Shown: piece by piece, positions 1-56,803 of the stretch
Layout: the number at the start of each line of letters is the position of its first letter
How positions within the stretch are numbered: position 1 is the stretch's first letter
NCBI GenBank assembly: GCA_023140385.1
Contig: JAGLLT010000015.1
Span: 1 to 56,803 of the forward strand
Direction: 5' to 3'
DNA length: 56,803 nucleotides
Source of the DNA: Candidatus Omnitrophota bacterium
GTDB taxonomy: Bacteria > Omnitrophota > Gorgyraeia > JAGLLT01
Notes under the pieces: generated by a model
Databases searched by the model: none
The model's input: only the letters and a program-made list of their open reading frames with translations
Told to the model about the DNA's origin: nothing
Program-made: the position numbers and the translations under genes

Positions 1-939
1 TCTGAAACTAAGATCTCTTATTCCGCGCTGGGAGGGCTTAGGTTACTTAATGAGGAAGAGTCTATAAAATTATATAGGGATACTATCAGCTCAGTGAAGG
101 ATGTCTATGATAAGGCGGAGACTGATCAAGAGGTGGCCGCGGAGAGTGAAAATATTACTATTCATGTGGAGAAACTTGTTAATCAGCAATGTCTGGGCAA
201 TAACAATATCTTAAATCTTATAAATTTACCCACGGACAGCGACTTTATTTATACCCATGTTGTAAATGTATGTATTTTATCTGTCGAGATAGGCCTTGGT
301 TTGGAATATGACAAAGCTCAATTAGTTGAATTAGGTACTATAGCTGTTGTGCATGATATAGGAATGGTGAAATTTCGGGATTTGTATAAACTTCCCCGCA
401 AGTTAAGCGAACATGAATACAAAAGAATAAAACGTCATCCGGAAATTGGCGCTGAAATCTTAGAGAAGTTTAAGGGGATATATAAAAAAGCTATCTCTGT
501 TGTCTATCAGGAGCATGAGCGCGTAGACGGTTCAGGTTACCCTCGTGGTTTAAGGAACGGCGCTATAAATGAATATACAAAGATAATTGGAGTGGCGGAT
601 GTTTATGAAGCTTTGACCCATTCGCGACCTCATCGCGTTAAAAATTACGCGCCCGAATCCCTGAAGCAAATTATCAATATGAAGAATTCTTTTGAAAAGA
701 AAATACTTAAGGTTTTGCTGGAGAGGATTGGTTGTCCGTTTAGCTTCGGCACTTATGTCAAGTTAAATTCGAGAGAAAAAGGGAAGATTGTTAAGAGAAA
801 TATAAAGTTTCCATTTAGGCCGATAGTTGAGATAACTTATGATTCTAACGGACAGATGCGGGAAAAGACTAAAACAATTGACCTGACCAAATGTCCGGCT
901 CTTTACATCGCGGGTTTTTTGAAAAGTGAAGAGATATAA
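1..939 (+). CDS. HD-GYP domain protein (putative c-di-GMP phosphodiesterase/receptor); 5' end probably lies outside the window
   Basis: Motifs VHDIGM, HPEIGAEIL and HERVDGSGYPRGL (HD plus GYP signature). Frame 1 has no stop from nt 1 up to the listed GTG at 94, so the gene may continue upstream. Confidence 0.8.
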   Translation, partial: SETKISYSALGGLRLLNEEESIKLYRDTISSVKDVYDKAETDQEVAAESENITIHVEKLVNQQCLGNNNILNLINLPTDSDFIYTHVVNVCILSVEIGLGLEYDKAQLVELGTIAVVHDIGMVKFRDLYKLPRKLSEHEYKRIKRHPEIGAEILEKFKGIYKKAISVVYQEHERVDGSGYPRGLRNGAINEYTKIIGVADVYEALTHSRPHRVKNYAPESLKQIINMKNSFEKKILKVLLERIGCPFSFGTYVKLNSREKGKIVKRNIKFPFRPIVEITYDSNGQMREKTKTIDLTKCPALYIAGFLKSEEI

Positions 940-974
940 GAGACAACTACCTAAAAAAACATTGAGAGATTAGT

Positions 975-1292
975 ATGAAAAAAAATAGCAGGATAGAAAA
1001 CGTGAATTATTTAAAAAGGCGCTATCAGAAGAACCCTGACATAGTTTTTCGGAAGATTGCCGAGGAGTATATATTAGTTCCTATTCGGCAAAGGATGGGG
1101 GATTTGGAGAGTATTTATGTCTTAACTGAAGTATCCGCAAGGATTTGGGAACTTATTGATGGAGAAAGAGAAGTTGGGGAAATAGGAGATAAAATTATAG
1201 AAGAGTTTGAAGTAATTCCCGAAAAGGCGGAAAAAGACTTAAATGAATTCCTGCAAAAATTAGAAAAGATAGAGGGAATTAAACTTACCTAA
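975..1292 (+). CDS. PqqD-family protein (RiPP recognition element / peptide chaperone)
   Basis: 105 aa. Typical PqqD pattern: P-DIVFRKI-EEYILV ... LTEVSARIWELIDGEREVGEI ... EF-V-PEKAEKDL-EFL-KL. A radical SAM/SPASM gene starts 14 nt downstream. Confidence 0.8.
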   Translation: MKKNSRIENVNYLKRRYQKNPDIVFRKIAEEYILVPIRQRMGDLESIYVLTEVSARIWELIDGEREVGEIGDKIIEEFEVIPEKAEKDLNEFLQKLEKIEGIKLT

Positions 1293-1305
1293 AAGCAGAA
1301 TTTCT

Positions 1306-2385
1306 ATGAACTGTCAGCATATACCAATAATTCCTTACCACAAATTTAGTGAACGTATTCATAATAAAGCGGTATCTGTGAGAATTCCTTTGGGGGGAAC
1401 CGTAGAGCCGACATTACGATGTAATCTGAAATGCGCTCACTGTTACGTTGCCTATGACCACAAGAAAAAGGAGATGACTTATAAAGAAATCTGTCATATT
1501 TTAGATGAAATTACTAACGCCGGCTGTCTTTGGTTATTAATTACCGGAGGCGAACCTCTTCTACGGGATGATTTTTTGGATATTTATACTTACGCTAAAA
1601 AGAAAGGGCTGATTATTACCCTATTTACAAACGGAACTTTAGTTACTTCCCAAATTGCCGATTATCTTAGAGACTGGCCGCCTTTTGTTGTAGAAATAAC
1701 TCTCTACGGTATGACAAAAGAAACTTATGAAAAAGTTACCGGAGTCAGGGGATCCTTTGAACGCTGTATAAAAGGGATAAAGCTGCTTTTAGAGAGAAAA
1801 ATACCTTTGAAACTTAAAACAATGGTTACAATCATCAATCAGCATGAGCTTTGGGATATTAAAAAATACGCGCAAGATTTAGGTGTCCAATTCCACTTTG
1901 ATTCCGCTCTAAATCCCCGATTGGATGGCTCCAAGGCGCCGTGCAAGCTAAGAATTTCACCTGAAAAGGTAATTGAATTTGATTTAGCGGACGCCGAGCG
2001 GCTTAAGGTGTGGAAGGAATTCTGCCGTAAATTTTGGGGTCCGGTAAAATCGGATAAACTTTATATTTGCGGCGCCGGCCGTACTTCATTTCATATTGAT
2101 CCTTATGGCGGGTTAAGTATTTGTATGATGTCGAGGGATCCCAGTTATAATCTTCGCCGGGGCTCATTTCAGGAAGGCTGGTATGATTTTATAGGTAAGT
2201 TTCGGGAGCAGAAACCAAAAACAGATTATAAATGCCGAAAGTGCGATTTATCGTTTCTGTGCGGCTTATGTCCCGCCTGGGCTAAGCTTGAAAACGGTGA
2301 CCCTGAAAGCCCGGTAGATTACCTTTGCCGAATTGCTCATCTTCGAGCTGAGGCCTTTGGCCCTAAAAAGAAGTTGTTAGTTTAA
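1306..2385 (+). CDS. Radical SAM / SPASM-domain peptide-modifying enzyme
   Basis: CxxxCxxC at aa 39-46 (CNLKCAHC). GGEPLL glycine-rich motif. C-terminal Cys-rich region CGAGRTSFHIDPYGGLSIC and CRKCDLSFLCGLCPAW, typical of SPASM auxiliary Fe-S clusters. Confidence 0.85.
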   Translation: MNCQHIPIIPYHKFSERIHNKAVSVRIPLGGTVEPTLRCNLKCAHCYVAYDHKKKEMTYKEICHILDEITNAGCLWLLITGGEPLLRDDFLDIYTYAKKKGLIITLFTNGTLVTSQIADYLRDWPPFVVEITLYGMTKETYEKVTGVRGSFERCIKGIKLLLERKIPLKLKTMVTIINQHELWDIKKYAQDLGVQFHFDSALNPRLDGSKAPCKLRISPEKVIEFDLADAERLKVWKEFCRKFWGPVKSDKLYICGAGRTSFHIDPYGGLSICMMSRDPSYNLRRGSFQEGWYDFIGKFREQKPKTDYKCRKCDLSFLCGLCPAWAKLENGDPESPVDYLCRIAHLRAEAFGPKKKLLV

Positions 2386-2409
2386 GATAAAATTAGGAGG
2401 AGGATAATA

Positions 2410-2571
2410 ATGGCGGAAAGAAAGCGTTATAATAAGCCGGAGATTAAACAGGTAAAACTTATGCCGGAAGAAGCAGTAATAGCCGCGTGTAAAGCAGCTG
2501 CTGTCGGAGCCAGCAAGAATGGTACCGGCTGTACAAACCCGAGCAATCACTGTGTTGACGGGGGATCGTAG
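2410..2571 (+). CDS. Candidate RiPP precursor peptide, 53 aa (MAERKRYNKPEIKQVKLMPEEAVIAACKAAAVGASKNGTGCTNPSNHCVDGGS); absent from the ORF track because it is under 60 aa
   Basis: My own translation. ATG at 2410 is preceded by AGGAGGAGGA at 2395-2404; stop TAG at 2569-2571. It starts 24 nt after the rSAM gene. The N-terminal aromatic-x-K-P-x-hydrophobic motif (YNKPEIKQVKL) resembles PqqA-type leaders. Three Cys (27, 41, 48) sit in a Gly/Ala/Ser/Asn-rich C-terminal half, and the last residue is Ser. Confidence 0.6.
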   Translation: MAERKRYNKPEIKQVKLMPEEAVIAACKAAAVGASKNGTGCTNPSNHCVDGGS

Positions 2572-2649
2572 GCCTTAAAAAGTGATCCGGCAGTGTTAGC
2601 CGGCTAAGTTGTTATGGCTATGCAAAGATAAACGGTTAAGGAGAGATAA

Positions 2650-3483
2650 TTGGAGCAATTAAAAATAACCGTCGGAGATATTACTATTTCTGTCAGGCTT
2701 CATGATTCCGGTTTTAGATTTGAGCCGAATGATGTCTACCGGCCCTTTTCTTCCGACAATGACCCTGATGTGCTTCTTCGTGTTTGCCGCGGCCGGTTTT
2801 CTAAGCGAAGGTTGAAGGAAAAACTTTTTGACGCGGGGACCACCTGGAGCATGTTCGGGGAGAACGGTAGATATGTCTTAGATAATAGCTACCAATCGAT
2901 TGCTTTAGAATCTGATTTTAAATCAGGTACAATTTACAATAAAGCGGTTATAGGAGAACAAGCGGCGCCATTTCCCTTAACTTATCCGTTGGACGAGATT
3001 CTGGTGGTAAACCTGTTGGGCAGAGGGCGGGGGATGATGGTTCATTCCTGTGGAATTAGTGACAAAGGCCGGGGGTTACTTTTTGCGGGAAGTTCACAGT
3101 CCGGCAAAAGTACTATGGCTAACTTGTGGAAAAAAGAAAAAGATACAGCCGCGTTGAGCGATGATAGAATTATCGTTCGTAAGATGAAGAAGAAATTTTG
3201 GATATACGGTACTCCCTGGCATGGAGATGCTAAAGTATGCTTAAAAGAGAAGGCGCCTTTAGAAAAAATTTTCTTCCTCAAGCATACAAAAAATAACATT
3301 ATAAAAAAAGTAGGCCCGGCCGATGCCGTCTCCCGCTTAATAATTTGTTCCTTTCTCCCTTTCTGGGATAAAAAAGGTATGGAGTTTACCTTGAAGTTCT
3401 GCGCTGAATTAGTCGAGAATGTTCCCTGTTATGAACTGGGTTTTGTTCCGGATGAGCATGTGTTGGATTTTGTGAGAGGTTAG
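2650..3483 (+). CDS. HPr kinase-related (HprK C-terminal-like) serine kinase
   Basis: VHSCGISDKGRGLLFAGSSQSGKSTMA matches the HprK-like H-x-s-x-V ... G-x-SG-x-GKST P-loop region seen in lasso-cluster and HPr-rel kinases. TTG start. Confidence 0.7.
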   Translation: MEQLKITVGDITISVRLHDSGFRFEPNDVYRPFSSDNDPDVLLRVCRGRFSKRRLKEKLFDAGTTWSMFGENGRYVLDNSYQSIALESDFKSGTIYNKAVIGEQAAPFPLTYPLDEILVVNLLGRGRGMMVHSCGISDKGRGLLFAGSSQSGKSTMANLWKKEKDTAALSDDRIIVRKMKKKFWIYGTPWHGDAKVCLKEKAPLEKIFFLKHTKNNIIKKVGPADAVSRLIICSFLPFWDKKGMEFTLKFCAELVENVPCYELGFVPDEHVLDFVRG

Positions 3484-3484
3484 T

Positions 3485-3964
3485 TTGCGAAAACAGAGAG
3501 TAGATTCACTAAATTTGAGCAGGCAGATACTTAAAGGGGGAAACAGTGTCCGTATTCCGGTTGTAGGAAGCAGTATGTACCCCCTTTTTAAAAAAGGGGA
3601 TTTCATCTTTATCGAACCCGTGGATATAAAGCACGTTTCAGTTGGTGATATTATCGTTTGCCGGCGAGGCAGGAGGATGGCTGCTCACCGCTTGATAAAA
3701 ATATGCCGCGATAGCGGGAGAAAGATATTAGTAACCAAAGGAGACACCTTTTCTGAATTTGATGAACCGGTTTACTCTGAAAATGTATTGGGTAGAATAA
3801 CAGCTATTGAAAGGAGGGGCCGGCATATAAGTATTAACAGGGGTTTATACGGCGTGATAAACATTTTTTGCGCTAAACTCTCACCTTTTAGCAAGTGGAT
3901 TTATCCCCCCTTGCGAAGGATTAAATGCGGGATAAATAAGATAAAGAACAGATATGCAGTCTGA
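3485..3964 (+). CDS. S24/S26-family serine peptidase (SipW/Sec11-like, S26B type) without an N-terminal membrane anchor
   Basis: GSSMYP (Ser nucleophile box), GDIIV, AHRLIK and TKGDTFSEFDEPV line up with the SGSMEP / GDVI / THRI / TKGDNN..D boxes of SipW-type signal peptidases. The N-terminus is hydrophilic. It starts 1 nt after the kinase stop. Confidence 0.65.
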   Translation: MRKQRVDSLNLSRQILKGGNSVRIPVVGSSMYPLFKKGDFIFIEPVDIKHVSVGDIIVCRRGRRMAAHRLIKICRDSGRKILVTKGDTFSEFDEPVYSENVLGRITAIERRGRHISINRGLYGVINIFCAKLSPFSKWIYPPLRRIKCGINKIKNRYAV

Positions 3965-5225
3965 AGACCTGCTGGTGTGTTATCTTGCAAGAGTAAATAT
4001 TGATAAGGACGCTGTTAGAAAGGTCAAGAAAATTCTAAGTCCAGAGTTAAACTGGGCTTATTTTTTTGATTTAGTAAAGAGTGAAGGCGTTACGCCCCTG
4101 GCCTATAAGAGTTTATCCGGAATTGACCAGGCTAAGGCCATAGTTCCCAAAGACATCTGGAAGAAGATGGAAAATTGCTATTATTCCGTTGCCGCTTCTA
4201 ATACTTTACTCTATCAAAAGTTGACAGGTATCTTAACCTCTTTTAATGAAACCGGTGTTAAGGTTATTGTTCTAAAGGGGGCGGCTTTGGCCGCTTCTAT
4301 CTATGGCAACGCGGCCTTAAGGGCAATGACAGATATAGACCTGTTGGTTAAAAAAGAGGAGCTGCCTTTTGTCGATACCGGATTGAAATGTCTTGGTTAT
4401 TCATCTGCCGACCGTTCAGTAGAGGATATTGATATCAGTTCAGTTTCATACCTCACCACCCTTGATTACAGAAACCCAGCCAAAAACTCTCCACCTTTAC
4501 ATATTCATTATCATTTTGTCAACTCAACCATTCCCACCCATTCTTATATCGATAAGATAAAGATAGAAAAAATCTGGCAGGAGGCGGAAGAAACGGAGAT
4601 TGGGGGTGTAAAAACTTTAGTAATGTCTCCCCATCATCTCCTTATTCACCTTGCCGAACATTCTCTGAGGGTACTTCATTCGTTGAATAAACTTTCCTAC
4701 CTTTGCGATATAAATGAAACAGTTAATTTTTATGGGGAGCGGCTTGATTGGAGTAAACTTGTTAGCCATAGTTTTGAGTTTAACCTTAATCGCCTGGTCT
4801 ATTTTAGCCTCTATTTTACAGCCAAATTTTTAAATACGGCTATACCGCAAAAGGTTTTGTCCGCTCTAAAACCTTCAAGGCTCAGTTGGGAAGAAAAAAT
4901 TTTTGTAAAGCTGGCTGCCGAAAATAAACGTTTTCCAGGATTGAGCTACCTTCTTCATTTAGCAATGAATGAGGGATTATGGGCAAAAGCAAGATTTATT
5001 TTAAGGACATTTTTTCCTCCCCGGCATATTTTAGCCCAGAGATATTATATTCCGGAATCAAAATTGAACTGTTTTCATTATCTTTACCGTATGGGGGAGA
5101 TACTTTCTCGCGGCTGTAAAGGCATTTGTTTTCTTATAGGATGGTTTTTTGAGAAATTAATACTGCGCCAGGCTTCCCTGCTGGCGCGCTTTTTTAAGCG
5201 CAAATTTAAAGGAAGTAAAGCTTAA
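3954..5225 (+). CDS. Nucleotidyltransferase-family protein (PF14907 / NTP_transf_5-like)
   Basis: VKVIVLKGAALAASIYGNAALRAMTDIDLLVKKEEL ... LGY matches the signature region of the 'uncharacterised nucleotidyltransferase' family found next to HprK-like kinases. It overlaps the upstream gene by 11 nt. Confidence 0.65.
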   Translation: MQSEDLLVCYLARVNIDKDAVRKVKKILSPELNWAYFFDLVKSEGVTPLAYKSLSGIDQAKAIVPKDIWKKMENCYYSVAASNTLLYQKLTGILTSFNETGVKVIVLKGAALAASIYGNAALRAMTDIDLLVKKEELPFVDTGLKCLGYSSADRSVEDIDISSVSYLTTLDYRNPAKNSPPLHIHYHFVNSTIPTHSYIDKIKIEKIWQEAEETEIGGVKTLVMSPHHLLIHLAEHSLRVLHSLNKLSYLCDINETVNFYGERLDWSKLVSHSFEFNLNRLVYFSLYFTAKFLNTAIPQKVLSALKPSRLSWEEKIFVKLAAENKRFPGLSYLLHLAMNEGLWAKARFILRTFFPPRHILAQRYYIPESKLNCFHYLYRMGEILSRGCKGICFLIGWFFEKLILRQASLLARFFKRKFKGSKA

Positions 5226-5963
5226 GGGAAGAAGCAGGAAAGAAAATAAGAGCAGAAAACCTATTTCTTTTGTAAGCTGGCCTAAACCAAAACCCCTATA
5301 GACCGCCAATTCTATCGCCCTAACAGCATAAGTGATGGGAAGAAATTTCGCCGCGAATTGTAACCAGGCGGGCATAATAGTTATGGGAAAATAAACCCCG
5401 CCAATTAAACCCTCCAGGCTATTTATGAGCCAGCCCACAGGATTACCGCGCTTAAACACCATAATGAAGCTTGCCGAAAGTATTCCTAAGCCGCTAAAAG
5501 AGATAATGGTTAAAAATAGTATTACTAAAGTAGACAGTATGTTTATATTAGAAAAGTTAATTTTAAACAAAAATATACCTAAACTAATGTAAATAGCTAT
5601 ATCCAATGTGGCGAAGAGCAAATTCCACAAGGCCATAGAAAACAATATGGTTGATATCCTGGTAGGAGTTAAGAGTATAGTTTCTAAGGTTCCCTGCATC
5701 TGTTCAGAACGAATGCGGCTGGAAAAAGAGCCTAAGCCCACCCCTACATAACTAAAGAAGGCCATACTCAGAAGCACATAAGAGAAGTAGTTTACGCCAA
5801 ATTCTTCTAAGTGCCCGACTATTTTCTGGCCGAACAGCTTATCAATAAAAAAATAAGTCAAGACGCTTACTAATACTCCAGCAATGTTGAACAAAAAAGA
5901 TAACTTATAACTGGATTCAATTAGAAAATCCTTTTTTATGAAAGCCAGTGGTTTTTTAAGCAT
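5157..5963 (-). CDS. ABC-2 type transporter permease
   Basis: 268 aa with about 6 predicted hydrophobic helices. It sits 3 nt downstream of the ABC ATPase on the same strand. Confidence 0.8.
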   Translation of the reverse strand: MLKKPLAFIKKDFLIESSYKLSFLFNIAGVLVSVLTYFFIDKLFGQKIVGHLEEFGVNYFSYVLLSMAFFSYVGVGLGSFSSRIRSEQMQGTLETILLTPTRISTILFSMALWNLLFATLDIAIYISLGIFLFKINFSNINILSTLVILFLTIISFSGLGILSASFIMVFKRGNPVGWLINSLEGLIGGVYFPITIMPAWLQFAAKFLPITYAVRAIELAVYRGFGLGQLTKEIGFLLLFSFLLLPLSFTSFKFALKKARQQGSLAQY

Positions 5964-5966
5964 ATT

Positions 5967-6752
5967 TTAAGGCCCCTCAGTCAATTTTACGAAAATTTCA
6001 CCCAAGCCGGCAGTAGAATCATTTATCTTTTGCCGCAACTCCTCCAGTGTCCCCATGCCATAAATTTTTCCTTTATGTAATATCATAAATAAGTTGCAGA
6101 AATCCAAGGCCTCGTCTATATGATGAGTGGTGAAAATAACCGTTTTTTCTTTTTTTTTAATCAAATTTTCTTTTATGAACTTTCTTAAGTTTAAAGCGGC
6201 CGCGTAATCCAGGCTTTTGGTTGGCTCATCTAAAAGAAGAAGTTCGGGATTATTGAGCAGGCCTCTTATAAGCGCGAATTTCTGTTTCATTCCGGTAGAG
6301 TAAGAATCAAATCGTCTGTCCGCGTAGTCTATCTCGAAAAAATTGAGCAATTTTTTAATTTTGTCTTTTATATTTTTTAAATTATACATAGCCGCGAAAA
6401 ATTCAAGATTTTGTCTTCCGGTAAGGCGCCAGTAAAAACTTCTTTCCTGAGAGGAGACCATGCCGATAAAAGATTTAATTTTATCATCATCAATACCGAG
6501 GCGATATCCATTTACCGTTACACTGCCTTTGTCCGGGAGTATTAAGGTGGCGATTATCTTTAGGAGGGTGGTTTTTCCGGCGCCATTGGGCCCAAGAATA
6601 CCCAGCGTGCCTCCCCTTTTAAGAGAAAATGAAACTTCTTCAAGCGCCCTTATCGGCCTTTGGTGCGTAAAATCGAGTTTGATTAATTTAGTGAAAGAGA
6701 GAGGGGGTATAAAATCTTTGGTTAATTTATTTATTTCTAATATATATTTCAT
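5967..6752 (-). CDS. ABC transporter ATP-binding protein
   Basis: Walker A GPNGAGKTT, signature YSTGMKQK, Walker B LLLLDEP, H-loop TTHH. Confidence 0.9.
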   Translation of the reverse strand: MKYILEINKLTKDFIPPLSFTKLIKLDFTHQRPIRALEEVSFSLKRGGTLGILGPNGAGKTTLLKIIATLILPDKGSVTVNGYRLGIDDDKIKSFIGMVSSQERSFYWRLTGRQNLEFFAAMYNLKNIKDKIKKLLNFFEIDYADRRFDSYSTGMKQKFALIRGLLNNPELLLLDEPTKSLDYAAALNLRKFIKENLIKKKEKTVIFTTHHIDEALDFCNLFMILHKGKIYGMGTLEELRQKINDSTAGLGEIFVKLTEGP

Positions 6753-6855
6753 TTAGTTACCTGTTTGTAACTATTTAGTCTACCAGAAAAAATATTACGG
6801 GTCAAGTTTTTCCAAATTCTTAAACTGTGTGAATCTTTGAAAAAAAGAGGCGGCC

Positions 6856-6883
6856 TTGACAAATTTGTATTATATGGTATACT
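6856..6883 (+). promoter_or_regulatory. Sigma70-like promoter candidate for the HTH/ExeA/export operon
   Basis: TTGACA at 6856-6861, a 16-nt spacer, then extended -10 TGgTATACT with TATACT at 6878-6883. Confidence 0.4.
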
Positions 6884-6898
6884 TAAAACAGTTACTTA

Positions 6899-6920
6899 AC
6901 TTAAAGTATATGCTTTAAGT
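6899..6920. promoter_or_regulatory. Perfect 8-bp inverted repeat (ACTTAAAG-N6-CTTTAAGT), possible operator
   Basis: Read directly from the sequence. It lies about 16 nt downstream of the -10 candidate and 63 nt upstream of the MerR-like HTH gene. Confidence 0.3.
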
Positions 6921-6982
6921 ACTTATTTATCTAATGTATTCAATTTTAAATTAATCACAGCGAGAAGTGTATTATTAAGTAT

Positions 6983-7210
6983 ATGCGGAAAAATATGATT
7001 TCAATAAAAGAGATTGTGAAAAAATATAACCTTCCTGCCTCTACCGTTAACCACTATACAAATGTTGGATTGTTAAATATCGCGGACAGAAAGAAAAACA
7101 CAAGATTGTATGATGAAGCAGAGGTTAGAAATAGGTTGAAAAGAATATCGGAGTTGAGGTGCAAGGGTTACCCCTTGCACCTGATTCGTAAGGAATTAAA
7201 AGAGGTTTAA
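6983..7210 (+). CDS. Small MerR-family helix-turn-helix protein (75 aa, DNA-binding domain only)
   Basis: ISIKEIVKKYNLPASTVNHYTNVGLL ... RLYDEAEV ... L-RI-ELR-KGYPL-LI follows the MerR N-terminal HTH pattern. Confidence 0.6.
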   Translation: MRKNMISIKEIVKKYNLPASTVNHYTNVGLLNIADRKKNTRLYDEAEVRNRLKRISELRCKGYPLHLIRKELKEV

Positions 7211-7226
7211 TTGATTTGGAGACAAT

Positions 7227-8042
7227 ATGTACGAGGAATATTGGGGCTTTAAAGAGAAGCCATTTCAGAATACACCCGATCCGCGTTTTTTCTATAAATC
7301 CGCTGAACATGAAGATGCCTTGATGAAAATGCTTTATGTGGTTGAAGAGGGATTGGGAGGAGGAGTGCTTACAGGTGTATTTGGCTGTGGGAAAACGGTT
7401 GTTAGTCAGGCCCTTTTGGAGAAACTTCCCAGTGATAAGTATAAAATAGCAGTTATTACCAATCCCCAACTTGAATATGTAGACCTTCTCAGAGCTATTG
7501 TACGTAATTTAAAAAGTGTGAAACTGCCTGTTAAAAAAACCGAACTTTCCGCGGATTCTTTGTTAGAAATTTTGGGAAATATATTGGAAAACAATGATAG
7601 AGATGGAAGAGAGACGGTAATTGTTATTGATGAAGCTCATATCATAAGGGACGAAAGTATATTTGAAGCACTGCGACTTTTATTGAATTTCCAAAAGAAA
7701 GATAAATTTTTATTAACGTTACTTCTTTTTGGCCAGCCGGAATTGAAACAGAGAATTGAGGATAATAAACAGTTAGAGCAAAGGATTGCTGTAAAAAGCC
7801 ACTTAGAAGCTTTTGGCCAGCAAGATACCCGCAATTATATAATCCATCGGCTTCGTGTAGTTCAAGGAGCGGATACTGTCTTTGACGAAAACGTTTTTGA
7901 GATAATTCATAATCGTTCCGGCGGCATTCCCAGGAGGATAAATCGAATTTGTGACTTAAGTCTTTTAATAGGATCGAGTAAGGACGCAAAGAGCATTGAT
8001 GAAGAGACGGTAGAAGAAAGTCTGCAAACGTTGAAGGACTAA
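7227..8042 (+). CDS. ExeA/GspA-like AAA ATPase (PEP-CTERM-locus secretion ATPase type), copy 1
   Basis: PF-NTPDPRFFY N-terminal motif, Walker A GVFGCGKT, Walker B VIVIDEAH, GQPEL, GGIPRRIN. It is collinear with the 271-aa paralog at 40716-41531. Confidence 0.8.
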   Translation: MYEEYWGFKEKPFQNTPDPRFFYKSAEHEDALMKMLYVVEEGLGGGVLTGVFGCGKTVVSQALLEKLPSDKYKIAVITNPQLEYVDLLRAIVRNLKSVKLPVKKTELSADSLLEILGNILENNDRDGRETVIVIDEAHIIRDESIFEALRLLLNFQKKDKFLLTLLLFGQPELKQRIEDNKQLEQRIAVKSHLEAFGQQDTRNYIIHRLRVVQGADTVFDENVFEIIHNRSGGIPRRINRICDLSLLIGSSKDAKSIDEETVEESLQTLKD

Positions 8043-8064
8043 TCCGGTTTTTATTGGAATTATA

Positions 8065-10008
8065 ATGAAAAAACATGATATAATAGAGGAAAAAATGGGT
8101 GATTCACGAAAATATATGATTAGATTTATCGCGGTTATAGTATCTTTAATAACCTTGTTTTGTCCTATTATTGAGGCGCAGGCGGGGAGTATTTTTGATT
8201 TCTTCCGCCGAGATAAAGAAAAAGCGTCCGGGAAGGAAAGGCGGAAGGAAGAAGTTCTTTCTCTGCCTCAGGCTTATATAGTAAAGGAAGAAGTTCTTTC
8301 TCTGCCCCGGGTTTATATAGTAAAAGAAGGAGATTCACTTTCAACAATAGCAAGGAGATTTTATGGAGAGGTATCTAACTGGACTCTAATCTATGAGGCA
8401 AATAAGGATAAGATAAATGACCCCAACAGAATAGAACGGGGCATTGAGTTAACTATTCCAGCCCCGGAAACGGAAGAAGTGGAAGCTTTTCGGATTGAAC
8501 TTCTTTATCAGCAAGCTAAAGAAAATTTTGTCCAAGAAGAATACCCCGCCGCTATAGTAAAATTTGCTGAAGTAATTGAACTGGAAAAAGGCCTTTATCA
8601 TATCTACACAGCCTCCGCCCGGGAATATATCCTGCAGGCCGGGGATGAAATTAAGGAGCGCGAAGCAAGAGAGGCGCGGGCGCAAAGGCAAGCTGAAGAA
8701 AAGCGAAAGAGAGAACAAGAGGAGTTTGTCAAAAGAGCGGAAGAGGAAAGGCTAAGAAGAGAGGTTGAAAAAAGAAAAAAATTAGCTCAAGCGGAGTTGG
8801 CATATAAAGAAGCGGAAGAAAGCTTTTTGGAAGCCAAGGCTAAATTTGAAAAGGCCGCGGACTTAGAGAAAGAGGCTAAAGATGATGCCCGAGCCTCCCA
8901 AGTAAAAGCTTATTATCAGCAAGCTAAAGAAAATTTTGTCCAAGAAGAATACCCCGCCGCTATAGTAAAATTCGCTGAAGTCATTGAACTGGAAAAAGGC
9001 CTTTATCATATTTACACAGCCTCCGCCCGGGAATATATCCGGCAGGCCCGGGAGGAAATTAAGGAGCGCGAAGCAAGAGAGGCGCGGGCGCAAAGGCAAG
9101 CTGAAGAAAAGCGAAAGAGAGAACAAGAGGAGTTTGTCAAAAGAGCGGAAGAGGAAAGGTTAAGAAGAGAGGTTGAAAAAAGAAAAAAATTAGCTCAAGC
9201 GGAGTTGGCATATAAAGAAGCGGAAGAAAGTTTTTTGGAAGCCAAAGCTAAATTTGAAAAGGCCGCGGACTTAGAGAAAGACATAGAGGCCGCTTCCGCG
9301 GCAAAGGTTGTTGAGGAGCGCGGAGATTACTTGGCTCGAAAAGGAGAGAAGGCGCAATTAAACTTAAGCCCTAAGAGTAAATCGAAAGATAAAGAGGCCA
9401 TAGTAAACAATAAAATAGAAACTCCCGGGGTTTTTGAGTACACCATTGGAGAGGGAGATACATTATACGTGTGTATTTGGCAAGAGGAAAATCTAAACCG
9501 GGAAGTAATTGTTCGGCCCGACGGGAAAATATCTTTTTCTTTAGCTGGAGATGTGCCGGCGGCCGGATTGACCTTTGACCAGTTAAAAGAGGAGCTTACT
9601 CAAAGACTCAAAGAGTACATTAAATACCCCGTAGTCTCTTTGTCTCTTAAGCAGTTGGGCGGGAAAAAGGTTATTATTTTAGGAGAAGTAGGAAGCCCCG
9701 GAGTTTATTCTGTTACAGGTAAGAGTACTGTATTGGAGGCAATTAGTAAGGCGGGCGGTTTTACGCCGGATGCTGTTTCTGCCAGCACCATACTTATTAA
9801 AGGGGGATTGCAAAATCCTCAAGGCATCAGACTTAATTTAAAGCGTGCCGTTACTAAAGCTGATATGAGTCAAAATGTCATTTTGCAATCAGAAGATATT
9901 ATCTATGTGCCTAAAAAATTTATAGCCAATCTCAACTACACCTTATCTCAGATTCTCGGCCCTATTACTCAGGGCGCCGGCGCTTCTAGAAATTTACAGG
10001 ATTGGTAA
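8065..10008 (+). CDS. Polysaccharide export protein (Wza/Poly_export + SLBB-like C-terminus) with an N-terminal LysM domain and a duplicated charged coiled-coil region
   Basis: Signal/anchor segment FIAVIVSLITLFCPIIEA. LysM-like YIVKEGDSLSTIARRFYG...WTLIYEANKDKINDPNRIERGIELTIP. C-terminal YTIGEGDTLYVCIW...RPDGKISFSLAGDVPAAGLTFDQLKEEL and ILGEVGSPGVYSV, typical of Poly_export/SLBB. Confidence 0.8.
   Translation: MKKHDIIEEKMGDSRKYMIRFIAVIVSLITLFCPIIEAQAGSIFDFFRRDKEKASGKERRKEEVLSLPQAYIVKEEVLSLPRVYIVKEGDSLSTIARRFYGEVSNWTLIYEANKDKINDPNRIERGIELTIPAPETEEVEAFRIELLYQQAKENFVQEEYPAAIVKFAEVIELEKGLYHIYTASAREYILQAGDEIKEREAREARAQRQAEEKRKREQEEFVKRAEEERLRREVEKRKKLAQAELAYKEAEESFLEAKAKFEKAADLEKEAKDDARASQVKAYYQQAKENFVQEEYPAAIVKFAEVIELEKGLYHIYTASAREYIRQAREEIKEREAREARAQRQAEEKRKREQEEFVKRAEEERLRREVEKRKKLAQAELAYKEAEESFLEAKAKFEKAADLEKDIEAASAAKVVEERGDYLARKGEKAQLNLSPKSKSKDKEAIVNNKIETPGVFEYTIGEGDTLYVCIWQEENLNREVIVRPDGKISFSLAGDVPAAGLTFDQLKEELTQRLKEYIKYPVVSLSLKQLGGKKVIILGEVGSPGVYSVTGKSTVLEAISKAGGFTPDAVSASTILIKGGLQNPQGIRLNLKRAVTKADMSQNVILQSEDIIYVPKKFIANLNYTLSQILGPITQGAGASRNLQDW
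8248..8325 (+). repeat. Tandem 39-nt (13-aa) in-frame duplication inside the export gene
   Basis: GAAGAAGTTCTTTCTCTGCC... occurs at 8248 and again at 8287, encoding EEVLSLPQAYIVK / EEVLSLPRVYIVK. Confidence 0.85.
8506..9281 (+). repeat. Near-identical direct duplication: two 368-nt units at 8506-8873 and 8914-9281, offset 408 nt (136 codons), in frame inside the export gene
   Basis: Aligned by eye, with about nine substitutions between the copies. Both encode YQQAKENFVQEEYPAAIVKFAEVIELEKGLYHIYTASAREYI...EKRKKLAQAELAYKEAEESFLEAKAKFEKAADLEK. Confidence 0.9.
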
Positions 10009-10029
10009 GGTTAAGAAAAGGAGATACTT

Positions 10030-11982
10030 TTGCCGGAATATGAATTAAATTTAAGAGATTATTTAAGAATTTTCCATAAGAGGAAATTCCTTATAGTTAC
10101 AACGTTTCTTGTTATAACCATAGGTAATATATTTTATCTTTCCATGCAGCCGTCTGTATATAAAGCCTCCACTACTGTTAAAATATTGGAGCGTCAAAGT
10201 ATAGCAGGTTTACTTACTGAATGGATTGTTTATAGCCCGGCGGATATAATGGAATCTCAAGCTAAAATAATAAATGGGTATCCTATTATGAAGAGGGTGG
10301 CCTTGCGCCTTAGCTTAATAGATGATAGCACCCCTATTCAAGAAGTTTATAACGTGGTGGCAAATTTACAGAGCAGGATAACCGCTGAGACAATTGAACG
10401 GACAAACATTATTGAAATTACCGCCTCCGCGGGCAATGCTAAAGAAGCTATGAATTTAGCTAACGCGGTTGCTCATCTTTATGTAGAAGAAAATTTATCA
10501 GAGAAAAAAAAGCAAGCCGGCGCCGCGCGCCAATTTATTGAGGAGCAATTATCTCAGTTAGAAGTAAGGTTAAGAGAAGGAGAGGCGCATCTGAGGGGCT
10601 TAGATGAAGGAGCAAAGAATGTTAAGCTGGCTGAACCCATTCAGAAAAAATTGATAGACTTAGAGTTTGAGCTGACTTCCCTTTTACAAAAATATACCGA
10701 TAAACATCCTTACGTAATGCGGCTTAATGAACAGATTAAGAATTTGGAAGAACATCTGAAAGGATTTTCCGGTCAGGAATTGGAATATGCCAGATTTATT
10801 CGCGAGGGTGAAGTTAACAAAAAACTCTATGGCATACTTAAAGAAAAACTTGAAGAGGCGCGTATTACCGAAGCCAGGAAGATAGGCGATGTTTCTATAG
10901 TTGACCCGGCGTTTATGCCCCGTTCTCCTGTATCTCCGCAGAAAGAATTAGGCGCGCTTATAGGCGGAGTGGTGGCGCTGGTGTTAGGTATTTTCCTTGC
11001 TTTTTTATCTGAATCTTTAGATGCTTCTATTGGGACCATAGAGGACGTAGAAAAAGAGGTTAAACTTCCTGTTTTAGGAATTATCCCTTCTGTTTCGCGC
11101 GAACTTAAGAAAGAAGAAAAAATTTTTACAAAATTTATGAGGAAAATTTCACCCCTTACAAAAAAAGATGACAATGAAGAGATTTATGTACGTTTAATTG
11201 TTCATCATGAACCTAAATCTCCCGTAGCTGACGCTTACCGTAATATTCGTACCAATCTTAGGCTTAATCCATCCCAAAAAACCATTCTTGTTACAAGCGC
11301 CGCGCCCCGTGAAGGCAAGACCACAACTCTGACAAATTTGGGTTTAGCTATAGCTCAAAAAGGGATAAAAACGCTCCTGGTTTCTTCTGACCTGAGGCGG
11401 CCGGTATTGGCAAAAAGTTTTGGTATGCAGAAAGAACCCGGGCTAAATGAAGTTGTATCCGGCGCGGTAACATTGGAAGATGCTATCAGGGGCATTTCAG
11501 ATATTATGCTGGGAGATATGGGGTTTGAAGAAATAATGAAATCCCCTGGAATTGAAAATATATATATTCTTCCCTCCGGATATATACCTTCTAATCCCGC
11601 GGAAATCTTAGAGTCCGCGGAGTTTGCGAAAATAGTAGAAGAACTTAAAAAGAAATTTGATGTTATCATCTTTGATTCTCCTCCCGTACTCCCTGTAACT
11701 GATGCCAGTTTATTGGCTTCTAAAGTGGACAGTGTTGTTTTGTGTTATGAGATTGGCAGGACCGCCAGAGCCGCTCTTGTACGGGCCAAAACTCAGTTAG
11801 AGTCGGTAGGCGCTAAAATTTCAGGGGTGGTATTAAATCACATCACGCCCCAGACTGAGGCAATGGCGCCCTACCCTTATTATTACAGATACAAATATAG
11901 ATATGATACGGAGGAAAAGAAGGCAGGGAAGAAACTTAAAACCGGCAAGGGAAAAGAATCGCCCCAGGAAGATAGAGTATAG
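10030..11982 (+). CDS. Chain-length determinant (Wzz) fused to a BY-type tyrosine autokinase (Wzc/EpsB-like)
   Basis: N-terminal TM plus a Wzz-like region with coiled coil and a second TM (LIGGVVALVLGIFLAFL). Walker A SAAPREGKTTT, Walker A' LLVSSDLRRP, Walker B VIIFDSPP. C-terminal Tyr cluster YPYYYRYKYRY at nt 11872-11904. Confidence 0.85.
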   Translation: MPEYELNLRDYLRIFHKRKFLIVTTFLVITIGNIFYLSMQPSVYKASTTVKILERQSIAGLLTEWIVYSPADIMESQAKIINGYPIMKRVALRLSLIDDSTPIQEVYNVVANLQSRITAETIERTNIIEITASAGNAKEAMNLANAVAHLYVEENLSEKKKQAGAARQFIEEQLSQLEVRLREGEAHLRGLDEGAKNVKLAEPIQKKLIDLEFELTSLLQKYTDKHPYVMRLNEQIKNLEEHLKGFSGQELEYARFIREGEVNKKLYGILKEKLEEARITEARKIGDVSIVDPAFMPRSPVSPQKELGALIGGVVALVLGIFLAFLSESLDASIGTIEDVEKEVKLPVLGIIPSVSRELKKEEKIFTKFMRKISPLTKKDDNEEIYVRLIVHHEPKSPVADAYRNIRTNLRLNPSQKTILVTSAAPREGKTTTLTNLGLAIAQKGIKTLLVSSDLRRPVLAKSFGMQKEPGLNEVVSGAVTLEDAIRGISDIMLGDMGFEEIMKSPGIENIYILPSGYIPSNPAEILESAEFAKIVEELKKKFDVIIFDSPPVLPVTDASLLASKVDSVVLCYEIGRTARAALVRAKTQLESVGAKISGVVLNHITPQTEAMAPYPYYYRYKYRYDTEEKKAGKKLKTGKGKESPQEDRV

Positions 11983-12009
11983 AATTTTATTATTGAACTA
12001 TGGATTTCA

Positions 12010-12282
12010 GTGGTGACGAGTTGTTGGGGAGTTCTCAAATTGTATTTTATCATAGTTGTTATTTTCTTGACTTTATTTTTTTGGCTGGGAAAGTTGGTCT
12101 TGAAACCCACTACAAAAGGAATGAAGCTTCTGTTGATAGTAAGCGGAATTTCTGTCCTGTTTATTGCTTCCTTAGGTGTATTTAGCCGTCACTATAAAGG
12201 AATCAATCCCCTCGCTTTAATTTTAATTTTAATGATCGGTTTTGTTTTAGTAATACTTTATAACATTAGGCGCTTACGCTAA
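12010..12282 (+). CDS. Small hydrophobic membrane protein (start uncertain)
   Basis: 90-aa ORF with three hydrophobic segments, filling the gap between the kinase and polymerase genes. No recognisable family. Confidence 0.35.
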   Translation: MVTSCWGVLKLYFIIVVIFLTLFFWLGKLVLKPTTKGMKLLLIVSGISVLFIASLGVFSRHYKGINPLALILILMIGFVLVILYNIRRLR

Positions 12283-12288
12283 AGAAAG

Positions 12289-13674
12289 ATGTATATGCTC
12301 AAAAAGAACGGACAGGTTGTATTTGGCGTTGTGGTTTCTTTGTTATTACTTGTTTTTATAGCGTTCATAACCTCCGCCAAGCTGCCTCTGCAAACTATTT
12401 ACATTATTTTTCTTATAGCGCCCCTTGTATTTATTATTACTTTTCTCAATACAGATGTGGCATTAATTATATTAATTTTTTCTATGCTCCTTTCGCCTGA
12501 ACTTAAGATAGCCGAAATTCCTCAAAGAGTGGTGGTGATGCGCGTAGATGATATTCTACTTATTGTGGTTTTCTTTAGCTGGTTGGCTAAGATGGCTATA
12601 AACAAAAGATTAGGACTTTTAAGGCGTACCCCTATTAATTTATTAATAATTGCTTATATTTCAGTTTGCCTTCTCTCAACCGGTATAGGGATATTTGTTG
12701 GCCATATCCAACCTTCAAAAAGTTTTTTTTACATTTTAAAATATGCCGAGTACTTTATGCTTTATTTCTTGGTAATTAACAATATACGGAACAAAAAACA
12801 GATAAAGACCTTTATGACGGCTTTCTTTATAGTATGCGGCATAACTTGCACTTATGCTATGGTAACGCTTGGGAAATTTGAGAGGGCTACCGCGCCTTTT
12901 GAGGGCATATGCGGCGAGCCCAATACACTGGGAGCGTATTTAATTCTTTTGATAGCCATGTGTATAGGTTTTATTTTATACAGTCCATTATCAACCTGGC
13001 GATTTTCTTCAGGGGCCCTGGCATGCCTTACAGTTATTACCTTTTTATTTACGCTTTCAAGGGGAAGTTATCTTGGTTTTGTTTTTATGTATTTAGCTAT
13101 TATCGTATTAAATAAAAGGAAGAGGCTTGTGCTTATAGGGATGTTAATATTGGCTATTTTTATCCTTCCTGTTATTTTACCGAGCAGGGTAACCGGCCGG
13201 ATAACGGAAACATTTGTTCCCGGCAAGGTGTATAGGCCTTTGGGAAGGCGTATTGTCGTGGATGAATCAACGTCTGCCCGCATTGAGAGCTGGAGTACCG
13301 TCTTTGAGAAGTGGAAAAAGCGTCCAATTTTGGGTTATGGAGTTACGGGTGTGGGCTTTCTTGATACCCAATATCCCCGTGTGCTGGGAGAGGTAGGTGT
13401 CGTAGGCTTTTTTATATTTGTGTGGCTGATGGTAACAATCTTCAGACATGGTTTATACGTTTTTAATAATACAGAAGACGATTGGGCCCGCGGATTAACT
13501 TTGGGATTCTTAGCCGGATTTGTCGGCTTGCTTATTCATGCTTTTAGCGCCAGCACTTTTATTATCGTGCGTATTATGGAGCCCTTTTGGTTTTTTGCAG
13601 CCATAGTGATGGTCTTGCCGCGGGTGGTTAAAATGAAAAGTCCTGAAAGAGAAATGACTATAGACGCGACATGA
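12289..13674 (+). CDS. O-antigen ligase / Wzy_C-domain polymerase-like membrane protein
   Basis: More than 10 hydrophobic helices. TLSRGSYLGFVF and a periplasmic-loop region followed by GYGVTGVGF, typical of Wzy_C family proteins. Confidence 0.7.
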   Translation: MYMLKKNGQVVFGVVVSLLLLVFIAFITSAKLPLQTIYIIFLIAPLVFIITFLNTDVALIILIFSMLLSPELKIAEIPQRVVVMRVDDILLIVVFFSWLAKMAINKRLGLLRRTPINLLIIAYISVCLLSTGIGIFVGHIQPSKSFFYILKYAEYFMLYFLVINNIRNKKQIKTFMTAFFIVCGITCTYAMVTLGKFERATAPFEGICGEPNTLGAYLILLIAMCIGFILYSPLSTWRFSSGALACLTVITFLFTLSRGSYLGFVFMYLAIIVLNKRKRLVLIGMLILAIFILPVILPSRVTGRITETFVPGKVYRPLGRRIVVDESTSARIESWSTVFEKWKKRPILGYGVTGVGFLDTQYPRVLGEVGVVGFFIFVWLMVTIFRHGLYVFNNTEDDWARGLTLGFLAGFVGLLIHAFSASTFIIVRIMEPFWFFAAIVMVLPRVVKMKSPEREMTIDAT

Positions 13675-13732
13675 AGAACAGGTTAAGTGGTTTTGATAAT
13701 ATTTATAGATAGAGAGTGATAGGAAATTTTAT

Positions 13733-15487
13733 ATGAGAGCTATAATTTTAGCCGCGGGCCGGGGAACCAGAATTGGATTAAGAAATTTACCCAAGTGTTT
13801 ACTTAAAATTGGCGGTAAGACTATTTTAGCCAAACAGGTTGAAGCCTTAAAGTCCATAGGTATAAAAGATATAACCGTAGTTTGCGGAAAAGATGAGGGG
13901 ATGTGGTCAGGGGAGAATATAAGGAAGATTCGGCGGGTAAGCTCTAAGATTATCTTTAACAAAGATTTTATGAGCACTCAAAGCCCGCATAGCCTATATC
14001 TGGCTCTAAAAGGGAGAAAACCGCAATCCCTTTTAATAATTGACGGTGATTTAATTTTTGAATCCAGAGTTTTGGAACTTTTATCCGATACCGCGAGAAA
14101 GAGTGTAATTTTGGCGCAAAGGCCGGAAGGCCTTGGCGGCAGCGGGGTTATTCTAAAGGCGGATAGAGACTTTGGTTTTTTGTTAAAGAGGATAGGCGGT
14201 GATATTATCTCCGGCTTTGTCTACGCCGGATTAATGCGTCTTGATAAGAAAGATTATCGTGCTTTTGAATGTAAGCTTAAAACGAAAAAATATAACAATT
14301 CAATCCTGGCCAAATTATTGCAGGATGTAGCGAGTGAAAGAAAAATATGCTGTATTAAGTTGGTAAATAGGGGGGGCAAAAAGGAATCGCTGGAATTAGG
14401 CTTGATGCCCGGAGGTTCTTTGTCCCGCACTACCAAGATGATAAGGAAGCAAAAAAGAAAAGCGGTAGTCAGGAAAGAATCAAAGGTTTTGGGTGAAGAT
14501 AAGTTAGCCGCGGAGATTAAATGGATAAACCGCCTTCCTGAGAAGTTGCAGAAACATTTCCCCCAAATTCTTAATTTCTATATAAGCAAAGAGCCTACTT
14601 ATTTTGAGATGCCCTATTATGATATGCCTGCCCTAAGGAACCTTTTATTAAACGGTAAGATAAAAGCGGGTAAAGCTTTGAAAACAATAGAAAAAATTTT
14701 AGATTTTATGTTCAGAGAAGTGTACTGCTTGGATAATAAGCCTGCCCTGGAAAGTTATGTCATAGAAAGGCACTTAAAAAGAATTTATGAACGTCTTATA
14801 CAAACTTATCAAGAGGTGGGTATATTCAGAGATATCATTGATGCCCCCTATATTCAGATAAATGGCAAAAAATATAAGAATATTATACCGCTTACCAAGG
14901 AAATGAGCGGTAATCCGGGATTTATTAAGTGGCTAATGCCTCCTTTTACGTGCAAAGTTCATGGGGACTTACACTTTGATAATATATTAATAGGAGAAAA
15001 GGGGAATTTTGTTCTTGTTGACCCCAGGGGCGATGATTTAGATATAACCTACGATATGGGAAAAATATGGCATTCTTGCCATGGATTATATGATTTTATA
15101 CATATGGGAAAATTTCATTTGACAAAGAAGCGGGCCAATATTACTTATAAAATTAAATCCTCTCCCGCCATACTTGAATATAGAAAGATTTACCGGGCAC
15201 TGCCTGAAATCATATTAAAATATAGACAAGTTAAAGCTGATTCTTTGTTTCTAACCAGGGCATTTTTTGCCGAAGCCGCGCATTTTTCAAGCGTTATACC
15301 TTTTCAGATTAAGAATGACGGGAAAGAGAAAATAGCCTTGGCTTGTTACGCTGTTGGGGTGGAGTTTCTAAACAATATTTATAACGTTTGGTTAAGCGGG
15401 GTAAAAAACAAAGAAAACATAGAAGCTGATATAGTAAATATAAATACTATAAAGGATTACGAAAGAGCGAAGGTGGTATTTAAGTGA
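13733..15487 (+). CDS. Bifunctional nucleotidyltransferase (N-terminal) / APH-choline-kinase-like phosphotransferase (C-terminal)
   Basis: N-terminus MRAIILAAGRGTRIG...LPKCLLKIGGKTIL (sugar/alcohol-phosphate nucleotidyltransferase signature). C-terminus VHGDLHFDNILI ... LVDPRG (HxDxxxxN ... D kinase catalytic motifs). The layout resembles a LicC/LicA-type fusion. Confidence 0.75.
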   Translation: MRAIILAAGRGTRIGLRNLPKCLLKIGGKTILAKQVEALKSIGIKDITVVCGKDEGMWSGENIRKIRRVSSKIIFNKDFMSTQSPHSLYLALKGRKPQSLLIIDGDLIFESRVLELLSDTARKSVILAQRPEGLGGSGVILKADRDFGFLLKRIGGDIISGFVYAGLMRLDKKDYRAFECKLKTKKYNNSILAKLLQDVASERKICCIKLVNRGGKKESLELGLMPGGSLSRTTKMIRKQKRKAVVRKESKVLGEDKLAAEIKWINRLPEKLQKHFPQILNFYISKEPTYFEMPYYDMPALRNLLLNGKIKAGKALKTIEKILDFMFREVYCLDNKPALESYVIERHLKRIYERLIQTYQEVGIFRDIIDAPYIQINGKKYKNIIPLTKEMSGNPGFIKWLMPPFTCKVHGDLHFDNILIGEKGNFVLVDPRGDDLDITYDMGKIWHSCHGLYDFIHMGKFHLTKKRANITYKIKSSPAILEYRKIYRALPEIILKYRQVKADSLFLTRAFFAEAAHFSSVIPFQIKNDGKEKIALACYAVGVEFLNNIYNVWLSGVKNKENIEADIVNINTIKDYERAKVVFK

Positions 15488-16353
15488 GATTGTTAATCAC
15501 CGGAGCCAACGGATTTCTGGGGAAAAAACTAATTAAAGTTCTTTCTATAGAACATGAAGTTATTGGCACCTCTTCTACAAGTGCAATTCCAAGATTGACA
15601 AAGTTGGATTTAAGAAGCCCTCGTAACATAAAAAAGACGTTATTAGATATAAAACCGGATGCCATTATTCATGCCGCGGCTATAACTAATATAGGTTACT
15701 GTGAAGATAATAAGCGCCGAGCCCGGCTGGTAAATATAGAGGGAACCAAACAGTTGGCCTATATTTGTAAAGCTGAAAAAATTAAAATGTTTTATATCTC
15801 AACAGACTATGTCTTTAGCGGACAACATTCGCCGTACAGCGAAAGAAAGAAAGCTCACCCTATAAATTATTACGGCTTAACTAAATTGGAGGCAGAGGAG
15901 TCAGTAAAAAAAATTTTATCCGACTATTGTATAATCAGGCCGGCTATTTTATATGGCTACAATGATAGCCATAATAGGGGTACTTTTGTAACTCAGGTTT
16001 TAAACAGTTTGAAGGCTGGGAAAAAAATAGCTGTTGACAACTATCGCATTAAATACCCCACCTTAATTGATGATGTTGCTAAGGGTTTTTTGTGGTTATT
16101 GAAGGAGGGCAAGAAAGGAATATTTCATTTTTCTAATCACCAGTCTATGACTCGCTATCAATGGGCTTTGAAGATTGCTGAAGTTTTTGGTTACTCGCCT
16201 CATAAAATTTTAGCGGATAATTCCGGCGGGGAAAAAAGAGCTTCCATGCCTTACAAAGTGGAATTAATAAGCGCTCGCCGGCTCGCGGTTAAATTCACAA
16301 GAGTAAAAGCCGGCTTAAAAATGATTAAGTTTCAAATGGAGCAAAGTTCATGA
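15484..16353 (+). CDS. RmlD-like NAD(P)-dependent sugar reductase (dTDP-4-dehydrorhamnose reductase family)
   Basis: ITGANGFLG Rossmann motif, YISTDYVFSG, YGLTK (YxxxK). The GTGA start overlaps the upstream stop. Confidence 0.7.
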   Translation: MRLLITGANGFLGKKLIKVLSIEHEVIGTSSTSAIPRLTKLDLRSPRNIKKTLLDIKPDAIIHAAAITNIGYCEDNKRRARLVNIEGTKQLAYICKAEKIKMFYISTDYVFSGQHSPYSERKKAHPINYYGLTKLEAEESVKKILSDYCIIRPAILYGYNDSHNRGTFVTQVLNSLKAGKKIAVDNYRIKYPTLIDDVAKGFLWLLKEGKKGIFHFSNHQSMTRYQWALKIAEVFGYSPHKILADNSGGEKRASMPYKVELISARRLAVKFTRVKAGLKMIKFQMEQSS

Positions 16354-16703
16354 AGATAATTAGAAGCAATAGCATTAAACCTTCTAAGAGGCCCCTTGGA
16401 AGGCGGGTAAAAAAAATGCTTGAGCTTAAATTAAAGCCCCCTGTTGATAGTATGGCAATATACCTGAATTTTCTGCCGCAGGGGAAATTAGATAAACATT
16501 ATCATTCTAAATCACAAGAGATAATATGCTTTCCTCAGGGAGGAAGGATAAGTGTGAACGGCCGCAGATATAAAATGAATATATGGGATATGGTTCTATT
16601 AGATATAGGCGATGTTCATTGTTGCGAAAGGAAAGGTAAGAGCACCTTGCATTTTGTAATAAAAGTGCCCAACATAAAGGACAAAAAGTGTATAAAGCCG
16701 TAA
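16350..16703 (+). CDS. Cupin-domain protein
   Basis: 117 aa with H-YH-SQEII-FPQGG ... GD-VHC pattern suggestive of a cupin barrel. ATGA start/stop coupling with the upstream gene. Confidence 0.45.
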   Translation: MKIIRSNSIKPSKRPLGRRVKKMLELKLKPPVDSMAIYLNFLPQGKLDKHYHSKSQEIICFPQGGRISVNGRRYKMNIWDMVLLDIGDVHCCERKGKSTLHFVIKVPNIKDKKCIKP

Positions 16704-17251
16704 TTTTTGATATGGATGGAGTAATAGTTGATAGTATGCCTTTACAATATGAGTCTTATAAAAGAGCGCTTAGTGAGGAAAATATCTCTATAACTGAAGA
16801 GGAGTTTTTCTTGTATGCCGGTAAACAGGGCAAGAAACTACTTCAAGATATAATGAATATTAAAAACGTATCTTTTGATATTAAGAAAGTATATGACAAA
16901 AAGAATAAAATTTACAGAGAATTACTAAAAGATATTAAAACCTTTCCCGATATTATTAAATTAATTAATGTTTTTATTGGAAAGTACAAATTGGCTTTGG
17001 TTTCTACGAGTTCAATTGTAAATATAAGTATAATTTTGGACAAACTAAACTTAAAAGCCAAATTTAATGTGATCTTAGGGGCGGAAGATGCGGATAGAGG
17101 CAAGCCGTCTCCCGATATATTTTTAAAGGCGGCTTCCCGCCTTGGCGCGTTGCCTGCTGAGTGTATTGTTTTTGAAGATTCAAACTATGGTATTGAGGCA
17201 GCCAAAAGAGCAGGCATGGAATATATAAGAGTAATAAAAGGGAGGCTGTAA
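16688..17251 (+). CDS. HAD-superfamily hydrolase (beta-phosphoglucomutase/phosphatase subfamily IA)
   Basis: Motif I VIFDMDGVIVDS, motif II LVSTSS, GKPSPDIF, motif III FEDSNYGIEAAKRAGM. Confidence 0.8.
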   Translation: MYKAVIFDMDGVIVDSMPLQYESYKRALSEENISITEEEFFLYAGKQGKKLLQDIMNIKNVSFDIKKVYDKKNKIYRELLKDIKTFPDIIKLINVFIGKYKLALVSTSSIVNISIILDKLNLKAKFNVILGAEDADRGKPSPDIFLKAASRLGALPAECIVFEDSNYGIEAAKRAGMEYIRVIKGRL

Positions 17252-17293
17252 TTTTAAGAACAGTGAAGGGCGGCAGCTTGAAGGAAGGTTAAG

Positions 17294-18349
17294 ATGAGAA
17301 TAATTATTTATGATTATAAAATAGACTCCCAATCATCTTTATTTATTAAATTAAACAACAAGTATATTATTAGCCATTTACTTGAGTTTGCGGAAGGAAT
17401 TATTTCGAGGCAGGTAGTTTTTTGCTGCGAACAATCTCAGGAGATAGAGCAATTTATAGAGAAGTCAAATTTTAGAAATAAAGCTGATATTAAAGTGGTT
17501 AATTGTGTAGATGTTAAGCCCGCAGACATCATTCTAAAAGCCAATTGGATTTATGATAAGAGGTATTTAAGGAAATTAATAAAGCGTAAAAACACAGATA
17601 TTTCTTTAGCAGTTGTCTGGAAAATAGAGAAGCAAAGCGATGTAAAAAGAGCGGAAGAATTTTTAAGCAGAGAAGATTGGAACCCCATAGGTAGATATAT
17701 AAATGTCAAATTAGGAAAAATTATAGCAAGAGCTTTAGCTAAAAAACAATTAGTTCCCAATCAAATAACTATTCTTTCTTTTGTTTTTTCTATTTTAGCA
17801 GCATTATTTTTTGCTACAAATAAATATCCTCTTCTTATTTTGGCCGCCGTTTTTGTGCAGGTTCACTTTACGCTGGATGTAGCAGACGGGCATCTTGCCC
17901 GCCTGAAAAACTCGACTTCAGAGTTTGGAAGCTGGTTAGACAGTATAGTGGGCAGGATTACCGATATCTTATGGTATACAGGAATTTGCTGGGGCCTTTA
18001 TTTGAAATACAATCACAGCGGCTTTCTCCTTTTGGGAATTTTTGTAGTTTTGGGTAATTTTATGATTTCTTATATTGCTTATCTTAAAAAGACTTATTTG
18101 GGAATGGAAGCTGAGATTGTTCATAGTGAAGGAGCAGAGCATCCATCGTCCAGGAGAAACGCGGCTAAGGCCATTTATTGGTTTTTAGAACAATGGGATG
18201 TTAGGGCTTATATTATTACCTTATTTGCCATTTTAAATAGACTGGAAATCGCCCTTATTTATTTTGCGTTGGATTATAATGTTCGCTGGATTTATAATTG
18301 CATCAAAGTTATATCCTTACGTTACTTTTCAAGAAAACAAATAGATTAA
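17294..18349 (+). CDS. CDP-alcohol phosphatidyltransferase-like membrane protein with ~130-aa soluble N-terminal domain, paralog 1
   Basis: LDVADGHLARLKNSTSEFGSWLDSIVG gives DxxDGxxAR-x8-G-x3-D, but the final Asp of the canonical motif is Gly. About 6 TM helices. Collinear with 20604-21629 and 23558-24583. Confidence 0.7.
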   Translation: MRIIIYDYKIDSQSSLFIKLNNKYIISHLLEFAEGIISRQVVFCCEQSQEIEQFIEKSNFRNKADIKVVNCVDVKPADIILKANWIYDKRYLRKLIKRKNTDISLAVVWKIEKQSDVKRAEEFLSREDWNPIGRYINVKLGKIIARALAKKQLVPNQITILSFVFSILAALFFATNKYPLLILAAVFVQVHFTLDVADGHLARLKNSTSEFGSWLDSIVGRITDILWYTGICWGLYLKYNHSGFLLLGIFVVLGNFMISYIAYLKKTYLGMEAEIVHSEGAEHPSSRRNAAKAIYWFLEQWDVRAYIITLFAILNRLEIALIYFALDYNVRWIYNCIKVISLRYFSRKQID

Positions 18350-18361
18350 AGGTAATAAGCT

Positions 18362-19675
18362 GTGAATATAACAAAACACTCTGTAATTAATTTTTGTTCT
18401 TCAATTATAATTTTTATTTTTAATTTAGCCATCGGCATTATGATTGCCAAAACCTTAGGGCCTGAAGGCAGAGGTGTGTATTTCCTGGTTTTTATGATTG
18501 CCGCTACAAGTTTCTCCGTGGTTAATTCTTCCCTTTCTTCCGCGGCGGTATATTACATAGGAACTAAAAAATATAGTTTGTCGGACATTATAACAAATTG
18601 TACCGTCTTATCACTTTTCTTGGGAGTAATTGGTATTGGTTTGGTATGCGTCTTTTTTAAGTTCATTTCAATTCATTTCTTGAAAGATGTAAACCCGCTC
18701 CATCTAAAAGTTGCTCTTCTTTTCATTCCTTTAAGTTTGCTGAGCACGTCTTTTGCTTCCATTTTTATGGGCATGGATGATATCCCCAAGTATAATCTAA
18801 TTATGATTGTTAGAGCGGGCCTGAGCGCGTTCTTCATTACCATAGTCTGCTTTTTTTCTCGAGATATTCTATTGTTTATAATGGCGAATTTATTGGCTCT
18901 TGGCATCACTTGTCTGTTCGCGGCGATTTTATTGTCCCGCTATTTTAAAAGAAGAGTTTATTTAAATTTTCGCTTAATAAAAGATGTTTTAATCTTTGGC
19001 TGGAAGGGGCATTTCGGCCAAACCCTTTTCAGTATAGTAAACCGTTTAGATTCTTATCTGATAAAGTTCTTTTTGGGAAGCGCTTTTCTTGGTTTTTATT
19101 CAGTTTCTCTTGCCGTAGAGGGCTTGTGGTCTATATCTACGTCTATGGGAATTGCCTTGTTCCCTAAAGTATCTTCTTCGCTTCTTGAAGATAAAAACGG
19201 ACAAACCATGGCCGTTACCAGGCACGGGTTTTTTCTTACTTGTTTATTTTGCCTTATGTTTTTTATTTTCAGCCGGCCTTTTGTTAAGATATTATATGGT
19301 GATGTTTTTTTACCTGCCGTCGCTCCCTTATGCCTTCTCTTGCCCGGCGTGGCTTTTTTAAGTATTACTAAGACGCTAAAGCCCTATTTATCCGGCATAG
19401 GAAAACCGCAAATTGCCACTTATTCTTCAATGGTAACAATTTTAGTTTGCGTCTTCTTAAACTTATTGTTTATTCCCAGACTGGGGATTAAAGGCGCCGC
19501 CTTAGCAACTACATGTTCTTACTTAACTTATACCGCTATAATCTTGGCCGCCTTTCTAAAGATAAGCGGATGTAGATTAGTTGACACGATTTTTATAAAA
19601 AAGCGGGATTTTTTAATGTATAGTAATTTTATACTTAAGTTATGCCGCGTTTTTCAGAAAGCGAAAACATTGTAA
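18362..19675 (+). CDS. Polysaccharide flippase (Wzx / MOP superfamily)
   Basis: 437 aa, at least 12 hydrophobic helices, typical length and context. Confidence 0.7.
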   Translation: MNITKHSVINFCSSIIIFIFNLAIGIMIAKTLGPEGRGVYFLVFMIAATSFSVVNSSLSSAAVYYIGTKKYSLSDIITNCTVLSLFLGVIGIGLVCVFFKFISIHFLKDVNPLHLKVALLFIPLSLLSTSFASIFMGMDDIPKYNLIMIVRAGLSAFFITIVCFFSRDILLFIMANLLALGITCLFAAILLSRYFKRRVYLNFRLIKDVLIFGWKGHFGQTLFSIVNRLDSYLIKFFLGSAFLGFYSVSLAVEGLWSISTSMGIALFPKVSSSLLEDKNGQTMAVTRHGFFLTCLFCLMFFIFSRPFVKILYGDVFLPAVAPLCLLLPGVAFLSITKTLKPYLSGIGKPQIATYSSMVTILVCVFLNLLFIPRLGIKGAALATTCSYLTYTAIILAAFLKISGCRLVDTIFIKKRDFLMYSNFILKLCRVFQKAKTL

Positions 19676-19683
19676 AGGACGCT

Positions 19684-20529
19684 ATGGAACTTAAAAAGCC
19701 TTTTGATATTAGTAAGGGTAGTATCTACGATTTGTTATATTTACGCTATCCGGATAAAATTCTATCTTTTGCCGATAGATATCTGGTCTGGCGAAGGATG
19801 GACTCAACTATAAAGTGTTTTCGCGGAGCGGTTAGAAAAGGAAAGAGAAAAAAAATTAATGTTTTGGATGTTGGCTGCGGCCGGGGACGTCTTACTTTTA
19901 GTCTAGAAGAGGCGGCCGGCAAGGATTATGATATGCGTGTTAATGGAATTGACACTTACAAACCGGCTATAGATTCCGCCAACATCAGAAAGAAAGATCT
20001 TAATAGAGATAAATATCATTTTGAACTGATGGACGCCCGTAATTTGAAGTTCAAAGATGACTTCTTTGACATAATAATATGTTCAGAAGTGATTGAACAT
20101 CTTGAAAATCCTCAATTGGCTATAAAAGAAATATACCGGGTACTTAAAAAAGGCGGATTAGCCATTATTTCAACACCCAATAAGAGGGAAGACGCGTTAA
20201 CTAAAATTGTTAAGGTTGTATTTGAAAAGCTTTTTAATTATAAAAAGGCTGAATTATCCGAAGATATGGAAAATGAGTGTTCTATGTTAAAACACGCGGC
20301 AATCTATCATATCTCTGTCAAAAATCATAAAGAATGGACAAAAATTTTTAAACAATGCGAGTTCTCTTTAGAGACAAAAATTGGCACGGGGGGCATGCTC
20401 TGTAATCGTAAGTTTCTTGAAGAACATCGCCTTCTTTTTGGACTAATGGTCATTTTTGATACTCTTTTAGAAAACGCGCCTTTTTCTTGTCTTTGGTCGG
20501 AAATAGCGCTTTTTGTATTGAAAAAATAA
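19684..20529 (+). CDS. Class I SAM-dependent methyltransferase
   Basis: VLDVGCGRGRL motif I and DIIICSEVIEHL. I prefer the ATG at 19684, just after the flippase stop, over the ORF-track start at 19642. Confidence 0.75.
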   Translation: MELKKPFDISKGSIYDLLYLRYPDKILSFADRYLVWRRMDSTIKCFRGAVRKGKRKKINVLDVGCGRGRLTFSLEEAAGKDYDMRVNGIDTYKPAIDSANIRKKDLNRDKYHFELMDARNLKFKDDFFDIIICSEVIEHLENPQLAIKEIYRVLKKGGLAIISTPNKREDALTKIVKVVFEKLFNYKKAELSEDMENECSMLKHAAIYHISVKNHKEWTKIFKQCEFSLETKIGTGGMLCNRKFLEEHRLLFGLMVIFDTLLENAPFSCLWSEIALFVLKK

Positions 20530-20603
20530 ATAGCCGTGAAAGATATTTCAGTTACACTAATTGAAGTTATGCGGTTTCACAAAGAGGTTAAAAAACAGTG
20601 CGG

Positions 20604-21629
20604 ATGAAGTTGGTTATCTACGATTATAAAATAGATTCAGAATGTTGTTTTTTTATGAGTATTAACTCTGAATTAGCGCTGGATTGGTTTATTGAGTTTA
20701 TTAAAGAAGTTTCTTTTGAGGAGGTCATATTTTGTACTGAGGAAACTGAAAGGACAAGGCAATCTATTGAGGCCAAACTTGGTAAAAGGCCGGATATTCA
20801 AATAGTTAGTTCGTTAGATTCTCCCGCCGGAGTTTTGACGTTAAAAGCAAATTATATCTATGATAGGAGAAGGCTAACAAAACTTATAAGAAAAGGAGCT
20901 GTTAATCTGTCTCCAGCCATTCTGTGGGAGATAAAGAATAAGAGGGATGTTAAGAATGCCGAAGCTGCCTTAGATAGAATAAGAAATTTCCCTATTGGCA
21001 GGTATATAAATCTGCCGCTTGCCAAAGCGATGGACGCGCGCCTTGTTAAAACTTCGGTTACTCCCAATCAACTTACTTTTATTTCTTTGGCGCTTGGTAT
21101 CTTGGGGGCCCTTTGCTTTGCTTCCCATGCTTACGGCCTTCTTATTCTGGCGGCTATTTTTATTCAATTGCATTACATCTTAGATTTTGCCGACGGGCAC
21201 CTCGCGCGCCTTAGGGGCACAGCCTCGGGATTTGGAGCATTTTTGGATGGTATGACGAATAAAGTTGTTGAGAGCTTTTGTTATGTAGGAATTTCCTATG
21301 GTTTATTTATGAAATATGACCGTATCTTTTTTCTTATCATCGGATTATTAGTTATTGTAGGACATTTTATGATAGATTACATTAGTTTTTTAAGGGAGGC
21401 ATGCTTTGGGAGGAATTTTAGTTACAGCTATCATGTTGCTGATAAAAAGCGACTGTTCAGAGCGGTAAAGAAGGTTTATTGGTTTTTAGAACAGGGGGAT
21501 GTTCGTTTTTATATAATTAGTATTTTTGCTGTTTTGAATAAGTTAGAGATAGCCGTTATTTACTTTGCTATAGACTTTAATGCCAGGTGGATTTTTAATG
21601 TGGTTAAGGTGATTTGCCGCAAATTCTAA
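20604..21629 (+). CDS. CDP-alcohol phosphatidyltransferase-like membrane protein, paralog 2
   Basis: LDFADGHLARLRGTASGFGAFLDGMTN, with the last Asp replaced by Asn. I prefer the ATG at 20604 (MKLVIYDYKIDS) by analogy with the paralog N-termini. Confidence 0.7.
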   Translation: MKLVIYDYKIDSECCFFMSINSELALDWFIEFIKEVSFEEVIFCTEETERTRQSIEAKLGKRPDIQIVSSLDSPAGVLTLKANYIYDRRRLTKLIRKGAVNLSPAILWEIKNKRDVKNAEAALDRIRNFPIGRYINLPLAKAMDARLVKTSVTPNQLTFISLALGILGALCFASHAYGLLILAAIFIQLHYILDFADGHLARLRGTASGFGAFLDGMTNKVVESFCYVGISYGLFMKYDRIFFLIIGLLVIVGHFMIDYISFLREACFGRNFSYSYHVADKKRLFRAVKKVYWFLEQGDVRFYIISIFAVLNKLEIAVIYFAIDFNARWIFNVVKVICRKF

Positions 21630-22768
21630 TGAAAAAAATTCTTATAATTCCTCATCATCCGGATTTTTCTGAAATAAAGATTAGGCTTGTAGAAATAGCT
21701 AAGGCCCTTACTAAGCACTATGAAGTCTATCTTGTCAGTTGGCAAACAGCATCGGAAGAATATTCCTGGCAAAGCAGACTTTTATCGGCTGTAAAGAATA
21801 TCTTTCCCAAAAGTAAACCGTATAAGAAAGGAGAGATTAATGTTGTAGAAGTTCCTATTCTTCACAGGCCATTGCGTATAGCTTGCGCTTTTAATTCGTT
21901 CTGGCTTAAAAATATTATAAAGAGAGAAAAGGTAGATATTGTAATAAACGGTTCTTTCTATATGTTTAATATCTCACCAAAAGGAAAATTTAAGTATATT
22001 TTTGATCTGGCCGATTTGCCGGCCGGAGGCGGTAGTCATTTTAGCAAATTTGTTAAGGAGCAGCTTAAAAGAGAATTTAAAAAGGTAAACGCTGTAATTG
22101 CCGCCTCAAAAGGGTTAGCGGGTTATGTCTTAGAGAATTACCGGAAAAAAGCTTTCTTTGTGCCAAACGGCGCTGACATAAAAAAGATTCGTTCCGTAAA
22201 GCAGGAAAATATAGATGAAATACGCAAACAGTACAACCTCTATGGAAAGTGGATTATAGGATATATTGGTTACATTGGAGAGTGGGTCAATGTTGAATTA
22301 GTGGTTAAAGCCTTCGAAGAAGTAAAAAAATATGTGCCGCGGGCACTTTTATTCTGGATAGGCGCATCCCCAAATATGAGAAAATTAAGGAAATTATACG
22401 AAAAAGATGATGTTATCTTTGCCGGAGGAGTAGCAAAGGAGAATATAGAAGCTTATTTTAATTTGTTAGATTTAGCTGTTGTACCTACCAGAAAAAGTCT
22501 ATTCCAGGATTTAGCTTTCCATATAAAACTTATAGAATATTCCGCGGCAAGAAAATTTGTCATTTCCACCCCGCTAGAAGGAACTAAAGTGATGAATTTT
22601 CCAAACGTAATTTTTGCTTCTGAAAATACAGAAGACTGGGTGAGGGCTATTAAAAAAGCTCAGCAGATGCAATGGCGGATGGAATGGGATGGTTTATTTG
22701 AGAATTATAGCTGGGCAAAAATTGCCAATACATTAACGGGAATTATTGAAAATCATGAAAGCGAATAA
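21629..22768 (+). CDS. GT-B fold glycosyltransferase (GT4-like)
   Basis: Length and C-terminal pattern (VIFAGGV ... LDLAVVPT ... KLIEYSAARKFVISTP) fit the Glycos_transf_1 type. The ATG overlaps the upstream TAA (TAATG). Confidence 0.6.
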   Translation: MKKILIIPHHPDFSEIKIRLVEIAKALTKHYEVYLVSWQTASEEYSWQSRLLSAVKNIFPKSKPYKKGEINVVEVPILHRPLRIACAFNSFWLKNIIKREKVDIVINGSFYMFNISPKGKFKYIFDLADLPAGGGSHFSKFVKEQLKREFKKVNAVIAASKGLAGYVLENYRKKAFFVPNGADIKKIRSVKQENIDEIRKQYNLYGKWIIGYIGYIGEWVNVELVVKAFEEVKKYVPRALLFWIGASPNMRKLRKLYEKDDVIFAGGVAKENIEAYFNLLDLAVVPTRKSLFQDLAFHIKLIEYSAARKFVISTPLEGTKVMNFPNVIFASENTEDWVRAIKKAQQMQWRMEWDGLFENYSWAKIANTLTGIIENHESE

Positions 22769-23504
22769 GCAAAATTGCTATTCAAAATTTTGGAAAAAGA
22801 GAGCAGAGCGTTATAACGCGTTAGAATGGGCCAATCATCAATCATATTTAAACGCATTTGCGCAAGCGGGGGATTTTAAAAAGACTGATATTGTGTTGGA
22901 TGTTGGAACCGGAACCGGTATCGTTGCTCACGTAATTTCACCACGCGTAAAACAAGTCATCGGATTGGACAAATCGCAGGATATGTTAGAACATAGTAAT
23001 TGGTATGAAAATATGTATTTTATCAGAAGGGACATATTGAATCCAATATTCAAAGACGGGGTATTTGATAAAGTAACCGCAAGGCAGGTGTTCCATCATA
23101 TTTTAGAAGGAACACAGGAAGCGATGGATGAATGTTACCGCGTGTTAAAGAGCGGCGGAAAGATGATATTTTCAGAAGGCATTCCACCCTCGGAAGAGGT
23201 TAAAGAAGATTATATTAAGATATTTAAATTAAAAGAAAAACGATTGACATTTATGGAAGAAGATTTAATCGCGTTAATGGAAAAAGCGGGGTTTAAAAAT
23301 ATTAAACTCAATGTTTTATGGTTAAGACGGATGAGTGTAAAAAATTGGCTTATAAATAGCGGCCTGCCGCAATCTACGCAAGATAAAATATTCAAGCTCC
23401 ATGTAAATGCCGCGGATTACTTCAAAAAGGTTTACAATCTGACGGAAAACGGAGGAGATTGTTTGATAGATATGAAAATGGTAATACTGGAAGGGGAAAA
23501 ATGA
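22755..23504 (+). CDS. Class I SAM-dependent methyltransferase
   Basis: VLDVGTGTGIV motif I, FDKVTARQVFHH, LKSGGKMIF. Confidence 0.75.
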   Translation: MKANKQNCYSKFWKKRAERYNALEWANHQSYLNAFAQAGDFKKTDIVLDVGTGTGIVAHVISPRVKQVIGLDKSQDMLEHSNWYENMYFIRRDILNPIFKDGVFDKVTARQVFHHILEGTQEAMDECYRVLKSGGKMIFSEGIPPSEEVKEDYIKIFKLKEKRLTFMEEDLIALMEKAGFKNIKLNVLWLRRMSVKNWLINSGLPQSTQDKIFKLHVNAADYFKKVYNLTENGGDCLIDMKMVILEGEK

Positions 23505-23557
23505 ATACAGAGGAGCGCATAAGTGAAAGTATTGATTAAACGCGGGAGGAGTAATTT

Positions 23558-24583
23558 GTGAAAATTGTTATTGTTGATTATCCTATAGAGCAAAAATCAT
23601 GCCTTTTTCTTCGTGTAGATTCCAAAAGATTGTTGGAATATTTTATTGACATTGCCAAAGAAATATCCGCTAAAGCGTTGAAGATTTCCAGTCCCTATGT
23701 TGAAGATATTCGTGAAATAACTGAAAGAAAAGGTATTTCCGTAGAGTTTATAAAACCTGAAGAAATAAATTCCTCCGATGTTATCTTAGAAGGAAATTGT
23801 CTTTATAATAAAAGAGTATTAACTAAATTGATAAAGAAAAAGCCTTATGATTTTTCCAAAGCTATTCTGTGGAGAATTAAAACCCCGGCAGATACCCAAA
23901 GAGCTTGTGAAACTTTGAGGCGGGAAAACAGATTTATTATCAGCAGGTATTTTATGTTGAGGTGGGGAAGGGGACTGGCCCGATTCCTCAATTCTACTTC
24001 TATAACGCCTAATCAGGTGACTTTACTTTCTTTACTTGCGGCAATTTTTGCCGCTTTGTGTTTTGCCTCAGGCCAGTATAAATTTTTTATATTGGGGGCA
24101 TTTTTTCTTTTATTATACGGCACCCTGGATTTTACTGATGGGCAGTTAGCCCGCTTGAAGAACATGGACTCCGATTTTGGAAAATACCTTGATACAATTG
24201 TAGGAATGTTAGCCCAAAGTACCATGCACGCCGGTATTGCCTGGGGTCTTTTTTTGAAACACTCGCACTCAATTTTTATTTTGTTAGGTTATATGGTCAT
24301 CATTTTTGATTTTATGTATAATTATATAATTTCTACTACGAAATTACAATCTGCCGAAGATAAAAAATTTAAAGAAAAGGGAATGAGATGGCTGCCGCGG
24401 TTAAAGAAAATTAATGATATTTTTTATTCCTGGGATATCAGATTGTATCTTTTCGTCATTTTTGTAATTATTGATAAACTGCAGATTATATTTTTATTTT
24501 ACGCGGTATATTTCGCTATGTTGTTTTTTTACCAGGTTATAAAAAGATACAGTTTTCAAAATAAAAGAGATATTGTTGTATAA
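23558..24583 (+). CDS. CDP-alcohol phosphatidyltransferase-like membrane protein, paralog 3
   Basis: LDFTDGQLARLKNMDSDFGKYLDTIVG, with the last Asp replaced by Gly. GTG start preceded by GGGAGGAG. Confidence 0.7.
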   Translation: MKIVIVDYPIEQKSCLFLRVDSKRLLEYFIDIAKEISAKALKISSPYVEDIREITERKGISVEFIKPEEINSSDVILEGNCLYNKRVLTKLIKKKPYDFSKAILWRIKTPADTQRACETLRRENRFIISRYFMLRWGRGLARFLNSTSITPNQVTLLSLLAAIFAALCFASGQYKFFILGAFFLLLYGTLDFTDGQLARLKNMDSDFGKYLDTIVGMLAQSTMHAGIAWGLFLKHSHSIFILLGYMVIIFDFMYNYIISTTKLQSAEDKKFKEKGMRWLPRLKKINDIFYSWDIRLYLFVIFVIIDKLQIIFLFYAVYFAMLFFYQVIKRYSFQNKRDIVV

Positions 24584-24633
24584 AGACGTGCTACAAGAAG
24601 AGTCAAATCAGATAATTATAATGAGAAAGAAAA

Positions 24634-25455
24634 ATGGCAATTAAATATATAAACTGTAATCTTTGCGGTCAAAATAGTTTCACAGTTCTGGAAACTGATG
24701 AAATCTATCAGGTGGTTAAATGTAAAAATTGTAAATTAATCTATGTAAATCCTCAACCGGACAAAACTCTGCTTTTTGAGCATTATAATCAAAAGTATTT
24801 TGACCCGTGGCTAAAAGAACAATTTACCGCTCGCGAGAAGATGTGGAAGAAGAGATTAAAGAAAGTCCAAGCCTTAAAAAAAGCGGGAAGGCTGTTAGAT
24901 GTTGGGTGCGGCACCGGCTTGTTCCTGAGTCAGGCAAGAAATAGTGGTTGGGATGTATATGGCACAGAGGTATCCGGTTTTGCCGTAGACTATATTAAGA
25001 ATAAATTTGGCATAGGGGTACTCAAGGGGAAGCTCCGAGATGCCAAGTTTCCTGATAATTTTTTCGATGTTGTTACTTTTTGGCACGTTTTAGAACATAC
25101 TGCGGATCCTTTGGGCAATTTAACTGAAGCGCGAAGAATTTTAAAACCCGGCGGCGTAGTGGTGATTGCCGTGCCAAATGCGCATAATATTATTTACAAA
25201 ACCATCTATATGCTGATTAAACTGCGTAAACTTAGATTGTTTTCTATAAATGACAGAGAAAAACATCTTTATTATTTTTCCACCGGTACTTTAAAAAAAA
25301 TAATAGAGAAAGCAAATCTTATCCCCGTAAAGTTAGACGCGGATAAAGAAAGAATCATACTTGGTGAACGCATTATTGATACTTTCGCCTGGATTGTGTA
25401 TAAAATTTTAAAAGTTAATTTTGGTATGGCAATTGAAGTTTATGCAAGGAAATAG
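24634..25455 (+). CDS. SAM-dependent methyltransferase with N-terminal CxxC...CxxC zinc ribbon (paralog set A, member 1)
   Basis: CNLCGQ...CKNCKLIYVNP, then LLDVGCGTGLF and VTFWHVLEH. Confidence 0.75.
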   Translation: MAIKYINCNLCGQNSFTVLETDEIYQVVKCKNCKLIYVNPQPDKTLLFEHYNQKYFDPWLKEQFTAREKMWKKRLKKVQALKKAGRLLDVGCGTGLFLSQARNSGWDVYGTEVSGFAVDYIKNKFGIGVLKGKLRDAKFPDNFFDVVTFWHVLEHTADPLGNLTEARRILKPGGVVVIAVPNAHNIIYKTIYMLIKLRKLRLFSINDREKHLYYFSTGTLKKIIEKANLIPVKLDADKERIILGERIIDTFAWIVYKILKVNFGMAIEVYARK

Positions 25456-25465
25456 TAGGTTACCT

Positions 25466-26614
25466 ATGCGTCATAAGATTATCTGGCCGGTTATAAGAAA
25501 GATATTGTATTTGCTATGTACGGCTATTTTAAAAGGTTTGTCTTATTTATTTTTTTGGATAGGCCTCAAAACCCCGGATTTAAAAAATGTACATAGGATT
25601 TTGTTGATTAAGACGGAGCGCATAGGAGATTTAGTTCTTTCTACACCGGCTATCCGGGCCATTAAGCAGAATTTTCCTCGAGCCTCTGTCAGCATAATAA
25701 TCAATTCTTACACTAAGGCGATAGTGGAAAACGACCCGCATCTGGATGAGATTATAGTTTATGATGTTAAAGGGGCGCATAAAAGCCTGATAGAAAAAAT
25801 ACGTTTTATTAAAGATCTGCGTAAAAAAAAATTTGATATAGCGGTTGATTTAAACACGCGGCCTTTTTTCTTTCTGCCTGTTTGGCTATTATGTTTAAGC
25901 GCGGCAAAAATTACTTTAGGTTTAGATAATTTTGGCCGGGGCCTTTTTTATAACATAAAAGTAAAGCCACGGCGGAAGCCAAGGCCCTTAACCGAAGAAG
26001 TGTTACATATTCTTTCTCCTTTAGGAATAAGTACCCCTGATAGACAGCTTAGGCTTTTTCTTCGCGAAGAAGACAAGGTTTATATTCAAAAATACTTAAA
26101 CGAAAAAGGTGTAAGGAAAAATGATTTAGTAGTAGGTATTCACCCGGGCGGATATTATGAGACCTTGCGCTGGGTAGAAGATGGATATGCCAAAGTAACG
26201 CAACACCTGATTAAAGAACGCAAGGCTAAAGTTTTCTTTGTAGGCAATCGTAAAGAAAGAGATTTAGTGGATAGGATAACAGCCTTGACAAATGGGGGGC
26301 CAATCAATTTGGCGGGCAAGATTACTCTTGGTCAGCTTATGGCTATAATCTCAAGATGTAATCTTTTTATTGGTAATAGTTCCGGCCCCCTGAACATAGC
26401 CCTGGGCTTTGGCATTTCTACCATTTCTTTTTTAGGCCCCAGCATTCCCGAAAGATGGCGGCCATCCGGTGAGAAAAATATTGTTTTTAGAAAAGATTTG
26501 CCCTGCAGTCCATGTGAATCAGGCTACTGCCGGAGAAGAGATTTTGCCTGTATGAAAAAAATTAAGCCCGAAGAGGTAATAGAGGCCGTAAATAGGCAGT
26601 TAGAAAAAAGATGA
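25466..26614 (+). CDS. GT9-family glycosyltransferase (heptosyltransferase-like)
   Basis: ILLIKTERIGDLVLSTPAIRAIKQNFP and GNSSGPLNIA are typical of GT9. Start uncertain among 25421, 25442 and 25466. Confidence 0.7.
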   Translation: MRHKIIWPVIRKILYLLCTAILKGLSYLFFWIGLKTPDLKNVHRILLIKTERIGDLVLSTPAIRAIKQNFPRASVSIIINSYTKAIVENDPHLDEIIVYDVKGAHKSLIEKIRFIKDLRKKKFDIAVDLNTRPFFFLPVWLLCLSAAKITLGLDNFGRGLFYNIKVKPRRKPRPLTEEVLHILSPLGISTPDRQLRLFLREEDKVYIQKYLNEKGVRKNDLVVGIHPGGYYETLRWVEDGYAKVTQHLIKERKAKVFFVGNRKERDLVDRITALTNGGPINLAGKITLGQLMAIISRCNLFIGNSSGPLNIALGFGISTISFLGPSIPERWRPSGEKNIVFRKDLPCSPCESGYCRRRDFACMKKIKPEEVIEAVNRQLEKR

Positions 26615-26639
26615 CTTCGCGTTAACTTAAGGATAAGAA

Positions 26640-28394
26640 ATGGGATGTTGTAATGAAAAGTTAAAAAATATGCCAAGAAGATATATTGTTCTATTTTTTT
26701 GCTTTTGTGTTCTAATTTATATTGTTTTCGTGATTTTCTCTATGGGAGAGCCGTTATTAGGTGATTCTCCTTATTTTTTGTTTTCAGCTAAGGTTTTTAA
26801 TAATGAGGCCCTGCAATCATATTTTCCTCAAATTGTAGGTGTGGATCACCCTACTCTTTATGTCCACATTTTAGCCTTAGTGGATAGGTTGATAGGCTTA
26901 AATCCTGTTAGTGCCAGATCTATAGGTATCTTAAGTTTTATTGCCACCTTAGCCCTAATCTATGTTGTCGCGCAAAACGTCTTTAAGGAGGGTAAAAATA
27001 TCTTTCCGGTTGGCTTAATAGCCGTTTTTCTTTACGCTATAAACCCCATGGCCATCCAGGGTTCTTTGCTGCCGGACAATGATACTACCATACTAACGCC
27101 TTTATTATTACTTTTTATCTATTTTTTTGTAAAGCTTAAGGGTAAAAACAGAGGTTTTCTTTTAGGAATATTTTTTGGGTTTATTTTATGGGTAAAGCTT
27201 ACCACGCTTTTTATTTTAATCCCCGCTATTTTTACATTTTATTCCTTGAGGGGTAAATTCAGGGAAGGTTTTAAGGAGTCAGGCCTTGTGCTTTTTATAG
27301 GACTCGTTCTATTTGTTATTTCCTGGGGGAGCTACTGTTACTTCACGAAGAGGCCGTATTTGTTTCCCTTAGTACATCTTAGAAATATTTTTCTGGCCGG
27401 CAGCCCTTTGTTTATATATTCATCAGGCAATAAGGTTATTTTAAATACAGCCAGAATAGCGCTTAGGATAATTTTATACGCGTCACCTTTTTATTTTTTG
27501 ATATTTTTTAAGAGTTTTTGGTATAGATTGCGGGAGTTTATTTTAAGAAGAGAAAGGCATTCTGTTGATTTCCTGTTTATTTTAGGCCTTACGCTTTTTT
27601 GTGCTTATCTATTTGTTGGAGGCCTTACACATAGTTTTCCTAAATATCACTATCCGTTTCTTTCCTTATCGGCTATTCTTATAGCCGGTTTTATTGCTGA
27701 TAAGGTTAAATTTCAAAGAAAGCATTTACTTCTTTATGGCCTTATGGCCGCCAGCATAGTTAGCTATAATATATTTTTAGTAGGAGATTTCCTTTATTTC
27801 AGCGATTACGCTCTTAGAGAAAGTCTAATTATGACCGGAAAAATTACAGATGAAGCCGCGAAAAATTTAGTAATCCAGCTGGTATTATATGTATTCCCTT
27901 TTTTACTTATCTTTGTGATTTTAAAAGTTAAAAAAGCAAGTTTAGTTTTTTATAGAACAGTTTTTATATGGACAGTGGCTTCCTGCCTTTCGATGAATAT
28001 TCTCCAGGCAAGGGCCGATTATCATACAGTTTATTGCTACGGGGGAAGAGGAACGAAAGAAATGGTATCATTGGTGAGGAAGATGAAGACCCGGAGTAAA
28101 TCTATTGTAACCACGCAGGATATTTTCTACAATATAGATGAGAAAGAATTTCTAACTTCTCCCGGTTATCGCTTTCCTCCCGCCATTTTTTCATCTTCTA
28201 AAAAGTTTATGGAAGTAATTGAGGATAAAAAACCGGATTTTGTTATTTTTAGTATTTCTTCCAATACCGTAAAGCAGTATCAGGCGGTTTTTAATAATTT
28301 GGAAGTGGTTAATCTTCTAAAAAAATATTTTTCACGGGAGGAAATAGGTTCTTATACAATATGGGTACGGAAGGAAGGACATATTAAAGAATAA
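26640..28394 (+). CDS. GT-C fold membrane glycosyltransferase (ArnT/PMT-like, polyprenyl-phosphate-sugar dependent)
   Basis: 584 aa, at least 10 TM helices in the N-terminal ~450 aa followed by a soluble C-terminal domain. An architecture-based call. Confidence 0.55.
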   Translation: MGCCNEKLKNMPRRYIVLFFCFCVLIYIVFVIFSMGEPLLGDSPYFLFSAKVFNNEALQSYFPQIVGVDHPTLYVHILALVDRLIGLNPVSARSIGILSFIATLALIYVVAQNVFKEGKNIFPVGLIAVFLYAINPMAIQGSLLPDNDTTILTPLLLLFIYFFVKLKGKNRGFLLGIFFGFILWVKLTTLFILIPAIFTFYSLRGKFREGFKESGLVLFIGLVLFVISWGSYCYFTKRPYLFPLVHLRNIFLAGSPLFIYSSGNKVILNTARIALRIILYASPFYFLIFFKSFWYRLREFILRRERHSVDFLFILGLTLFCAYLFVGGLTHSFPKYHYPFLSLSAILIAGFIADKVKFQRKHLLLYGLMAASIVSYNIFLVGDFLYFSDYALRESLIMTGKITDEAAKNLVIQLVLYVFPFLLIFVILKVKKASLVFYRTVFIWTVASCLSMNILQARADYHTVYCYGGRGTKEMVSLVRKMKTRSKSIVTTQDIFYNIDEKEFLTSPGYRFPPAIFSSSKKFMEVIEDKKPDFVIFSISSNTVKQYQAVFNNLEVVNLLKKYFSREEIGSYTIWVRKEGHIKE

Positions 28395-28479
28395 TTGACG
28401 GTTATCAGTAATTCTATTAGAATAAATAATGAAGAGTAAATTATATCTATTCCTAAAAAAACGAGGAGTTAATTAGAAT

Positions 28480-29508
28480 ATGAATCTTATTACAGGCGGC
28501 TCGGGTTTTATCGGCATAAATATCGCGAGAAGTTTGCTTGAGAAAGGAAAAAGGGTGAAGGTTCTTGATATAGCGCCTCCCGGAATGGATATAGTTAAAA
28601 ATAAAATCGAGCATTTAAATATAGATATCAGGAATAGGCGGGAAGTAATAGAGGCGTGTCAAGGAGCTGAAAACATCTATCATACCGTATCTTTAGTTCC
28701 TATTTCAAAAGCGGGAAGGAAATTTTGGGATGTAAATGTGGAAGGCACAAGGAATATTTTGGAAGGAGCCCTAAAGCACGGTGTAAAGAAAATAATTCAT
28801 ATGTCTTCCAGCGCCGTATGCGATATTAACCAAAAAAATCCGCTTACCGAAGAATCACAAATTAAACCTTTGGGAGCATACGGCCATTCTAAATACGCGG
28901 CGGAAAAGGTCTGTCATGAATACAGAAAAAAAGGATTAGACATTACCATTGTCAGGCCCCGCACAGTTCTTGGGCCTGAGCGCCTGGGAATATTTGGGAT
29001 ACTTTACGATTGGATAAAAAACGGAAAAAGCATTTATATTATTGGAGACGGCAGCAATAAAATACAATTTATGCATATTAAAGAGCTCGCGGAAGCCTGT
29101 ATCTTAATGACTCAAAAAGTTTCCAATGAGGTTTTTAATATCGGAACGGATAGATTTAGCGCTTTAAAAGATGATTTAGGGGCATTAATTGATTATGCCG
29201 GGACAAAATCAAGGATTGTTTGCTTAAATCCTACGCTGGCAATTGGAACGCTTAGAATATTAGACAAGCTCGGCCTCTCACCTTTAGCGGATTGGCACTA
29301 CCTTAGCTACCACAAAGATTTTTATTTTGATATAACCAAAGTAAAAAGAATGCTTAATTGGCAGCCGAGTTATAGTAATAAAGAAATGCTCATTGAGTCG
29401 TATCAATGGTATCTTGAACATTTTAAAGAAGTTAAGATACAAATTGGGACTACGCATAGAAAGTCAGTTAAACAAAGGCTTTTGAAACTTTTAAGAGGGG
29501 TATCGTAA
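28480..29508 (+). CDS. NAD-dependent epimerase/dehydratase (extended SDR)
   Basis: ITGGSGFIG Rossmann motif, MSSSAV, YGHSK (YxxxK). Confidence 0.8.
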   Translation: MNLITGGSGFIGINIARSLLEKGKRVKVLDIAPPGMDIVKNKIEHLNIDIRNRREVIEACQGAENIYHTVSLVPISKAGRKFWDVNVEGTRNILEGALKHGVKKIIHMSSSAVCDINQKNPLTEESQIKPLGAYGHSKYAAEKVCHEYRKKGLDITIVRPRTVLGPERLGIFGILYDWIKNGKSIYIIGDGSNKIQFMHIKELAEACILMTQKVSNEVFNIGTDRFSALKDDLGALIDYAGTKSRIVCLNPTLAIGTLRILDKLGLSPLADWHYLSYHKDFYFDITKVKRMLNWQPSYSNKEMLIESYQWYLEHFKEVKIQIGTTHRKSVKQRLLKLLRGVS

Positions 29509-29510
29509 TA

Positions 29511-30389
29511 ATGAACGAGATAAAATATCTTATGATTTCTATGCGTCCAAAACAATGGATTAAAAATTTATTTGTTATCGCGGCTTTGTTTTTTTCCAAA
29601 AATATGATGGATGTTTCAATAGTGACAAGAGCTTTGTGTGCCTTTGCTATATTCTGTTTATTTTCTTCAAGTATATATCTTATAAATGACATTCTTGATT
29701 TAGAAAAAGATAAAAATCATCCTAAAAAATCCAGCCGCCCTCTGGCAAGCGGGCTGTTATCTACCAGGGTATCTTTATTGGGTTCGCTGATATTGCTATC
29801 CGCGGCCGTGACGGGCAGTCTTTTTTTGGATAGCAGGCTTTTAGTAGTGGGCTTGGCTTATTGGTTTATCAATCTTTTTTATACTTTATATCTGAAAAAT
29901 TTAGTTATCATTGACGTCATTTGTATAGCTATTGGCTTTGTATTGCGTATAGTCGCGGGCGGCATTGCGGTAAAAGTTCCTTCTTCCCATTGGGTTTTAA
30001 CCACCACCATATTCTTATCTTTATTTCTGGGGTTTTCTAAAAGAAGGGGAGAGATCGCCTTATCTTTAATACCCCAAAAGCAAACGTCAAGGCCCGTATT
30101 AAAAAATTATAATATTTTACTCCTTGATCAATTCTTAGTTATCTGCGCTACGCTTTCTATTATGTCTTATGCCTTGTTTAGCCTTTCTGACTACGCCTTT
30201 GAAAGGTTTGGTACCCATAGCTTAATATATACTATACCCTTTGTTGTTTTCGGCGTATTTAGGTATCTCTATTTAATTTATACCTCTGATTATTATGAAG
30301 ACCCCACCGAGACATTATTTATAGATAAGCCGCTGATTTTCAATATTATTTTGTGGATTATTTTAGTGATATGTATTGTATACGTATAA
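29511..30389 (+). CDS. UbiA-family polyprenyl-phosphate phosphoribosyltransferase (decaprenyl-phosphate 5-phosphoribosyltransferase-like)
   Basis: RPKQWIKN near the N-terminus and NDILDLEKDKNHPKKSSRPLASG match the signature of Rv3806c-type enzymes as I recall it. About 8 TM helices. Confidence 0.7.
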   Translation: MNEIKYLMISMRPKQWIKNLFVIAALFFSKNMMDVSIVTRALCAFAIFCLFSSSIYLINDILDLEKDKNHPKKSSRPLASGLLSTRVSLLGSLILLSAAVTGSLFLDSRLLVVGLAYWFINLFYTLYLKNLVIIDVICIAIGFVLRIVAGGIAVKVPSSHWVLTTTIFLSLFLGFSKRRGEIALSLIPQKQTSRPVLKNYNILLLDQFLVICATLSIMSYALFSLSDYAFERFGTHSLIYTIPFVVFGVFRYLYLIYTSDYYEDPTETLFIDKPLIFNIILWIILVICIVYV

Positions 30390-30410
30390 ATAGAAAAAAA
30401 GGAAACAAAG

Positions 30411-31430
30411 ATGAAGGTACTTCTTACAGGTATGCCCGGATGGTTAAGCGGTAGATTTTTAGAAGTCTTAATCAGGGGATTTAATAACGAGGGCCCGGTT
30501 AATGACTGGAAAATAAAATGTTTAGTTTTAAATGGGGGAGATACTTCTTCTATTGATGCCCTATCTAAAATTAAGCGGGTAGAGAAAATAACGGGTGATG
30601 TCACCAAAATAGAAACTTTGAAAGCTATTGCAAAGGACGTAGATATAGTCTTTCATATGGCGGGAGTTATTCATCCAAAAAGAGTAAAACAACTTTTTGA
30701 AGTAAATACTTCAGGTACGGAGAATATGCTAAAAGTAAGTTTGGAGGCGGGAGTCAAAAGATTTGTTTATATAAGCAGTAACTCCACCGCGGGGACTAAT
30801 AAATTTCGGCACAAGCTCATGACAGAGAAGGATGTTCCCAATCCGTATATGAACTATGGTTTAAGTAAATATTACGCGGAATGTATTGTAAAAAAATTTC
30901 AGGAGACAGGGAAAATAGAAACTGTAATTTTAAGGCCATGCTGGTTTTACGGCCCCAATCAGCCTTCAAGGCAAACAAAATTTTTTAAAATGATAAAAAA
31001 AGGAAACCCTATAATATTCGGTAATGGCTGTAATTTGCGAAGTATGAGTTACATAGATAGTACTTCCCAGGCTATGTTGTTAGCCGCCGAAAGCGAAAAG
31101 GCAAATGGCCAGACCTATTGGATTGCCGACGCTAAACCATACTCCACTTACCAAATTTATAAGACCATCGCGGAGCTCTTAGAAGTAAAAAAATTCAAAC
31201 CTGTATATTTACCAAATTTTTCATCAGAGATCTTCTTGCTGGCCGATAAAATGCTTCAATCCGCGGGTAGATATATTACCGAAATTCATGTAGCGGGGGA
31301 AATGAATAAAGATATAGCCTGTTCTATTGAAAAGGCGCGCGAGGAGTTGGGCTATAATCCTACAGTTGAATTAAAGGAAGGTATGAACCGATCCATTGAG
31401 TGGTGCAGAAAGAGCGGAATATTAATTTAG
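30411..31430 (+). CDS. NAD-dependent epimerase/dehydratase (extended SDR, slightly deviant Rossmann motif)
   Basis: LLTGMPGWLSG, ISSNS, YGLSK (YxxxK). Confidence 0.7.
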   Translation: MKVLLTGMPGWLSGRFLEVLIRGFNNEGPVNDWKIKCLVLNGGDTSSIDALSKIKRVEKITGDVTKIETLKAIAKDVDIVFHMAGVIHPKRVKQLFEVNTSGTENMLKVSLEAGVKRFVYISSNSTAGTNKFRHKLMTEKDVPNPYMNYGLSKYYAECIVKKFQETGKIETVILRPCWFYGPNQPSRQTKFFKMIKKGNPIIFGNGCNLRSMSYIDSTSQAMLLAAESEKANGQTYWIADAKPYSTYQIYKTIAELLEVKKFKPVYLPNFSSEIFLLADKMLQSAGRYITEIHVAGEMNKDIACSIEKAREELGYNPTVELKEGMNRSIEWCRKSGILI

Positions 31431-31443
31431 AAGGTAGAACTTT

Positions 31444-32421
31444 ATGCCGATTCGTGAAGTTGTAAGTTGTAATTTATGCCGCAGTAACATTTATAAGCCG
31501 TTATATGTTAAGAGATATTTTGATGGAATATATCAGGTAGTTAAATGCGAATCCTGCGGGTTGGTGTATATGAATCCTCGCTTTACAGAAGAAAAAAATA
31601 AAGATTTTTATGATGATAAATATTATTACTTTAGTGAGATAGAGAATAGAATAAGCGCGACTGAGGCTATAAATCATTTTAAGATATTAAGAAATTACGC
31701 GGACGGAGGGAGGCTGTTAGATATCGGCTGCGCGAGAGGTTTCTTTTTAAAAGCGGCTAACCAAAACGGCTGGCAGGTTCGCGGAGTGGATATATCAGAT
31801 TACGCTTGTGAATTTGCTAAGGAACAATTCGGCCTTAACGTATCGTTGGGTAATTTAGAAGATATTAAATTTCCCGAAGAACATTTTGACGCGATTACTC
31901 TTTGGAATGTTTTAGAGCATCTAAGAGACCCCCGCAAGACCTTAAAAAGAGTAAAAAAATTGTTAAAAAATGGAGGTGTTTTGTTTATAAAGATTCCAAA
32001 TATAAATAGCATTTATTATAGATTGTATAGAAGATACTGGCTTGGTTTTAATCCTTTTCATCTGTATTATTTTTCATTTAAGACTATAAAAGAAATGTTA
32101 GAGCAGTTAGGATTTGAGGCGGTTAGGTTAGACACGGAAATTGTAGACTTACTTTCAAAGGAAGGCCTATGGAATCGGGGATTGAAAACACCCTTAGCTG
32201 AAATGTTGGATACCCTGGGATTAAAAGATAAAATTGAAAAGAGATGGGTAAAAAAGAAATTTATAAAACCCGAGAAAGCAAATTTTAGACAGATTGACTT
32301 AGAGAGTTTATTTTTACCCCGGAGTAAATTAATTAATTTAATAAACCATCCTATTAATCGTTTAATTAACGGTTTTAAAATGGGAGATCACCTTTTAGTA
32401 ATAGCTAAAAAATTGGATTAG
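31444..32421 (+). CDS. Zinc-ribbon SAM methyltransferase (paralog set A, member 2)
   Basis: CNLCRS...CESCGLVYMNP, LLDIGCARGFF, ITLWNVLEHL. Confidence 0.7.
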   Translation: MPIREVVSCNLCRSNIYKPLYVKRYFDGIYQVVKCESCGLVYMNPRFTEEKNKDFYDDKYYYFSEIENRISATEAINHFKILRNYADGGRLLDIGCARGFFLKAANQNGWQVRGVDISDYACEFAKEQFGLNVSLGNLEDIKFPEEHFDAITLWNVLEHLRDPRKTLKRVKKLLKNGGVLFIKIPNINSIYYRLYRRYWLGFNPFHLYYFSFKTIKEMLEQLGFEAVRLDTEIVDLLSKEGLWNRGLKTPLAEMLDTLGLKDKIEKRWVKKKFIKPEKANFRQIDLESLFLPRSKLINLINHPINRLINGFKMGDHLLVIAKKLD

Positions 32422-32435
32422 ACAGGAGCCTATCT

Positions 32436-34319
32436 ATGTGTGGTATTTGCGGAATAGCCGGATTTTTGGATAAAGAATTGTTGAAAAAGATGACCGGCGC
32501 TCTCGCGCATCGCGGCCCGGACGCGGAGGGCTTCTACACGGATTCAAATTTAGGCTTGGGAGTAAGAAGGCTAAAGATAATAGACTTGGTAACAGGCGAC
32601 CAGCCTATTCATAATGAAGAACAATCTCTGTGGATAGTCTATAACGGAGAGATTTATAATTTTAAGGAATTAAGATCTCAATTAGAGAAGAGCGGGCATA
32701 AATTTTATACCAACTCGGACACAGAAGTTATTATCCATCTTTATGAATCATACGGCAAAGACTGCGTCCATAAATTGGAAGGTATGTTCGCTTTTGCTAT
32801 CTGGGACAAAAAGAAAAAAGAACTGTTTATAGCCAGAGACCGTTTAGGCGTTAAGCCGCTATATTACCATTACAAAGATGGAAATTTACGGTTTGCCTCG
32901 GAAATAAAATCAATAATTCAGGATAATAAGCTTTCGCGAACCATAAATCCTGCGGCCTTAGCTTATTTCTTCAGTTTTTTGTATATTCCATCACCCCTTT
33001 CTATATTTGAAGATATAAGTAAACTACCCGCGGGACACACGTTATCTTTTAAAGATGGAAAGTTGGAAATTAAGCAATATTGGAATCTGGAATTTAAAGA
33101 CAGGCAAAAAGTTCATACAGAGCGGGATTATATCCAGGCAGTAAGAGAACTGCTGAAGGAATCTGTTAAGAAGCGGTTAATAAGCGACGTTCCAATGGGC
33201 GTATTTTTAAGCGGGGGGATTGACTCCAGCGCTATAGTAGCAATGATGCGTCAGATTACACCCGGGGTAATTAAGACCTTTTCCATAGGCTACGGGGCTA
33301 AGGACAAGACATATAATGAGTTGGACTATTCTCAAATAGTAGCAGACCGATTTAATACAGAGCATCACAAATTTATAGTTGAGCCTAAAATTACTGAAAT
33401 CTTACCCGAAGTAGTTTGGCATATGGATGAGCCTTTTGCCGATTCTTCAGCTATCCCGACTTTTCTTATAGCCAGGGAGGCCAGGCAAAAAATTACCACA
33501 GCCTTAACAGGCACGGGAGGAGATGAGGTTTTTGGAGGCTACCCCCGTTATATCGGCGCCCGGCTTTCCCTGGCCTATGAAAAACTTCCGTATTTTTTGC
33601 GCAAGGCAATAATGGTTGGCTCCGGGCCTTTTATTAAAGAAAGCTTAAAAAGTAAAAATGTGAGCGGCTGGATTAAGAGATTTCTGGAAGGCGGTATGCT
33701 TAAAGATGAAGAAAGGTACATTTCGTGGATGCGGTGCTTCGATAGAAATGAAGAGATGGACTTATTTAGTGATAAGTTCAAGGAGAAGTTAGTGAATTTT
33801 GACACCACAGCTATACACAAAAGCTGCTTTAGTAAATCCGCCGCCTCTGATTTTTTAGACAAAATTTTTTATGTTGATTTAAATACATATCTTGTTGATG
33901 ATTTATTAAATATGGGCGACAGGATGTCCATGGCTAATTCCATAGAGGTGAGGGCTCCTTTCTGCGATCATAAACTTGTGGAGTTACTTGCCACTATTCC
34001 CTATCAGACAAAATTTAGTAATTTTAAGTTAAAAGGGCTTCTAAAAAAATCCCTGAGAGGAATCCTGCCCGATATTATTATAGACAGAAATAAACAGGGT
34101 TTTATGGTGCCAATGGGCAGATGGATAAAAGAAGACCTGAAAGATTACACGTTAGATATACTAAACAGAAAATCCGTAGAAAAAAGAGGAATATTCAATT
34201 ATAGCTTTATCCGGGAGCTTTTAGACAACCACTTTAAAGGCAGAAAAGTTTCCACCCATCATATATACGCGCTGTTAGTATTAGAATTGTGGTTTAGGGA
34301 ATATTTGGATAACTCATGA
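32436..34319 (+). CDS. Asparagine synthetase B-type glutamine-hydrolysing amidotransferase
   Basis: N-terminal MCGI (Ntn nucleophile Cys2), YNGEIYN, SGGIDSS PP-loop. Confidence 0.85.
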   Translation: MCGICGIAGFLDKELLKKMTGALAHRGPDAEGFYTDSNLGLGVRRLKIIDLVTGDQPIHNEEQSLWIVYNGEIYNFKELRSQLEKSGHKFYTNSDTEVIIHLYESYGKDCVHKLEGMFAFAIWDKKKKELFIARDRLGVKPLYYHYKDGNLRFASEIKSIIQDNKLSRTINPAALAYFFSFLYIPSPLSIFEDISKLPAGHTLSFKDGKLEIKQYWNLEFKDRQKVHTERDYIQAVRELLKESVKKRLISDVPMGVFLSGGIDSSAIVAMMRQITPGVIKTFSIGYGAKDKTYNELDYSQIVADRFNTEHHKFIVEPKITEILPEVVWHMDEPFADSSAIPTFLIAREARQKITTALTGTGGDEVFGGYPRYIGARLSLAYEKLPYFLRKAIMVGSGPFIKESLKSKNVSGWIKRFLEGGMLKDEERYISWMRCFDRNEEMDLFSDKFKEKLVNFDTTAIHKSCFSKSAASDFLDKIFYVDLNTYLVDDLLNMGDRMSMANSIEVRAPFCDHKLVELLATIPYQTKFSNFKLKGLLKKSLRGILPDIIIDRNKQGFMVPMGRWIKEDLKDYTLDILNRKSVEKRGIFNYSFIRELLDNHFKGRKVSTHHIYALLVLELWFREYLDNS

Positions 34320-36430
34320 AGAAAAATTTAATAGATATTCTGGTTTGCCCCGAATGCGGGAGTAAGCTCAACTTAAGTACTTTTATTCAAGATGCCGGCG
34401 GTGAAATAGTGGACGGCCTGCTGATATGTTCTGAAAATACGCATTGGTATCCCGTAATCTCCGGCATCCCCCGAATATTTGTTGGTAGTTATAGAGATAT
34501 TGCTTATAAGCGGCACTCAGATTATTTCAATAGATACAATGCTGACTTGAATGAATTGGTAACAGTATCCGGGACGGAATATCAATTCACCCGGTTTGAG
34601 ACTGAACTAAAAATGACCGCTAAAAGTTTTGGCTTTGAATGGACAAAGTTTTTTGATTACCCGCTGGATAATTTAAAGGGGCTTTTGCGGCCGCATTCTC
34701 TGAGTACCTTTAAGGGAAAGTTAGGTTTGGACGCCGGCTGCGGAGGGGGAAGGCATGTGGTTGAGTGCGCGGAACAAGCAGCCGCTGTTGTTGGAGTTGA
34801 TTTAAGTGAAGCGGTAGAGGAGGCATATAAAAAATCTCGTGATTTAAAGAACGTTCATATCATACAGGCGGATATTTTCAAACTGCCTTTTAAAGAGGGC
34901 ACATTTGATTTTATATATAGCTTAGGGGCATTGCATCATTTGCCGGAACCGCAGAAGGGCTTTGATTGTTTAGTTGATTTACTTAAAACCAAAGGCGAAA
35001 TATTTATCTGGGTTTACAAAAAAAGCTTCAGGAAAATTATTTTAAATCCGGTAAGAAAAATAACCAGCAGGCTGCCTTTAAAAATACTGCTTTGTATAAC
35101 AAGTATAATGTCTTTCATAGGATATTTTAGTATCATTGTTCCCTCCCGGAGCATTATTAAAAGATTTCCTGTTTTTGCTAAAATAACTCCTCCTCATATA
35201 TACTCCTATACTAAATACGGTTTTAAGATCTATCGTACAGATTGGTTTGACAGGCTGTCAGCGCCGATAGCCTATAACTATTTACCGAAAGAAATAAAAA
35301 AATGGTTTATAACGAAAAAATTATCAGAGGTTAAAATAAAAACTATTGGTGATTTCTGGTGCTACGGATACGGTAGGAAGCAAGTGGGGGCAGAGCCGGG
35401 AATTCAGCAAGTTAATAAAATTTTGATTGTTGATGTTTCAGGTATTGGCGATGTGGTAATGTCTGTGCCGTCTTTGCGGGCTTTAAGAAAAAAATATCCC
35501 GAATCTTATATAAGCGCCTTAGTGTCTTCAAGGGCTTCTCCTTTATTAGAGAGATGCCCCTATGTAAATGAGGTTTTTGAATTTGATATTGAAAATTTTA
35601 AAATATCTAAAAGCGCCTTAAATATCTTTAAAACCATCAATTCGCTGCGCGCGATATTAAAGCTTCGTTCGAAAAGATTTAATATAGCTATTAATTTGTA
35701 TCAAATCGCCACTTTTTTAGGCAGTCTGCGGATGAGATTTTTATTTAAGGCAATTAACCCCGAGTTGAGTGTGGGCAGGGATACAGATGGAAGGGGGAAA
35801 TTTTATCGTTTGAAGTTAAGAGAAAGCGTGATAGACGCGCAGCATGAAGTTGAAAAGAAATTAAGAGTTATGGGACTTTTGGGAGCAGTGACAGAAAATA
35901 AAAAATTAGAACTATGGCCGGACGGCGATGACGAAACGTATCTTTTAAAATTGTTGGAACAGGCCGGTATCAAAGAGAGCGATTTTTTGGTTGGAGTTAA
36001 TCCGAACGCGCTTCAGGCATCTAAGCTTTGGTCTGAAAATAGATTTGCTGAACTCGCTGATACTATTATAGAAAGACATGGCGCGAAGATTATATTTTTT
36101 GGGTCGTACCGCGATAGAGTAAGAGTAAATAGAATACTATCTTATATGAGAAATAGCTCTATAAACTTAGCCGGCAGGCTTACGCTTAACCAATATGTCA
36201 ACTTGATAAGAAAGGTTAAATTATTTATAACTTTAGATAGCGGGCCCATGCATACTGCCGCTGTTTTTAAAATACCTACAATTGCTATATTTGGAGCCGG
36301 ACAGCCTTTGAGATTTGGCCCATATTTGAATGAGAAAGCGATAATTTTACAGAAAGCGGGATGTGCCGCGGAAGCGATCGCGGTTGATGACGTGTTAAAT
36401 TTATTTGAAAAATTAAGGAAAAATTTATGA
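34316..36430 (+). CDS. Three-domain fusion: Trm112-like zinc ribbon + class I methyltransferase + GT9 heptosyltransferase-like domain
   Basis: LVCPECGSKL...WYPVISGIPRI; GLDAGCGGGRH ... FIYSLGALHHL; a hydrophobic linker; then ILIVDVSGIGDVVMSVPSLRALRKKYP ... LDSGPMH. Confidence 0.7.
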   Translation: MKKNLIDILVCPECGSKLNLSTFIQDAGGEIVDGLLICSENTHWYPVISGIPRIFVGSYRDIAYKRHSDYFNRYNADLNELVTVSGTEYQFTRFETELKMTAKSFGFEWTKFFDYPLDNLKGLLRPHSLSTFKGKLGLDAGCGGGRHVVECAEQAAAVVGVDLSEAVEEAYKKSRDLKNVHIIQADIFKLPFKEGTFDFIYSLGALHHLPEPQKGFDCLVDLLKTKGEIFIWVYKKSFRKIILNPVRKITSRLPLKILLCITSIMSFIGYFSIIVPSRSIIKRFPVFAKITPPHIYSYTKYGFKIYRTDWFDRLSAPIAYNYLPKEIKKWFITKKLSEVKIKTIGDFWCYGYGRKQVGAEPGIQQVNKILIVDVSGIGDVVMSVPSLRALRKKYPESYISALVSSRASPLLERCPYVNEVFEFDIENFKISKSALNIFKTINSLRAILKLRSKRFNIAINLYQIATFLGSLRMRFLFKAINPELSVGRDTDGRGKFYRLKLRESVIDAQHEVEKKLRVMGLLGAVTENKKLELWPDGDDETYLLKLLEQAGIKESDFLVGVNPNALQASKLWSENRFAELADTIIERHGAKIIFFGSYRDRVRVNRILSYMRNSSINLAGRLTLNQYVNLIRKVKLFITLDSGPMHTAAVFKIPTIAIFGAGQPLRFGPYLNEKAIILQKAGCAAEAIAVDDVLNLFEKLRKNL

Positions 36431-37335
36431 ATCAATCCTTAGAATGGCCTAAATGTAATCTATGCGGGGAAGATAATTTCAGTATTCTATTTAAAGAAGA
36501 AGGAATAAACGTTGTTAAATGCAAAATCTGCGGTTTAGTTTATAAGACCCCCCGGCGCGCCCTACAGAATGAATTGGAAATCTACAGAACATATCCGCTG
36601 GCCAGAGAAAGCAAAGAAAACTATATTAAAAAAAGAATGGTCTTATTTAAGTATTTACTGTATAAGGTAAATCAGCGCGCAAAGAAAGGAAAGCTGCTTG
36701 ATCTCGGTTGTCAGTTTGGATATTTTCTCGATTTGGCCAGAAGGGAAGGTTGGCAGGTTTTCGGAGTAGATGTTTCCGGGGAGGCTATCGCCTTTGCTAA
36801 GGAAAAACTGGGGCTGAATGTTTATGAGGGAACACTAAAAGAAGCTAAATTTCCAGACGATTTTTTTGATGTGATTACTTTATGGGACGCGTTGGAGCAT
36901 TTAAGCGATCCTTTCGCGGAATTACTGGAGATAAAAAGAATATTAAAAGGAGGCGGACAGCTCGTTTTTAGAGATCGTAACGCGGCTTCCCATGTTAAGG
37001 TTCGTCTTATGTTTGGAAATTTGGCTAAGAAGTTAAAAATTAACCCGACCGTTTTTCATCTTTGCACCTTTTCAGCTAAGACAGCAAAAATGATATTGAA
37101 AAAGGCCGGTTTTGAAGATATTAAAGTGATAAATTCCAAGCTGACAATTGGCGACCCCTTTGGCGCGGGAAGGATATTTGGCCAATTTGGCGTAAAACAG
37201 ATAAAAAAGATTACTTATTCTTTATCTCAACTTATATTCTATTTATCAGGCGGCTTAGCGGTTGTGGGGCCTTCGCTTTTAGCCTTTGCTAAAAAACCAC
37301 AAGATGATTCCGGGAAAGATTATGCCAAAAATTAA
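36427..37335 (+). CDS. Zinc-ribbon SAM methyltransferase (paralog set A, member 3)
   Basis: CNLCGE...CKICGLVYKTP, LLDLGCQFGYF, ITLWDALEHL. Confidence 0.7.
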   Translation: MNQSLEWPKCNLCGEDNFSILFKEEGINVVKCKICGLVYKTPRRALQNELEIYRTYPLARESKENYIKKRMVLFKYLLYKVNQRAKKGKLLDLGCQFGYFLDLARREGWQVFGVDVSGEAIAFAKEKLGLNVYEGTLKEAKFPDDFFDVITLWDALEHLSDPFAELLEIKRILKGGGQLVFRDRNAASHVKVRLMFGNLAKKLKINPTVFHLCTFSAKTAKMILKKAGFEDIKVINSKLTIGDPFGAGRIFGQFGVKQIKKITYSLSQLIFYLSGGLAVVGPSLLAFAKKPQDDSGKDYAKN

Positions 37336-38485
37336 AGTACTGCACATTATTACCAGACTTGATAAAGGAGGTTCGGCGGAAAATACTTTACTTACTGTCT
37401 CCGGAGTAAATAAAGAGAAGTTCAAGACAACCTTGATTAGCGGCAATACAAACGACCCTCGTAAGGAAATAGCCGATTTTATTACTCAAGAAAAGATCGA
37501 TTATATTTTGCTTCCTGAATTAATAAGACAAATTGCCTTTTTGAAGGATATAAAGGCATTCTGGAAGATATATGGTTTTATTAAAAAAGGAGGATTTGAC
37601 ATAGTTCACACTCATACTTCCAAAGCGGGTATACTTGGCCGGTGGGCGGCGAAGCTGGCCAAAGTTAAAATAATCATTCACACACCGCATGGACATATAT
37701 TTTATGGATACTTCGGCTGGTTTAAAACTAAATTATTTATTTACTTAGAGAGATTAACCGCCTTAATTACGGATAGGATAATCACCCTTACGCAAAGAGG
37801 AAAAAGGGAACATCTGAGATATAGAGTGGCCGGGCCGGACAAATTTGTTTCTATATACAGCGGGATTGAAGTAGAGAAGTTTACTAATTTCAAAATTGAC
37901 ATAATTAAGGAAAGAGAAAAATTGAATATTCCCTCTGACGCGCTTGTTATAGGCGTGGCCGGCCGGCTTGAACCGGTTAAGGGGAATAAATACTTTATAT
38001 CCTGCCTGCCCGATGTGGTTAAAGTTTTTCCCGCCTTGAAAGTTTTTATTGTGGGGGGCGGGAGCCGGAGAGAAAGACTGGAGCAATATGTAAAAAATTT
38101 AAATCTTTCAAAAAATGTTATTTTTAAAGGGGAATGCGATGACATTCGCCGGATAGTAAGCAGTTTTGATGTTTTTGTCTCATCTTCTTTAAACGAAGGT
38201 ATGGGCCGGTGTTTATTAGAGGCCCAGGCCTTAGGCGTGCCAATCGCGGCAACTAATGTAGGAGGCGTTTCTGAGGTGGTTAAAGACGGCCTAACCGGCA
38301 TTTTAGTTCCGGCGCGCAATCCAAAAGCTATGGCGGAGGCCGTAATTAATTTACTAAAAAGCAAATCCATAAGGCGGGACATGTCAAGGCAGGCCAAAAA
38401 ATGGATAGGTGATAAATTTAGCGTTAAGGTTATGGTCGAAAAGATTACTGATTTATACGAAGAACTTATGAAGGAAAAGCAATGA
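37322..38485 (+). CDS. GT4-family glycosyltransferase
   Basis: KVLHIITRLDKGGSAEN N-terminus and C-terminal EGMGRCLLEAQALGVPIAATNVGG...GLTG (EX7E region). I prefer the ATG at 37322 over the ORF-track start at 37286. Confidence 0.8.
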   Translation: MPKIKVLHIITRLDKGGSAENTLLTVSGVNKEKFKTTLISGNTNDPRKEIADFITQEKIDYILLPELIRQIAFLKDIKAFWKIYGFIKKGGFDIVHTHTSKAGILGRWAAKLAKVKIIIHTPHGHIFYGYFGWFKTKLFIYLERLTALITDRIITLTQRGKREHLRYRVAGPDKFVSIYSGIEVEKFTNFKIDIIKEREKLNIPSDALVIGVAGRLEPVKGNKYFISCLPDVVKVFPALKVFIVGGGSRRERLEQYVKNLNLSKNVIFKGECDDIRRIVSSFDVFVSSSLNEGMGRCLLEAQALGVPIAATNVGGVSEVVKDGLTGILVPARNPKAMAEAVINLLKSKSIRRDMSRQAKKWIGDKFSVKVMVEKITDLYEELMKEKQ

Positions 38486-39975
38486 CTTGCCTTAAAGGAG
38501 GTTTCTTGAAATTAATTTTAGCATTGGTTATCCTGGGCTGTTTTTGCGGCGCAAGCAGCGGCCGGGAATTAATTCAGGCGCCGGCGGCTATACAACTTAG
38601 CTCTACCGTCAGCGATGGAAAGCATACTATCCCTGAGATTATAAAGATTGCGAAACAAAACGGCGTCAAGATAGTGATTTTAACCGACTGTGATTTTATG
38701 AGGTGGCAATATGGATTATGGCCGCTGCGAAAGATAATTAAAAAGACCGTGGAAAACAACTCCGTCTCTAACTATGGAATAAAGCGTTATCTTAAGGAAA
38801 TAGAAGAGGCGCAAAAGAGAAATCCTGATTTAGCAATAATTCCCGGCGTGGAATCCGCGCCTTTTTATTATTGGAGCGGCAGTTTATTTGAAAATAATCT
38901 TAAAATGCATAATTGGTATAAGCATATGTTAGTTATTGGATTGGAGAAAGCCGGTGATTACAGAAATTTGCCCTCTGTTTCTAATAACTATGGCCTTCTC
39001 CTGCCTTTTGCGTTTAAAGATGTCTGGCGTTTGTGGCCGATTTTGATTTTGATAGCGGGAGTTCTATGTTTTAAGAGGAGGAAATTCAATTATAAGGACT
39101 TAAGGGGCCACACATTAGGGCCTTGCTCGCGGGGATGGCAGGCGGTTGGGATTGTTGTTATAATGTTTAGTCTGCTATTTTTGTTTAATAATTTTCCTTT
39201 TTGCCGCTATAAGTACGACCAGTATCATGGAGAGCGGGGAATCGGGCCTTATCAGAACTTTATTGACTATGTTAATGAGAAGGAAGGATTGACTTTTTGG
39301 GCTCATCCTGAGGCGGAGTATATTGGAAGAAGAGGGGACGTAGATATAGAGACCAATGAGTACGCGGATCATCTTTTGCAGGCTCGCGATTACACCGGTT
39401 TTACTGTATTTTATGAAGGATATGAAAAGATAGGGTGTCCGGGAGGAATATGGGACGAAGTTCTTAAAGAATACTGTCAAAATAAGCGAAAGGCGCCGGT
39501 ATGGGCCATAGGCGGGTTGTGCTTTGATCAGATAGGAAGTCTGGATGAGAATATAAAAAACTTGCGCACTATATTCTTAATGCCTCGTTTAACCAAAACA
39601 GCAGCCTTAAAGGCGTTGAGAGAAGGAAGGATGTATGTAGTAGGAGGAAGAAGAGAATTAAGATTGGATAAGTTTATTATTAAAGACAGCTTTTCAGAGA
39701 CAGAAGGAACTATGGGCAATGAGATAGATTTAAAAGGTAAGGCGGTAATTGAATTGAGCGGCCATTTTTTAGAGGGAGAAGCCGGAGGCGCGGATAGGGT
39801 AAAAATTAAATTAATAAGGAATGGGATTGTTATTAAAACATTTGAGACTGCCAGTCCTTTTGACATAGAATATGAAGATGATTATTTTAAGGAAGATGAG
39901 AAAATATATTACCGCTTAGAAATTAATTACTCGGAAGGAATACTCGTATCTAATCCTGTATTTCTAAAATTTTAA
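38482..39975 (+). CDS. Secreted/membrane protein with a degenerate PHP-like (metal-dependent phosphoesterase) N-terminal region
   Basis: Signal/lipobox-like LVILGCFCG. SSTVSDGKHTIPEIIKIAKQNGVKIVILTDCD resembles the PHP H-x-H-S..SDG...TDHD region but lacks the His residues. Later GVES and AHPE. Two internal TM segments. Confidence 0.35.
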   Translation: MTCLKGGFLKLILALVILGCFCGASSGRELIQAPAAIQLSSTVSDGKHTIPEIIKIAKQNGVKIVILTDCDFMRWQYGLWPLRKIIKKTVENNSVSNYGIKRYLKEIEEAQKRNPDLAIIPGVESAPFYYWSGSLFENNLKMHNWYKHMLVIGLEKAGDYRNLPSVSNNYGLLLPFAFKDVWRLWPILILIAGVLCFKRRKFNYKDLRGHTLGPCSRGWQAVGIVVIMFSLLFLFNNFPFCRYKYDQYHGERGIGPYQNFIDYVNEKEGLTFWAHPEAEYIGRRGDVDIETNEYADHLLQARDYTGFTVFYEGYEKIGCPGGIWDEVLKEYCQNKRKAPVWAIGGLCFDQIGSLDENIKNLRTIFLMPRLTKTAALKALREGRMYVVGGRRELRLDKFIIKDSFSETEGTMGNEIDLKGKAVIELSGHFLEGEAGGADRVKIKLIRNGIVIKTFETASPFDIEYEDDYFKEDEKIYYRLEINYSEGILVSNPVFLKF

Positions 39976-40006
39976 CGTTTGATAAAATATTTATGGTATA
40001 ATAAAA

Positions 40007-40699
40007 ATGATTTTAACTATACATCAACCACAATATATTCCCTGGATAGGCTATTTTGATAAAATAGACAAAGCCGATAAATTTGTCATTTTAGATGATG
40101 TTCAATATAAAAAGAATGAGTGGCAGAACCGGAATAAAGTACGCGCTGCCAAGGGAGGACGGTGGTTTACCGTACCGGTCATATACAAGTTTGGACAAAA
40201 GATAAATGAAGTCAAGATAGATAATAGCAAAAACTGGCGAAAAAAACATTACAAAACCTTAATTATCAATTACAATAAAACGCCTTATTTCAAGAATCAC
40301 GAACCGTTCTTTAGAAAGAGCTATGAATGTAATTGGGAATACCTGGTGGATATAAATATTCATTTTATCAAATATTTAATAAAGTCATTAGGCATAACCA
40401 CTAAATTGATGAGGTCATCATCATTGGCCATAAAAGGACAGAGGACGGAAAGGTTAGTAGAGATTTGTAAAAAATTAGAAGCAAATACTTACATTTCCGG
40501 TGAGGGGGCAAGAGCGTACCTTGATTTGAGCCGTTTTAAGCAAAGTAAGATTGAGGTCATATTCCAAAACTTTCAACACCCTATTTATACTCAGGCTTAT
40601 GATAATTTTGAACCATTTATGTCCGTAGTGGATTTACTATTTAATTGCGGAGATGAAAGTTTAAAAGTACTAAGAGGAGAAAGTAACAAAAACATTTAG
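40007..40699 (+). CDS. WbqC-family protein
   Basis: The N-terminus MILTIHQPQYIPWIGYFDKI is the hallmark start of WbqC-like proteins found in O-antigen and aminosugar loci. Confidence 0.75.
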   Translation: MILTIHQPQYIPWIGYFDKIDKADKFVILDDVQYKKNEWQNRNKVRAAKGGRWFTVPVIYKFGQKINEVKIDNSKNWRKKHYKTLIINYNKTPYFKNHEPFFRKSYECNWEYLVDINIHFIKYLIKSLGITTKLMRSSSLAIKGQRTERLVEICKKLEANTYISGEGARAYLDLSRFKQSKIEVIFQNFQHPIYTQAYDNFEPFMSVVDLLFNCGDESLKVLRGESNKNI

Positions 40700-40715
40700 T
40701 GAGGCGAGCTTAGAT

Positions 40716-41531
40716 ATGTACGAAGAATATTGGAATTTGACAGAAAGTCCGTTTGAGAATACTCCCGATCCTCGATTTCTATACTATTCCAAAGAGCACG
40801 AAGAAGGCCTGTCTCGGCTTCTTTATGCCGTTGAGAGAAGAAAGGGCGCGGCTATGCTGACAGGTGTCTTTGGCTGCGGCAAGACAGTTTTAGGAAGGGC
40901 CCTTTTAGCTCAACTTAGCAAAAATGTTTATCAGGTAGCTCTCATAAATAATTCCCACTTAAAATCCATTGAACTCCTAAGATCTATAGCCCGGCAGTTA
41001 GGAGCGGAAAATCTTCCGGAGAAGCTGACCGAAATGTCCGCGGATCATTTTCTCCAGGTCATTGAAGAGATACTGCTTAATAATGTAAGAGACGGAAAGG
41101 AAACGTTGATAGTAATTGATGAAGCGCATGTTATAACAGATAATGATATTTTTGAAGAGCTGCGGTTATTATTAAATTTTCAATCTGAAGATAGATTTTT
41201 ACTTACCTTAATTCTAATGGGACAACCGGAGCTGGCGGAAAGAATAAAGAAAAATAAACAATTTTCCCAGCGCATAGCCATAGGATATAATCTTGGGCCT
41301 TTGAACCAGATAGAGACGGGAAATTATGTTAAGCATCGCCTCAAAATAGCGGGAGCTCAAAAACAAATTTTCAGCCCGGAGTCAATTAAACCTATTTTTA
41401 AAAATTCAGGCGGAATACCCCGGCGCATAAATAAACTTTGTGATATGTGTTTGGCAACAGGTTTTAATTATGGAGTCAGGATAATAGATGAAGCGATTGT
41501 AGAGGAAGTCGCGGAAAGTTTTGGGGTGTAG
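40716..41531 (+). CDS. ExeA/GspA-like AAA ATPase, copy 2
   Basis: Same length (271 aa) and same motifs as 7227-8042: MYEEYW..PF.NTPDPRF, GVFGCGKT, IVIDEAH, GQPEL, GGIPRRIN. Confidence 0.8.
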   Translation: MYEEYWNLTESPFENTPDPRFLYYSKEHEEGLSRLLYAVERRKGAAMLTGVFGCGKTVLGRALLAQLSKNVYQVALINNSHLKSIELLRSIARQLGAENLPEKLTEMSADHFLQVIEEILLNNVRDGKETLIVIDEAHVITDNDIFEELRLLLNFQSEDRFLLTLILMGQPELAERIKKNKQFSQRIAIGYNLGPLNQIETGNYVKHRLKIAGAQKQIFSPESIKPIFKNSGGIPRRINKLCDMCLATGFNYGVRIIDEAIVEEVAESFGV

Positions 41532-41669
41532 TACGTATAAGCTATGGTTGTGATTTGGTTTTATTCTCCGCTTTTGAAAAAGGGCCGGCTGTAATTAAAA
41601 GGAGATATTATAAAAGATGTATCCGGTGATTTGTAAGGCTAAAGTGCCTATAGAAGGAGGGCTAAAACA

Positions 41670-42284
41670 ATGAATATACTGGCTATTGGCGCGCACCCCG
41701 ATGATATTGAGTTCGGCTGTGGAGGAACTTTACTCAAATACGCGCGAAAGGGTCACAAGGTGTATCTTCTAATTTTAACTAAGGGCGGCGTGGGAGGAGC
41801 CACCGAGGTTAGAAAAAGAGAGCAGGAAAACGCGATAAAATTTATGAAAGCTAAACAGGTTTTCTGGGGAGATTTTCATGATACTGAACTTCCGGTTAAT
41901 AAGGAACTAATTTCCGCGATTGAGAATGTTATAAATAAAATAAAACCCATGGTTGTTTTCTTTAATTACTCTGATGATACCCATCAGGACCACAGGGTAG
42001 CGGCCCAGGCCGGCACTTCAGCTACAAGATATATAAAAGAGGTGTTGTGTTATGAAGTCCCCACCAGCCAGAATTTCCAGCCTAACATATTTGTAGATAT
42101 TGGAGATGTATTAGACAAAAAATTGGAACTGCTGAAAATGCATACCTCCCAGGTTAATAGAACAAGAGTTGAGAATTTGACAATTTTAGAAAGCGCCCAG
42201 TCTTGCGCTGTTTTCCGCGGCTATCAGGGAAGAGTAAAATACGCGGAGGGATTTAGAGCTATCAGAATAATGAAGGAGATTTAA
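41670..42284 (+). CDS. PIG-L / LmbE-family N-acetylglucosaminyl deacetylase
   Basis: ILAIGAHPDDIEFGCGGT and HQDH motifs. Confidence 0.85.
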   Translation: MNILAIGAHPDDIEFGCGGTLLKYARKGHKVYLLILTKGGVGGATEVRKREQENAIKFMKAKQVFWGDFHDTELPVNKELISAIENVINKIKPMVVFFNYSDDTHQDHRVAAQAGTSATRYIKEVLCYEVPTSQNFQPNIFVDIGDVLDKKLELLKMHTSQVNRTRVENLTILESAQSCAVFRGYQGRVKYAEGFRAIRIMKEI

Positions 42285-42288
42285 ACTT

Positions 42289-43356
42289 ATGCGGTTAGTA
42301 GTGATTTTTTCATTCTCTTTTTTAATTGCGTATCTTTCTACGCCCCTCTTTAGAAAATTAGCTTTAAAATTTAAGATTTTAGACAAGCCGGGCCGCAGAA
42401 AGATACACAAAAAATCCATCCCTCTTTTGGGGGGATTAGCTGTTTACTTATCCATGATATTGGGGTTTGCCTTAAACTTCACGAATCTACGTTCTCTTTT
42501 AGGGATATTAATAGGCGCTACCCTAATATTAATAATGGGTGTAATAGATGATATCAGGGGATTATCCGCTCAGTTTCGGTTAGTGGGCCAAGTTATAGCC
42601 GCGCTGATAATAATTAGCTTTGGAATTCGCCTCAGTTTTTTACCTGATAACTTGTGGGGTAACGCGGGAGAGATACTCTTGACTTTAATCTGGATAGTAG
42701 GCATTACCAATGCCTTTAATTGTTTGGATGGAATAGACGGTTTGGCATCAGGAACCGCCGCTGTAAGCGCTCTTTTCTTTTCTATTATTTCCTATCAGAC
42801 CCATCAGCCCTTAGTCGGCTTAACGGCTCTGATTTTAATGGCGGGCTGTTTGGGTTTTTTACCGCATAATCTTAAAAAAGAGAAGATATTTTTGGGAGAT
42901 GGCGGTAGTACATTTATTGGTTTTATTCTCGCGGGTATAGCCATATTGGGTAATTGGGCGGAAGATAATGTAGTGAAGCTGATAATACCTGTTTTAATTT
43001 TGGGAGTTCCCATTTTCGATATGACATTTACTACCATAATGAGAATCAGAAAAGAGAAAATTAGTTCTATCGTAGAATGGCTTAAATACGCGGGGAAAGA
43101 CCATTTTCATCACTACCTCATAGATTTAGGACTCTATCAGGAAGGAGCAATGCTTTTTATTTGTTTCATTAGTGTCTCTTTTGGTATTAGCGCGATTATG
43201 GTAAGTAATGAAAATGCCGTAGTCGGCTTTTTTTCAATTCTGCAGGCTTTTATTATTTTCGCGGGCATCGCTATTTTGATGATAGTCGGCAAAAGACGCC
43301 GCGGCAGGCGGCATATCCATAATAAAAATCAGGAGACACTGGACTCGCCCAAGTAA
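42289..43356 (+). CDS. MraY/WecA-family polyprenyl-phosphate N-acetylhexosamine-1-phosphate transferase (initiating transferase)
   Basis: GVIDDI, NAFNCLDGIDGLA, FLGDGGSTFIGF, and about 10 TM helices. Confidence 0.85.
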   Translation: MRLVVIFSFSFLIAYLSTPLFRKLALKFKILDKPGRRKIHKKSIPLLGGLAVYLSMILGFALNFTNLRSLLGILIGATLILIMGVIDDIRGLSAQFRLVGQVIAALIIISFGIRLSFLPDNLWGNAGEILLTLIWIVGITNAFNCLDGIDGLASGTAAVSALFFSIISYQTHQPLVGLTALILMAGCLGFLPHNLKKEKIFLGDGGSTFIGFILAGIAILGNWAEDNVVKLIIPVLILGVPIFDMTFTTIMRIRKEKISSIVEWLKYAGKDHFHHYLIDLGLYQEGAMLFICFISVSFGISAIMVSNENAVVGFFSILQAFIIFAGIAILMIVGKRRRGRRHIHNKNQETLDSPK

Positions 43357-43465
43357 AATGGACACTTAATAAACAAGATTTTTCCTCTCAAATTTCACAG
43401 GACTCAAATAGTCCAATGTCCCCCGATTTTCATCCAGAATTCGGTATGCAGGCCAAGGGTTTGCT

Positions 43466-43744
43466 ATGAAAAGGAAAATTAAGCGCAGTGGTGCGTTTTA
43501 TGTTTATATCCTTGAATGTGGTGACGGAACGTATTATACTGGGTATACGAACGACATAGAGAAGCGCGTTGCTGAGCATAATAACAGTAAGCGTGGAGCT
43601 AAGTATACCAAATATAAACGTCCGGTTAAGTTGGTGTGGTGTAAGGAGTATAGGTACTTTAGATGGGCAGTCAGGAAAGAACGAGCAATAAAAAAGCTAA
43701 GGCGGTATCAGAAAGAAGAGTTAATTAATGAAAGACAAAGATAA
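43466..43744 (+). CDS. GIY-YIG nuclease-family protein (small stand-alone type)
   Basis: [29 protein letters not shown]. Confidence 0.85.
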
Positions 43745-45152
43745 TAATATAAAGGATATAACTCCAAACTCTATGCGGTTGAAAAATCTGTCAAAGGCAC
43801 ATTTTTCTAACCAGAGTTCGGAGTGCCATCCAAAAGTTTTTATAAAGACATTTGGATGTCAAATGAACGACTACGACTCTGAAATTTTGCGGGGGATACT
43901 TCGGAAGAGGGGGTTTGTGGTTAGCGGAGATTTGGAGTCGGCGGATATTGTGCTTTTTAATACTTGCAGTGTGAGGGAGCACGCGGAGAGGCGAGTTTAT
44001 GGGCAGATAGCTTCGCTGGCACATGGCAAAGGGCAAATGACAAATGGCAAAATGATAGGGCTCGTAGGCTGTATGGCGCAGGCCCATAAAGAGAAGATAT
44101 TGAAGGATTTGCCTTATGTAGACCTGGTCTGCGGGCCGCAGCATATATATCAGATTCCGGATTATTTAGAAGATATTATTTTAAACAAAAAGAAGATTGT
44201 GGCGGTTGATGAAAAACAAAGGCCTGCTGACAGAGAAAACCACGACTTTAGGGATGAGACAAAAAGAATCAAGGCTTATGTTACTATTATGGAAGGCTGT
44301 AATAATTTCTGCTCCTACTGCATTGTGCCTTATGTCCGGGGCCGGGAAAAAAGCAGGCCGCCCGAACTTATTATAAAGGAAATTACCTCTCTTTTAAAAA
44401 GAGGCATCAAGGAGATTACCCTTTTAGGACAGAATGTCAACTCCTACGGCAAGGATATCGCGGGAGGATACTCCTTTTGCGACTTGTTAAAGAAGATAGA
44501 TGCTATCGGCGACCTGAGGAGGCTGAGGTTTGTAACCAGCCATCCTAAAGACGCGGAGGAAGAGATGTTCAGGGCGATGGCTAAGTTACCTACTATTTGT
44601 GAATCTCTGCACCTGCCTGTTCAGTCCGGTTCTGACAGGATATTGAAATGTATGAACAGAAAATACTCAAAGGATGATTATCTTAGAAAGATTGAACTAT
44701 TAAGGAAAATTGTGCCGGGCTGTTCTTTGAGTACGGACATTATTGTAGGCTACCCGGGAGAGACGGATGAAGATTTTAGGCAGACGGTGGAGATTATCAA
44801 GCAGGTTAGGTATGATACCGCCTACATATTTAAGTACTCCCCCAGGCCATTGACAAGGGCTGCCGGTTTAGAGGATGATGTGCCCCAAAGCGTAAAAGAA
44901 GAGAGAAATCAGGAACTGCTTAATCTTCAGAAAAAGATTGTTCGCTGTAACAACGAGAAGTACCGCAATAAAGAATTGGGAGTGCTGGTTGAGTCTGCCA
45001 GTGATAAGGATGAGAAGTTCTTGGTAGGCAGGAGCCGCACAGGCAAGATGGTTGTCTTTGAAGGCCCCAGGGAATTAATTGGTAAAATCATCGGGGTTCG
45101 GGTAGGCGAAGTTAATACATCGACATTATCAGGGGAGTGGGCAAGGCTATGA
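43728..45152 (+). CDS. miaB: tRNA-2-methylthio-N6-dimethylallyladenosine synthase
   Basis: UPF0004 domain [15 protein letters not shown], radical [12 protein letters not shown]-terminal TRAM domain. Confidence 0.9.
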
Positions 45153-45925
45153 GAAATGGGAAGCTATACTTGTATATAGTTGTGATTTTGGCGGTTTTCT
45201 GCGGGCCTGGCAACAGGCTGATTGTGTCTGCTGAAGAAATTTCCGGCTTGGAAAGCTTGGTGCTTAGGGAAGAATATGCGGAAGGTGTTAATTGCGGAAA
45301 GAAGCTGCTTAATCAGAGCTTTTCTTTAAATAAGAGAAGAAAAATTTATTATTTGACGGGGTTGTCTTATTTGAAATTGGGGAGCAGCGTTAAAGCAAAA
45401 AGGTACTTTAAGAAAGCTATAACCAAAAAGGCCGACTCCATTACCCTTAACTCAATTATCGGCATAGCCGATGCTTATTACGCCGAGAAGCAGTATCTTG
45501 ATGCCATAAAAAGGTACGATTATATTTTGTCTAAGTACAAAAACACGGGACATGAGGCTAATGTATGTTATAAATTAGCGCGGAGCTACCTAAGGACAGG
45601 AGGCTGGCGCGATTCAAAGAAGTATTTCAGGCGGACGGAGAAGCGATACCCTTTAAGTTTTGAAAGCGGGCTAGCCAGGGACATACTGAAAGAAAACGCC
45701 TTTTACTTTACGGTTCAGGTAGGTTCTTTTGGCAACAGTCTCAACGCGGACAAGCTTTGCCGTAAGTTGAAAAAAAGAAAGTATCCTGTTTTTGTTGATA
45801 AAGTCATAAATGAATCAATAACCTTTTACCGGGTAAGGGTCGGGAAGTTTAATACCAAAAAAGAGGCCCGCCTCCAGGAGCAAAAGTTAAAAAAGATAAG
45901 CCTACCCACCAGGATTTATCCGTAA
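45149..45925 (+). CDS. TPR-repeat plus C-terminal SPOR-domain (peptidoglycan-binding) protein
   Basis: Signal/anchor LYLYIVVILAVF, TPR-like helices, SPOR pattern FYFTVQVGSFGN...A..L...L ... FYRVRVGKF....A. The ATG at 45149 overlaps the miaB stop (ATGA). Confidence 0.7.
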   Translation: MRNGKLYLYIVVILAVFCGPGNRLIVSAEEISGLESLVLREEYAEGVNCGKKLLNQSFSLNKRRKIYYLTGLSYLKLGSSVKAKRYFKKAITKKADSITLNSIIGIADAYYAEKQYLDAIKRYDYILSKYKNTGHEANVCYKLARSYLRTGGWRDSKKYFRRTEKRYPLSFESGLARDILKENAFYFTVQVGSFGNSLNADKLCRKLKKRKYPVFVDKVINESITFYRVRVGKFNTKKEARLQEQKLKKISLPTRIYP

Positions 45926-45946
45926 GCAGAAGACAGAATAAATAAA

Positions 45947-46095
45947 TTCTAAGCACTAAACACGAAATGCTAAACAATATCAAAATCCAAATAACCAAAA
46001 CTCAAAACAATGATATATAAAAAGTATTTTGTTTAGAATATTTGAATTTAGAATTTTGAATTTGTTTAGGATTTAGATATTCGGATTTGGGATTT
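45947..46095. repeat. Imperfect long palindromic intergenic repeat, copy 1 (A/C-rich arm followed by complementary G/T-rich arm)
   Basis: The left arm is rich in CTAAAC/CAAAA words and the right arm in GTTTAG/TTTTG words. It shares the exact 16-mer TTTTGAATTTGTTTAG (46053-46068) with copy 2 (52290-52305). Confidence 0.7.
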
Positions 46096-46142
46096 TTCAG
46101 AGAAAACAAGGGGTAAAAAACTTCTAACTTCTGATATACAAA

Positions 46143-47075
46143 ATGTCAAAAAAGCAGATAATATTTATAGTAGGTCCCACCGCCAGCGGCAAATCTGAAG
46201 TCGCGGTAATACTTGCCAAAAAAATAAATGCCGAAATTATATCCTGTGATTCAATGCAGGTATATAGGGGCATGGATATCGGAACTTCTAAAATAAAAAA
46301 AAATGAAACACGGGGCATAACGCATCATTTGATTGATGTTATTGAGCCTAATGAAGAGTTTAATGTAGCTATCTTTAGGGATAAGGTTAATAGCTTAATT
46401 GATAAAATTCATAGAGAAGGCGGGGTGCCTCTTCTGGTTGGCGGCAGTGGACTGTATATGAAGATACTGCTTGACGGGATATTCGATGGAGCGGGGGAGA
46501 TTAAGGGTTTTAGGAAGAAGATAGAAGAAGAGGCGCGCAATAAGCCGGATGATTATCTTTACCAAAAATTAAAAGAAGTTGATCCTCCGACGGCTGACAG
46601 CCTCCATCCAAAGGACAGGCGCAGGATTATACGCGCTCTTGAAGTCTACTATCATATGGGTATGCCTATCTCGGAAGCAAAGGAAAAAAGAAAAGGGCTT
46701 TGGGAGAAGTACAGTGTTTTAATATTCGGCCTGGCGTATGATAGGCAGGCGCTTTATAAAAGGATTAACAAGAGAGTTGACTTTATGTTTGAAAAAGGCC
46801 TGCTTGATGAAGTGAAAAATTTAGTTGATAAGTTTAAATTGAGCCGGACGGCAAAAAATGCCTTGGGCTGTAAGGAGCTAATAGGGTTTTTGGAAGGTGA
46901 GTATAGTTTGGATGAGGCCAGACGGCTGATAAAAAGAAATACCCGGCGCTATGCCAAACGCCAGCTTACCTGGTTTAAAAAGGAGCCGAGGATAGAGTGG
47001 ATAACTGTTAATGAAGGTGAAAGCTGTGAGGGGATTGCCGCCGGAATATATGCTAAGGTGAAAAGTGAAATATAA
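46143..47075 (+). CDS. miaA: tRNA dimethylallyltransferase
   Basis: P-loop GPTASGKS, DSMQVYRGMDIGT, HHLID. Confidence 0.9.
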   Translation: MSKKQIIFIVGPTASGKSEVAVILAKKINAEIISCDSMQVYRGMDIGTSKIKKNETRGITHHLIDVIEPNEEFNVAIFRDKVNSLIDKIHREGGVPLLVGGSGLYMKILLDGIFDGAGEIKGFRKKIEEEARNKPDDYLYQKLKEVDPPTADSLHPKDRRRIIRALEVYYHMGMPISEAKEKRKGLWEKYSVLIFGLAYDRQALYKRINKRVDFMFEKGLLDEVKNLVDKFKLSRTAKNALGCKELIGFLEGEYSLDEARRLIKRNTRRYAKRQLTWFKKEPRIEWITVNEGESCEGIAAGIYAKVKSEI

Positions 47076-48336
47076 AGAAAAAGCTGTTTTGGCTGTACTT
47101 GATACGGGCAAAAGTGGTGACTGGCCGGCCGAAGAGCTTATGGGGGAGCTAAAGGCATTGGCTCTTTCGTGCGGGGCGGAAATTGCGGGAAAGGTAATAG
47201 CCAGGAGAGATAAGCCGGATCCGGCCTACTTTTTTGGAAAGGGCAAAGCTCAGGAGACAGGGCTGCTGGCCGCTGAAATGGAAGCCGATATTGTTATCTT
47301 TAACGAGGATCTATCAGCCGCGCAAAAAGGCAGCCTGGAAAGGATTATTAATGCCCGGGTTATTGACAGGACAGAGCTTATTCTGGACATCTTTGCTGAA
47401 AGAGCGAAAAGCATTGAAGGTAAGGTTCAGGTGGAACTGGCTCAGTTGCAGTACCTTTTGCCGAGGCTGGCAGGGAAAGGTGATGAGTTATCGCGGCTGG
47501 GCGGAGGCATTGGAACGAGGGGGCCCGGGGAACAGAAGCTGGAGGTAGACAGGCGGAGAATTCAAAAGAGAATATCAAAGCTTAAAAAAGATTTAAAAAA
47601 GATTGAAAAGCGCAGGCAAAACCTGAGAGACAGAAGAAAGCGGAACCATATATCAACTATAGCCCTTGTCGGCTATACTAACTCCGGTAAGTCCACACTT
47701 TTAAACGCTCTAACAACCTCAAATCAAATTGCCCGGGACAAACTTTTTAGTACGCTTGATCCAAAAGTTAAAAAACTCATCCTGCCTAACAAGCAGAGTG
47801 TGCTTATGGCCGATACAGTAGGTTTTTTGCATAATTTGCCGCATCATTTAATAGAGTCTTTTAAGGCCACCCTGGAGGAGGCGATTGAAGCGGATATCCT
47901 GCTTCATATATTGGACGCCAGCAGTCCCAGAGCTAAAGAACTTAAAGAGTCTGTTTATAATGTACTGGGTGAACTAAAGGTGCTGGATAAGCCTATTATT
48001 ACCGTTTTGAATAAGATAGATAAAGCCGCGTCAAAAGGTATGGTTGACAGTTTTATAAAAAGCAGAGATAATTGTGTCAGGGTTAGCGCCCTTTATAAAG
48101 AAAATTTAGACGAGTTACTTCATATAATTGAGCAAAGCCTCGCAGGCCTAAGGACTTATATTAAACTGTTAATTCCCCATCAAAAGATGTCCCTTATAGA
48201 CCTCATTTATAAAGATGGCAAAGTGATAAAGAAGGAGTACGGCCCCAAAGGCGTGTATCTGGAAGCGGATGTGTCAGTTGTTCTGGCTGAAAAGCTGAAA
48301 AAAATGGTTTCCAAAAGCATACATTGCCATCCATAA
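47065..48336 (+). CDS. hflX: GTPase HflX
   Basis: HflX N-terminal domain (ELILDIFAERA, LQYLLPRL, GPGE), G1 GYTNSGKST, DTVGF, NKID. Confidence 0.9.
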   Translation: MKYKEKAVLAVLDTGKSGDWPAEELMGELKALALSCGAEIAGKVIARRDKPDPAYFFGKGKAQETGLLAAEMEADIVIFNEDLSAAQKGSLERIINARVIDRTELILDIFAERAKSIEGKVQVELAQLQYLLPRLAGKGDELSRLGGGIGTRGPGEQKLEVDRRRIQKRISKLKKDLKKIEKRRQNLRDRRKRNHISTIALVGYTNSGKSTLLNALTTSNQIARDKLFSTLDPKVKKLILPNKQSVLMADTVGFLHNLPHHLIESFKATLEEAIEADILLHILDASSPRAKELKESVYNVLGELKVLDKPIITVLNKIDKAASKGMVDSFIKSRDNCVRVSALYKENLDELLHIIEQSLAGLRTYIKLLIPHQKMSLIDLIYKDGKVIKKEYGPKGVYLEADVSVVLAEKLKKMVSKSIHCHP

Positions 48337-48395
48337 GTTGAATTTGAGCAATAAGAGTTATAATGCACCATAATGATAAAAATGCAATAAAGTGC

Positions 48396-48426
48396 TTGAC
48401 AAATTTTTGGCATATGATATTATAAT
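48396..48426 (+). promoter_or_regulatory. Sigma70-type promoter of the hrcA-grpE-dnaK-dnaJ operon
   Basis: TTGACA at 48396-48401. -10 candidates are TATTAT (48418-48423, 16-nt spacer) or TATAAT (48421-48426, 19-nt spacer). Confidence 0.6.
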
Positions 48427-48452
48427 TAGCACTCTAACCAATAGAGTGCTAA
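48426..48452. promoter_or_regulatory. CIRCE operator (HrcA binding site)
   Basis: Perfect TTAGCACTC-N9-GAGTGCTAA inverted repeat, directly overlapping the -10 region and 26 nt upstream of hrcA. Confidence 0.95.
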
Positions 48453-48477
48453 TTTTTTTAATGGGAGAAGGAAAGAA

Positions 48478-49566
48478 ATGGATGTAAGTGCTTCTAATAA
48501 AAGAAGAAGCAGAATTTTAGGGGCTTTAACTCATTTATATATTCAGAGTGCCAGGCCTGTTAGCTCACAGCTTATTAAGGAGGAGTATAGTCTTTCAATA
48601 AGTACGGCAACTATCAGAAGCATTATGGCTGAACTTGAAGACGCGGGTTATATTGTACAGACTCATACTTCATCCGGCCGGGTGCCGACCGATAGAGGGT
48701 ATAGGTTTTATATTGACTCACTTATGAAACAGAAGGGGTTGAGTTTTGAAGAAAAGCAAAGCATAAAGAATGACTGCTGTACCGCGTCTGAGCTCGCGGA
48801 AGACACTATTAATAAGGTGTCTCGCGTTCTTTCCGAAGTAAGCAACGAGGTTGGAATAAACTTATTTTTTAAGTTTAAAGAAGATTCTTTGAAGTGCGTT
48901 GAGTTAATCAATCTTGGTTCAGGAAAAGTTCTTTTGGTGTTGGTTACTGAATCGGGAATAATCAGAAACTATCTTATCAAGCTTGATGAGCCGGTGGAAA
49001 CCAGTGAACTGCATAGGATTTCAAATTTTTTAAACACCCACTTGCAAGGGGTGGCGTTATCTGAGATTAAACAGAAGCTTTACGGCTGTTTGGAGAGGGA
49101 TAATTTATCGCTTTTATATCTGGCGCGGGAAGCCTGCGGTATTTTCGATGCCCTTGAAGTGGACAATATCTTTGAAAACGAGTGCCAGATTTGCCAGGAA
49201 GGTATAAACTATATTCTAAAAAAACCTGAGTTCAACGATATTGACAAACTGAGAGCCATACTTGGTGTTTTAGAGGATAAGCAGACGATTGAGAAAATTT
49301 TAAAAAGCAATCTGAGGCCTTATAAAAAGGTTATGGTAACCATCGGTAAAGAAAATAAACTTGAAAACCTGCATAACTGCAGTTTGGTTACCTCTAAGTA
49401 TAAAATCGGTAATAGGGTAGTCGGGGTTTTGGGTCTTCTGGGCCCAACAAGAATGGCTTACTCTAAGTTGCTGCCCTTGGTGGAGTATATGTCTGATATT
49501 TTATCTGAAGCTTTAAGCGGGCATAGTCTTGACGGGAGATATGAGGAAGGATATGATGAAGCATAA
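48478..49566 (+). CDS. hrcA: Heat-inducible transcription repressor HrcA
   Basis: Winged-helix N-terminus (R-ILGALTHLYIQSARPVSSQ, IRSIMAELEDAGYI...HTSSGRVPTD-GYRFY). CIRCE lies upstream and grpE downstream. Confidence 0.9.
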   Translation: MDVSASNKRRSRILGALTHLYIQSARPVSSQLIKEEYSLSISTATIRSIMAELEDAGYIVQTHTSSGRVPTDRGYRFYIDSLMKQKGLSFEEKQSIKNDCCTASELAEDTINKVSRVLSEVSNEVGINLFFKFKEDSLKCVELINLGSGKVLLVLVTESGIIRNYLIKLDEPVETSELHRISNFLNTHLQGVALSEIKQKLYGCLERDNLSLLYLAREACGIFDALEVDNIFENECQICQEGINYILKKPEFNDIDKLRAILGVLEDKQTIEKILKSNLRPYKKVMVTIGKENKLENLHNCSLVTSKYKIGNRVVGVLGLLGPTRMAYSKLLPLVEYMSDILSEALSGHSLDGRYEEGYDEA

Positions 49567-50125
49567 ATCTAAGAAAAGGCATGAAGGTAAGGTAGAGGCT
49601 GAGGAAGAAAAAAAGGGCAAGGCGGAAAGCGGCCGCGTTACAATTTCTAAAAAAGAGTACGAAGAACTTAAAGAGAAGCTTAAGCAGGCTGATGAGCGTT
49701 TCGAAATGCTGGCCGGAGCTAAGGCTGAATTTGAAAACGCGAAAAAGCGCGCTGAGAGAGAAAAAATCGAGTTTGTTAAATTTGCCAATGATGATTTGAT
49801 TTCTAAGCTCCTGCCTGTTTTAGACAACTTCAGGCGGGCGGTAGAGGCAAGCTGTGAGAACCACAGTGTTGAAGACGTCCTTGCCGGTATAAAGTTAATC
49901 GATAAGCAGTTTGAGGATACTCTGAAAGACTTTGGCTTGACGCTTATTGACGCGCTTGGTACAAAATTTGACCCGCACTGTCAGGATGCTGTGGGTTACG
50001 AAGATACGGATAAGTATGAAGACGGAGTGGTAACGGAAGAGCTTCAGAAGGGTTACTTATTAAACGGCAGGCTTTTAAGGCCGGCTATGGTGAAGGTAGC
50101 TAAAAAAATAGCGGATAGCACATAG
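49529..50125 (+). CDS. grpE: Nucleotide exchange factor GrpE (start uncertain: 49529, 49553 or 49556)
   Basis: Charged N-terminal coiled coil, FENAKKRAEREK, LLPVLDNF, and a C-terminal beta domain ...GYLLNGRLLRPAMVKV. Confidence 0.9.
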   Translation: MTGDMRKDMMKHKSKKRHEGKVEAEEEKKGKAESGRVTISKKEYEELKEKLKQADERFEMLAGAKAEFENAKKRAEREKIEFVKFANDDLISKLLPVLDNFRRAVEASCENHSVEDVLAGIKLIDKQFEDTLKDFGLTLIDALGTKFDPHCQDAVGYEDTDKYEDGVVTEELQKGYLLNGRLLRPAMVKVAKKIADST

Positions 50126-50184
50126 CGTGTAGCGTATAGAAAAAATAAAAGGTTTCAACTAAACACTAAAGCGGGGGTAGAGAC

Positions 50185-52167
50185 ATGGCTAAAGCGATTG
50201 GAATTGATTTAGGGACTACTAATTCTTGTGTGGCTGTGATGGAGGGCGGTGAGCCCAAGGTTATCGCTAATGTTGAGGGTATGAGGACTACACCCAGTGT
50301 AGTCGGTTTTACCAAGGATGGTGAGAGGCTGGTCGGACAGCCGGCAAAACGCCAGGCGGTTACCAACCCTGAAAATACAGTATTTTCCATCAAGAGGTTT
50401 ATGGGCAGGTCTCACAGTGAAGTTAGGGAAGAAGAGAAGATGATTCCCTATAATATTGAAGGCGGAGCTAATGAAAGCATTATAGTCAGAACGGGCGAGA
50501 AGTCTTATACTCCTCCGGAAATATCGGCGATGATACTTCAAAAGCTGAAAGAAACCGCGGAGAGTTATTTAGGAGAAAAAGTAACGCAGGCGGTCATTAC
50601 TATTCCGGCGTACTTTAACAGTTCTCAGCGTCAGGCAACAGAGGACGCGGGCAAAATTGCCGGCCTCGAGGTTTTGCGTATAATTAATGAGCCGACCGCG
50701 GCCAGCCTTGCCTACGGCCTTCAGAAAAAGAAGAGTGAAAAAATTGCCATCTATGATTTAGGAGGCGGTACCTTTGATATTTCGATTTTAGAGGTGGGAG
50801 AAGGAGATAAGGATCAATGGGTAATTGAGGTTAAGGCTACCAATGGCGATACGCATTTAGGCGGTGATAACTTTGACCAAAAAATAGTTAACTGGATAGC
50901 GGATGAGTTTAAAGCCCAACAGAGTATAGATTTAAGAAATGATAAAATGGCGCTTCAGAGATTAAAAGAAGCGGCCGAGAAGGCTAAGTGCGAACTGTCT
51001 TCAAATTTGAAAACAGAGATTAATCTGCCTTTTATTACAGCTGACCAATCCGGCCCTAAGCATTTGGTAATGACTTTGACCAGGGCTAAGCTGGAGCAGT
51101 TAGTCGATGATTTAGTGCAGAGAACAATAGCTCCCTGCAAGCAGGCTCTCAAGGATTCGGGCTTTGACGCCGGCGACATTAATGAAGTAATTTTAGTCGG
51201 CGGCCAGACAAGAATGCCTAAGGTTCAGGAGCTGGTAAAAGAGCTTTTTGGAAAAGAGCCCCACAAAGGCGTCAATCCTGATGAAGTTGTGGCAATAGGT
51301 GCCGCTATTCAGGCGGGTATTCTTACGGGGGAAAGCAAGGCCAATGATGTTTTGCTTTTGGATGTAACGCCGCTTTCTCTGGGTATTGAAACCTTGGGAG
51401 GCGTATTTACTAAACTAATTGAGAAAAATACCACCATTCCGACTAAGAAGAGCCAGGTTTTCTCAACCGCCGCCGATAATCAGCCCTCGGTAACTATCAG
51501 GGTTTTGCAGGGTGAGCGCGGCATGGCAAGCGGCAATATAGAACTCGGAAGGTTTGACCTGGTAGGTATTCCTCCGGCACCACGCGGTATTCCACAGATA
51601 GAAGTTGCCTTTGATATTGACACTAATGGTATTGTCTCTGTCAACGCTAAGGATTTAGGCACGGGTAAGGAGCAGTCGGTGAAGATTACGGCTCCTAAGA
51701 AATTGTCTGAGGAAGAAATTGAAAGGATGGTGAAAGAGGCGGAGGCTCATGCTGAGGAAGATAAAAAGAAAAAGAAAGAGGTTGAAATAAAAAATCAGGC
51801 TGATACCCTCGTTTACGCCACCGAAAAGTCACTTAAGGATTATGGGGACAAAATAGACGCCAAAGAGAAGGAAAACATCCAGAAGAAGCTTGATGACTTT
51901 AAGAAGTTACTTGAGACGGAAAAAGATGCTGAAAAGATTAAGACGGCGATGGAAGATTTAAGCAAGGCGTCTCATAAACTGGCTGAAGAGATATATAAAG
52001 AGGCCCAGGCAAAGCAGCAGCAGGCGCAGAAGGAGGCGCAGCAGCAGAAGCCGGAGACCCCCGAAGGACAGAAGGCGGACGCCGCGGGACAGGCGGAAGA
52101 GAAAAAAGATGAAGATATAGTTGACGCTGATTACAAAGTTGAAGACGAAGATAAGGAGAAAAAATAA
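50185..52167 (+). CDS. dnaK: Molecular chaperone DnaK (Hsp70)
   Basis: [35 protein letters not shown], and an acidic C-terminal tail. Confidence 0.97.
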
Positions 52168-52333
52168 AACCCTAAATCCGAAATCCCTGCCTGACGGTAG
52201 GCAGGCTAAACTCTAAACAAGACCAAATGACCAAAATGCGAAACCCAAAACAAAAAATAGAGTGATGTTTTAAACATTTGGATTTTGAGTTTTGAATTTG
52301 TTTAGAATTTAGAGTTTAGTATTTAGAGTTTTT
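52168..52333. repeat. Imperfect long palindromic intergenic repeat, copy 2, filling the dnaK-dnaJ spacer
   Basis: Same word composition and the same 16-mer as copy 1. It contains a nested 7-bp GC-rich hairpin, CCTGCCT-N6-AGGCAGG, at 52186-52205. Confidence 0.7.
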
Positions 52334-52344
52334 ACGGTATTGCA

Positions 52345-53508
52345 ATGGCTAAACAAGACTATTACGAAATATTAGGTGCTTCAAAAAGCGCTTCGCAGGA
52401 TGAAATTAAAAAGGCCTATCGCAGGTTGGCCCTCAAGCATCATCCCGACAGGAACACAACTAATAAAAAAGAGGCTGAAGATAAGTTTAAAGAAATATCC
52501 GAGGCCTACGAGGTTTTAAGCGATTCTCAAAAAAGGGCCAGATATGACCAATTTGGCCACGAGGGAATAAGGAGTGAGTTTGGCGGCGGCGGCTTTAACT
52601 GGCAGAACTTTACTCATTTTGAAGACTTAGAGGATATTTTAGGCGGCTTTGGGGGGCTGGGCGACATCTTCGAGAGTTTTGGCATTAATACGGGCTTTTC
52701 TTCTTCCAGAGGTTCGCGGAGAGGCGGGCCTCAGGCAGGTTCAAGTATTCGTTATGAAATAAGTATTACTCTGGAGGAGGTTGCCAGCGGGACGGATAAA
52801 GTCTTCTCGGTTAAGAGAGAGGAAGTCTGTGATGTTTGCCGGGGCTCCGGAGCAAAATCGGGCACAAAGAAAGAAACTTGTCCCGGTTGTAACGGCAGCG
52901 GCCAGATAAGATTCAGTCAGGGTTTTTTCAGTATTTCAAGAACCTGTGAAAACTGCCGCGGCAGCGGGGAGATAATTAAAGAACCTTGTGAGGCCTGCCG
53001 GGGGAATGGACGTGTCCTTAAGAAAAAAAAGATTGAGGTGCATATTCCCAAGGGCGTTGAAGACGGAATCACCCTAAGGCTGAGCGGAGAAGGCAGCGCG
53101 GGGGTAGAAGGTGGAAGGCGGGGAGACTTATATCTCTTAATAAGAGTTAATCCGCACGAGATATTTGTCCGTCGGCAGAACGACATTGTTGTGGAGATTC
53201 CGATTAGTTTTACGCAGGCCGCCCTGGGCGCTGAAATTATAGTGCCTACCCTGTGGGGCAAAGTAAAGATGAAGGTACCTGAAGGTACGCAGTACGGTAA
53301 GACTTTTAGGCTCAAAGGCAAGGGGCTGCCCGGCTTAAGGAGTTACGGTAAAGGAGATGAGCTTGTAATGGTTATTGTTGAGGTGCCGGTTAAGCTGAAT
53401 GAGGGACAAAGGGATGTCCTGAAGAAATTTTCCGAGATGAGGGGAGAGAAGCTCGGACCCTTAGGCAAATCTTTTATGAAACGGTTTAAAAAAGTATTTG
53501 GAGTTTAG
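52345..53508 (+). CDS. dnaJ: Co-chaperone DnaJ (type I)
   Basis: J domain with the HPD motif (KHHPDRN), a G/F-rich linker, and four CxxCxGxG zinc-finger repeats. Confidence 0.95.
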
Positions 53509-53510
53509 AA

Positions 53511-53804
53511 ATGCCAACTTATGAGTATGAATGCCAAAAGTGCAAAGACAAATTTGAAAACTTTCAAAGTATGAGCTCTGACCCTTTAAAAAGGTGCAAA
53601 GAGTGTGGTGGAAAACTCAAAAGACTTATCGGAACCGGTGCCGGTATTATATTTAAAGGATCCGGATTTTACGCGACCGATTATAGAAGTTCTGACTATA
53701 AAAGTAAAGAAAAGGCGGAGAAGACTTCAGTTTGTACCTCCTCAAAAAACAACTGTTCTTCCTGTCCTCTTAAAAAAGACAAAAAAAGTGTCAGCAAAGA
53801 TTAA
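53511..53804 (+). CDS. FmdB-family zinc-ribbon protein (CxxC_CxxC_SSSS type)
   Basis: MPTYEYECQKCKDKFE ... CKECGG ... FKGSGFY. Confidence 0.8.
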   Translation: MPTYEYECQKCKDKFENFQSMSSDPLKRCKECGGKLKRLIGTGAGIIFKGSGFYATDYRSSDYKSKEKAEKTSVCTSSKNNCSSCPLKKDKKSVSKD

Positions 53805-54177
53805 ATCCTTTTTTAAATACTGGCTATGGCCGTTCCTGTATACCGGTCTTATTTTTGGTTTTTCTTCACTGCCCCCTTCAGCTCTTCCAAAAATACAAAT
53901 CATCCACTTCGATAAATTCCTGCATTTTATCGAGTACGGCATTTTAGGATATCTTTTGGCCAGGGCTTTTTACGCTACAACTAAATTGGAATACAAAAAT
54001 ATATTATGGTTTATTTTAGCAACTGCTTTTATAATCGCGGCAGCCGATGAAAAATTCCAGTCTTTTATCCCCGGGCGGGATTCAAGCGTCTTTGATCTTA
54101 TTTTTGATATGATGGGAGTGTTATGCGGACTAATCATTTACAGAAAGGCCGGTTATGACAAAAATAAAGCCCTTTAA
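53788..54177 (+). CDS. VanZ-like membrane protein
   Basis: FDKFLHFIEYGILGYLL ... DEKFQSFIPGRDSSVFDLIFDMMGV is a VanZ pattern. The in-frame GTG at 53788 is preferred, because the ORF-track start at 53605 would overlap the FmdB gene by 200 nt. Confidence 0.6.
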   Translation: MSAKIKSFFKYWLWPFLYTGLIFGFSSLPPSALPKIQIIHFDKFLHFIEYGILGYLLARAFYATTKLEYKNILWFILATAFIIAAADEKFQSFIPGRDSSVFDLIFDMMGVLCGLIIYRKAGYDKNKAL

Positions 54178-55450
54178 GGCGGTTATTTATAATAAGGATA
54201 AAGTAAAAAACTTAAATCTGGTTACGGCTCCGCCATATGATGTTATTTCTTTAAAAGAAAGGAACGCGCTTTATAAAAAAAGTCCTTACAATGTAGTTCG
54301 GTTAATTTTAGGCAAAATTTATAAAAGCGATGTTAAGAACAAAAATAGATATACCCGGGCGGCGGCTTTCATGAAATCATGGATAAAAAAGGACATCCTT
54401 CAGAGGGACACTGATGAGGCTATTTATGTTTATTTGCAGGATTTTTATGATCCGCAGACTAAAAAACGAGTAAAGCGCCTCGGCTTTATTGCCTTATTTG
54501 AACTGCAGGACTTTAAGAAAAAAAATATTTATCCTCACGAGTGGACGTTATCTAAGCCTAAGGCTGACCGTTTTGAACTTATTAAGACGGCGTCTTGTAA
54601 TTACAGTCCGGTTTTTTCTCTTTACAGTGATAAAGAAAAAAAGGTTGATAAGTTTCTCGAGAAGGCTCTCAAGACTAAACCATTAATAAAAACTACAGAC
54701 GCCGACAAGACCATTCATGCCATATATGCCTTGAAGAACACTGCGGGTGTCCGGGGTGTCATTAAGTTGATGAATAAGAAAAAGCTCTTTATTGCCGATG
54801 GGCATCATCGCTATGAAACCGCCCTAAACTATAAAAAATATGTCAAGAAGTTAGGTAAAAAAGGTGCCGGTATTAACTCGTCAGCTACCTTGATGTATTT
54901 CACTAATCTTGAAGACGCGGGCCTGAGGATATATCCTATTCAGAGGGCATTAAAAAATATATCCCTCAAGAGATTAGAAAATCTTACTAAAAATTTGCAA
55001 AAATACTTTGAAATCAAAACCGTCAAAGATAAAGGCCGGATGCTAAATGAGGTTTTGGCCACCAAATCTTCAGATTATGTCTTTGGGATGTATTTAAAGA
55101 GGAAATTTTACATTTTGCGCCTGCTTGATAAAAAAACAGTTGGGTTGGCGGCAAAAAGAAAGAAACCTACACGCGTAGACTGCCTTAATGTCAGCCTTTT
55201 GCACAATTTAATTATAAAAGATATGCTGAAAGCTGATTTTGAGGAGGATGCGGCTTATTTGAAAAAGCCGGAGGCTATTATTGAAGAGGTAAATAAGAAG
55301 AAAGACAGAGTTGGCTTTTTTGTTACTGCCATTACGGCTAATGATATTACAGAGGCGGCCCTAAATGGCGAAAGAATGCCCAGAAAAACAACCTATTTTT
55401 ATCCTAAATTATACAGCGGCCTGGTGATAAATAAAATGAGCCGTCCCTGA
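54155..55450 (+). CDS. DUF1015-family protein
   Basis: N-terminus IKPFKAVIYN...V.APPYDVIS and central ADGHHRYETAL are DUF1015 hallmarks. Confidence 0.8.
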   Translation: MTKIKPFKAVIYNKDKVKNLNLVTAPPYDVISLKERNALYKKSPYNVVRLILGKIYKSDVKNKNRYTRAAAFMKSWIKKDILQRDTDEAIYVYLQDFYDPQTKKRVKRLGFIALFELQDFKKKNIYPHEWTLSKPKADRFELIKTASCNYSPVFSLYSDKEKKVDKFLEKALKTKPLIKTTDADKTIHAIYALKNTAGVRGVIKLMNKKKLFIADGHHRYETALNYKKYVKKLGKKGAGINSSATLMYFTNLEDAGLRIYPIQRALKNISLKRLENLTKNLQKYFEIKTVKDKGRMLNEVLATKSSDYVFGMYLKRKFYILRLLDKKTVGLAAKRKKPTRVDCLNVSLLHNLIIKDMLKADFEEDAAYLKKPEAIIEEVNKKKDRVGFFVTAITANDITEAALNGERMPRKTTYFYPKLYSGLVINKMSRP

Positions 55451-55505
55451 TATTAATTGAATTCCGCGGAACTTTGAAAATTCATACAGATTTTCATTAT
55501 AGCTA

Positions 55506-55534
55506 TTGAAAATTAGCGCGGGATGTGCTATAAT
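55506..55534 (+). promoter_or_regulatory. Near-consensus sigma70 promoter with extended -10
   Basis: TTGAAA at 55506-55511, a 17-nt spacer, then TGcTATAAT with TATAAT at 55529-55534. Confidence 0.6.
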
Positions 55535-55540
55535 AGTTGT

Positions 55541-55740
55541 TGTAGGAGATGAAAGAAGAAACGCGTTTGAGGGTGGGTTGGTGGAATTGAGGTGTTTTTT
55601 AAGCACGCCCGAGCCCGAAAGTGTCTCAGGTTCTAAAGCGCAAGATTAGGGGCTTTCCCCAATAAAAAGACGGCGCTACCTGAGATAGGAACCCAAAAGG
55701 TAGTACGGTTTTGGGTTCGGACCCGGACGTGTTTTTTTTT
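55541..55740 (+). ncRNA. Candidate ~200-nt structured RNA of unknown class (stand-alone sRNA, possibly 6S-like rod, or a long leader of mutM)
   Basis: It lies between a strong promoter and a U9 tract (55732-55740). Nested helices: TCTCAGGT (55624-55631) with ACCTGAGA (55678-55685); GGGG-CTTT-CCCC (55649-55660); a perfect 10-bp hairpin GAACCCAAAA with TTTTGGGTTC (55689-55718). The 5' AAGAAGAAACGCG can pair with the 3' CGTGTTTTTTTTT if G-U pairs are allowed. There is no convincing ORF. Confidence 0.4.
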
Positions 55741-55761
55741 GCCTAAAACAGGCCTAAAAAG

Positions 55762-56577
55762 ATGCCCGAACTTCCCGAAGTAGAAAATATTTGCAGGTTT
55801 CTTAAAAAGAAAATAGTCAAGAAACAGATATCGTCTGTTTCAGTTCGATTAAATAAAGTAGTAAAGAACAGCAGTTATGCATTTATTAGGTACTTAAAAG
55901 ATAAAAGCGTCAGTGATGTTTTCAGAAGAGGTAAGTTTATTATAATCGGCCTCTCTGCTAAGTATTACCTTATCACCCACCTTAAAATATCAGGCCAACT
56001 CCTATATTTATCCAAAAAAGAACCGGTAGCCAAGCATACTCATGTAATTTTCAATTTTAAAAATACAGAATACCAATTGCGCTTTAAGGATGTAAGGCAG
56101 TTTGGGTATATGTATATAATAAAGAGTACTGAGTTAGAGGGTTTTTTAGCTTCAAAAATAGGCCCTGATTTTCCTGATTTGCGCTATAAAGACTTTAAAG
56201 CGATTATTAGTTCAAGAAAGAGGATAATAAAGAGTCTGCTTCTTGACCAAAAACTTTTTTCAGGCATTGGAAACATATATGCCAACGAAGCGCTTTTTAA
56301 AGCCGGCGTTCATCCGGCGGCCTCATCATCCAGCTTAACCCAAGAACAAATAAAGAAACTTTATTCAGCCATTAACTCTATTTTGAGTGAGGCTATCCGT
56401 ATGGGCGGTTCTTCGGTGGATGATTATATACTGCCGGATACCAGCTTAGGCAGTTTTCAGAATAAGCATAAGGTATATCAGAAAGAGGGCGGAAAGTGCC
56501 CGCGATGTTCCGCTATTATAGAGCGCGTTAAACAAAACGGAAGAAGCAGCTGGTTCTGTCCCCACTGCCAAAAATAG
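55762..56577 (+). CDS. mutM: Formamidopyrimidine-DNA glycosylase (Fpg/MutM)
   Basis: N-terminal MPELPEVE, H2TH region, and a C-terminal zinc finger CPRC...CPHCQ. Confidence 0.9.
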   Translation: MPELPEVENICRFLKKKIVKKQISSVSVRLNKVVKNSSYAFIRYLKDKSVSDVFRRGKFIIIGLSAKYYLITHLKISGQLLYLSKKEPVAKHTHVIFNFKNTEYQLRFKDVRQFGYMYIIKSTELEGFLASKIGPDFPDLRYKDFKAIISSRKRIIKSLLLDQKLFSGIGNIYANEALFKAGVHPAASSSSLTQEQIKKLYSAINSILSEAIRMGGSSVDDYILPDTSLGSFQNKHKVYQKEGGKCPRCSAIIERVKQNGRSSWFCPHCQK

Positions 56578-56616
56578 GGAAAGATGCCTGTTTTATAAGC
56601 GGAGAAAGATACGGCA

Positions 56617-56647
56617 GTCAAGCTGTTTTAGGAGCTTGACTTTTTTT
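56617..56647 (+). terminator. Rho-independent terminator after mutM
   Basis: GTCAAGCT (56617-56624), 8-nt loop, AGCTTGAC (56633-56640), then T7 (56641-56647). Confidence 0.75.
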
Positions 56648-56723
56648 CAGCCGTGGGTTAAAATCAAGGAGGTCTGGATGCTTAAAAGGCGGTTTCTTAG
56701 CTGTTAGAACTAAGGAGAAAGTT

Positions 56724-56803
56724 GTGAAGAGGAATATCGAGCCGGTAGATTTAAGTAGGATTAAAACCATATCCATTAAAAATAGACAGCATAAAGCCAA
56801 AGT
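56724..56803 (+). CDS. 5' end of an unidentified CDS running off the window (VKRNIEPVDLSRIKTISIKNRQHKAK...)
   Basis: GTG at 56724 with TAAGGAGA at 56711-56718. The frame is open to the window edge. Too short to assign a family. Confidence 0.4.
   Translation, partial: MKRNIEPVDLSRIKTISIKNRQHKAK

Follow-up and report, generated by a model that had tools for sequence, protein, structure and literature searches.

A conserved, probable peptide-maturation cassette with a predicted ScmC-family peptide kinase in an Omnitrophota exopolysaccharide locus

In natural-product biosynthesis peptides are rarely phosphorylated, and the characterised HprK-like peptide kinases come only from lasso clusters of Bacillota and Proteobacteria and, since May 2026, from the linear polyphosphorylated peptide (LPP) clusters of Bacillota. 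In lasso pathways, HprK-like kinases target the linear precursor and place a phosphate on its C-terminal Ser, to which PsmN attaches a hexose (PMC8498205). A contig of a Candidatus Omnitrophota bacterium encodes a P-loop protein and a PF14907 nucleotidyltransferase (NTase) that a first-pass annotation had described as a lasso-type tailoring pair without lasso core machinery, perhaps recruited to another peptide scaffold. To which system do these proteins belong, and on what do they act? Here, we describe a computational analysis of the whole 56,803-nucleotide stretch of DNA (the window) and of related loci in other genomes. The relevant genes are as follows.

94..939, plus strand: HD_5 (HD-GYP-like) domain protein (Pfam HD_5, 1.6e-20), whose gene opens the plus-strand run
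975..1292, plus strand: PqqD-family RiPP recognition element (RRE), 105 aa (Pfam PqqD, 3.3e-15)
1306..2385, plus strand: radical SAM/SPASM peptide maturase, 359 aa (Pfam Radical_SAM, 1.1e-22, and a weak SPASM match)
2410..2571, plus strand: precursor peptide, 53 aa, MAERKRYNKPEIKQVKLMPEEAVIAACKAAAVGASKNGTGCTNPSNHCVDGGS (assigned from synteny and conserved residues)
2650..3483, plus strand: ScmC-family (PF27840) P-loop protein of PEPCK/HprK fold, 277 aa, predicted peptide Ser/Thr kinase
3485..3964, plus strand: archaeal/SipW-type signal peptidase I-like protein (S24/S26), 159 aa, predicted leader peptidase
3954..5225, plus strand: PF14907 (NTP_transf_5) nucleotidyltransferase, 423 aa (Pfam, 1.4e-44)
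5157..5963, minus strand: ABC-2 type permease, DrrB-like (Pfam ABC2_membrane, 8.8e-17)
5967..6752, minus strand: ABC transporter ATPase, DrrA-like, predicted export or immunity (NCBIfam drrA, 5e-57; Pfam ABC_tran, 4.4e-29)
7227..8042, plus strand: XrtA/PEP-CTERM-system-associated AAA ATPase (TIGR03015, 8.4e-62, under cut-off)
8065..10008: Wza-like gene of the exopolysaccharide (EPS) export/biosynthesis locus
10030..11982: Wzc-like gene of the same locus

The permease gene is convergent with the NTase gene and overlaps its 3' end by 69 nt. The EPS locus that begins at 7227 contains pepcterm_export, chain-length determinant and tyrosine autokinase matches, and the genes checked between 12 and 36 kb are sugar, lipid-carrier and glycosyltransferase genes. 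This large PEP-CTERM-type EPS locus surrounds the cassette.

The earlier statement that lasso cyclase and B2 protease are missing is borne out by tblastn across the whole 56.8-kb window. A genuine lasso B2 query (L092 12841-13347, an NF033537 match of 94 bits) gave a best E of 7, and a genuine lasso cyclase found only 32436-34319. The latter had been singled out as an AsnB homologue with an intact glutaminase nucleophile among sugar genes, and so it is: its N-terminus reads MCGICGI, sugar-type genes surround it, and its best matches are the XrtA/PEP-CTERM amidotransferase TIGR03108 (1e-180) and, above cut-off, glutamine-hydrolysing Asn synthase. It is a PEP-CTERM-type glutamine-hydrolysing amidotransferase 27 kb off. 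The resemblance to lasso loci such as those of paeninodin (PadeK) and pseudomycoidin (PsmK/PsmN) (L092, L173-L176) lies in an HprK-superfamily kinase and a PF14907 NTase beside a PqqD RRE, and in a precursor that ends in Ser (9 of 9 precursors adjoining lasso-type kinases in the reference loci). In contrast to these clusters, the window has neither an Asn-synthetase-like cyclase nor a transglutaminase-like B2 (NF033537/PF13471), its NTase shares 19% identity with a lasso-cluster NTase (E 7e-12), and its peptide has a YxxP leader motif where these Bacillota lasso loci have WxxP.

The two genes do carry the four motifs by which they had been recognised, exactly where these had been placed. In ORF 2650-3483, which has a TTG start and AAGGAGAG ahead of the start codon, VHSCGIS occupies aa 131-137 (nt 3040-3060) and the P-loop GSSQSGKST aa 147-155 (nt 3088-3114), followed by LSDDRIIV at aa 169-176 (nt 3154-3177). 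In ORF 3954-5225, VLKGAALA is found at aa 106-113 (nt 4269-4292) and MTDIDLLV at aa 125-132 (nt 4326-4349), with G109 and D127xD129 falling within nt 4269-4349. Profile searches with a Pfam set that did not include PF27840 gave no Pfam match for the P-loop protein, and its NCBIfam matches, HprK_rel_B (3e-7) and ScmC (7e-6), are both far under cut-off. The PF27840 'ScmC' label, taken as precomputed rather than rescored against the model, is carried by the protein's own cluster and by all 120 homologues listed; it is also carried, together with PF07475, by the lasso kinases, and PF27840 is therefore a broad family. Depending on the threshold, the broader kinase-like family comprises between 1,718 and 13,910 sequence clusters. 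Similarity to PDB sequences is slight (E 0.14 over 54 residues), and an AlphaFold model (AF2, pLDDT 88.8) of the ScmC-type protein gives Foldseek matches to PEP carboxykinases (E 4e-7) and to the HPr kinase/phosphorylases 1ko7 and 1knx (E 5e-5 to 2e-4). Like HprK/P, the protein has a PEPCK-like P-loop catalytic domain with a GxxGxGKS/T Walker A motif and a downstream DD pair; unlike HprK/P, it has a different N-terminal domain and lies outside any PTS or HPr context. As judged from the predicted structure, the term 'HprK-like' is right at the level of fold and superfamily only. Two candidate assignments were rejected: HPr kinase/phosphorylase, with no TIGR00679, PF07475 or Pfam Hpr_kinase_C match at E <= 0.01 and a likeness of the C-terminal domain at fold level only, and the HPr-rel-A system (TIGR04352, TIGR04355), with HprK_rel_B at 29.7 bits against a cut-off of 200 and no HprK_rel_A match.

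An alignment of ScmC homologues shows H132, G152, K153, D171, D172 and R173 to be invariant, and the P-loop Lys153-Ser154-Thr155, His132 and Asp171-Asp172 are all invariant or nearly so. These residues (H132, K153-S154-T155, D171-D172) align with the invariant H115, K136-S137-T138 and D153-D154 of the lasso kinases. BLASTP against the lasso kinases aligns only 75 residues around the P-loop, and hhalign extends the match between window-type and lasso kinases over the whole catalytic domain (97.5%, E 5e-12, 171 columns). To judge by these comparisons, the window protein is a remote homologue of the lasso kinases and nothing closer. In the kinase tree one branch splits all cassette-type from all lasso-type sequences in 200 of 200 bootstraps. 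A kinase phylogeny had been proposed as a check on the first interpretation; the window clade falls outside both the true HPr kinases and any family tied to non-peptide substrates, and it adjoins a conserved peptide gene in 36 of 38 well-flanked loci.

That peptide is encoded directly ahead of the kinase gene. The 53-mer, with the Shine-Dalgarno sequence GGAGGAGG 7 nt ahead of its ATG, has a YxxPxI leader motif, an EEAV(I/L)xxCK box, three Cys and a C-terminal Ser (codon 2566-2568), and no Pfam or NCBIfam family model matches it. A homologous small ORF lies directly upstream of the kinase gene in 65 of 71 loci, and Y7, P10, L17, C27 and K28 are invariant in the family alignment. All 149 sequences recovered in two scans (71 + 78 distinct homologues) end in Ser or Thr, with Thr as the last residue in 4 of the 71 genome-derived peptides. 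Ser and Thr are frequent immediately after the CK box, and the peptide alignment contains no invariant internal Ser/Thr column. The C-terminal Ser/Thr is kept in cassettes that lack the radical SAM gene (L038, L062, L082) and in 26 loci without an NTase gene, leaving ScmC as the sole constant enzymatic partner of these peptides. Five peptide copies have no adjacent kinase gene and look like orphan extra copies.

Relatives occur in at least 199 GTDB species genomes; the best 80 of these are all MAGs and span at least eight non-Bacillota phyla. The recurrent order, PqqD, radical SAM/SPASM, a peptide of ~50 aa, ScmC, SipW-like (S24) peptidase, in some loci the NTase and sometimes an ABC-2 exporter, is found in MAGs of WOR-3, Omnitrophota, Aminicenantes, Nitrospirota, Desulfobacterota, Chloroflexota, Acidobacteriota and Planctomycetota. 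Among the 38 loci whose flanks extend 6 kb or more on both sides of the kinase gene, the peptide is present near it in 36, PqqD in 33, the radical SAM gene in 30, S24 in 28 and the NTase in 19. An independent scan anchored on the peptide found the ScmC gene adjacent in 57 of 62 loci. The NTase is encoded in 20 of 46 related loci, and the radical SAM gene is sometimes missing, as in the minimal cassettes L038, L062 and L082; in minimal four-gene cassettes (PqqD-peptide-ScmC-NTase), a scan of the neighbouring genes showed none for EPS. EPS export/biosynthesis homologues accompany 14 of 35 related loci of at least 18 kb, and the same convergent ABC-2 pair follows the cassette in L001, L004, L006, L008, L013, L015 and L024. 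No Asn-synthetase-like gene was found within ~10 kb in any of 87 related loci. The kinase-like gene and the peptide are the constant pair and the NTase an optional part of a conserved, so far uncharacterised peptide-maturation cassette of many uncultured bacterial phyla.

These results divide the original interpretation. The proposal that the pair stands outside the lasso pathway and apparently serves another ribosomal peptide, the 53-mer, stands; a lasso-type origin and a 'recruited' module are not supported. With ~19% identity to the lasso kinases, a separate clade in 200 of 200 bootstraps and no Asn-synthetase-like gene in the 87 loci, the label 'lasso-type tailoring pair' is misleading, and the view of the kinase as a tailoring extra fails on its constant presence. 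On the reading proposed below, the kinase would be the class-defining core enzyme of the cassette rather than a lasso-derived accessory.

The PqqD protein has weak NCBIfam matches to ScmD, lasso PqqD and GeoRSP PqqD, all under cut-off. The best full-length NCBIfam alignment of the radical SAM/SPASM protein is to the mycofactocin maturase (1e-34, under cut-off). MftC works on the C-terminus of its precursor, and because of this full-length likeness the C-terminal Ser could serve the radical SAM enzyme where one is present. The S24/S26 protein scores above the cut-off for TIGR02228 sigpep_I_arch (67.4 bits against 51.85), with further matches to SipW (8e-9) and Pfam Peptidase_S24 (3e-6). It contains GSSMYP (nt 3566-3583), the probable nucleophile motif, and, to the eye, its 159 residues include no apparent N-terminal membrane anchor; in L001 the peptidase is fused to GNAT and NTase domains. 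The NTase matches PF14907 at 153 bits against a cut-off of 31.2 (E 1.4e-44), its nearest relatives sit in the same type of cassette, and G109, Y117, R123, D127, D129, H236, H242 and D252 are invariant in cassette-linked and lasso-linked NTases. It probably decorates the phosphate that the kinase is predicted to place on the precursor.

We consider it reasonably probable that 975-6752 is one RiPP-like maturation cassette with the 53-mer at 2410-2571 as its substrate, in which kinase, NTase, radical SAM enzyme, peptidase and exporter act in turn. The PqqD protein would bind the leader through the invariant YxxPx(I/V/L). The ScmC-family enzyme would then phosphorylate the precursor with ATP, most likely on the side chain of Ser53, and the PF14907 NTase, where encoded, would place a further group, a sugar or a nucleotide-derived moiety, on the phosphate. 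The radical SAM/SPASM enzyme may alter the Cys-containing core, the cytoplasmic SipW-like signal peptidase may take off the leader, and the ABC-2 transporter may carry the product out. We infer all of these chemical steps, the phosphorylation site included. A peptide-kinase role for ScmC is suggested by its synteny with the peptide, the tracking of the terminal Ser/Thr, its fold and residues, the lasso and LPP precedents and the common EPS context; on these grounds it probably phosphorylates the precursor, with the C-terminal Ser as the most likely site. Counting against the proposal are the ~19% identity to characterised kinases, the Ser3 site of LppK, the peptides that end in Thr, the failure to detect an effect of LppN, the MftC-like radical SAM enzyme, the L091 pair in its non-RiPP-looking context and the five peptide copies with no kinase gene beside them.

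By gene content, the LPP system of Bacillota (LppA/K/B/S/D/N; Popov et al., Nat Commun 2026, PMC13381572) is the closest described relative. There, the linear peptide is polyphosphorylated by LppK at Ser3 of its core, not at its C-terminus; a Ser-to-Thr change abolished phosphorylation, and phosphorylation promotes leader cleavage by the SipW-like LppS, assisted by the RRE (PMC13381572). In a heterologous host, no effect of LppN on the peptide could be detected, and LPPs were described as restricted to Bacillota (PMC13381572). Both systems have a YxxPx(V/I/L) leader motif, lack a macrolactam cyclase and lie inside polysaccharide loci. Both also have an archaeal/SipW-type signal peptidase I (67.4 bits to TIGR02228 in the window; the enzyme type of LppS, PMC13381572) and a discrete RRE (975-1292), LppK/S/B/N being compared by description, not by sequence. 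The window's HprK-like kinase and NTP transferase are of enzyme types that may correspond to LppK and LppN. The SipW-like peptidase, PqqD protein and EPS context, which together match the LPP system (PMC13381572), had been overlooked by the first-pass annotation. The window differs in its additional radical SAM/SPASM enzyme, in a two-gene ABC-2 (DrrAB-like) exporter in place of an MsbA-like one, and in its hosts, which are non-Bacillota MAGs of Omnitrophota, Acidobacteriota, Desulfobacterota and other phyla. The precursors are unrelated beyond YxxPx(I/V/L): that of LPP reads YxxPxVLxHQxIxFETxxS with phospho-Ser3, and the remainder of the window precursor reads xxVxLxPEEAVLxxCK, with three Cys and the invariant C-terminal Ser. 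A Bacillota locus that is LPP-like by gene content (L088) supplies the nearest outgroup kinase (A1 HMM, 1.5e-25). The best reading of the window system is an LPP-like RiPP, a radical SAM-containing, non-Bacillota variant of the LPP logic. The SynChlorMet cassette (TIGR04248-TIGR04251) likewise combines a PqqD homologue, radical SAM/SPASM and a ScmC-type P-loop protein. Membership was rejected, with ScmC at 25.6 against 125 bits, ScmD at 36.4 against 100, and ScmE at 72.7 and ScmF at 79.9 against 400, all under cut-off. The window has one radical SAM enzyme, not two, and adds the peptidase, NTase and ABC-2 exporter. To our knowledge the TIGRFAM description of SynChlorMet identifies no precursor, whereas here the precursor family is evident.

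Other readings of the locus must be weighed against this scheme. The kinase might act on an internal Ser/Thr near the leader-core junction, leaving the C-terminal Ser to the radical SAM enzyme, to recognition by peptidase or exporter, or to NTase attachment. LppK, which uses core Ser3 and thereby promotes cleavage (PMC13381572), the mycofactocin-like alignment and the Ser/Thr common after the CK box all point this way; against a C-terminal Ser/Thr in 149 of 149 peptides, however, there is no invariant internal column, the terminal Ser persists without the radical SAM gene, and lasso kinases act on the C-terminal Ser (PMC8498205). We regard an internal site as unlikely, if still credible. That the ScmC-like protein is no protein kinase at all, but a scaffold or chaperone that binds ATP, a phosphorylase, or a kinase of small molecules that feeds an activated donor to the NTase or radical SAM enzyme, seems improbable: its best structural matches are indeed small-molecule enzymes, the PEP carboxykinases, and its family is annotated as a 'conserved hypothetical' cassette protein and nothing further, but its catalytic-domain homology reaches proven lasso peptide kinases, it retains the P-loop, the His ahead of it and the DD pair, and ScmC is encoded even where no NTase or radical SAM gene is near.

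The setting inside a large EPS locus, with EPS export genes near 14 of 35 related loci, could also mean that kinase and NTase modify an exopolysaccharide or lipid-linked sugar and lie near the peptide incidentally. Yet kinase gene and peptide are neighbours in over 90% of loci, with or without EPS genes nearby, minimal four-gene cassettes have none among the scanned neighbours, and a PqqD RRE, for which we know of no role in glycan chemistry, would have nothing to do there. Even with the carrier-protein, CYTH and luciferase-like genes beside the L091 pair and the failure to see peptide-directed LppN activity (PMC13381572) in its favour, this reading is very improbable. Decay of a lasso cluster through loss of cyclase and B2 would explain why kinase, NTase, PqqD and a YxxP leader all occur in paeninodin-type clusters, but it has next to no probability and is effectively refuted already: none of 87 related loci has an Asn-synthetase-like gene, the window has no B2, every ORF is intact, the arrangement is kept across at least 8 phyla, and the kinases form their own clade (200/200 bootstraps).

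Under the preferred reading, a kinase/RRE/SipW-peptidase/NTase logic now extends to at least 199 GTDB species genomes, the best 80 of which include at least eight phyla outside the described Bacillota range. New here is its union with a radical SAM enzyme and with a defined precursor family outside the Pfam and NCBIfam models; the 53-mer with its Ser53 offers a precise candidate substrate for the orphan ScmC (PF27840) and PF14907 families. The analysis also strengthens a connection, seen repeatedly and so far unexplained, of phosphorylated peptides with loci for exopolysaccharide or capsule. More speculatively, and on balance doubtfully, the cassette could represent an undescribed RiPP class widespread in uncultivated phyla (Omnitrophota, WOR-3, Acidobacteriota, Desulfobacterota, Nitrospirota, Chloroflexota, Planctomycetota), in which a class-defining PEPCK/HprK-fold kinase phosphorylates the invariant C-terminal Ser of a Cys-crosslinked peptide and PF14907, through this phospho-Ser, couples the peptide to a sugar or to the neighbouring EPS. 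One would then expect a matrix glycan capped or primed by the peptide, or a biofilm signal, and not an antibiotic.

Two further observations concern gene context. An HprK-like and PF14907 pair on a B. thuringiensis plasmid (L091) lies in a non-RiPP-looking context of carrier-protein, CYTH and luciferase-like genes. Ahead of the cassette, L013, L015, L016, L024 and L078 also encode an HD protein together with an ExeA-like ATPase; in L004 the two lie downstream of it.

Positions 94-5225 of the window carry seven closely spaced or overlapping ORFs on the + strand, and a convergent gene pair follows the nucleotidyltransferase (NTase):

94-939, + strand: HD_5 protein (ORF and family search)
975-1292, + strand: PqqD protein (ORF and family search)
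1306-2385, + strand: radical SAM (rSAM)/SPASM enzyme (ORF and family search)
2410-2571, + strand: 53-aa ORF, the peptide, with a strong Shine-Dalgarno sequence, GGAGGAGG
2650-3483, + strand: P-loop (ScmC-like) protein, precomputed Pfam label PF27840
3485-3964, + strand: S24/S26 peptidase, passing the TIGR02228 cut-off
3954-5225, + strand: PF14907 nucleotidyltransferase (Pfam, 1.4e-44)
5157-6752, convergent to the seven-ORF run: ABC-2 permease/ATPase pair

A promoter and terminator scan of window positions 1-7300 gave signals at chance level, so the operon structure is deduced from the short gaps between genes alone. The first-pass annotation had described the kinase and the NTase as a lasso-type tailoring pair without lasso machinery. 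The four motifs that it quoted lie in the kinase-like protein (residues 131-137 and 147-155) and in the NTase (residues 106-113 and 125-132), and its observation is confirmed. No lasso B2 protease is detectable across the whole 56.8-kb window, and the sole Asn-synthetase homologue (32436-34319), with MCGICGI at its start, belongs to the XrtA/PEP-CTERM amidotransferase type. The lack of lasso machinery is genuine.

In the local copy of Pfam the P-loop protein has no match, and in NCBIfam it has only weak ones, to HprK-related kinase B and ScmC; its precomputed Pfam label, PF27840, is named 'ScmC'. Searching PDB sequences with a profile of the kinase alignment returned marginal matches only (HprK, E 0.14, and generic P-loops), and since this search was not usable alone, a fold search was employed. 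The top matches of an alignment-based AlphaFold model (pLDDT 88.8, pTM 0.87) were ATP- and GTP-dependent PEP carboxykinases, over the whole length (E 4e-7), followed by 1ko7 and 1knx, both HPr kinase/phosphorylases (E 5e-5 to 2e-4). This P-loop fold is common to HprK/P and PEP carboxykinase. The 'HprK-like' label therefore holds only at the level of fold and superfamily. His132, Gly152-Lys153 and Asp171-Asp172-Arg173 do not vary among 26 homologues, and Ser154-Thr155 is almost constant. By profile, the family is large and comprises 13,910 clusters (defined at 50% identity) at E <= 1e-3 and 1,718 at E <= 1e-30.

The closest homologues of the kinase (47-58% identity) are found in metagenomes and metagenome-assembled genomes (MAGs) only. 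The window gene order (PqqD, rSAM, an ORF of ~53 aa, ScmC, S24 peptidase, PF14907 NTase and the convergent ABC-2 pair) recurs on long contigs of Omnitrophota and Aminicenantia as well as of a wastewater metagenome, where GNAT and NTase domains are in some cases joined to the peptidase. When one genome per GTDB species was scanned, 199 stretches encoding a relative were found. The best 80 of these are all from MAGs and belong to WOR-3, Omnitrophota, Aminicenantes, Nitrospirota, Desulfobacterota, Chloroflexota, Acidobacteriota, Planctomycetota, Armatimonadota and Patescibacteria.

The ORFs of 87 loci were searched with the window proteins and with HMMs built from their matches, and an Asn-synthetase-like gene was found in 0/87. 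Of 38 non-redundant loci whose flanks reach at least 6 kb on both sides, the peptide is present in 36, PqqD in 33, rSAM in 30, the S24 peptidase in 28, the NTase in 19 and the ABC ATPase in 11. When cassette types were counted in 46 loci flanked by at least 4 kb on each side, PqqD, rSAM, peptide and S24 peptidase occurred together without the NTase in 18 and with it in 12. Three others of the 46 (L038, L062 and L082) have a minimal PqqD-peptide-ScmC-NTase cassette without rSAM, peptidase or exporter, an arrangement that Pfam scans bear out at L038 and L062. From these partner counts, the kinase-like gene and the peptide are the constant pair of the cassette, and the NTase is optional (20/46). 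Individual loci carry other arrangements: locus L001 encodes, at 8852-10933, one 693-aa protein in which S24 peptidase, GNAT acetyltransferase and PF14907 NTase are fused, and in L006 a PRMT5/PrmA-like protein methyltransferase gene (2620-3837) is inserted between kinase and peptidase. An HD_5 (HD-GYP-like) protein and an ExeA/PEP-CTERM-type AAA ATPase adjoin the cassette repeatedly, in several phyla (window 94-939 and 7227-8042; loci L013, L015, L016, L024, L078 and L004), which hints at a regulatory link, possibly via c-di-GMP.

No Pfam or NCBIfam model matches the peptide family. Its consensus is (K/R)KxYxKPx(I/V)xx(V/I)xLxPEEAVLxxCK, followed by a variable stretch with two more Cys and then GS; columns Y7, P10, L17, C27 and K28 never vary. 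Discrete lasso and LPP (linear polyphosphorylated peptide) RREs bind the YxxPx(I/V/L) element (PMC13381572). Of the 71 distinct peptides from genome loci, 67 have Ser and four have Thr as the last residue; 56 end in Gly-Ser, 46 contain three Cys and 19 contain four. In an independent test, metagenome contigs were scanned by the peptide motif alone: all 78 distinct complete peptides end in Ser (78/78), and of the 62 loci whose flanks were long enough, 57 have an ScmC gene beside the peptide. In four of the five others, the precursor copy has no kinase gene in the flanking sequence of up to 5 kb on each side; the fifth, L169, is a contig of 1.4 kb and too short for a verdict. Cassettes that lack rSAM, and those that lack the NTase, keep the C-terminal Ser, and the ScmC-like protein is the one enzyme that always accompanies it.

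The orphan precursor copies, which have no adjoining kinase or maturase gene, lie at:

L104, 2380-2559
L132, 1800-1955
L137, 4899-5156
L095, 145-306

Those in L104, L132 and L137 adjoin very large repeat-rich surface proteins (DUF7948/SBBP beta-propeller, FG-GAP, LVIVD, and DUF11 with a C25 peptidase), a polysaccharide flippase or a sigma-54/PilZ regulator, the last being a sigma-54 activator with a PilZ domain beside the L137 copy. The ORF after the L095 copy has zero Pfam matches.

Reference loci were obtained by tblastn against plasmids. Locus L092, from Paenibacillus cellulosilyticus, is a complete paeninodin-type cluster with NTase, cyclase, precursor, kinase, B1, B2 (NF033537, 94 bits) and ABC exporter genes. 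Second kinase copies in Paenibacillus genomes were considered as examples of the LPP kinase LppK and rejected, as all four loci (L173-L176) are lasso clusters as well. BLASTP aligned the window and lasso kinases over 75 residues only (28%, E 2e-4); a profile-profile comparison of window-type and lasso kinases (97.5%, E 5e-12, 171 columns, 20% identity) spans the whole catalytic domain, with the His, P-loop and DD positions corresponding. Lasso kinases are labelled PF07475 and PF27840; the window type is labelled PF27840, a few members carrying PF07475 too. In a neighbor-joining tree, built on a low-identity alignment and not a maximum-likelihood phylogeny, the cassette-type kinases form one group, to which a Butyrivibrio kinase (L088) is attached, and the lasso-type kinases form another, with a Deinococcus kinase (L090) attached. 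The two types are ~19% identical, and the branch parting all cassette-type from all lasso-type kinases was recovered in 200/200 bootstraps. A strict 'cassette-only' clade is poorly supported (4/100), since the Butyrivibrio sequence falls inside it; with Butyrivibrio added, the cassette clade is recovered in 62/100, and the lasso clade is recovered in 69/100. The robust result of the tree is the separation of cassette and lasso kinases, the finer clades being only moderately supported. The low identity, the separate branch and the lack of Asn-synthetase-like neighbours do not bear out the proposal that a lasso tailoring module had been recruited. The kinase/NTase pair is no wandered lasso module; it belongs to a peptide cassette that centres on the kinase and is deep, separate and widespread. 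Ser is the last residue of the precursor beside lasso-type kinases in 9/9 cases, in agreement with the published phosphorylation of the linear precursor's C-terminal Ser by lasso-cluster kinases; PsmN puts a hexose on the phosphate (PMC8498205).

The window NTase is a clear PF14907 member. All its closest relatives belong to cassettes of this type; the best one with a name, at 72% identity, is from Candidatus Omnitrophota, which is accordingly the probable phylum of the window. It is 19% identical to a lasso-cluster NTase (E 7e-12), and G109, Y117, R123, D127, D129, H236, H242 and D252 are common to the cassette and lasso enzymes. A profile of 20 NTases found nothing among PDB sequences (best E 0.99), and a single-sequence AlphaFold model reached pLDDT 35, so the judgement on this enzyme draws only on PF14907 and on its G...DxD...H...H...D columns, which are conserved. 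A literature search for PF14907 found nothing related.

The nearest described relative of the cassette is the LPP system, reported from Bacillota and stated to be restricted to them (Popov et al., Nat Commun, May 2026; PMC13381572). Its conserved core comprises LppS, an archaeal/SipW-type signal peptidase I; LppB, a discrete RRE; LppK, an HprK-like kinase; LppN, an uncharacterised NTP transferase; and an exporter resembling MsbA. LPP clusters sit inside capsule loci. Ser3 of the core is polyphosphorylated by LppK, LppS requires the RRE and prefers the phosphorylated precursor when cutting off the leader, and deletion of lppN caused no detectable change (PMC13381572). The window cassette shares with this system the peptidase type (3485-3964 scores above the TIGR02228 cut-off), an RRE, apparently the kinase superfamily and the NTase type, the YxxP leader motif, the lack of a cyclase and a polysaccharide context. 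It differs in having an rSAM/SPASM enzyme, an exporter of ABC-2 rather than MsbA-like type, and an unrelated precursor family with an invariant C-terminal Ser and three Cys, and in occurring in non-Bacillota phyla. There is also a resemblance to NCBIfam's SynChlorMet cassette, itself uncharacterised, but the window scores far below the cut-off of each of its four families; literature searches for SynChlorMet, for HprK-related kinase and for HPr kinase with RRE found nothing.

The nearest outgroup is the kinase of L088, on Butyrivibrio fibrisolvens plasmid pNP243, which matches the kinase HMM at 1.5e-25, versus 3e-5 for a lasso kinase. At 8581-10604 this locus encodes the kinase, a Cys/Pro-rich 57-aa peptide (YxKPEL motif, ending ...YGRIW), PqqD and an S24 peptidase, with two NTases, GT2 and PssD/PssE nearby; it has no rSAM, and a cyclase is neither annotated nor detected. 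By gene content L088 looks LPP-like. Clusters of this kind in rumen Butyrivibrio have been reported as lasso clusters (PMC7533575) and look LPP-like instead. A regex for the LPP precursor motif found nothing relevant in L088-L092. Locus L089 has an NTase without a kinase. L091, on B. thuringiensis plasmid pST7-2, was rejected as a peptide cassette, having no PqqD, peptidase or obvious precursor; at 4584-11883 it encodes two HprK-like P-loop proteins and a PF14907 NTase beside a CYTH domain protein, a carrier (PP-binding) protein, a methyltransferase and a luciferase-like monooxygenase, a non-RiPP-looking context for this enzyme pair.

In the window, the cassette is followed by PEP-CTERM-type ATPase, Wza-like and Wzc-like genes and then by ~45 kb whose scanned genes all belong to the sugar, lipid-carrier or glycosyltransferase classes; exopolysaccharide (EPS) genes are nearby in 14/35 related loci. 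A glycan substrate for the kinase/NTase pair is less likely than the peptide. A non-kinase role for ScmC, whose model is matched by carboxykinases ahead of HPr kinases, is likewise less likely than precursor phosphorylation. We propose that the YxxP leader would be bound by the RRE and the precursor phosphorylated by the ScmC-like enzyme, most likely at Ser53, because this residue is invariant and co-occurs only with that enzyme, and because a C-terminal Ser is what the homologous lasso kinases target. Where present, the NTase may decorate the phosphate, after the PsmN precedent; the Cys-containing core would be modified by the rSAM/SPASM enzyme, the leader removed by the soluble SipW-like peptidase, as by LppS, and the product exported by the ABC-2 pair. 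The phosphorylation site is the main uncertainty of this pathway, since LppK targets an internal Ser and the rSAM enzyme aligns full-length with the mycofactocin maturase, which acts on the C-terminus of its precursor. Such a pathway would give two orphan enzyme families a defined substrate and extend phosphorylated linear RiPPs well beyond Bacillota; the cassette was partly anticipated by the PF27840/SynChlorMet annotations and the 2026 LPP paper.

Within the Wza-like gene (8065-10008), a 408-bp segment is tandemly duplicated in frame at 8505-9281 (1.9 copies, 97% identical). It encodes a coiled-coil/TPR-like part (YQQAKENFVQEEYPAAIVKFAEVIELEKGLYHIY...) of a LysM-containing polysaccharide export protein, and a 39-bp repeat (2.2 copies, 8245-8329) lies upstream of it. 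The duplication looks recent; an artefact of assembly could also explain it. Further along, three paralogous CDP-alcohol phosphatidyltransferase-like genes (17294-18349, 20598-21629 and 23558-24583), best matched by archaetidylinositol or phosphatidylinositol phosphate synthases, alternate with SAM methyltransferase genes (19642-20529, 22746-23504 and 24634-25455), and a decaprenyl-phosphate phosphoribosyltransferase-like gene lies at 29511-30389, an unusual content for an EPS locus. Directly upstream of the PEP-CTERM-type ATPase gene, positions 6983-7210 encode a 75-aa helix-turn-helix protein, MerR-like by eye, preceded at 6856-6883 by the best sigma-70-like promoter match (11/12) of a region in which the scan as a whole was at chance level.

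Follow-up and report, generated by a model that had tools for sequence, protein, structure and literature searches.

Three AF2299-like CDP-alcohol phosphotransferase homologues without the fourth signature aspartate in a polysaccharide locus of “Ca. Omnitrophota”

A polysaccharide locus of a “Ca. Omnitrophota” bacterium encodes three homologues of CDP-alcohol phosphotransferases (CDP-APs) from which the fourth Asp of the family signature (D4) is missing, raising the question of what such proteins might do: either they work noncanonically or they are inactive. The window analyzed here is the whole 56,803-nucleotide stretch of contig JAGLLT010000015.1, in which the three genes lie as follows.

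17294..18349, + strand: paralog 1, AF2299-like CDP-AP homologue of 351 aa with Gly220 at the D4 position; N-domain at about aa 1-130, juxtamembrane helix and six transmembrane (TM) helices at aa 137-350
17876..17953, + strand: signature motif of paralog 1, DVADGHLARLKNSTSEFGSWLDSIVG, the final codon of which (GGC, 17951-17953) occupies the place of D4
20604..21629, + strand: paralog 2, 341 aa from the ATG at 20604 (343 aa from the GTG at 20598), Asn at the D4 position
23558..24583, + strand: paralog 3, 341 aa with a GTG start, Gly at the D4 position

The initial annotation, made from the sequence alone, took these for collinear, paralogous members of the CDP-alcohol phosphotransferase superfamily, and the alignment and HMM checks that it called for agreed: full-length alignment leaves 77 columns invariant and gives the other two copies 44% and 35% identity to paralog 1, and all three exceed the PF01066 cutoff of 22 bits (48.6, 46.4, and 42.1 bits). 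None of the ORFs is interrupted or truncated, and their C-terminal helices are conserved; for paralog 2, the ATG at 20604 agrees with the N termini of the other two copies and with the gene call of P0005 (341 aa). The cytosine-binding motif P(D/N)xx(T/S) at the start of TM1 reads PNQIT, PNQLT, and PNQVT, and conserved polar residues (E299, D302, R304, and Y306) mark the start of TM5. An AF2 model (pLDDT 79) has helices at residues 137-149, 155-175, 178-204, 210-239, 243-268, 290-313, and 317-350, which make up the juxtamembrane helix and six-TM core, and its Foldseek matches were AF2299, DIPPS, PIPS, PgsA, and PSS. The three genes are anciently diverged paralogs within the AF2299-like branch of the superfamily, each encoding a cytosolic N-domain ahead of the membrane domain. 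No further CDP-AP motif was found in any frame of the window, and none of the three copies is canonical.

The signature of paralog 1 runs D195-x2-D198-G199-x2-A202-R203-x8-G212-x3-D216-x3-G220. Each paralog retains 7 of the 8 residues of D1xxD2G1xxAR...G2xxxD3xxxD4, a signature described as absolutely conserved (PMC4634129), and only D4 is missing, its place being taken by GGC (17951-17953, G220), AAT (21258-21260, N219), and GGA (24203-24205, G216). The apparatus for binding CDP and metal 1 is complete (D1, D2, G, A, R, G, D3, and PNxxT). The replacement of D4 by Gly, Asn, and Gly had been proposed at the outset, with the proviso that an indel might merely have shifted the Asp. Such a shift can be rejected: HMMER alignments to AF2299, IPCT-DIPPS, and PIP synthases had no gaps through the motif (LDGVLDRYSD of AF2299 aligned ungapped with LDSIVGRITD), and a profile built exclusively from 235 Asp-containing relatives aligned all three proteins full length (E values of 5e-91 to 6e-80), at maximum posterior and ungapped through the motif, with G, N, and G in the D4 column. 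The Asp found 4 residues past D4 in paralog 1 had been suggested as an alternative acidic residue, an idea that did not hold. The position is D, E, and Q in paralogs 1, 2, and 3, and Asp stands there alongside D4 in the canonical AF2299 (RYSD) and PIP synthases (RISD) as well; it is therefore not a compensation for the loss. Nor did a search for a compensating residue yield one that all three paralogs share. The candidate pocket positions are H/H/Q at 200 (directly after D2-G), H/H/Y at 191, and E/E/Y at 299, paralog 3 being the most divergent copy at each and without an acidic residue at 299; AF2299 has equivalents of Q189 and H191 in addition to D4.

The nucleotidyltransferase-like N-domain was likewise recognized correctly, though it is no special mark of these genes. 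Foldseek aligned both domains of the model with AF2299 and IPCT-DIPPS (E values of 1e-9 to 2e-8; about 386 columns for 4Q7C, 4O6N, and 4O6M), the N-domain alone gave weak matches to TarI, IPCT 2xme, and KdsB (E values of 0.15 to 0.9), and the profile alignment with IPCT-DIPPS begins in the W-x-D...A motif with which the transferase domain ends (LW.D..T.EDV..A). Neither GxGxR nor GxG[RK] occurs in the N-domains of the three paralogs, which thereby share the AF2299-like combination of a nucleotidyltransferase-like N-domain without the Gly-rich loop. GxG[RK] is also missing from 192 of 193 relatives with an N-domain of AF2299 length, whether D4 is present or not. The degenerate N-domain is thus a clade-wide trait, already known from the “cytidylyltransferase-like domain” described for AF2299 (PMC4634129).

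Comparison of cluster representatives together with the window paralogs (164 sequences) shows that the loss of D4 is not private to this window: it recurs among uncultured bacteria and is conserved there. The D4 residue was D in 117, G in 27, N in 15, H in 3, and W and Y in 1 each, leaving 47 sequences without D4. D1, D2, G1, and G2 were invariant, and A, R, and D3 nearly so; D4 alone varies, which is unlike general decay. Roughly 17 changes between Asp and another residue were inferred on a neighbor-joining tree, with at least 5 well-separated D4-less clades visible. Asn was kept in 11 sequences of the paralog 2 type, down to 38% identity, and Gly in the paralog 3 lineage at 37% identity. Conversely, a 69%-identical orthologue of paralog 1 (P0002) has Asp at D4, and a close D4-containing sister group has Asp in 118 of 118 sequences, from which it follows that D4 normally matters in the AF2299-like branch. 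In some D4-less clades the +1 position is acidic (G-E or G-D), one clade has His at D4, and a relative of paralog 3 (P0016) has Glu at D3. The survey proposed in the initial annotation thus finds D4-less forms in several separate clades, and each locus examined is a polysaccharide locus.

The surroundings of the three genes bear on their possible role.

13733..15487, + strand: nucleotidyltransferase fusion, 584 aa, N-terminal half with GxGxR and C-terminal half with HGDLHxDN
15484-16353, + strand: RmlD-like reductase, between the fusion gene and paralog 1
16350-16703, + strand: small ORF, the counterpart of which in L001 is called Cupin_2
16688-17251, + strand: beta-phosphoglucomutase-family HAD hydrolase, last cassette gene ahead of paralog 1
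18362..19675, + strand: Wzx-type flippase, directly downstream of paralog 1
19642..20529, + strand: class I SAM methyltransferase, directly upstream of paralog 2
21614..22768, + strand: GT4 glycosyltransferase, downstream of paralog 2
22746..23504, + strand: class I SAM methyltransferase, directly upstream of paralog 3
24634..25455, + strand: methyltransferase, downstream of paralog 3
25421..26614, + strand: GT9 glycosyltransferase, downstream of paralog 3
42289..43356, + strand: initiating phosphoglycosyl transferase of the WecA/MraY family, at the far end of this polysaccharide locus

The neighbor coordinates (18362-26614) confirm that the paralogs are interleaved with flippase, glycosyltransferase, and methyltransferase genes. 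The locus is of the Wzx/Wzy-dependent, XrtA/PEP-CTERM-like exopolysaccharide type with a WecA-like primer, an arrangement more in keeping with decoration by side groups than with a polymer whose backbone is phosphodiester linked, such as the teichoic-acid-like one suggested in the initial annotation. Wzx adjoins likewise in P0002, P0003, and P0004, and in most loci a SAM methyltransferase gene lies directly upstream of the CDP-AP, as it does here for paralogs 2 and 3. The methyltransferase ahead of paralog 2 has 59 to 62% identical orthologues in L084 and L088. The one ahead of paralog 3, the solved relatives of which include phosphoethanolamine N-methyltransferases, is 54% identical to the methyltransferase that immediately precedes the CDP-AP in an independent D4-less clade (L090, L092, and L093) that is 23 to 28% identical and has its own PK and nucleotidyltransferase fusion. 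The 584-aa fusion in the window is a candidate maker of a CDP-activated donor: its N-terminal half matched NTP_transf_3 (E = 5e-14), with PntC (8.5e-8) and LicC (1.5e-7) as best solved relatives, and in its C-terminal half, where head-group activation of the LicC/LicA type would call for a choline-kinase/APH-fold kinase, the APH match around HGDLHFDN was no more than faint (E = 0.065). In the syntenic L001, the same cassette (fusion, RmlD-like, cupin, and HAD) stands beside a sole CDP-AP, which is a Gly variant; in L089, the activation cassette is absent from the contig.

Together, these observations lead us to favor, tentatively and at somewhat less than even confidence, head-group phosphotransferases that decorate a lipid-linked repeat unit by a noncanonical mechanism. 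The LicC/PntC-like fusion would make a small head group in CDP-activated form, which for paralogs 2 and 3 the SAM methyltransferase of the gene just upstream might methylate, and each paralog would transfer the phospho-head group from the CDP donor to an undecaprenyl-linked repeat unit on the cytoplasmic side, ahead of flipping by Wzx; the three paralogs could account for as many as three distinct decorations or acceptor sites. A group other than D4 would have to deprotonate the acceptor, for instance a metal-bound or Asn-positioned water or another pocket residue such as H191, H200, or E299. From the genes we infer donor, acceptor, and activity of such still-working transferases alike. In favor of transfer, AF2299 is the best solved relative both by sequence (E = 1e-19; profile, 2e-27) and by Foldseek. 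The variation of D4 alone, the conservation and recurrence of its loss, the sole Gly variant of L001, the Asp of P0002, the shared methyltransferase partners, and the polysaccharide setting speak for it too. Against it, all CDP-APs characterized to date have D4, to our knowledge. The uniform Asp of the sister group, the lack of a compensating residue shared by the three paralogs, the presence of D4 in AF2299 beside its equivalents of Q189 and H191, the faint APH match of the fusion, and the missing cassette in L089 weigh on the same side. In PIP synthases, D4 (D93) is a metal-2 ligand and the presumed base (PMC4634129, PMC6506517), as was also proposed for D4 of PgsA1 (PMC6506517); the D93N variant of the Mycobacterium tuberculosis enzyme nearly lost activity with substrate binding unaffected, and without D4 a loss of CMP-releasing transfer is predicted (PMC4634129). 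Bases other than D4 have nonetheless been proposed, namely, His118 with Glu114 in yeast CPT1 (PMC11696302) and water as the proton acceptor in MjPSS (PMC8633023), and methylation of a CDP donor followed by transfer was shown in Clostridioides difficile (bioRxiv 10.64898/2026.02.12.704994).

That same D93N result, in which a conservative change kills catalysis and spares binding (PMC4634129), matches the pattern seen in the paralogs and speaks for a serious if rather unlikely rival, namely, pseudoenzymes that bind the CDP-alcohol and metal 1 without turnover. Their role would be that of a membrane scaffold, chaperone, or sensor serving the neighboring Wzx, glycosyltransferases, and methyltransferases; they might, for instance, offer a CDP-linked substrate to the adjacent methyltransferase or anchor soluble enzymes at the membrane. 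The presence of three copies with none canonical in a single locus, their tight gene pairing with methyltransferase and Wzx, and the extra drift of paralog 3 (Q200, Y191, and Y299) and of its relative P0016 with Glu at D3 would all suit such a role. However, 7 of 8 signature residues, PNxxT, and the polar residues at the TM5 start are kept over deep divergence and in many independent D4-less clades, a degree of conservation beyond the needs of a scaffold; were the protein of L001 dead, its activation cassette would have no recognizable transferase on 19 kb; and Asp and Gly interchange between the 69%-identical orthologues, each with Wzx directly after.

Quite improbable, in our view, is altered chemistry, in which the nucleophile needs no general base or would be repelled by the Asp carboxylate (e.g., a carboxylate, or a phosphate monoester such as polyprenyl phosphate or sugar phosphate, yielding a diphosphodiester), or the donor is a phosphonate such as CMP-aminoethylphosphonate. 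It would account for the repeated replacement of D4 by the small or neutral Gly and Asn beside a strictly kept CDP and metal-1 site, and the phosphonate-specific PntC is the best solved relative of the nucleotidyltransferase domain (E = 8.5e-8); related clade-D loci also carry a PK-barrel and nucleotidyltransferase fusion and a sulfatase/phosphodiesterase-family protein. Yet the window ORFs scanned include neither a PEP mutase nor any other phosphonate gene, a WecA-type primer is already present, the acidic +1 residue or the His at D4 of some D4-less clades implies that a base is still wanted, and the CDP-AP family offers no known biochemical precedent. As for an artefact (alignment shift, sequencing or assembly error, or decaying pseudogenes), D-to-G and D-to-N each need only one nucleotide change, but the gap-free, maximum-posterior alignments, including that to the D4-only profile, the intact ORFs, and the same substitutions in orthologues from independent metagenomes already refute it, and we give it almost no weight.

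Among known systems, AF2299 of Archaeoglobus fulgidus (PDB 4O6M, 4O6N, and 4Q7C), a CDP-alcohol phosphotransferase whose donor is soluble and of the CDP-glycerol type, resembles the preferred head-group phosphotransferases most in build: as in the paralogs, a cytidylyltransferase-like N-domain lacking GxGxR is followed by the juxtamembrane helix and the six-TM core, and it shares PNQxT, Q-x-H before D1, D1xxD2GxxARL, S-x-x-G, D3, and R-x-x-D past the D4 position. It differs in keeping D4 (LDGVLDRYSD) and in having Glu rather than H, H, and Q after D2-G; it is archaeal and without an assigned physiological reaction, whereas the paralogs belong to a bacterial polysaccharide locus. IPCT/DIPP synthase (PDB 4MND; NF041135) is homologous in its membrane domain and the C-terminal part of its nucleotidyltransferase, but it retains D4 and has a full, active cytidylyltransferase with GxGxR, so that about 300 residues precede D1 (about 190 in the paralogs, with no Gly-rich loop); with 49 to 76 bits against a cutoff of 580 and no GxGxR, the paralogs do not qualify as bifunctional enzymes of this kind. 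Bacterial PIP synthases (RsPIPS, 5D91/5D92; MtPgsA1, 6H53/6H59) share the six-TM fold and signature but use the lipid donor CDP-DAG, lack the N-domain, and keep D4; the paralogs fall short both of their model (NF045883, 55 to 66 bits against 170) and of that for archaetidylinositol-phosphate synthases (NF040950, 64 to 88 bits against 180). AF2299-like proteins of Planctomycetota (Isosphaeraceae, e.g., Aquisphaera and Singulisphaera), which carry no annotation beyond “CDP-alcohol phosphatidyltransferase family protein,” match this architecture and likewise lie in glycan clusters with GT2, GT4, GT9, and methyltransferase genes, yet they are 22 to 25% identical to the window paralogs, had D4 in all 118 sampled, and have the methyltransferase downstream rather than directly upstream. 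The closest parallel in pathway logic, an analogy for which we claim no homology to FtaC/FtaD, may be FtaB/FtaC/FtaD of C. difficile, in which CDP-threonine is N-methylated and its phospho-head group transferred to GlcNAc (bioRxiv 10.64898/2026.02.12.704994): a small, cytidylyl-activated head group, its methylation by a SAM methyltransferase while it is linked to CDP, and a glycan-decorating phosphotransferase.

Three intact open reading frames (ORFs), here called paralogs 1 to 3, encode the proteins in question:

17294-18349, + strand: paralog 1, intact ORF, 351 aa
20598/20604-21629, + strand: paralog 2, intact ORF, 343 or 341 aa
23558-24583, + strand: paralog 3, intact ORF, 341 aa

For paralog 2, starts at GTG 20598 and ATG 20604 are both possible; the latter is preferred because its N terminus, MKLVIYDY, agrees with those of paralogs 1 and 3, and it is also the public gene call (P0005). 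A full-length alignment of the three contained 77 invariant columns, with the other two being 44% and 35% identical to paralog 1. As the initial annotation had assumed, all three matched the CDP-alcohol phosphotransferase (CDP-AP) family PF01066 (48.6, 46.4, and 42.1 bits versus a gathering score of 22). None reached an NCBIfam equivalog threshold, the best partial matches being to archaetidylinositol-phosphate synthase, IPCT/DIPP synthase, and PIP synthase. AlphaFold2 modeled paralog 1 (mean pLDDT of 79) as an alpha/beta N-terminal domain (aa 1 to 127) followed by a juxtamembrane helix and six long helices; in a Foldseek search of the PDB, the model ranked AF2299, the structurally solved CDP-AP of Archaeoglobus fulgidus, first (4Q7C, 4O6N, and 4O6M; E ~1e-9), followed by the bifunctional IPCT-DIPPS and by PIP synthases. 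The alignment to AF2299 spanned ~386 columns and thus covered both domains. By sequence and fold, the paralogs fall within the CDP-AP superfamily, on its AF2299-like branch. Because they depart from the catalytic signature in one defining feature, we call them D4-less AF2299-like homologues rather than bona fide CDP-alcohol phosphotransferases.

That feature is the fourth aspartate (D4) of the signature D1xxD2G1xxAR...G2xxxD3xxxD4, which in paralog 1 reads D195-x2-D198-G199-x2-A202-R203-x8-G212-x3-D216-x3-G220. The D4 position is Gly in paralog 1 (GGC, 17951-17953), Asn in paralog 2 (AAT, 21258-21260), and Gly in paralog 3 (GGA, 24203-24205). The other seven signature residues are intact in all paralogs, as is PNQ[ILV]T on TM1, the counterpart of the cytosine-binding motif P(D/N)xx(T/S) (PMC4634129). 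Against PDB sequences, phmmer aligned paralog 1 (…YGAWLDGVLDRYSD…) to AF2299 (…FGSWLDSIVGRITD…) gap-free, and likewise to IPCT-DIPPS and PIP synthases, and a 12-sequence profile gave an identical register. A third profile, built locally from 235 relatives, every one with D4, aligned the three paralogs over their full length (E of 5e-91 to 6e-80), with a gap-free motif, maximal posterior, and Gly, Asn, and Gly in the D4 column. With three independent alignment routes gap-free, displacement of D4 by an indel is ruled out, the replacement claimed in the initial annotation stands, and an artefactual absence of D4 is excluded for practical purposes.

The likeness of the N-terminal domain to the nucleotidyltransferase domain of IPCT/DIPPS proteins, proposed earlier, was also borne out: on its own the domain gave weak Foldseek matches to TarI, IPCT (2XME), KdsB, and PntC (E of 0.15 to 0.9), and the profile alignment to IPCT-DIPPS begins at LW.D..T.EDV..A, the motif closing the nucleotidyltransferase fold. 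The GxG[RK] motif was missing in 192 of the 193 relatives with an AF2299-length N-terminal domain and present in 10 of the 20 with a longer, IPCT-DIPPS-length region. Its absence from all but one of the former group means that the degenerate N-terminal domain is no peculiarity of the window genes.

Relatives were sought at several depths. A word-indexed search returned only 14, a profile search run exhaustively over 1.84 billion cluster representatives gave 17,276 matches (73 below 1e-30), and a metagenome scan yielded four loci with relatives; a pattern scan of GTDB species-representative genomes found no relative of the window's CDP-AP clade. Among GTDB species representatives, the best matches to the window's DnaK (50185-52167) were Candidatus Omnitrophota MAGs (71 to 73% identical), a faint hint of where the window comes from.

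In an alignment of 164 sequences (relatives from the word-indexed and profile searches plus the window paralogs), D1, D2, G1, and G2 were invariant and A, R, and D3 nearly so; D4 alone was variable (D in 117, G in 27, N in 15, H in 3, W in 1, and Y in 1). Clades lacking D4 were scattered over a rough neighbor-joining tree, on which Fitch parsimony counted ~17 changes. At least five were well separated, among them a clade carrying His at D4 and two in which Glu or Asp comes right after a Gly. In a D4-containing sister group that is common in Planctomycetota, all 118 sequences had Asp. Each window paralog fell into a sub-lineage of its own that also held orthologues from other metagenomes, and the paralogs are therefore old: P0002 and P0003 joined paralog 1, about ten Asn-type representatives joined paralog 2, and P0016 and P0020 joined paralog 3. 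Asn was retained in the paralog 2 lineage down to 38% identity and Gly in that of paralog 3 at 37%, while P0002 has Asp at D4 despite 69% identity to paralog 1.

Several relatives vary in other ways. His at D4 occurs in P0103, P0114, and P0130, and P0016, 77% identical to paralog 3, combines Glu at D3 with Gly at D4. Gly at D4 with an immediate Glu or Asp marks two clades (P0025-P0027, P0046, and P0082), in which a one-residue register shift of the acid is possible. That shift (G-E or G-D) was seen in clades B and D and not in the window's clade.

No clean compensator is apparent from sequence comparison among the other candidates. The initial annotation had offered the Asp four residues after D4 (Asp224 in paralog 1) as an alternative acid; this did not hold, since the same R-x-x-D stands beside D4 in AF2299 and PIP synthases, and the position is Glu or Gln in paralogs 2 and 3. 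Relocation of the base to His191 or Gln189 gains no support as a specific innovation, with Q-x-H beside D4 in AF2299 and Tyr in paralog 3. Four D4-less clades (E-Q-W-D, E-D-x-D, D-D-x-D, and H-D-x-D) were enriched in an acidic residue at 299/300, immediately ahead of the conserved D302-x-R; it also occurs in the neighboring D4-containing sequences P0002, P0048, and P0043 and is absent from paralog 3, and would at most be a permissive clade background. A canonical partner paralog for a heterodimer was not found within the 56.8-kb window.

The paralogs lie in a polysaccharide locus that runs from ~7.2 kb to 43.4 kb on a single strand. Among its genes are Wza-, Wzc-, and Wzy-like ones, numerous methyltransferases (the locus has no fewer than seven methyltransferase domains) and GT4 and GT9 glycosyltransferases, an AsnB-like amidotransferase, two pepcterm_ATPase-like genes, and a WecA-like primer, which makes the paralogs unnecessary as the priming enzyme of the locus. 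Features in and around it are as follows:

975-6752: RiPP-like cluster, lying upstream of the locus (PqqD-like, radical SAM, family-less ORF, S24-like peptidase, NTP_transf_5, and divergent ABC-2 transporter pair)
7227-8042 and 40716-41531: AAA_22 ATPases bracketing the locus, 52% identical to each other
8065-10008: exporter, XrtA-system resemblance below cutoff
10030-11982: Wzc-like, XrtA-system resemblance below cutoff
26640-28394: GT-C/PMT_2 membrane glycosyltransferase, preceding the UbiA/SDR genes
28480-29508 and 30411-31430: SDR epimerase/dehydrogenase genes flanking the UbiA-family gene
29511-30389: UbiA-family gene, 260.6 bits versus an NCBIfam cutoff of 234 for decaprenyl-phosphate phosphoribosyltransferase
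32436-34319: AsnB-like, XrtA-system resemblance below cutoff
34316-36430: fusion of Trm112-like zinc ribbon, class I methyltransferase, and GT9, 704 aa
38482-39975: 497-aa ORF, no NCBIfam match, Pfam PHP-domain match sub-threshold only
42289-43356: WecA-like gene

By gene content, 26640-31430 looks like a polyprenyl-phospho-pentose (DPA-like) donor pathway, in a genome that probably belongs to Omnitrophota. With 209 bits against a cutoff of 324.5, the ATPase copy that was scanned (7227-8042) resembled the XrtA/PEP-CTERM system-associated ATPase without reaching the threshold, and no exosortase was identified. Directly upstream of paralog 1 is a cassette that encodes a 584-aa nucleotidyltransferase fusion, an RmlD-like reductase, a small ORF whose counterpart in the relative locus L001 carries a Cupin_2 call, and a HAD hydrolase. 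GxGxR is present in the fusion, with PntC and LicC as best solved relatives; its C-terminal half carries an HGDLHFDN motif with only a faint APH match, and a search for a solved-structure relative of this half found none. L001 has the same cassette ahead of its single CDP-AP, a Gly type. A Wzx gene directly follows both paralog 1 and P0002 and also follows P0003 and P0004.

A class I SAM methyltransferase gene lies directly upstream of paralogs 2 and 3, as it does of P0002, P0003, P0008, the copy in locus L084, P0027, and P0165. Paralog 1 has none directly upstream, and the short ORF ahead of P0004 lies at a contig end. The methyltransferase upstream of paralog 3 (22746-23504), whose solved relatives include phosphoethanolamine N-methyltransferases at modest E-values, shares 54% full-length identity with those in L090, L092, and L093, where they directly precede the CDP-AP homologue of an independent D4-less clade; the CDP-AP homologues of the two clades are only 23 to 28% identical. 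Neighbors in these three loci (L090 5376-8695, L092 1914-6763, and L093) include a 725- to 747-aa membrane protein of the sulfatase/phosphodiesterase family and an ATP-sulfurylase, and L092 and L093 add a protein in which half of a pyruvate-kinase barrel, the C-terminal one, is fused to a nucleotidyltransferase. This gene content hints that the activated head group there is another one, possibly derived from PEP or some other phospho-acid. Every relative locus recovered was a polysaccharide locus. In the literature, of which our coverage was incomplete, we found no description of natural D4-less CDP-APs, of CDP-APs in exopolysaccharide clusters, or of the methyltransferase pairing.

In CDP-APs, D1 to D3 bind the metal or metals and the CDP diphosphate. 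The eight signature residues have been described as absolutely conserved (PMC4634129), with D4 a ligand of metal 2 and the presumed base (PMC4634129, PMC6506517). Proton acceptors have been placed differently in other members: a D4-held water was proposed for MjPSS (PMC8633023) and a His inside the signature for yeast CPT1 (PMC11696302). Where TM5 begins, the paralogs retain polar residues (E299, D302, R304, and Y306). Loss that is confined to D4 and repeated, with a lineage-conserved replacement and with the nucleotide site and these TM5 residues kept, argues for a functional shift rather than decay, as does their stable association with Wzx and with genes for a methyltransferase and for an enzyme of nucleotidyl activation. 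The reading that we tentatively prefer, judging it close to evenly balanced, is that the paralogs are still phospho-head-group transferases that would decorate a lipid-linked repeat unit before flipping, using a base other than D4. The main rival, a pseudoenzyme that binds CDP-alcohol without turnover, seems rather doubtful to us; the MtPIPS D93N variant, in which activity was almost abolished and substrate binding spared (PMC4634129, PMC6506517), is what such a protein would resemble. An altered acceptor or donor chemistry, in which for example the nucleophile is a phosphate or carboxylate or the donor is a phosphonate, appears improbable.

If the paralogs are transferases, their methyltransferase neighbors may act on the CDP-linked donor, for which FtaC of C. 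difficile, acting on CDP-threonine, is a precedent (bioRxiv 10.64898/2026.02.12.704994). A broader proposal, which we consider speculative and on the unlikely side, is that a widespread, undescribed AF2299-like clade is active without D4, through another proton acceptor or an anionic acceptor, and forms with its dedicated SAM methyltransferase a two-gene module installing methylated phospho-head groups on exopolysaccharides, with three such modules in the window. D4 is the sole signature residue that varies, it has been lost repeatedly, and the Asn or Gly that replaces it is conserved in turn, with the rest of the nucleotide site retained. Were the paralogs active, the role of D4 as the universal base would need revision, and a natural test set would be at hand, such as the Gly/Asp orthologue pair at 69% identity; were they inactive, they would be the first pseudoenzyme branch described for the superfamily, one linked to genes of polysaccharide export. 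In both cases, the conserved pair of methyltransferase and D4-less CDP-AP points to an uncharacterized polysaccharide decoration in uncultured phyla. The D4-containing Planctomycetota relatives likewise lie among GT2, GT4, GT9, and methyltransferase genes.
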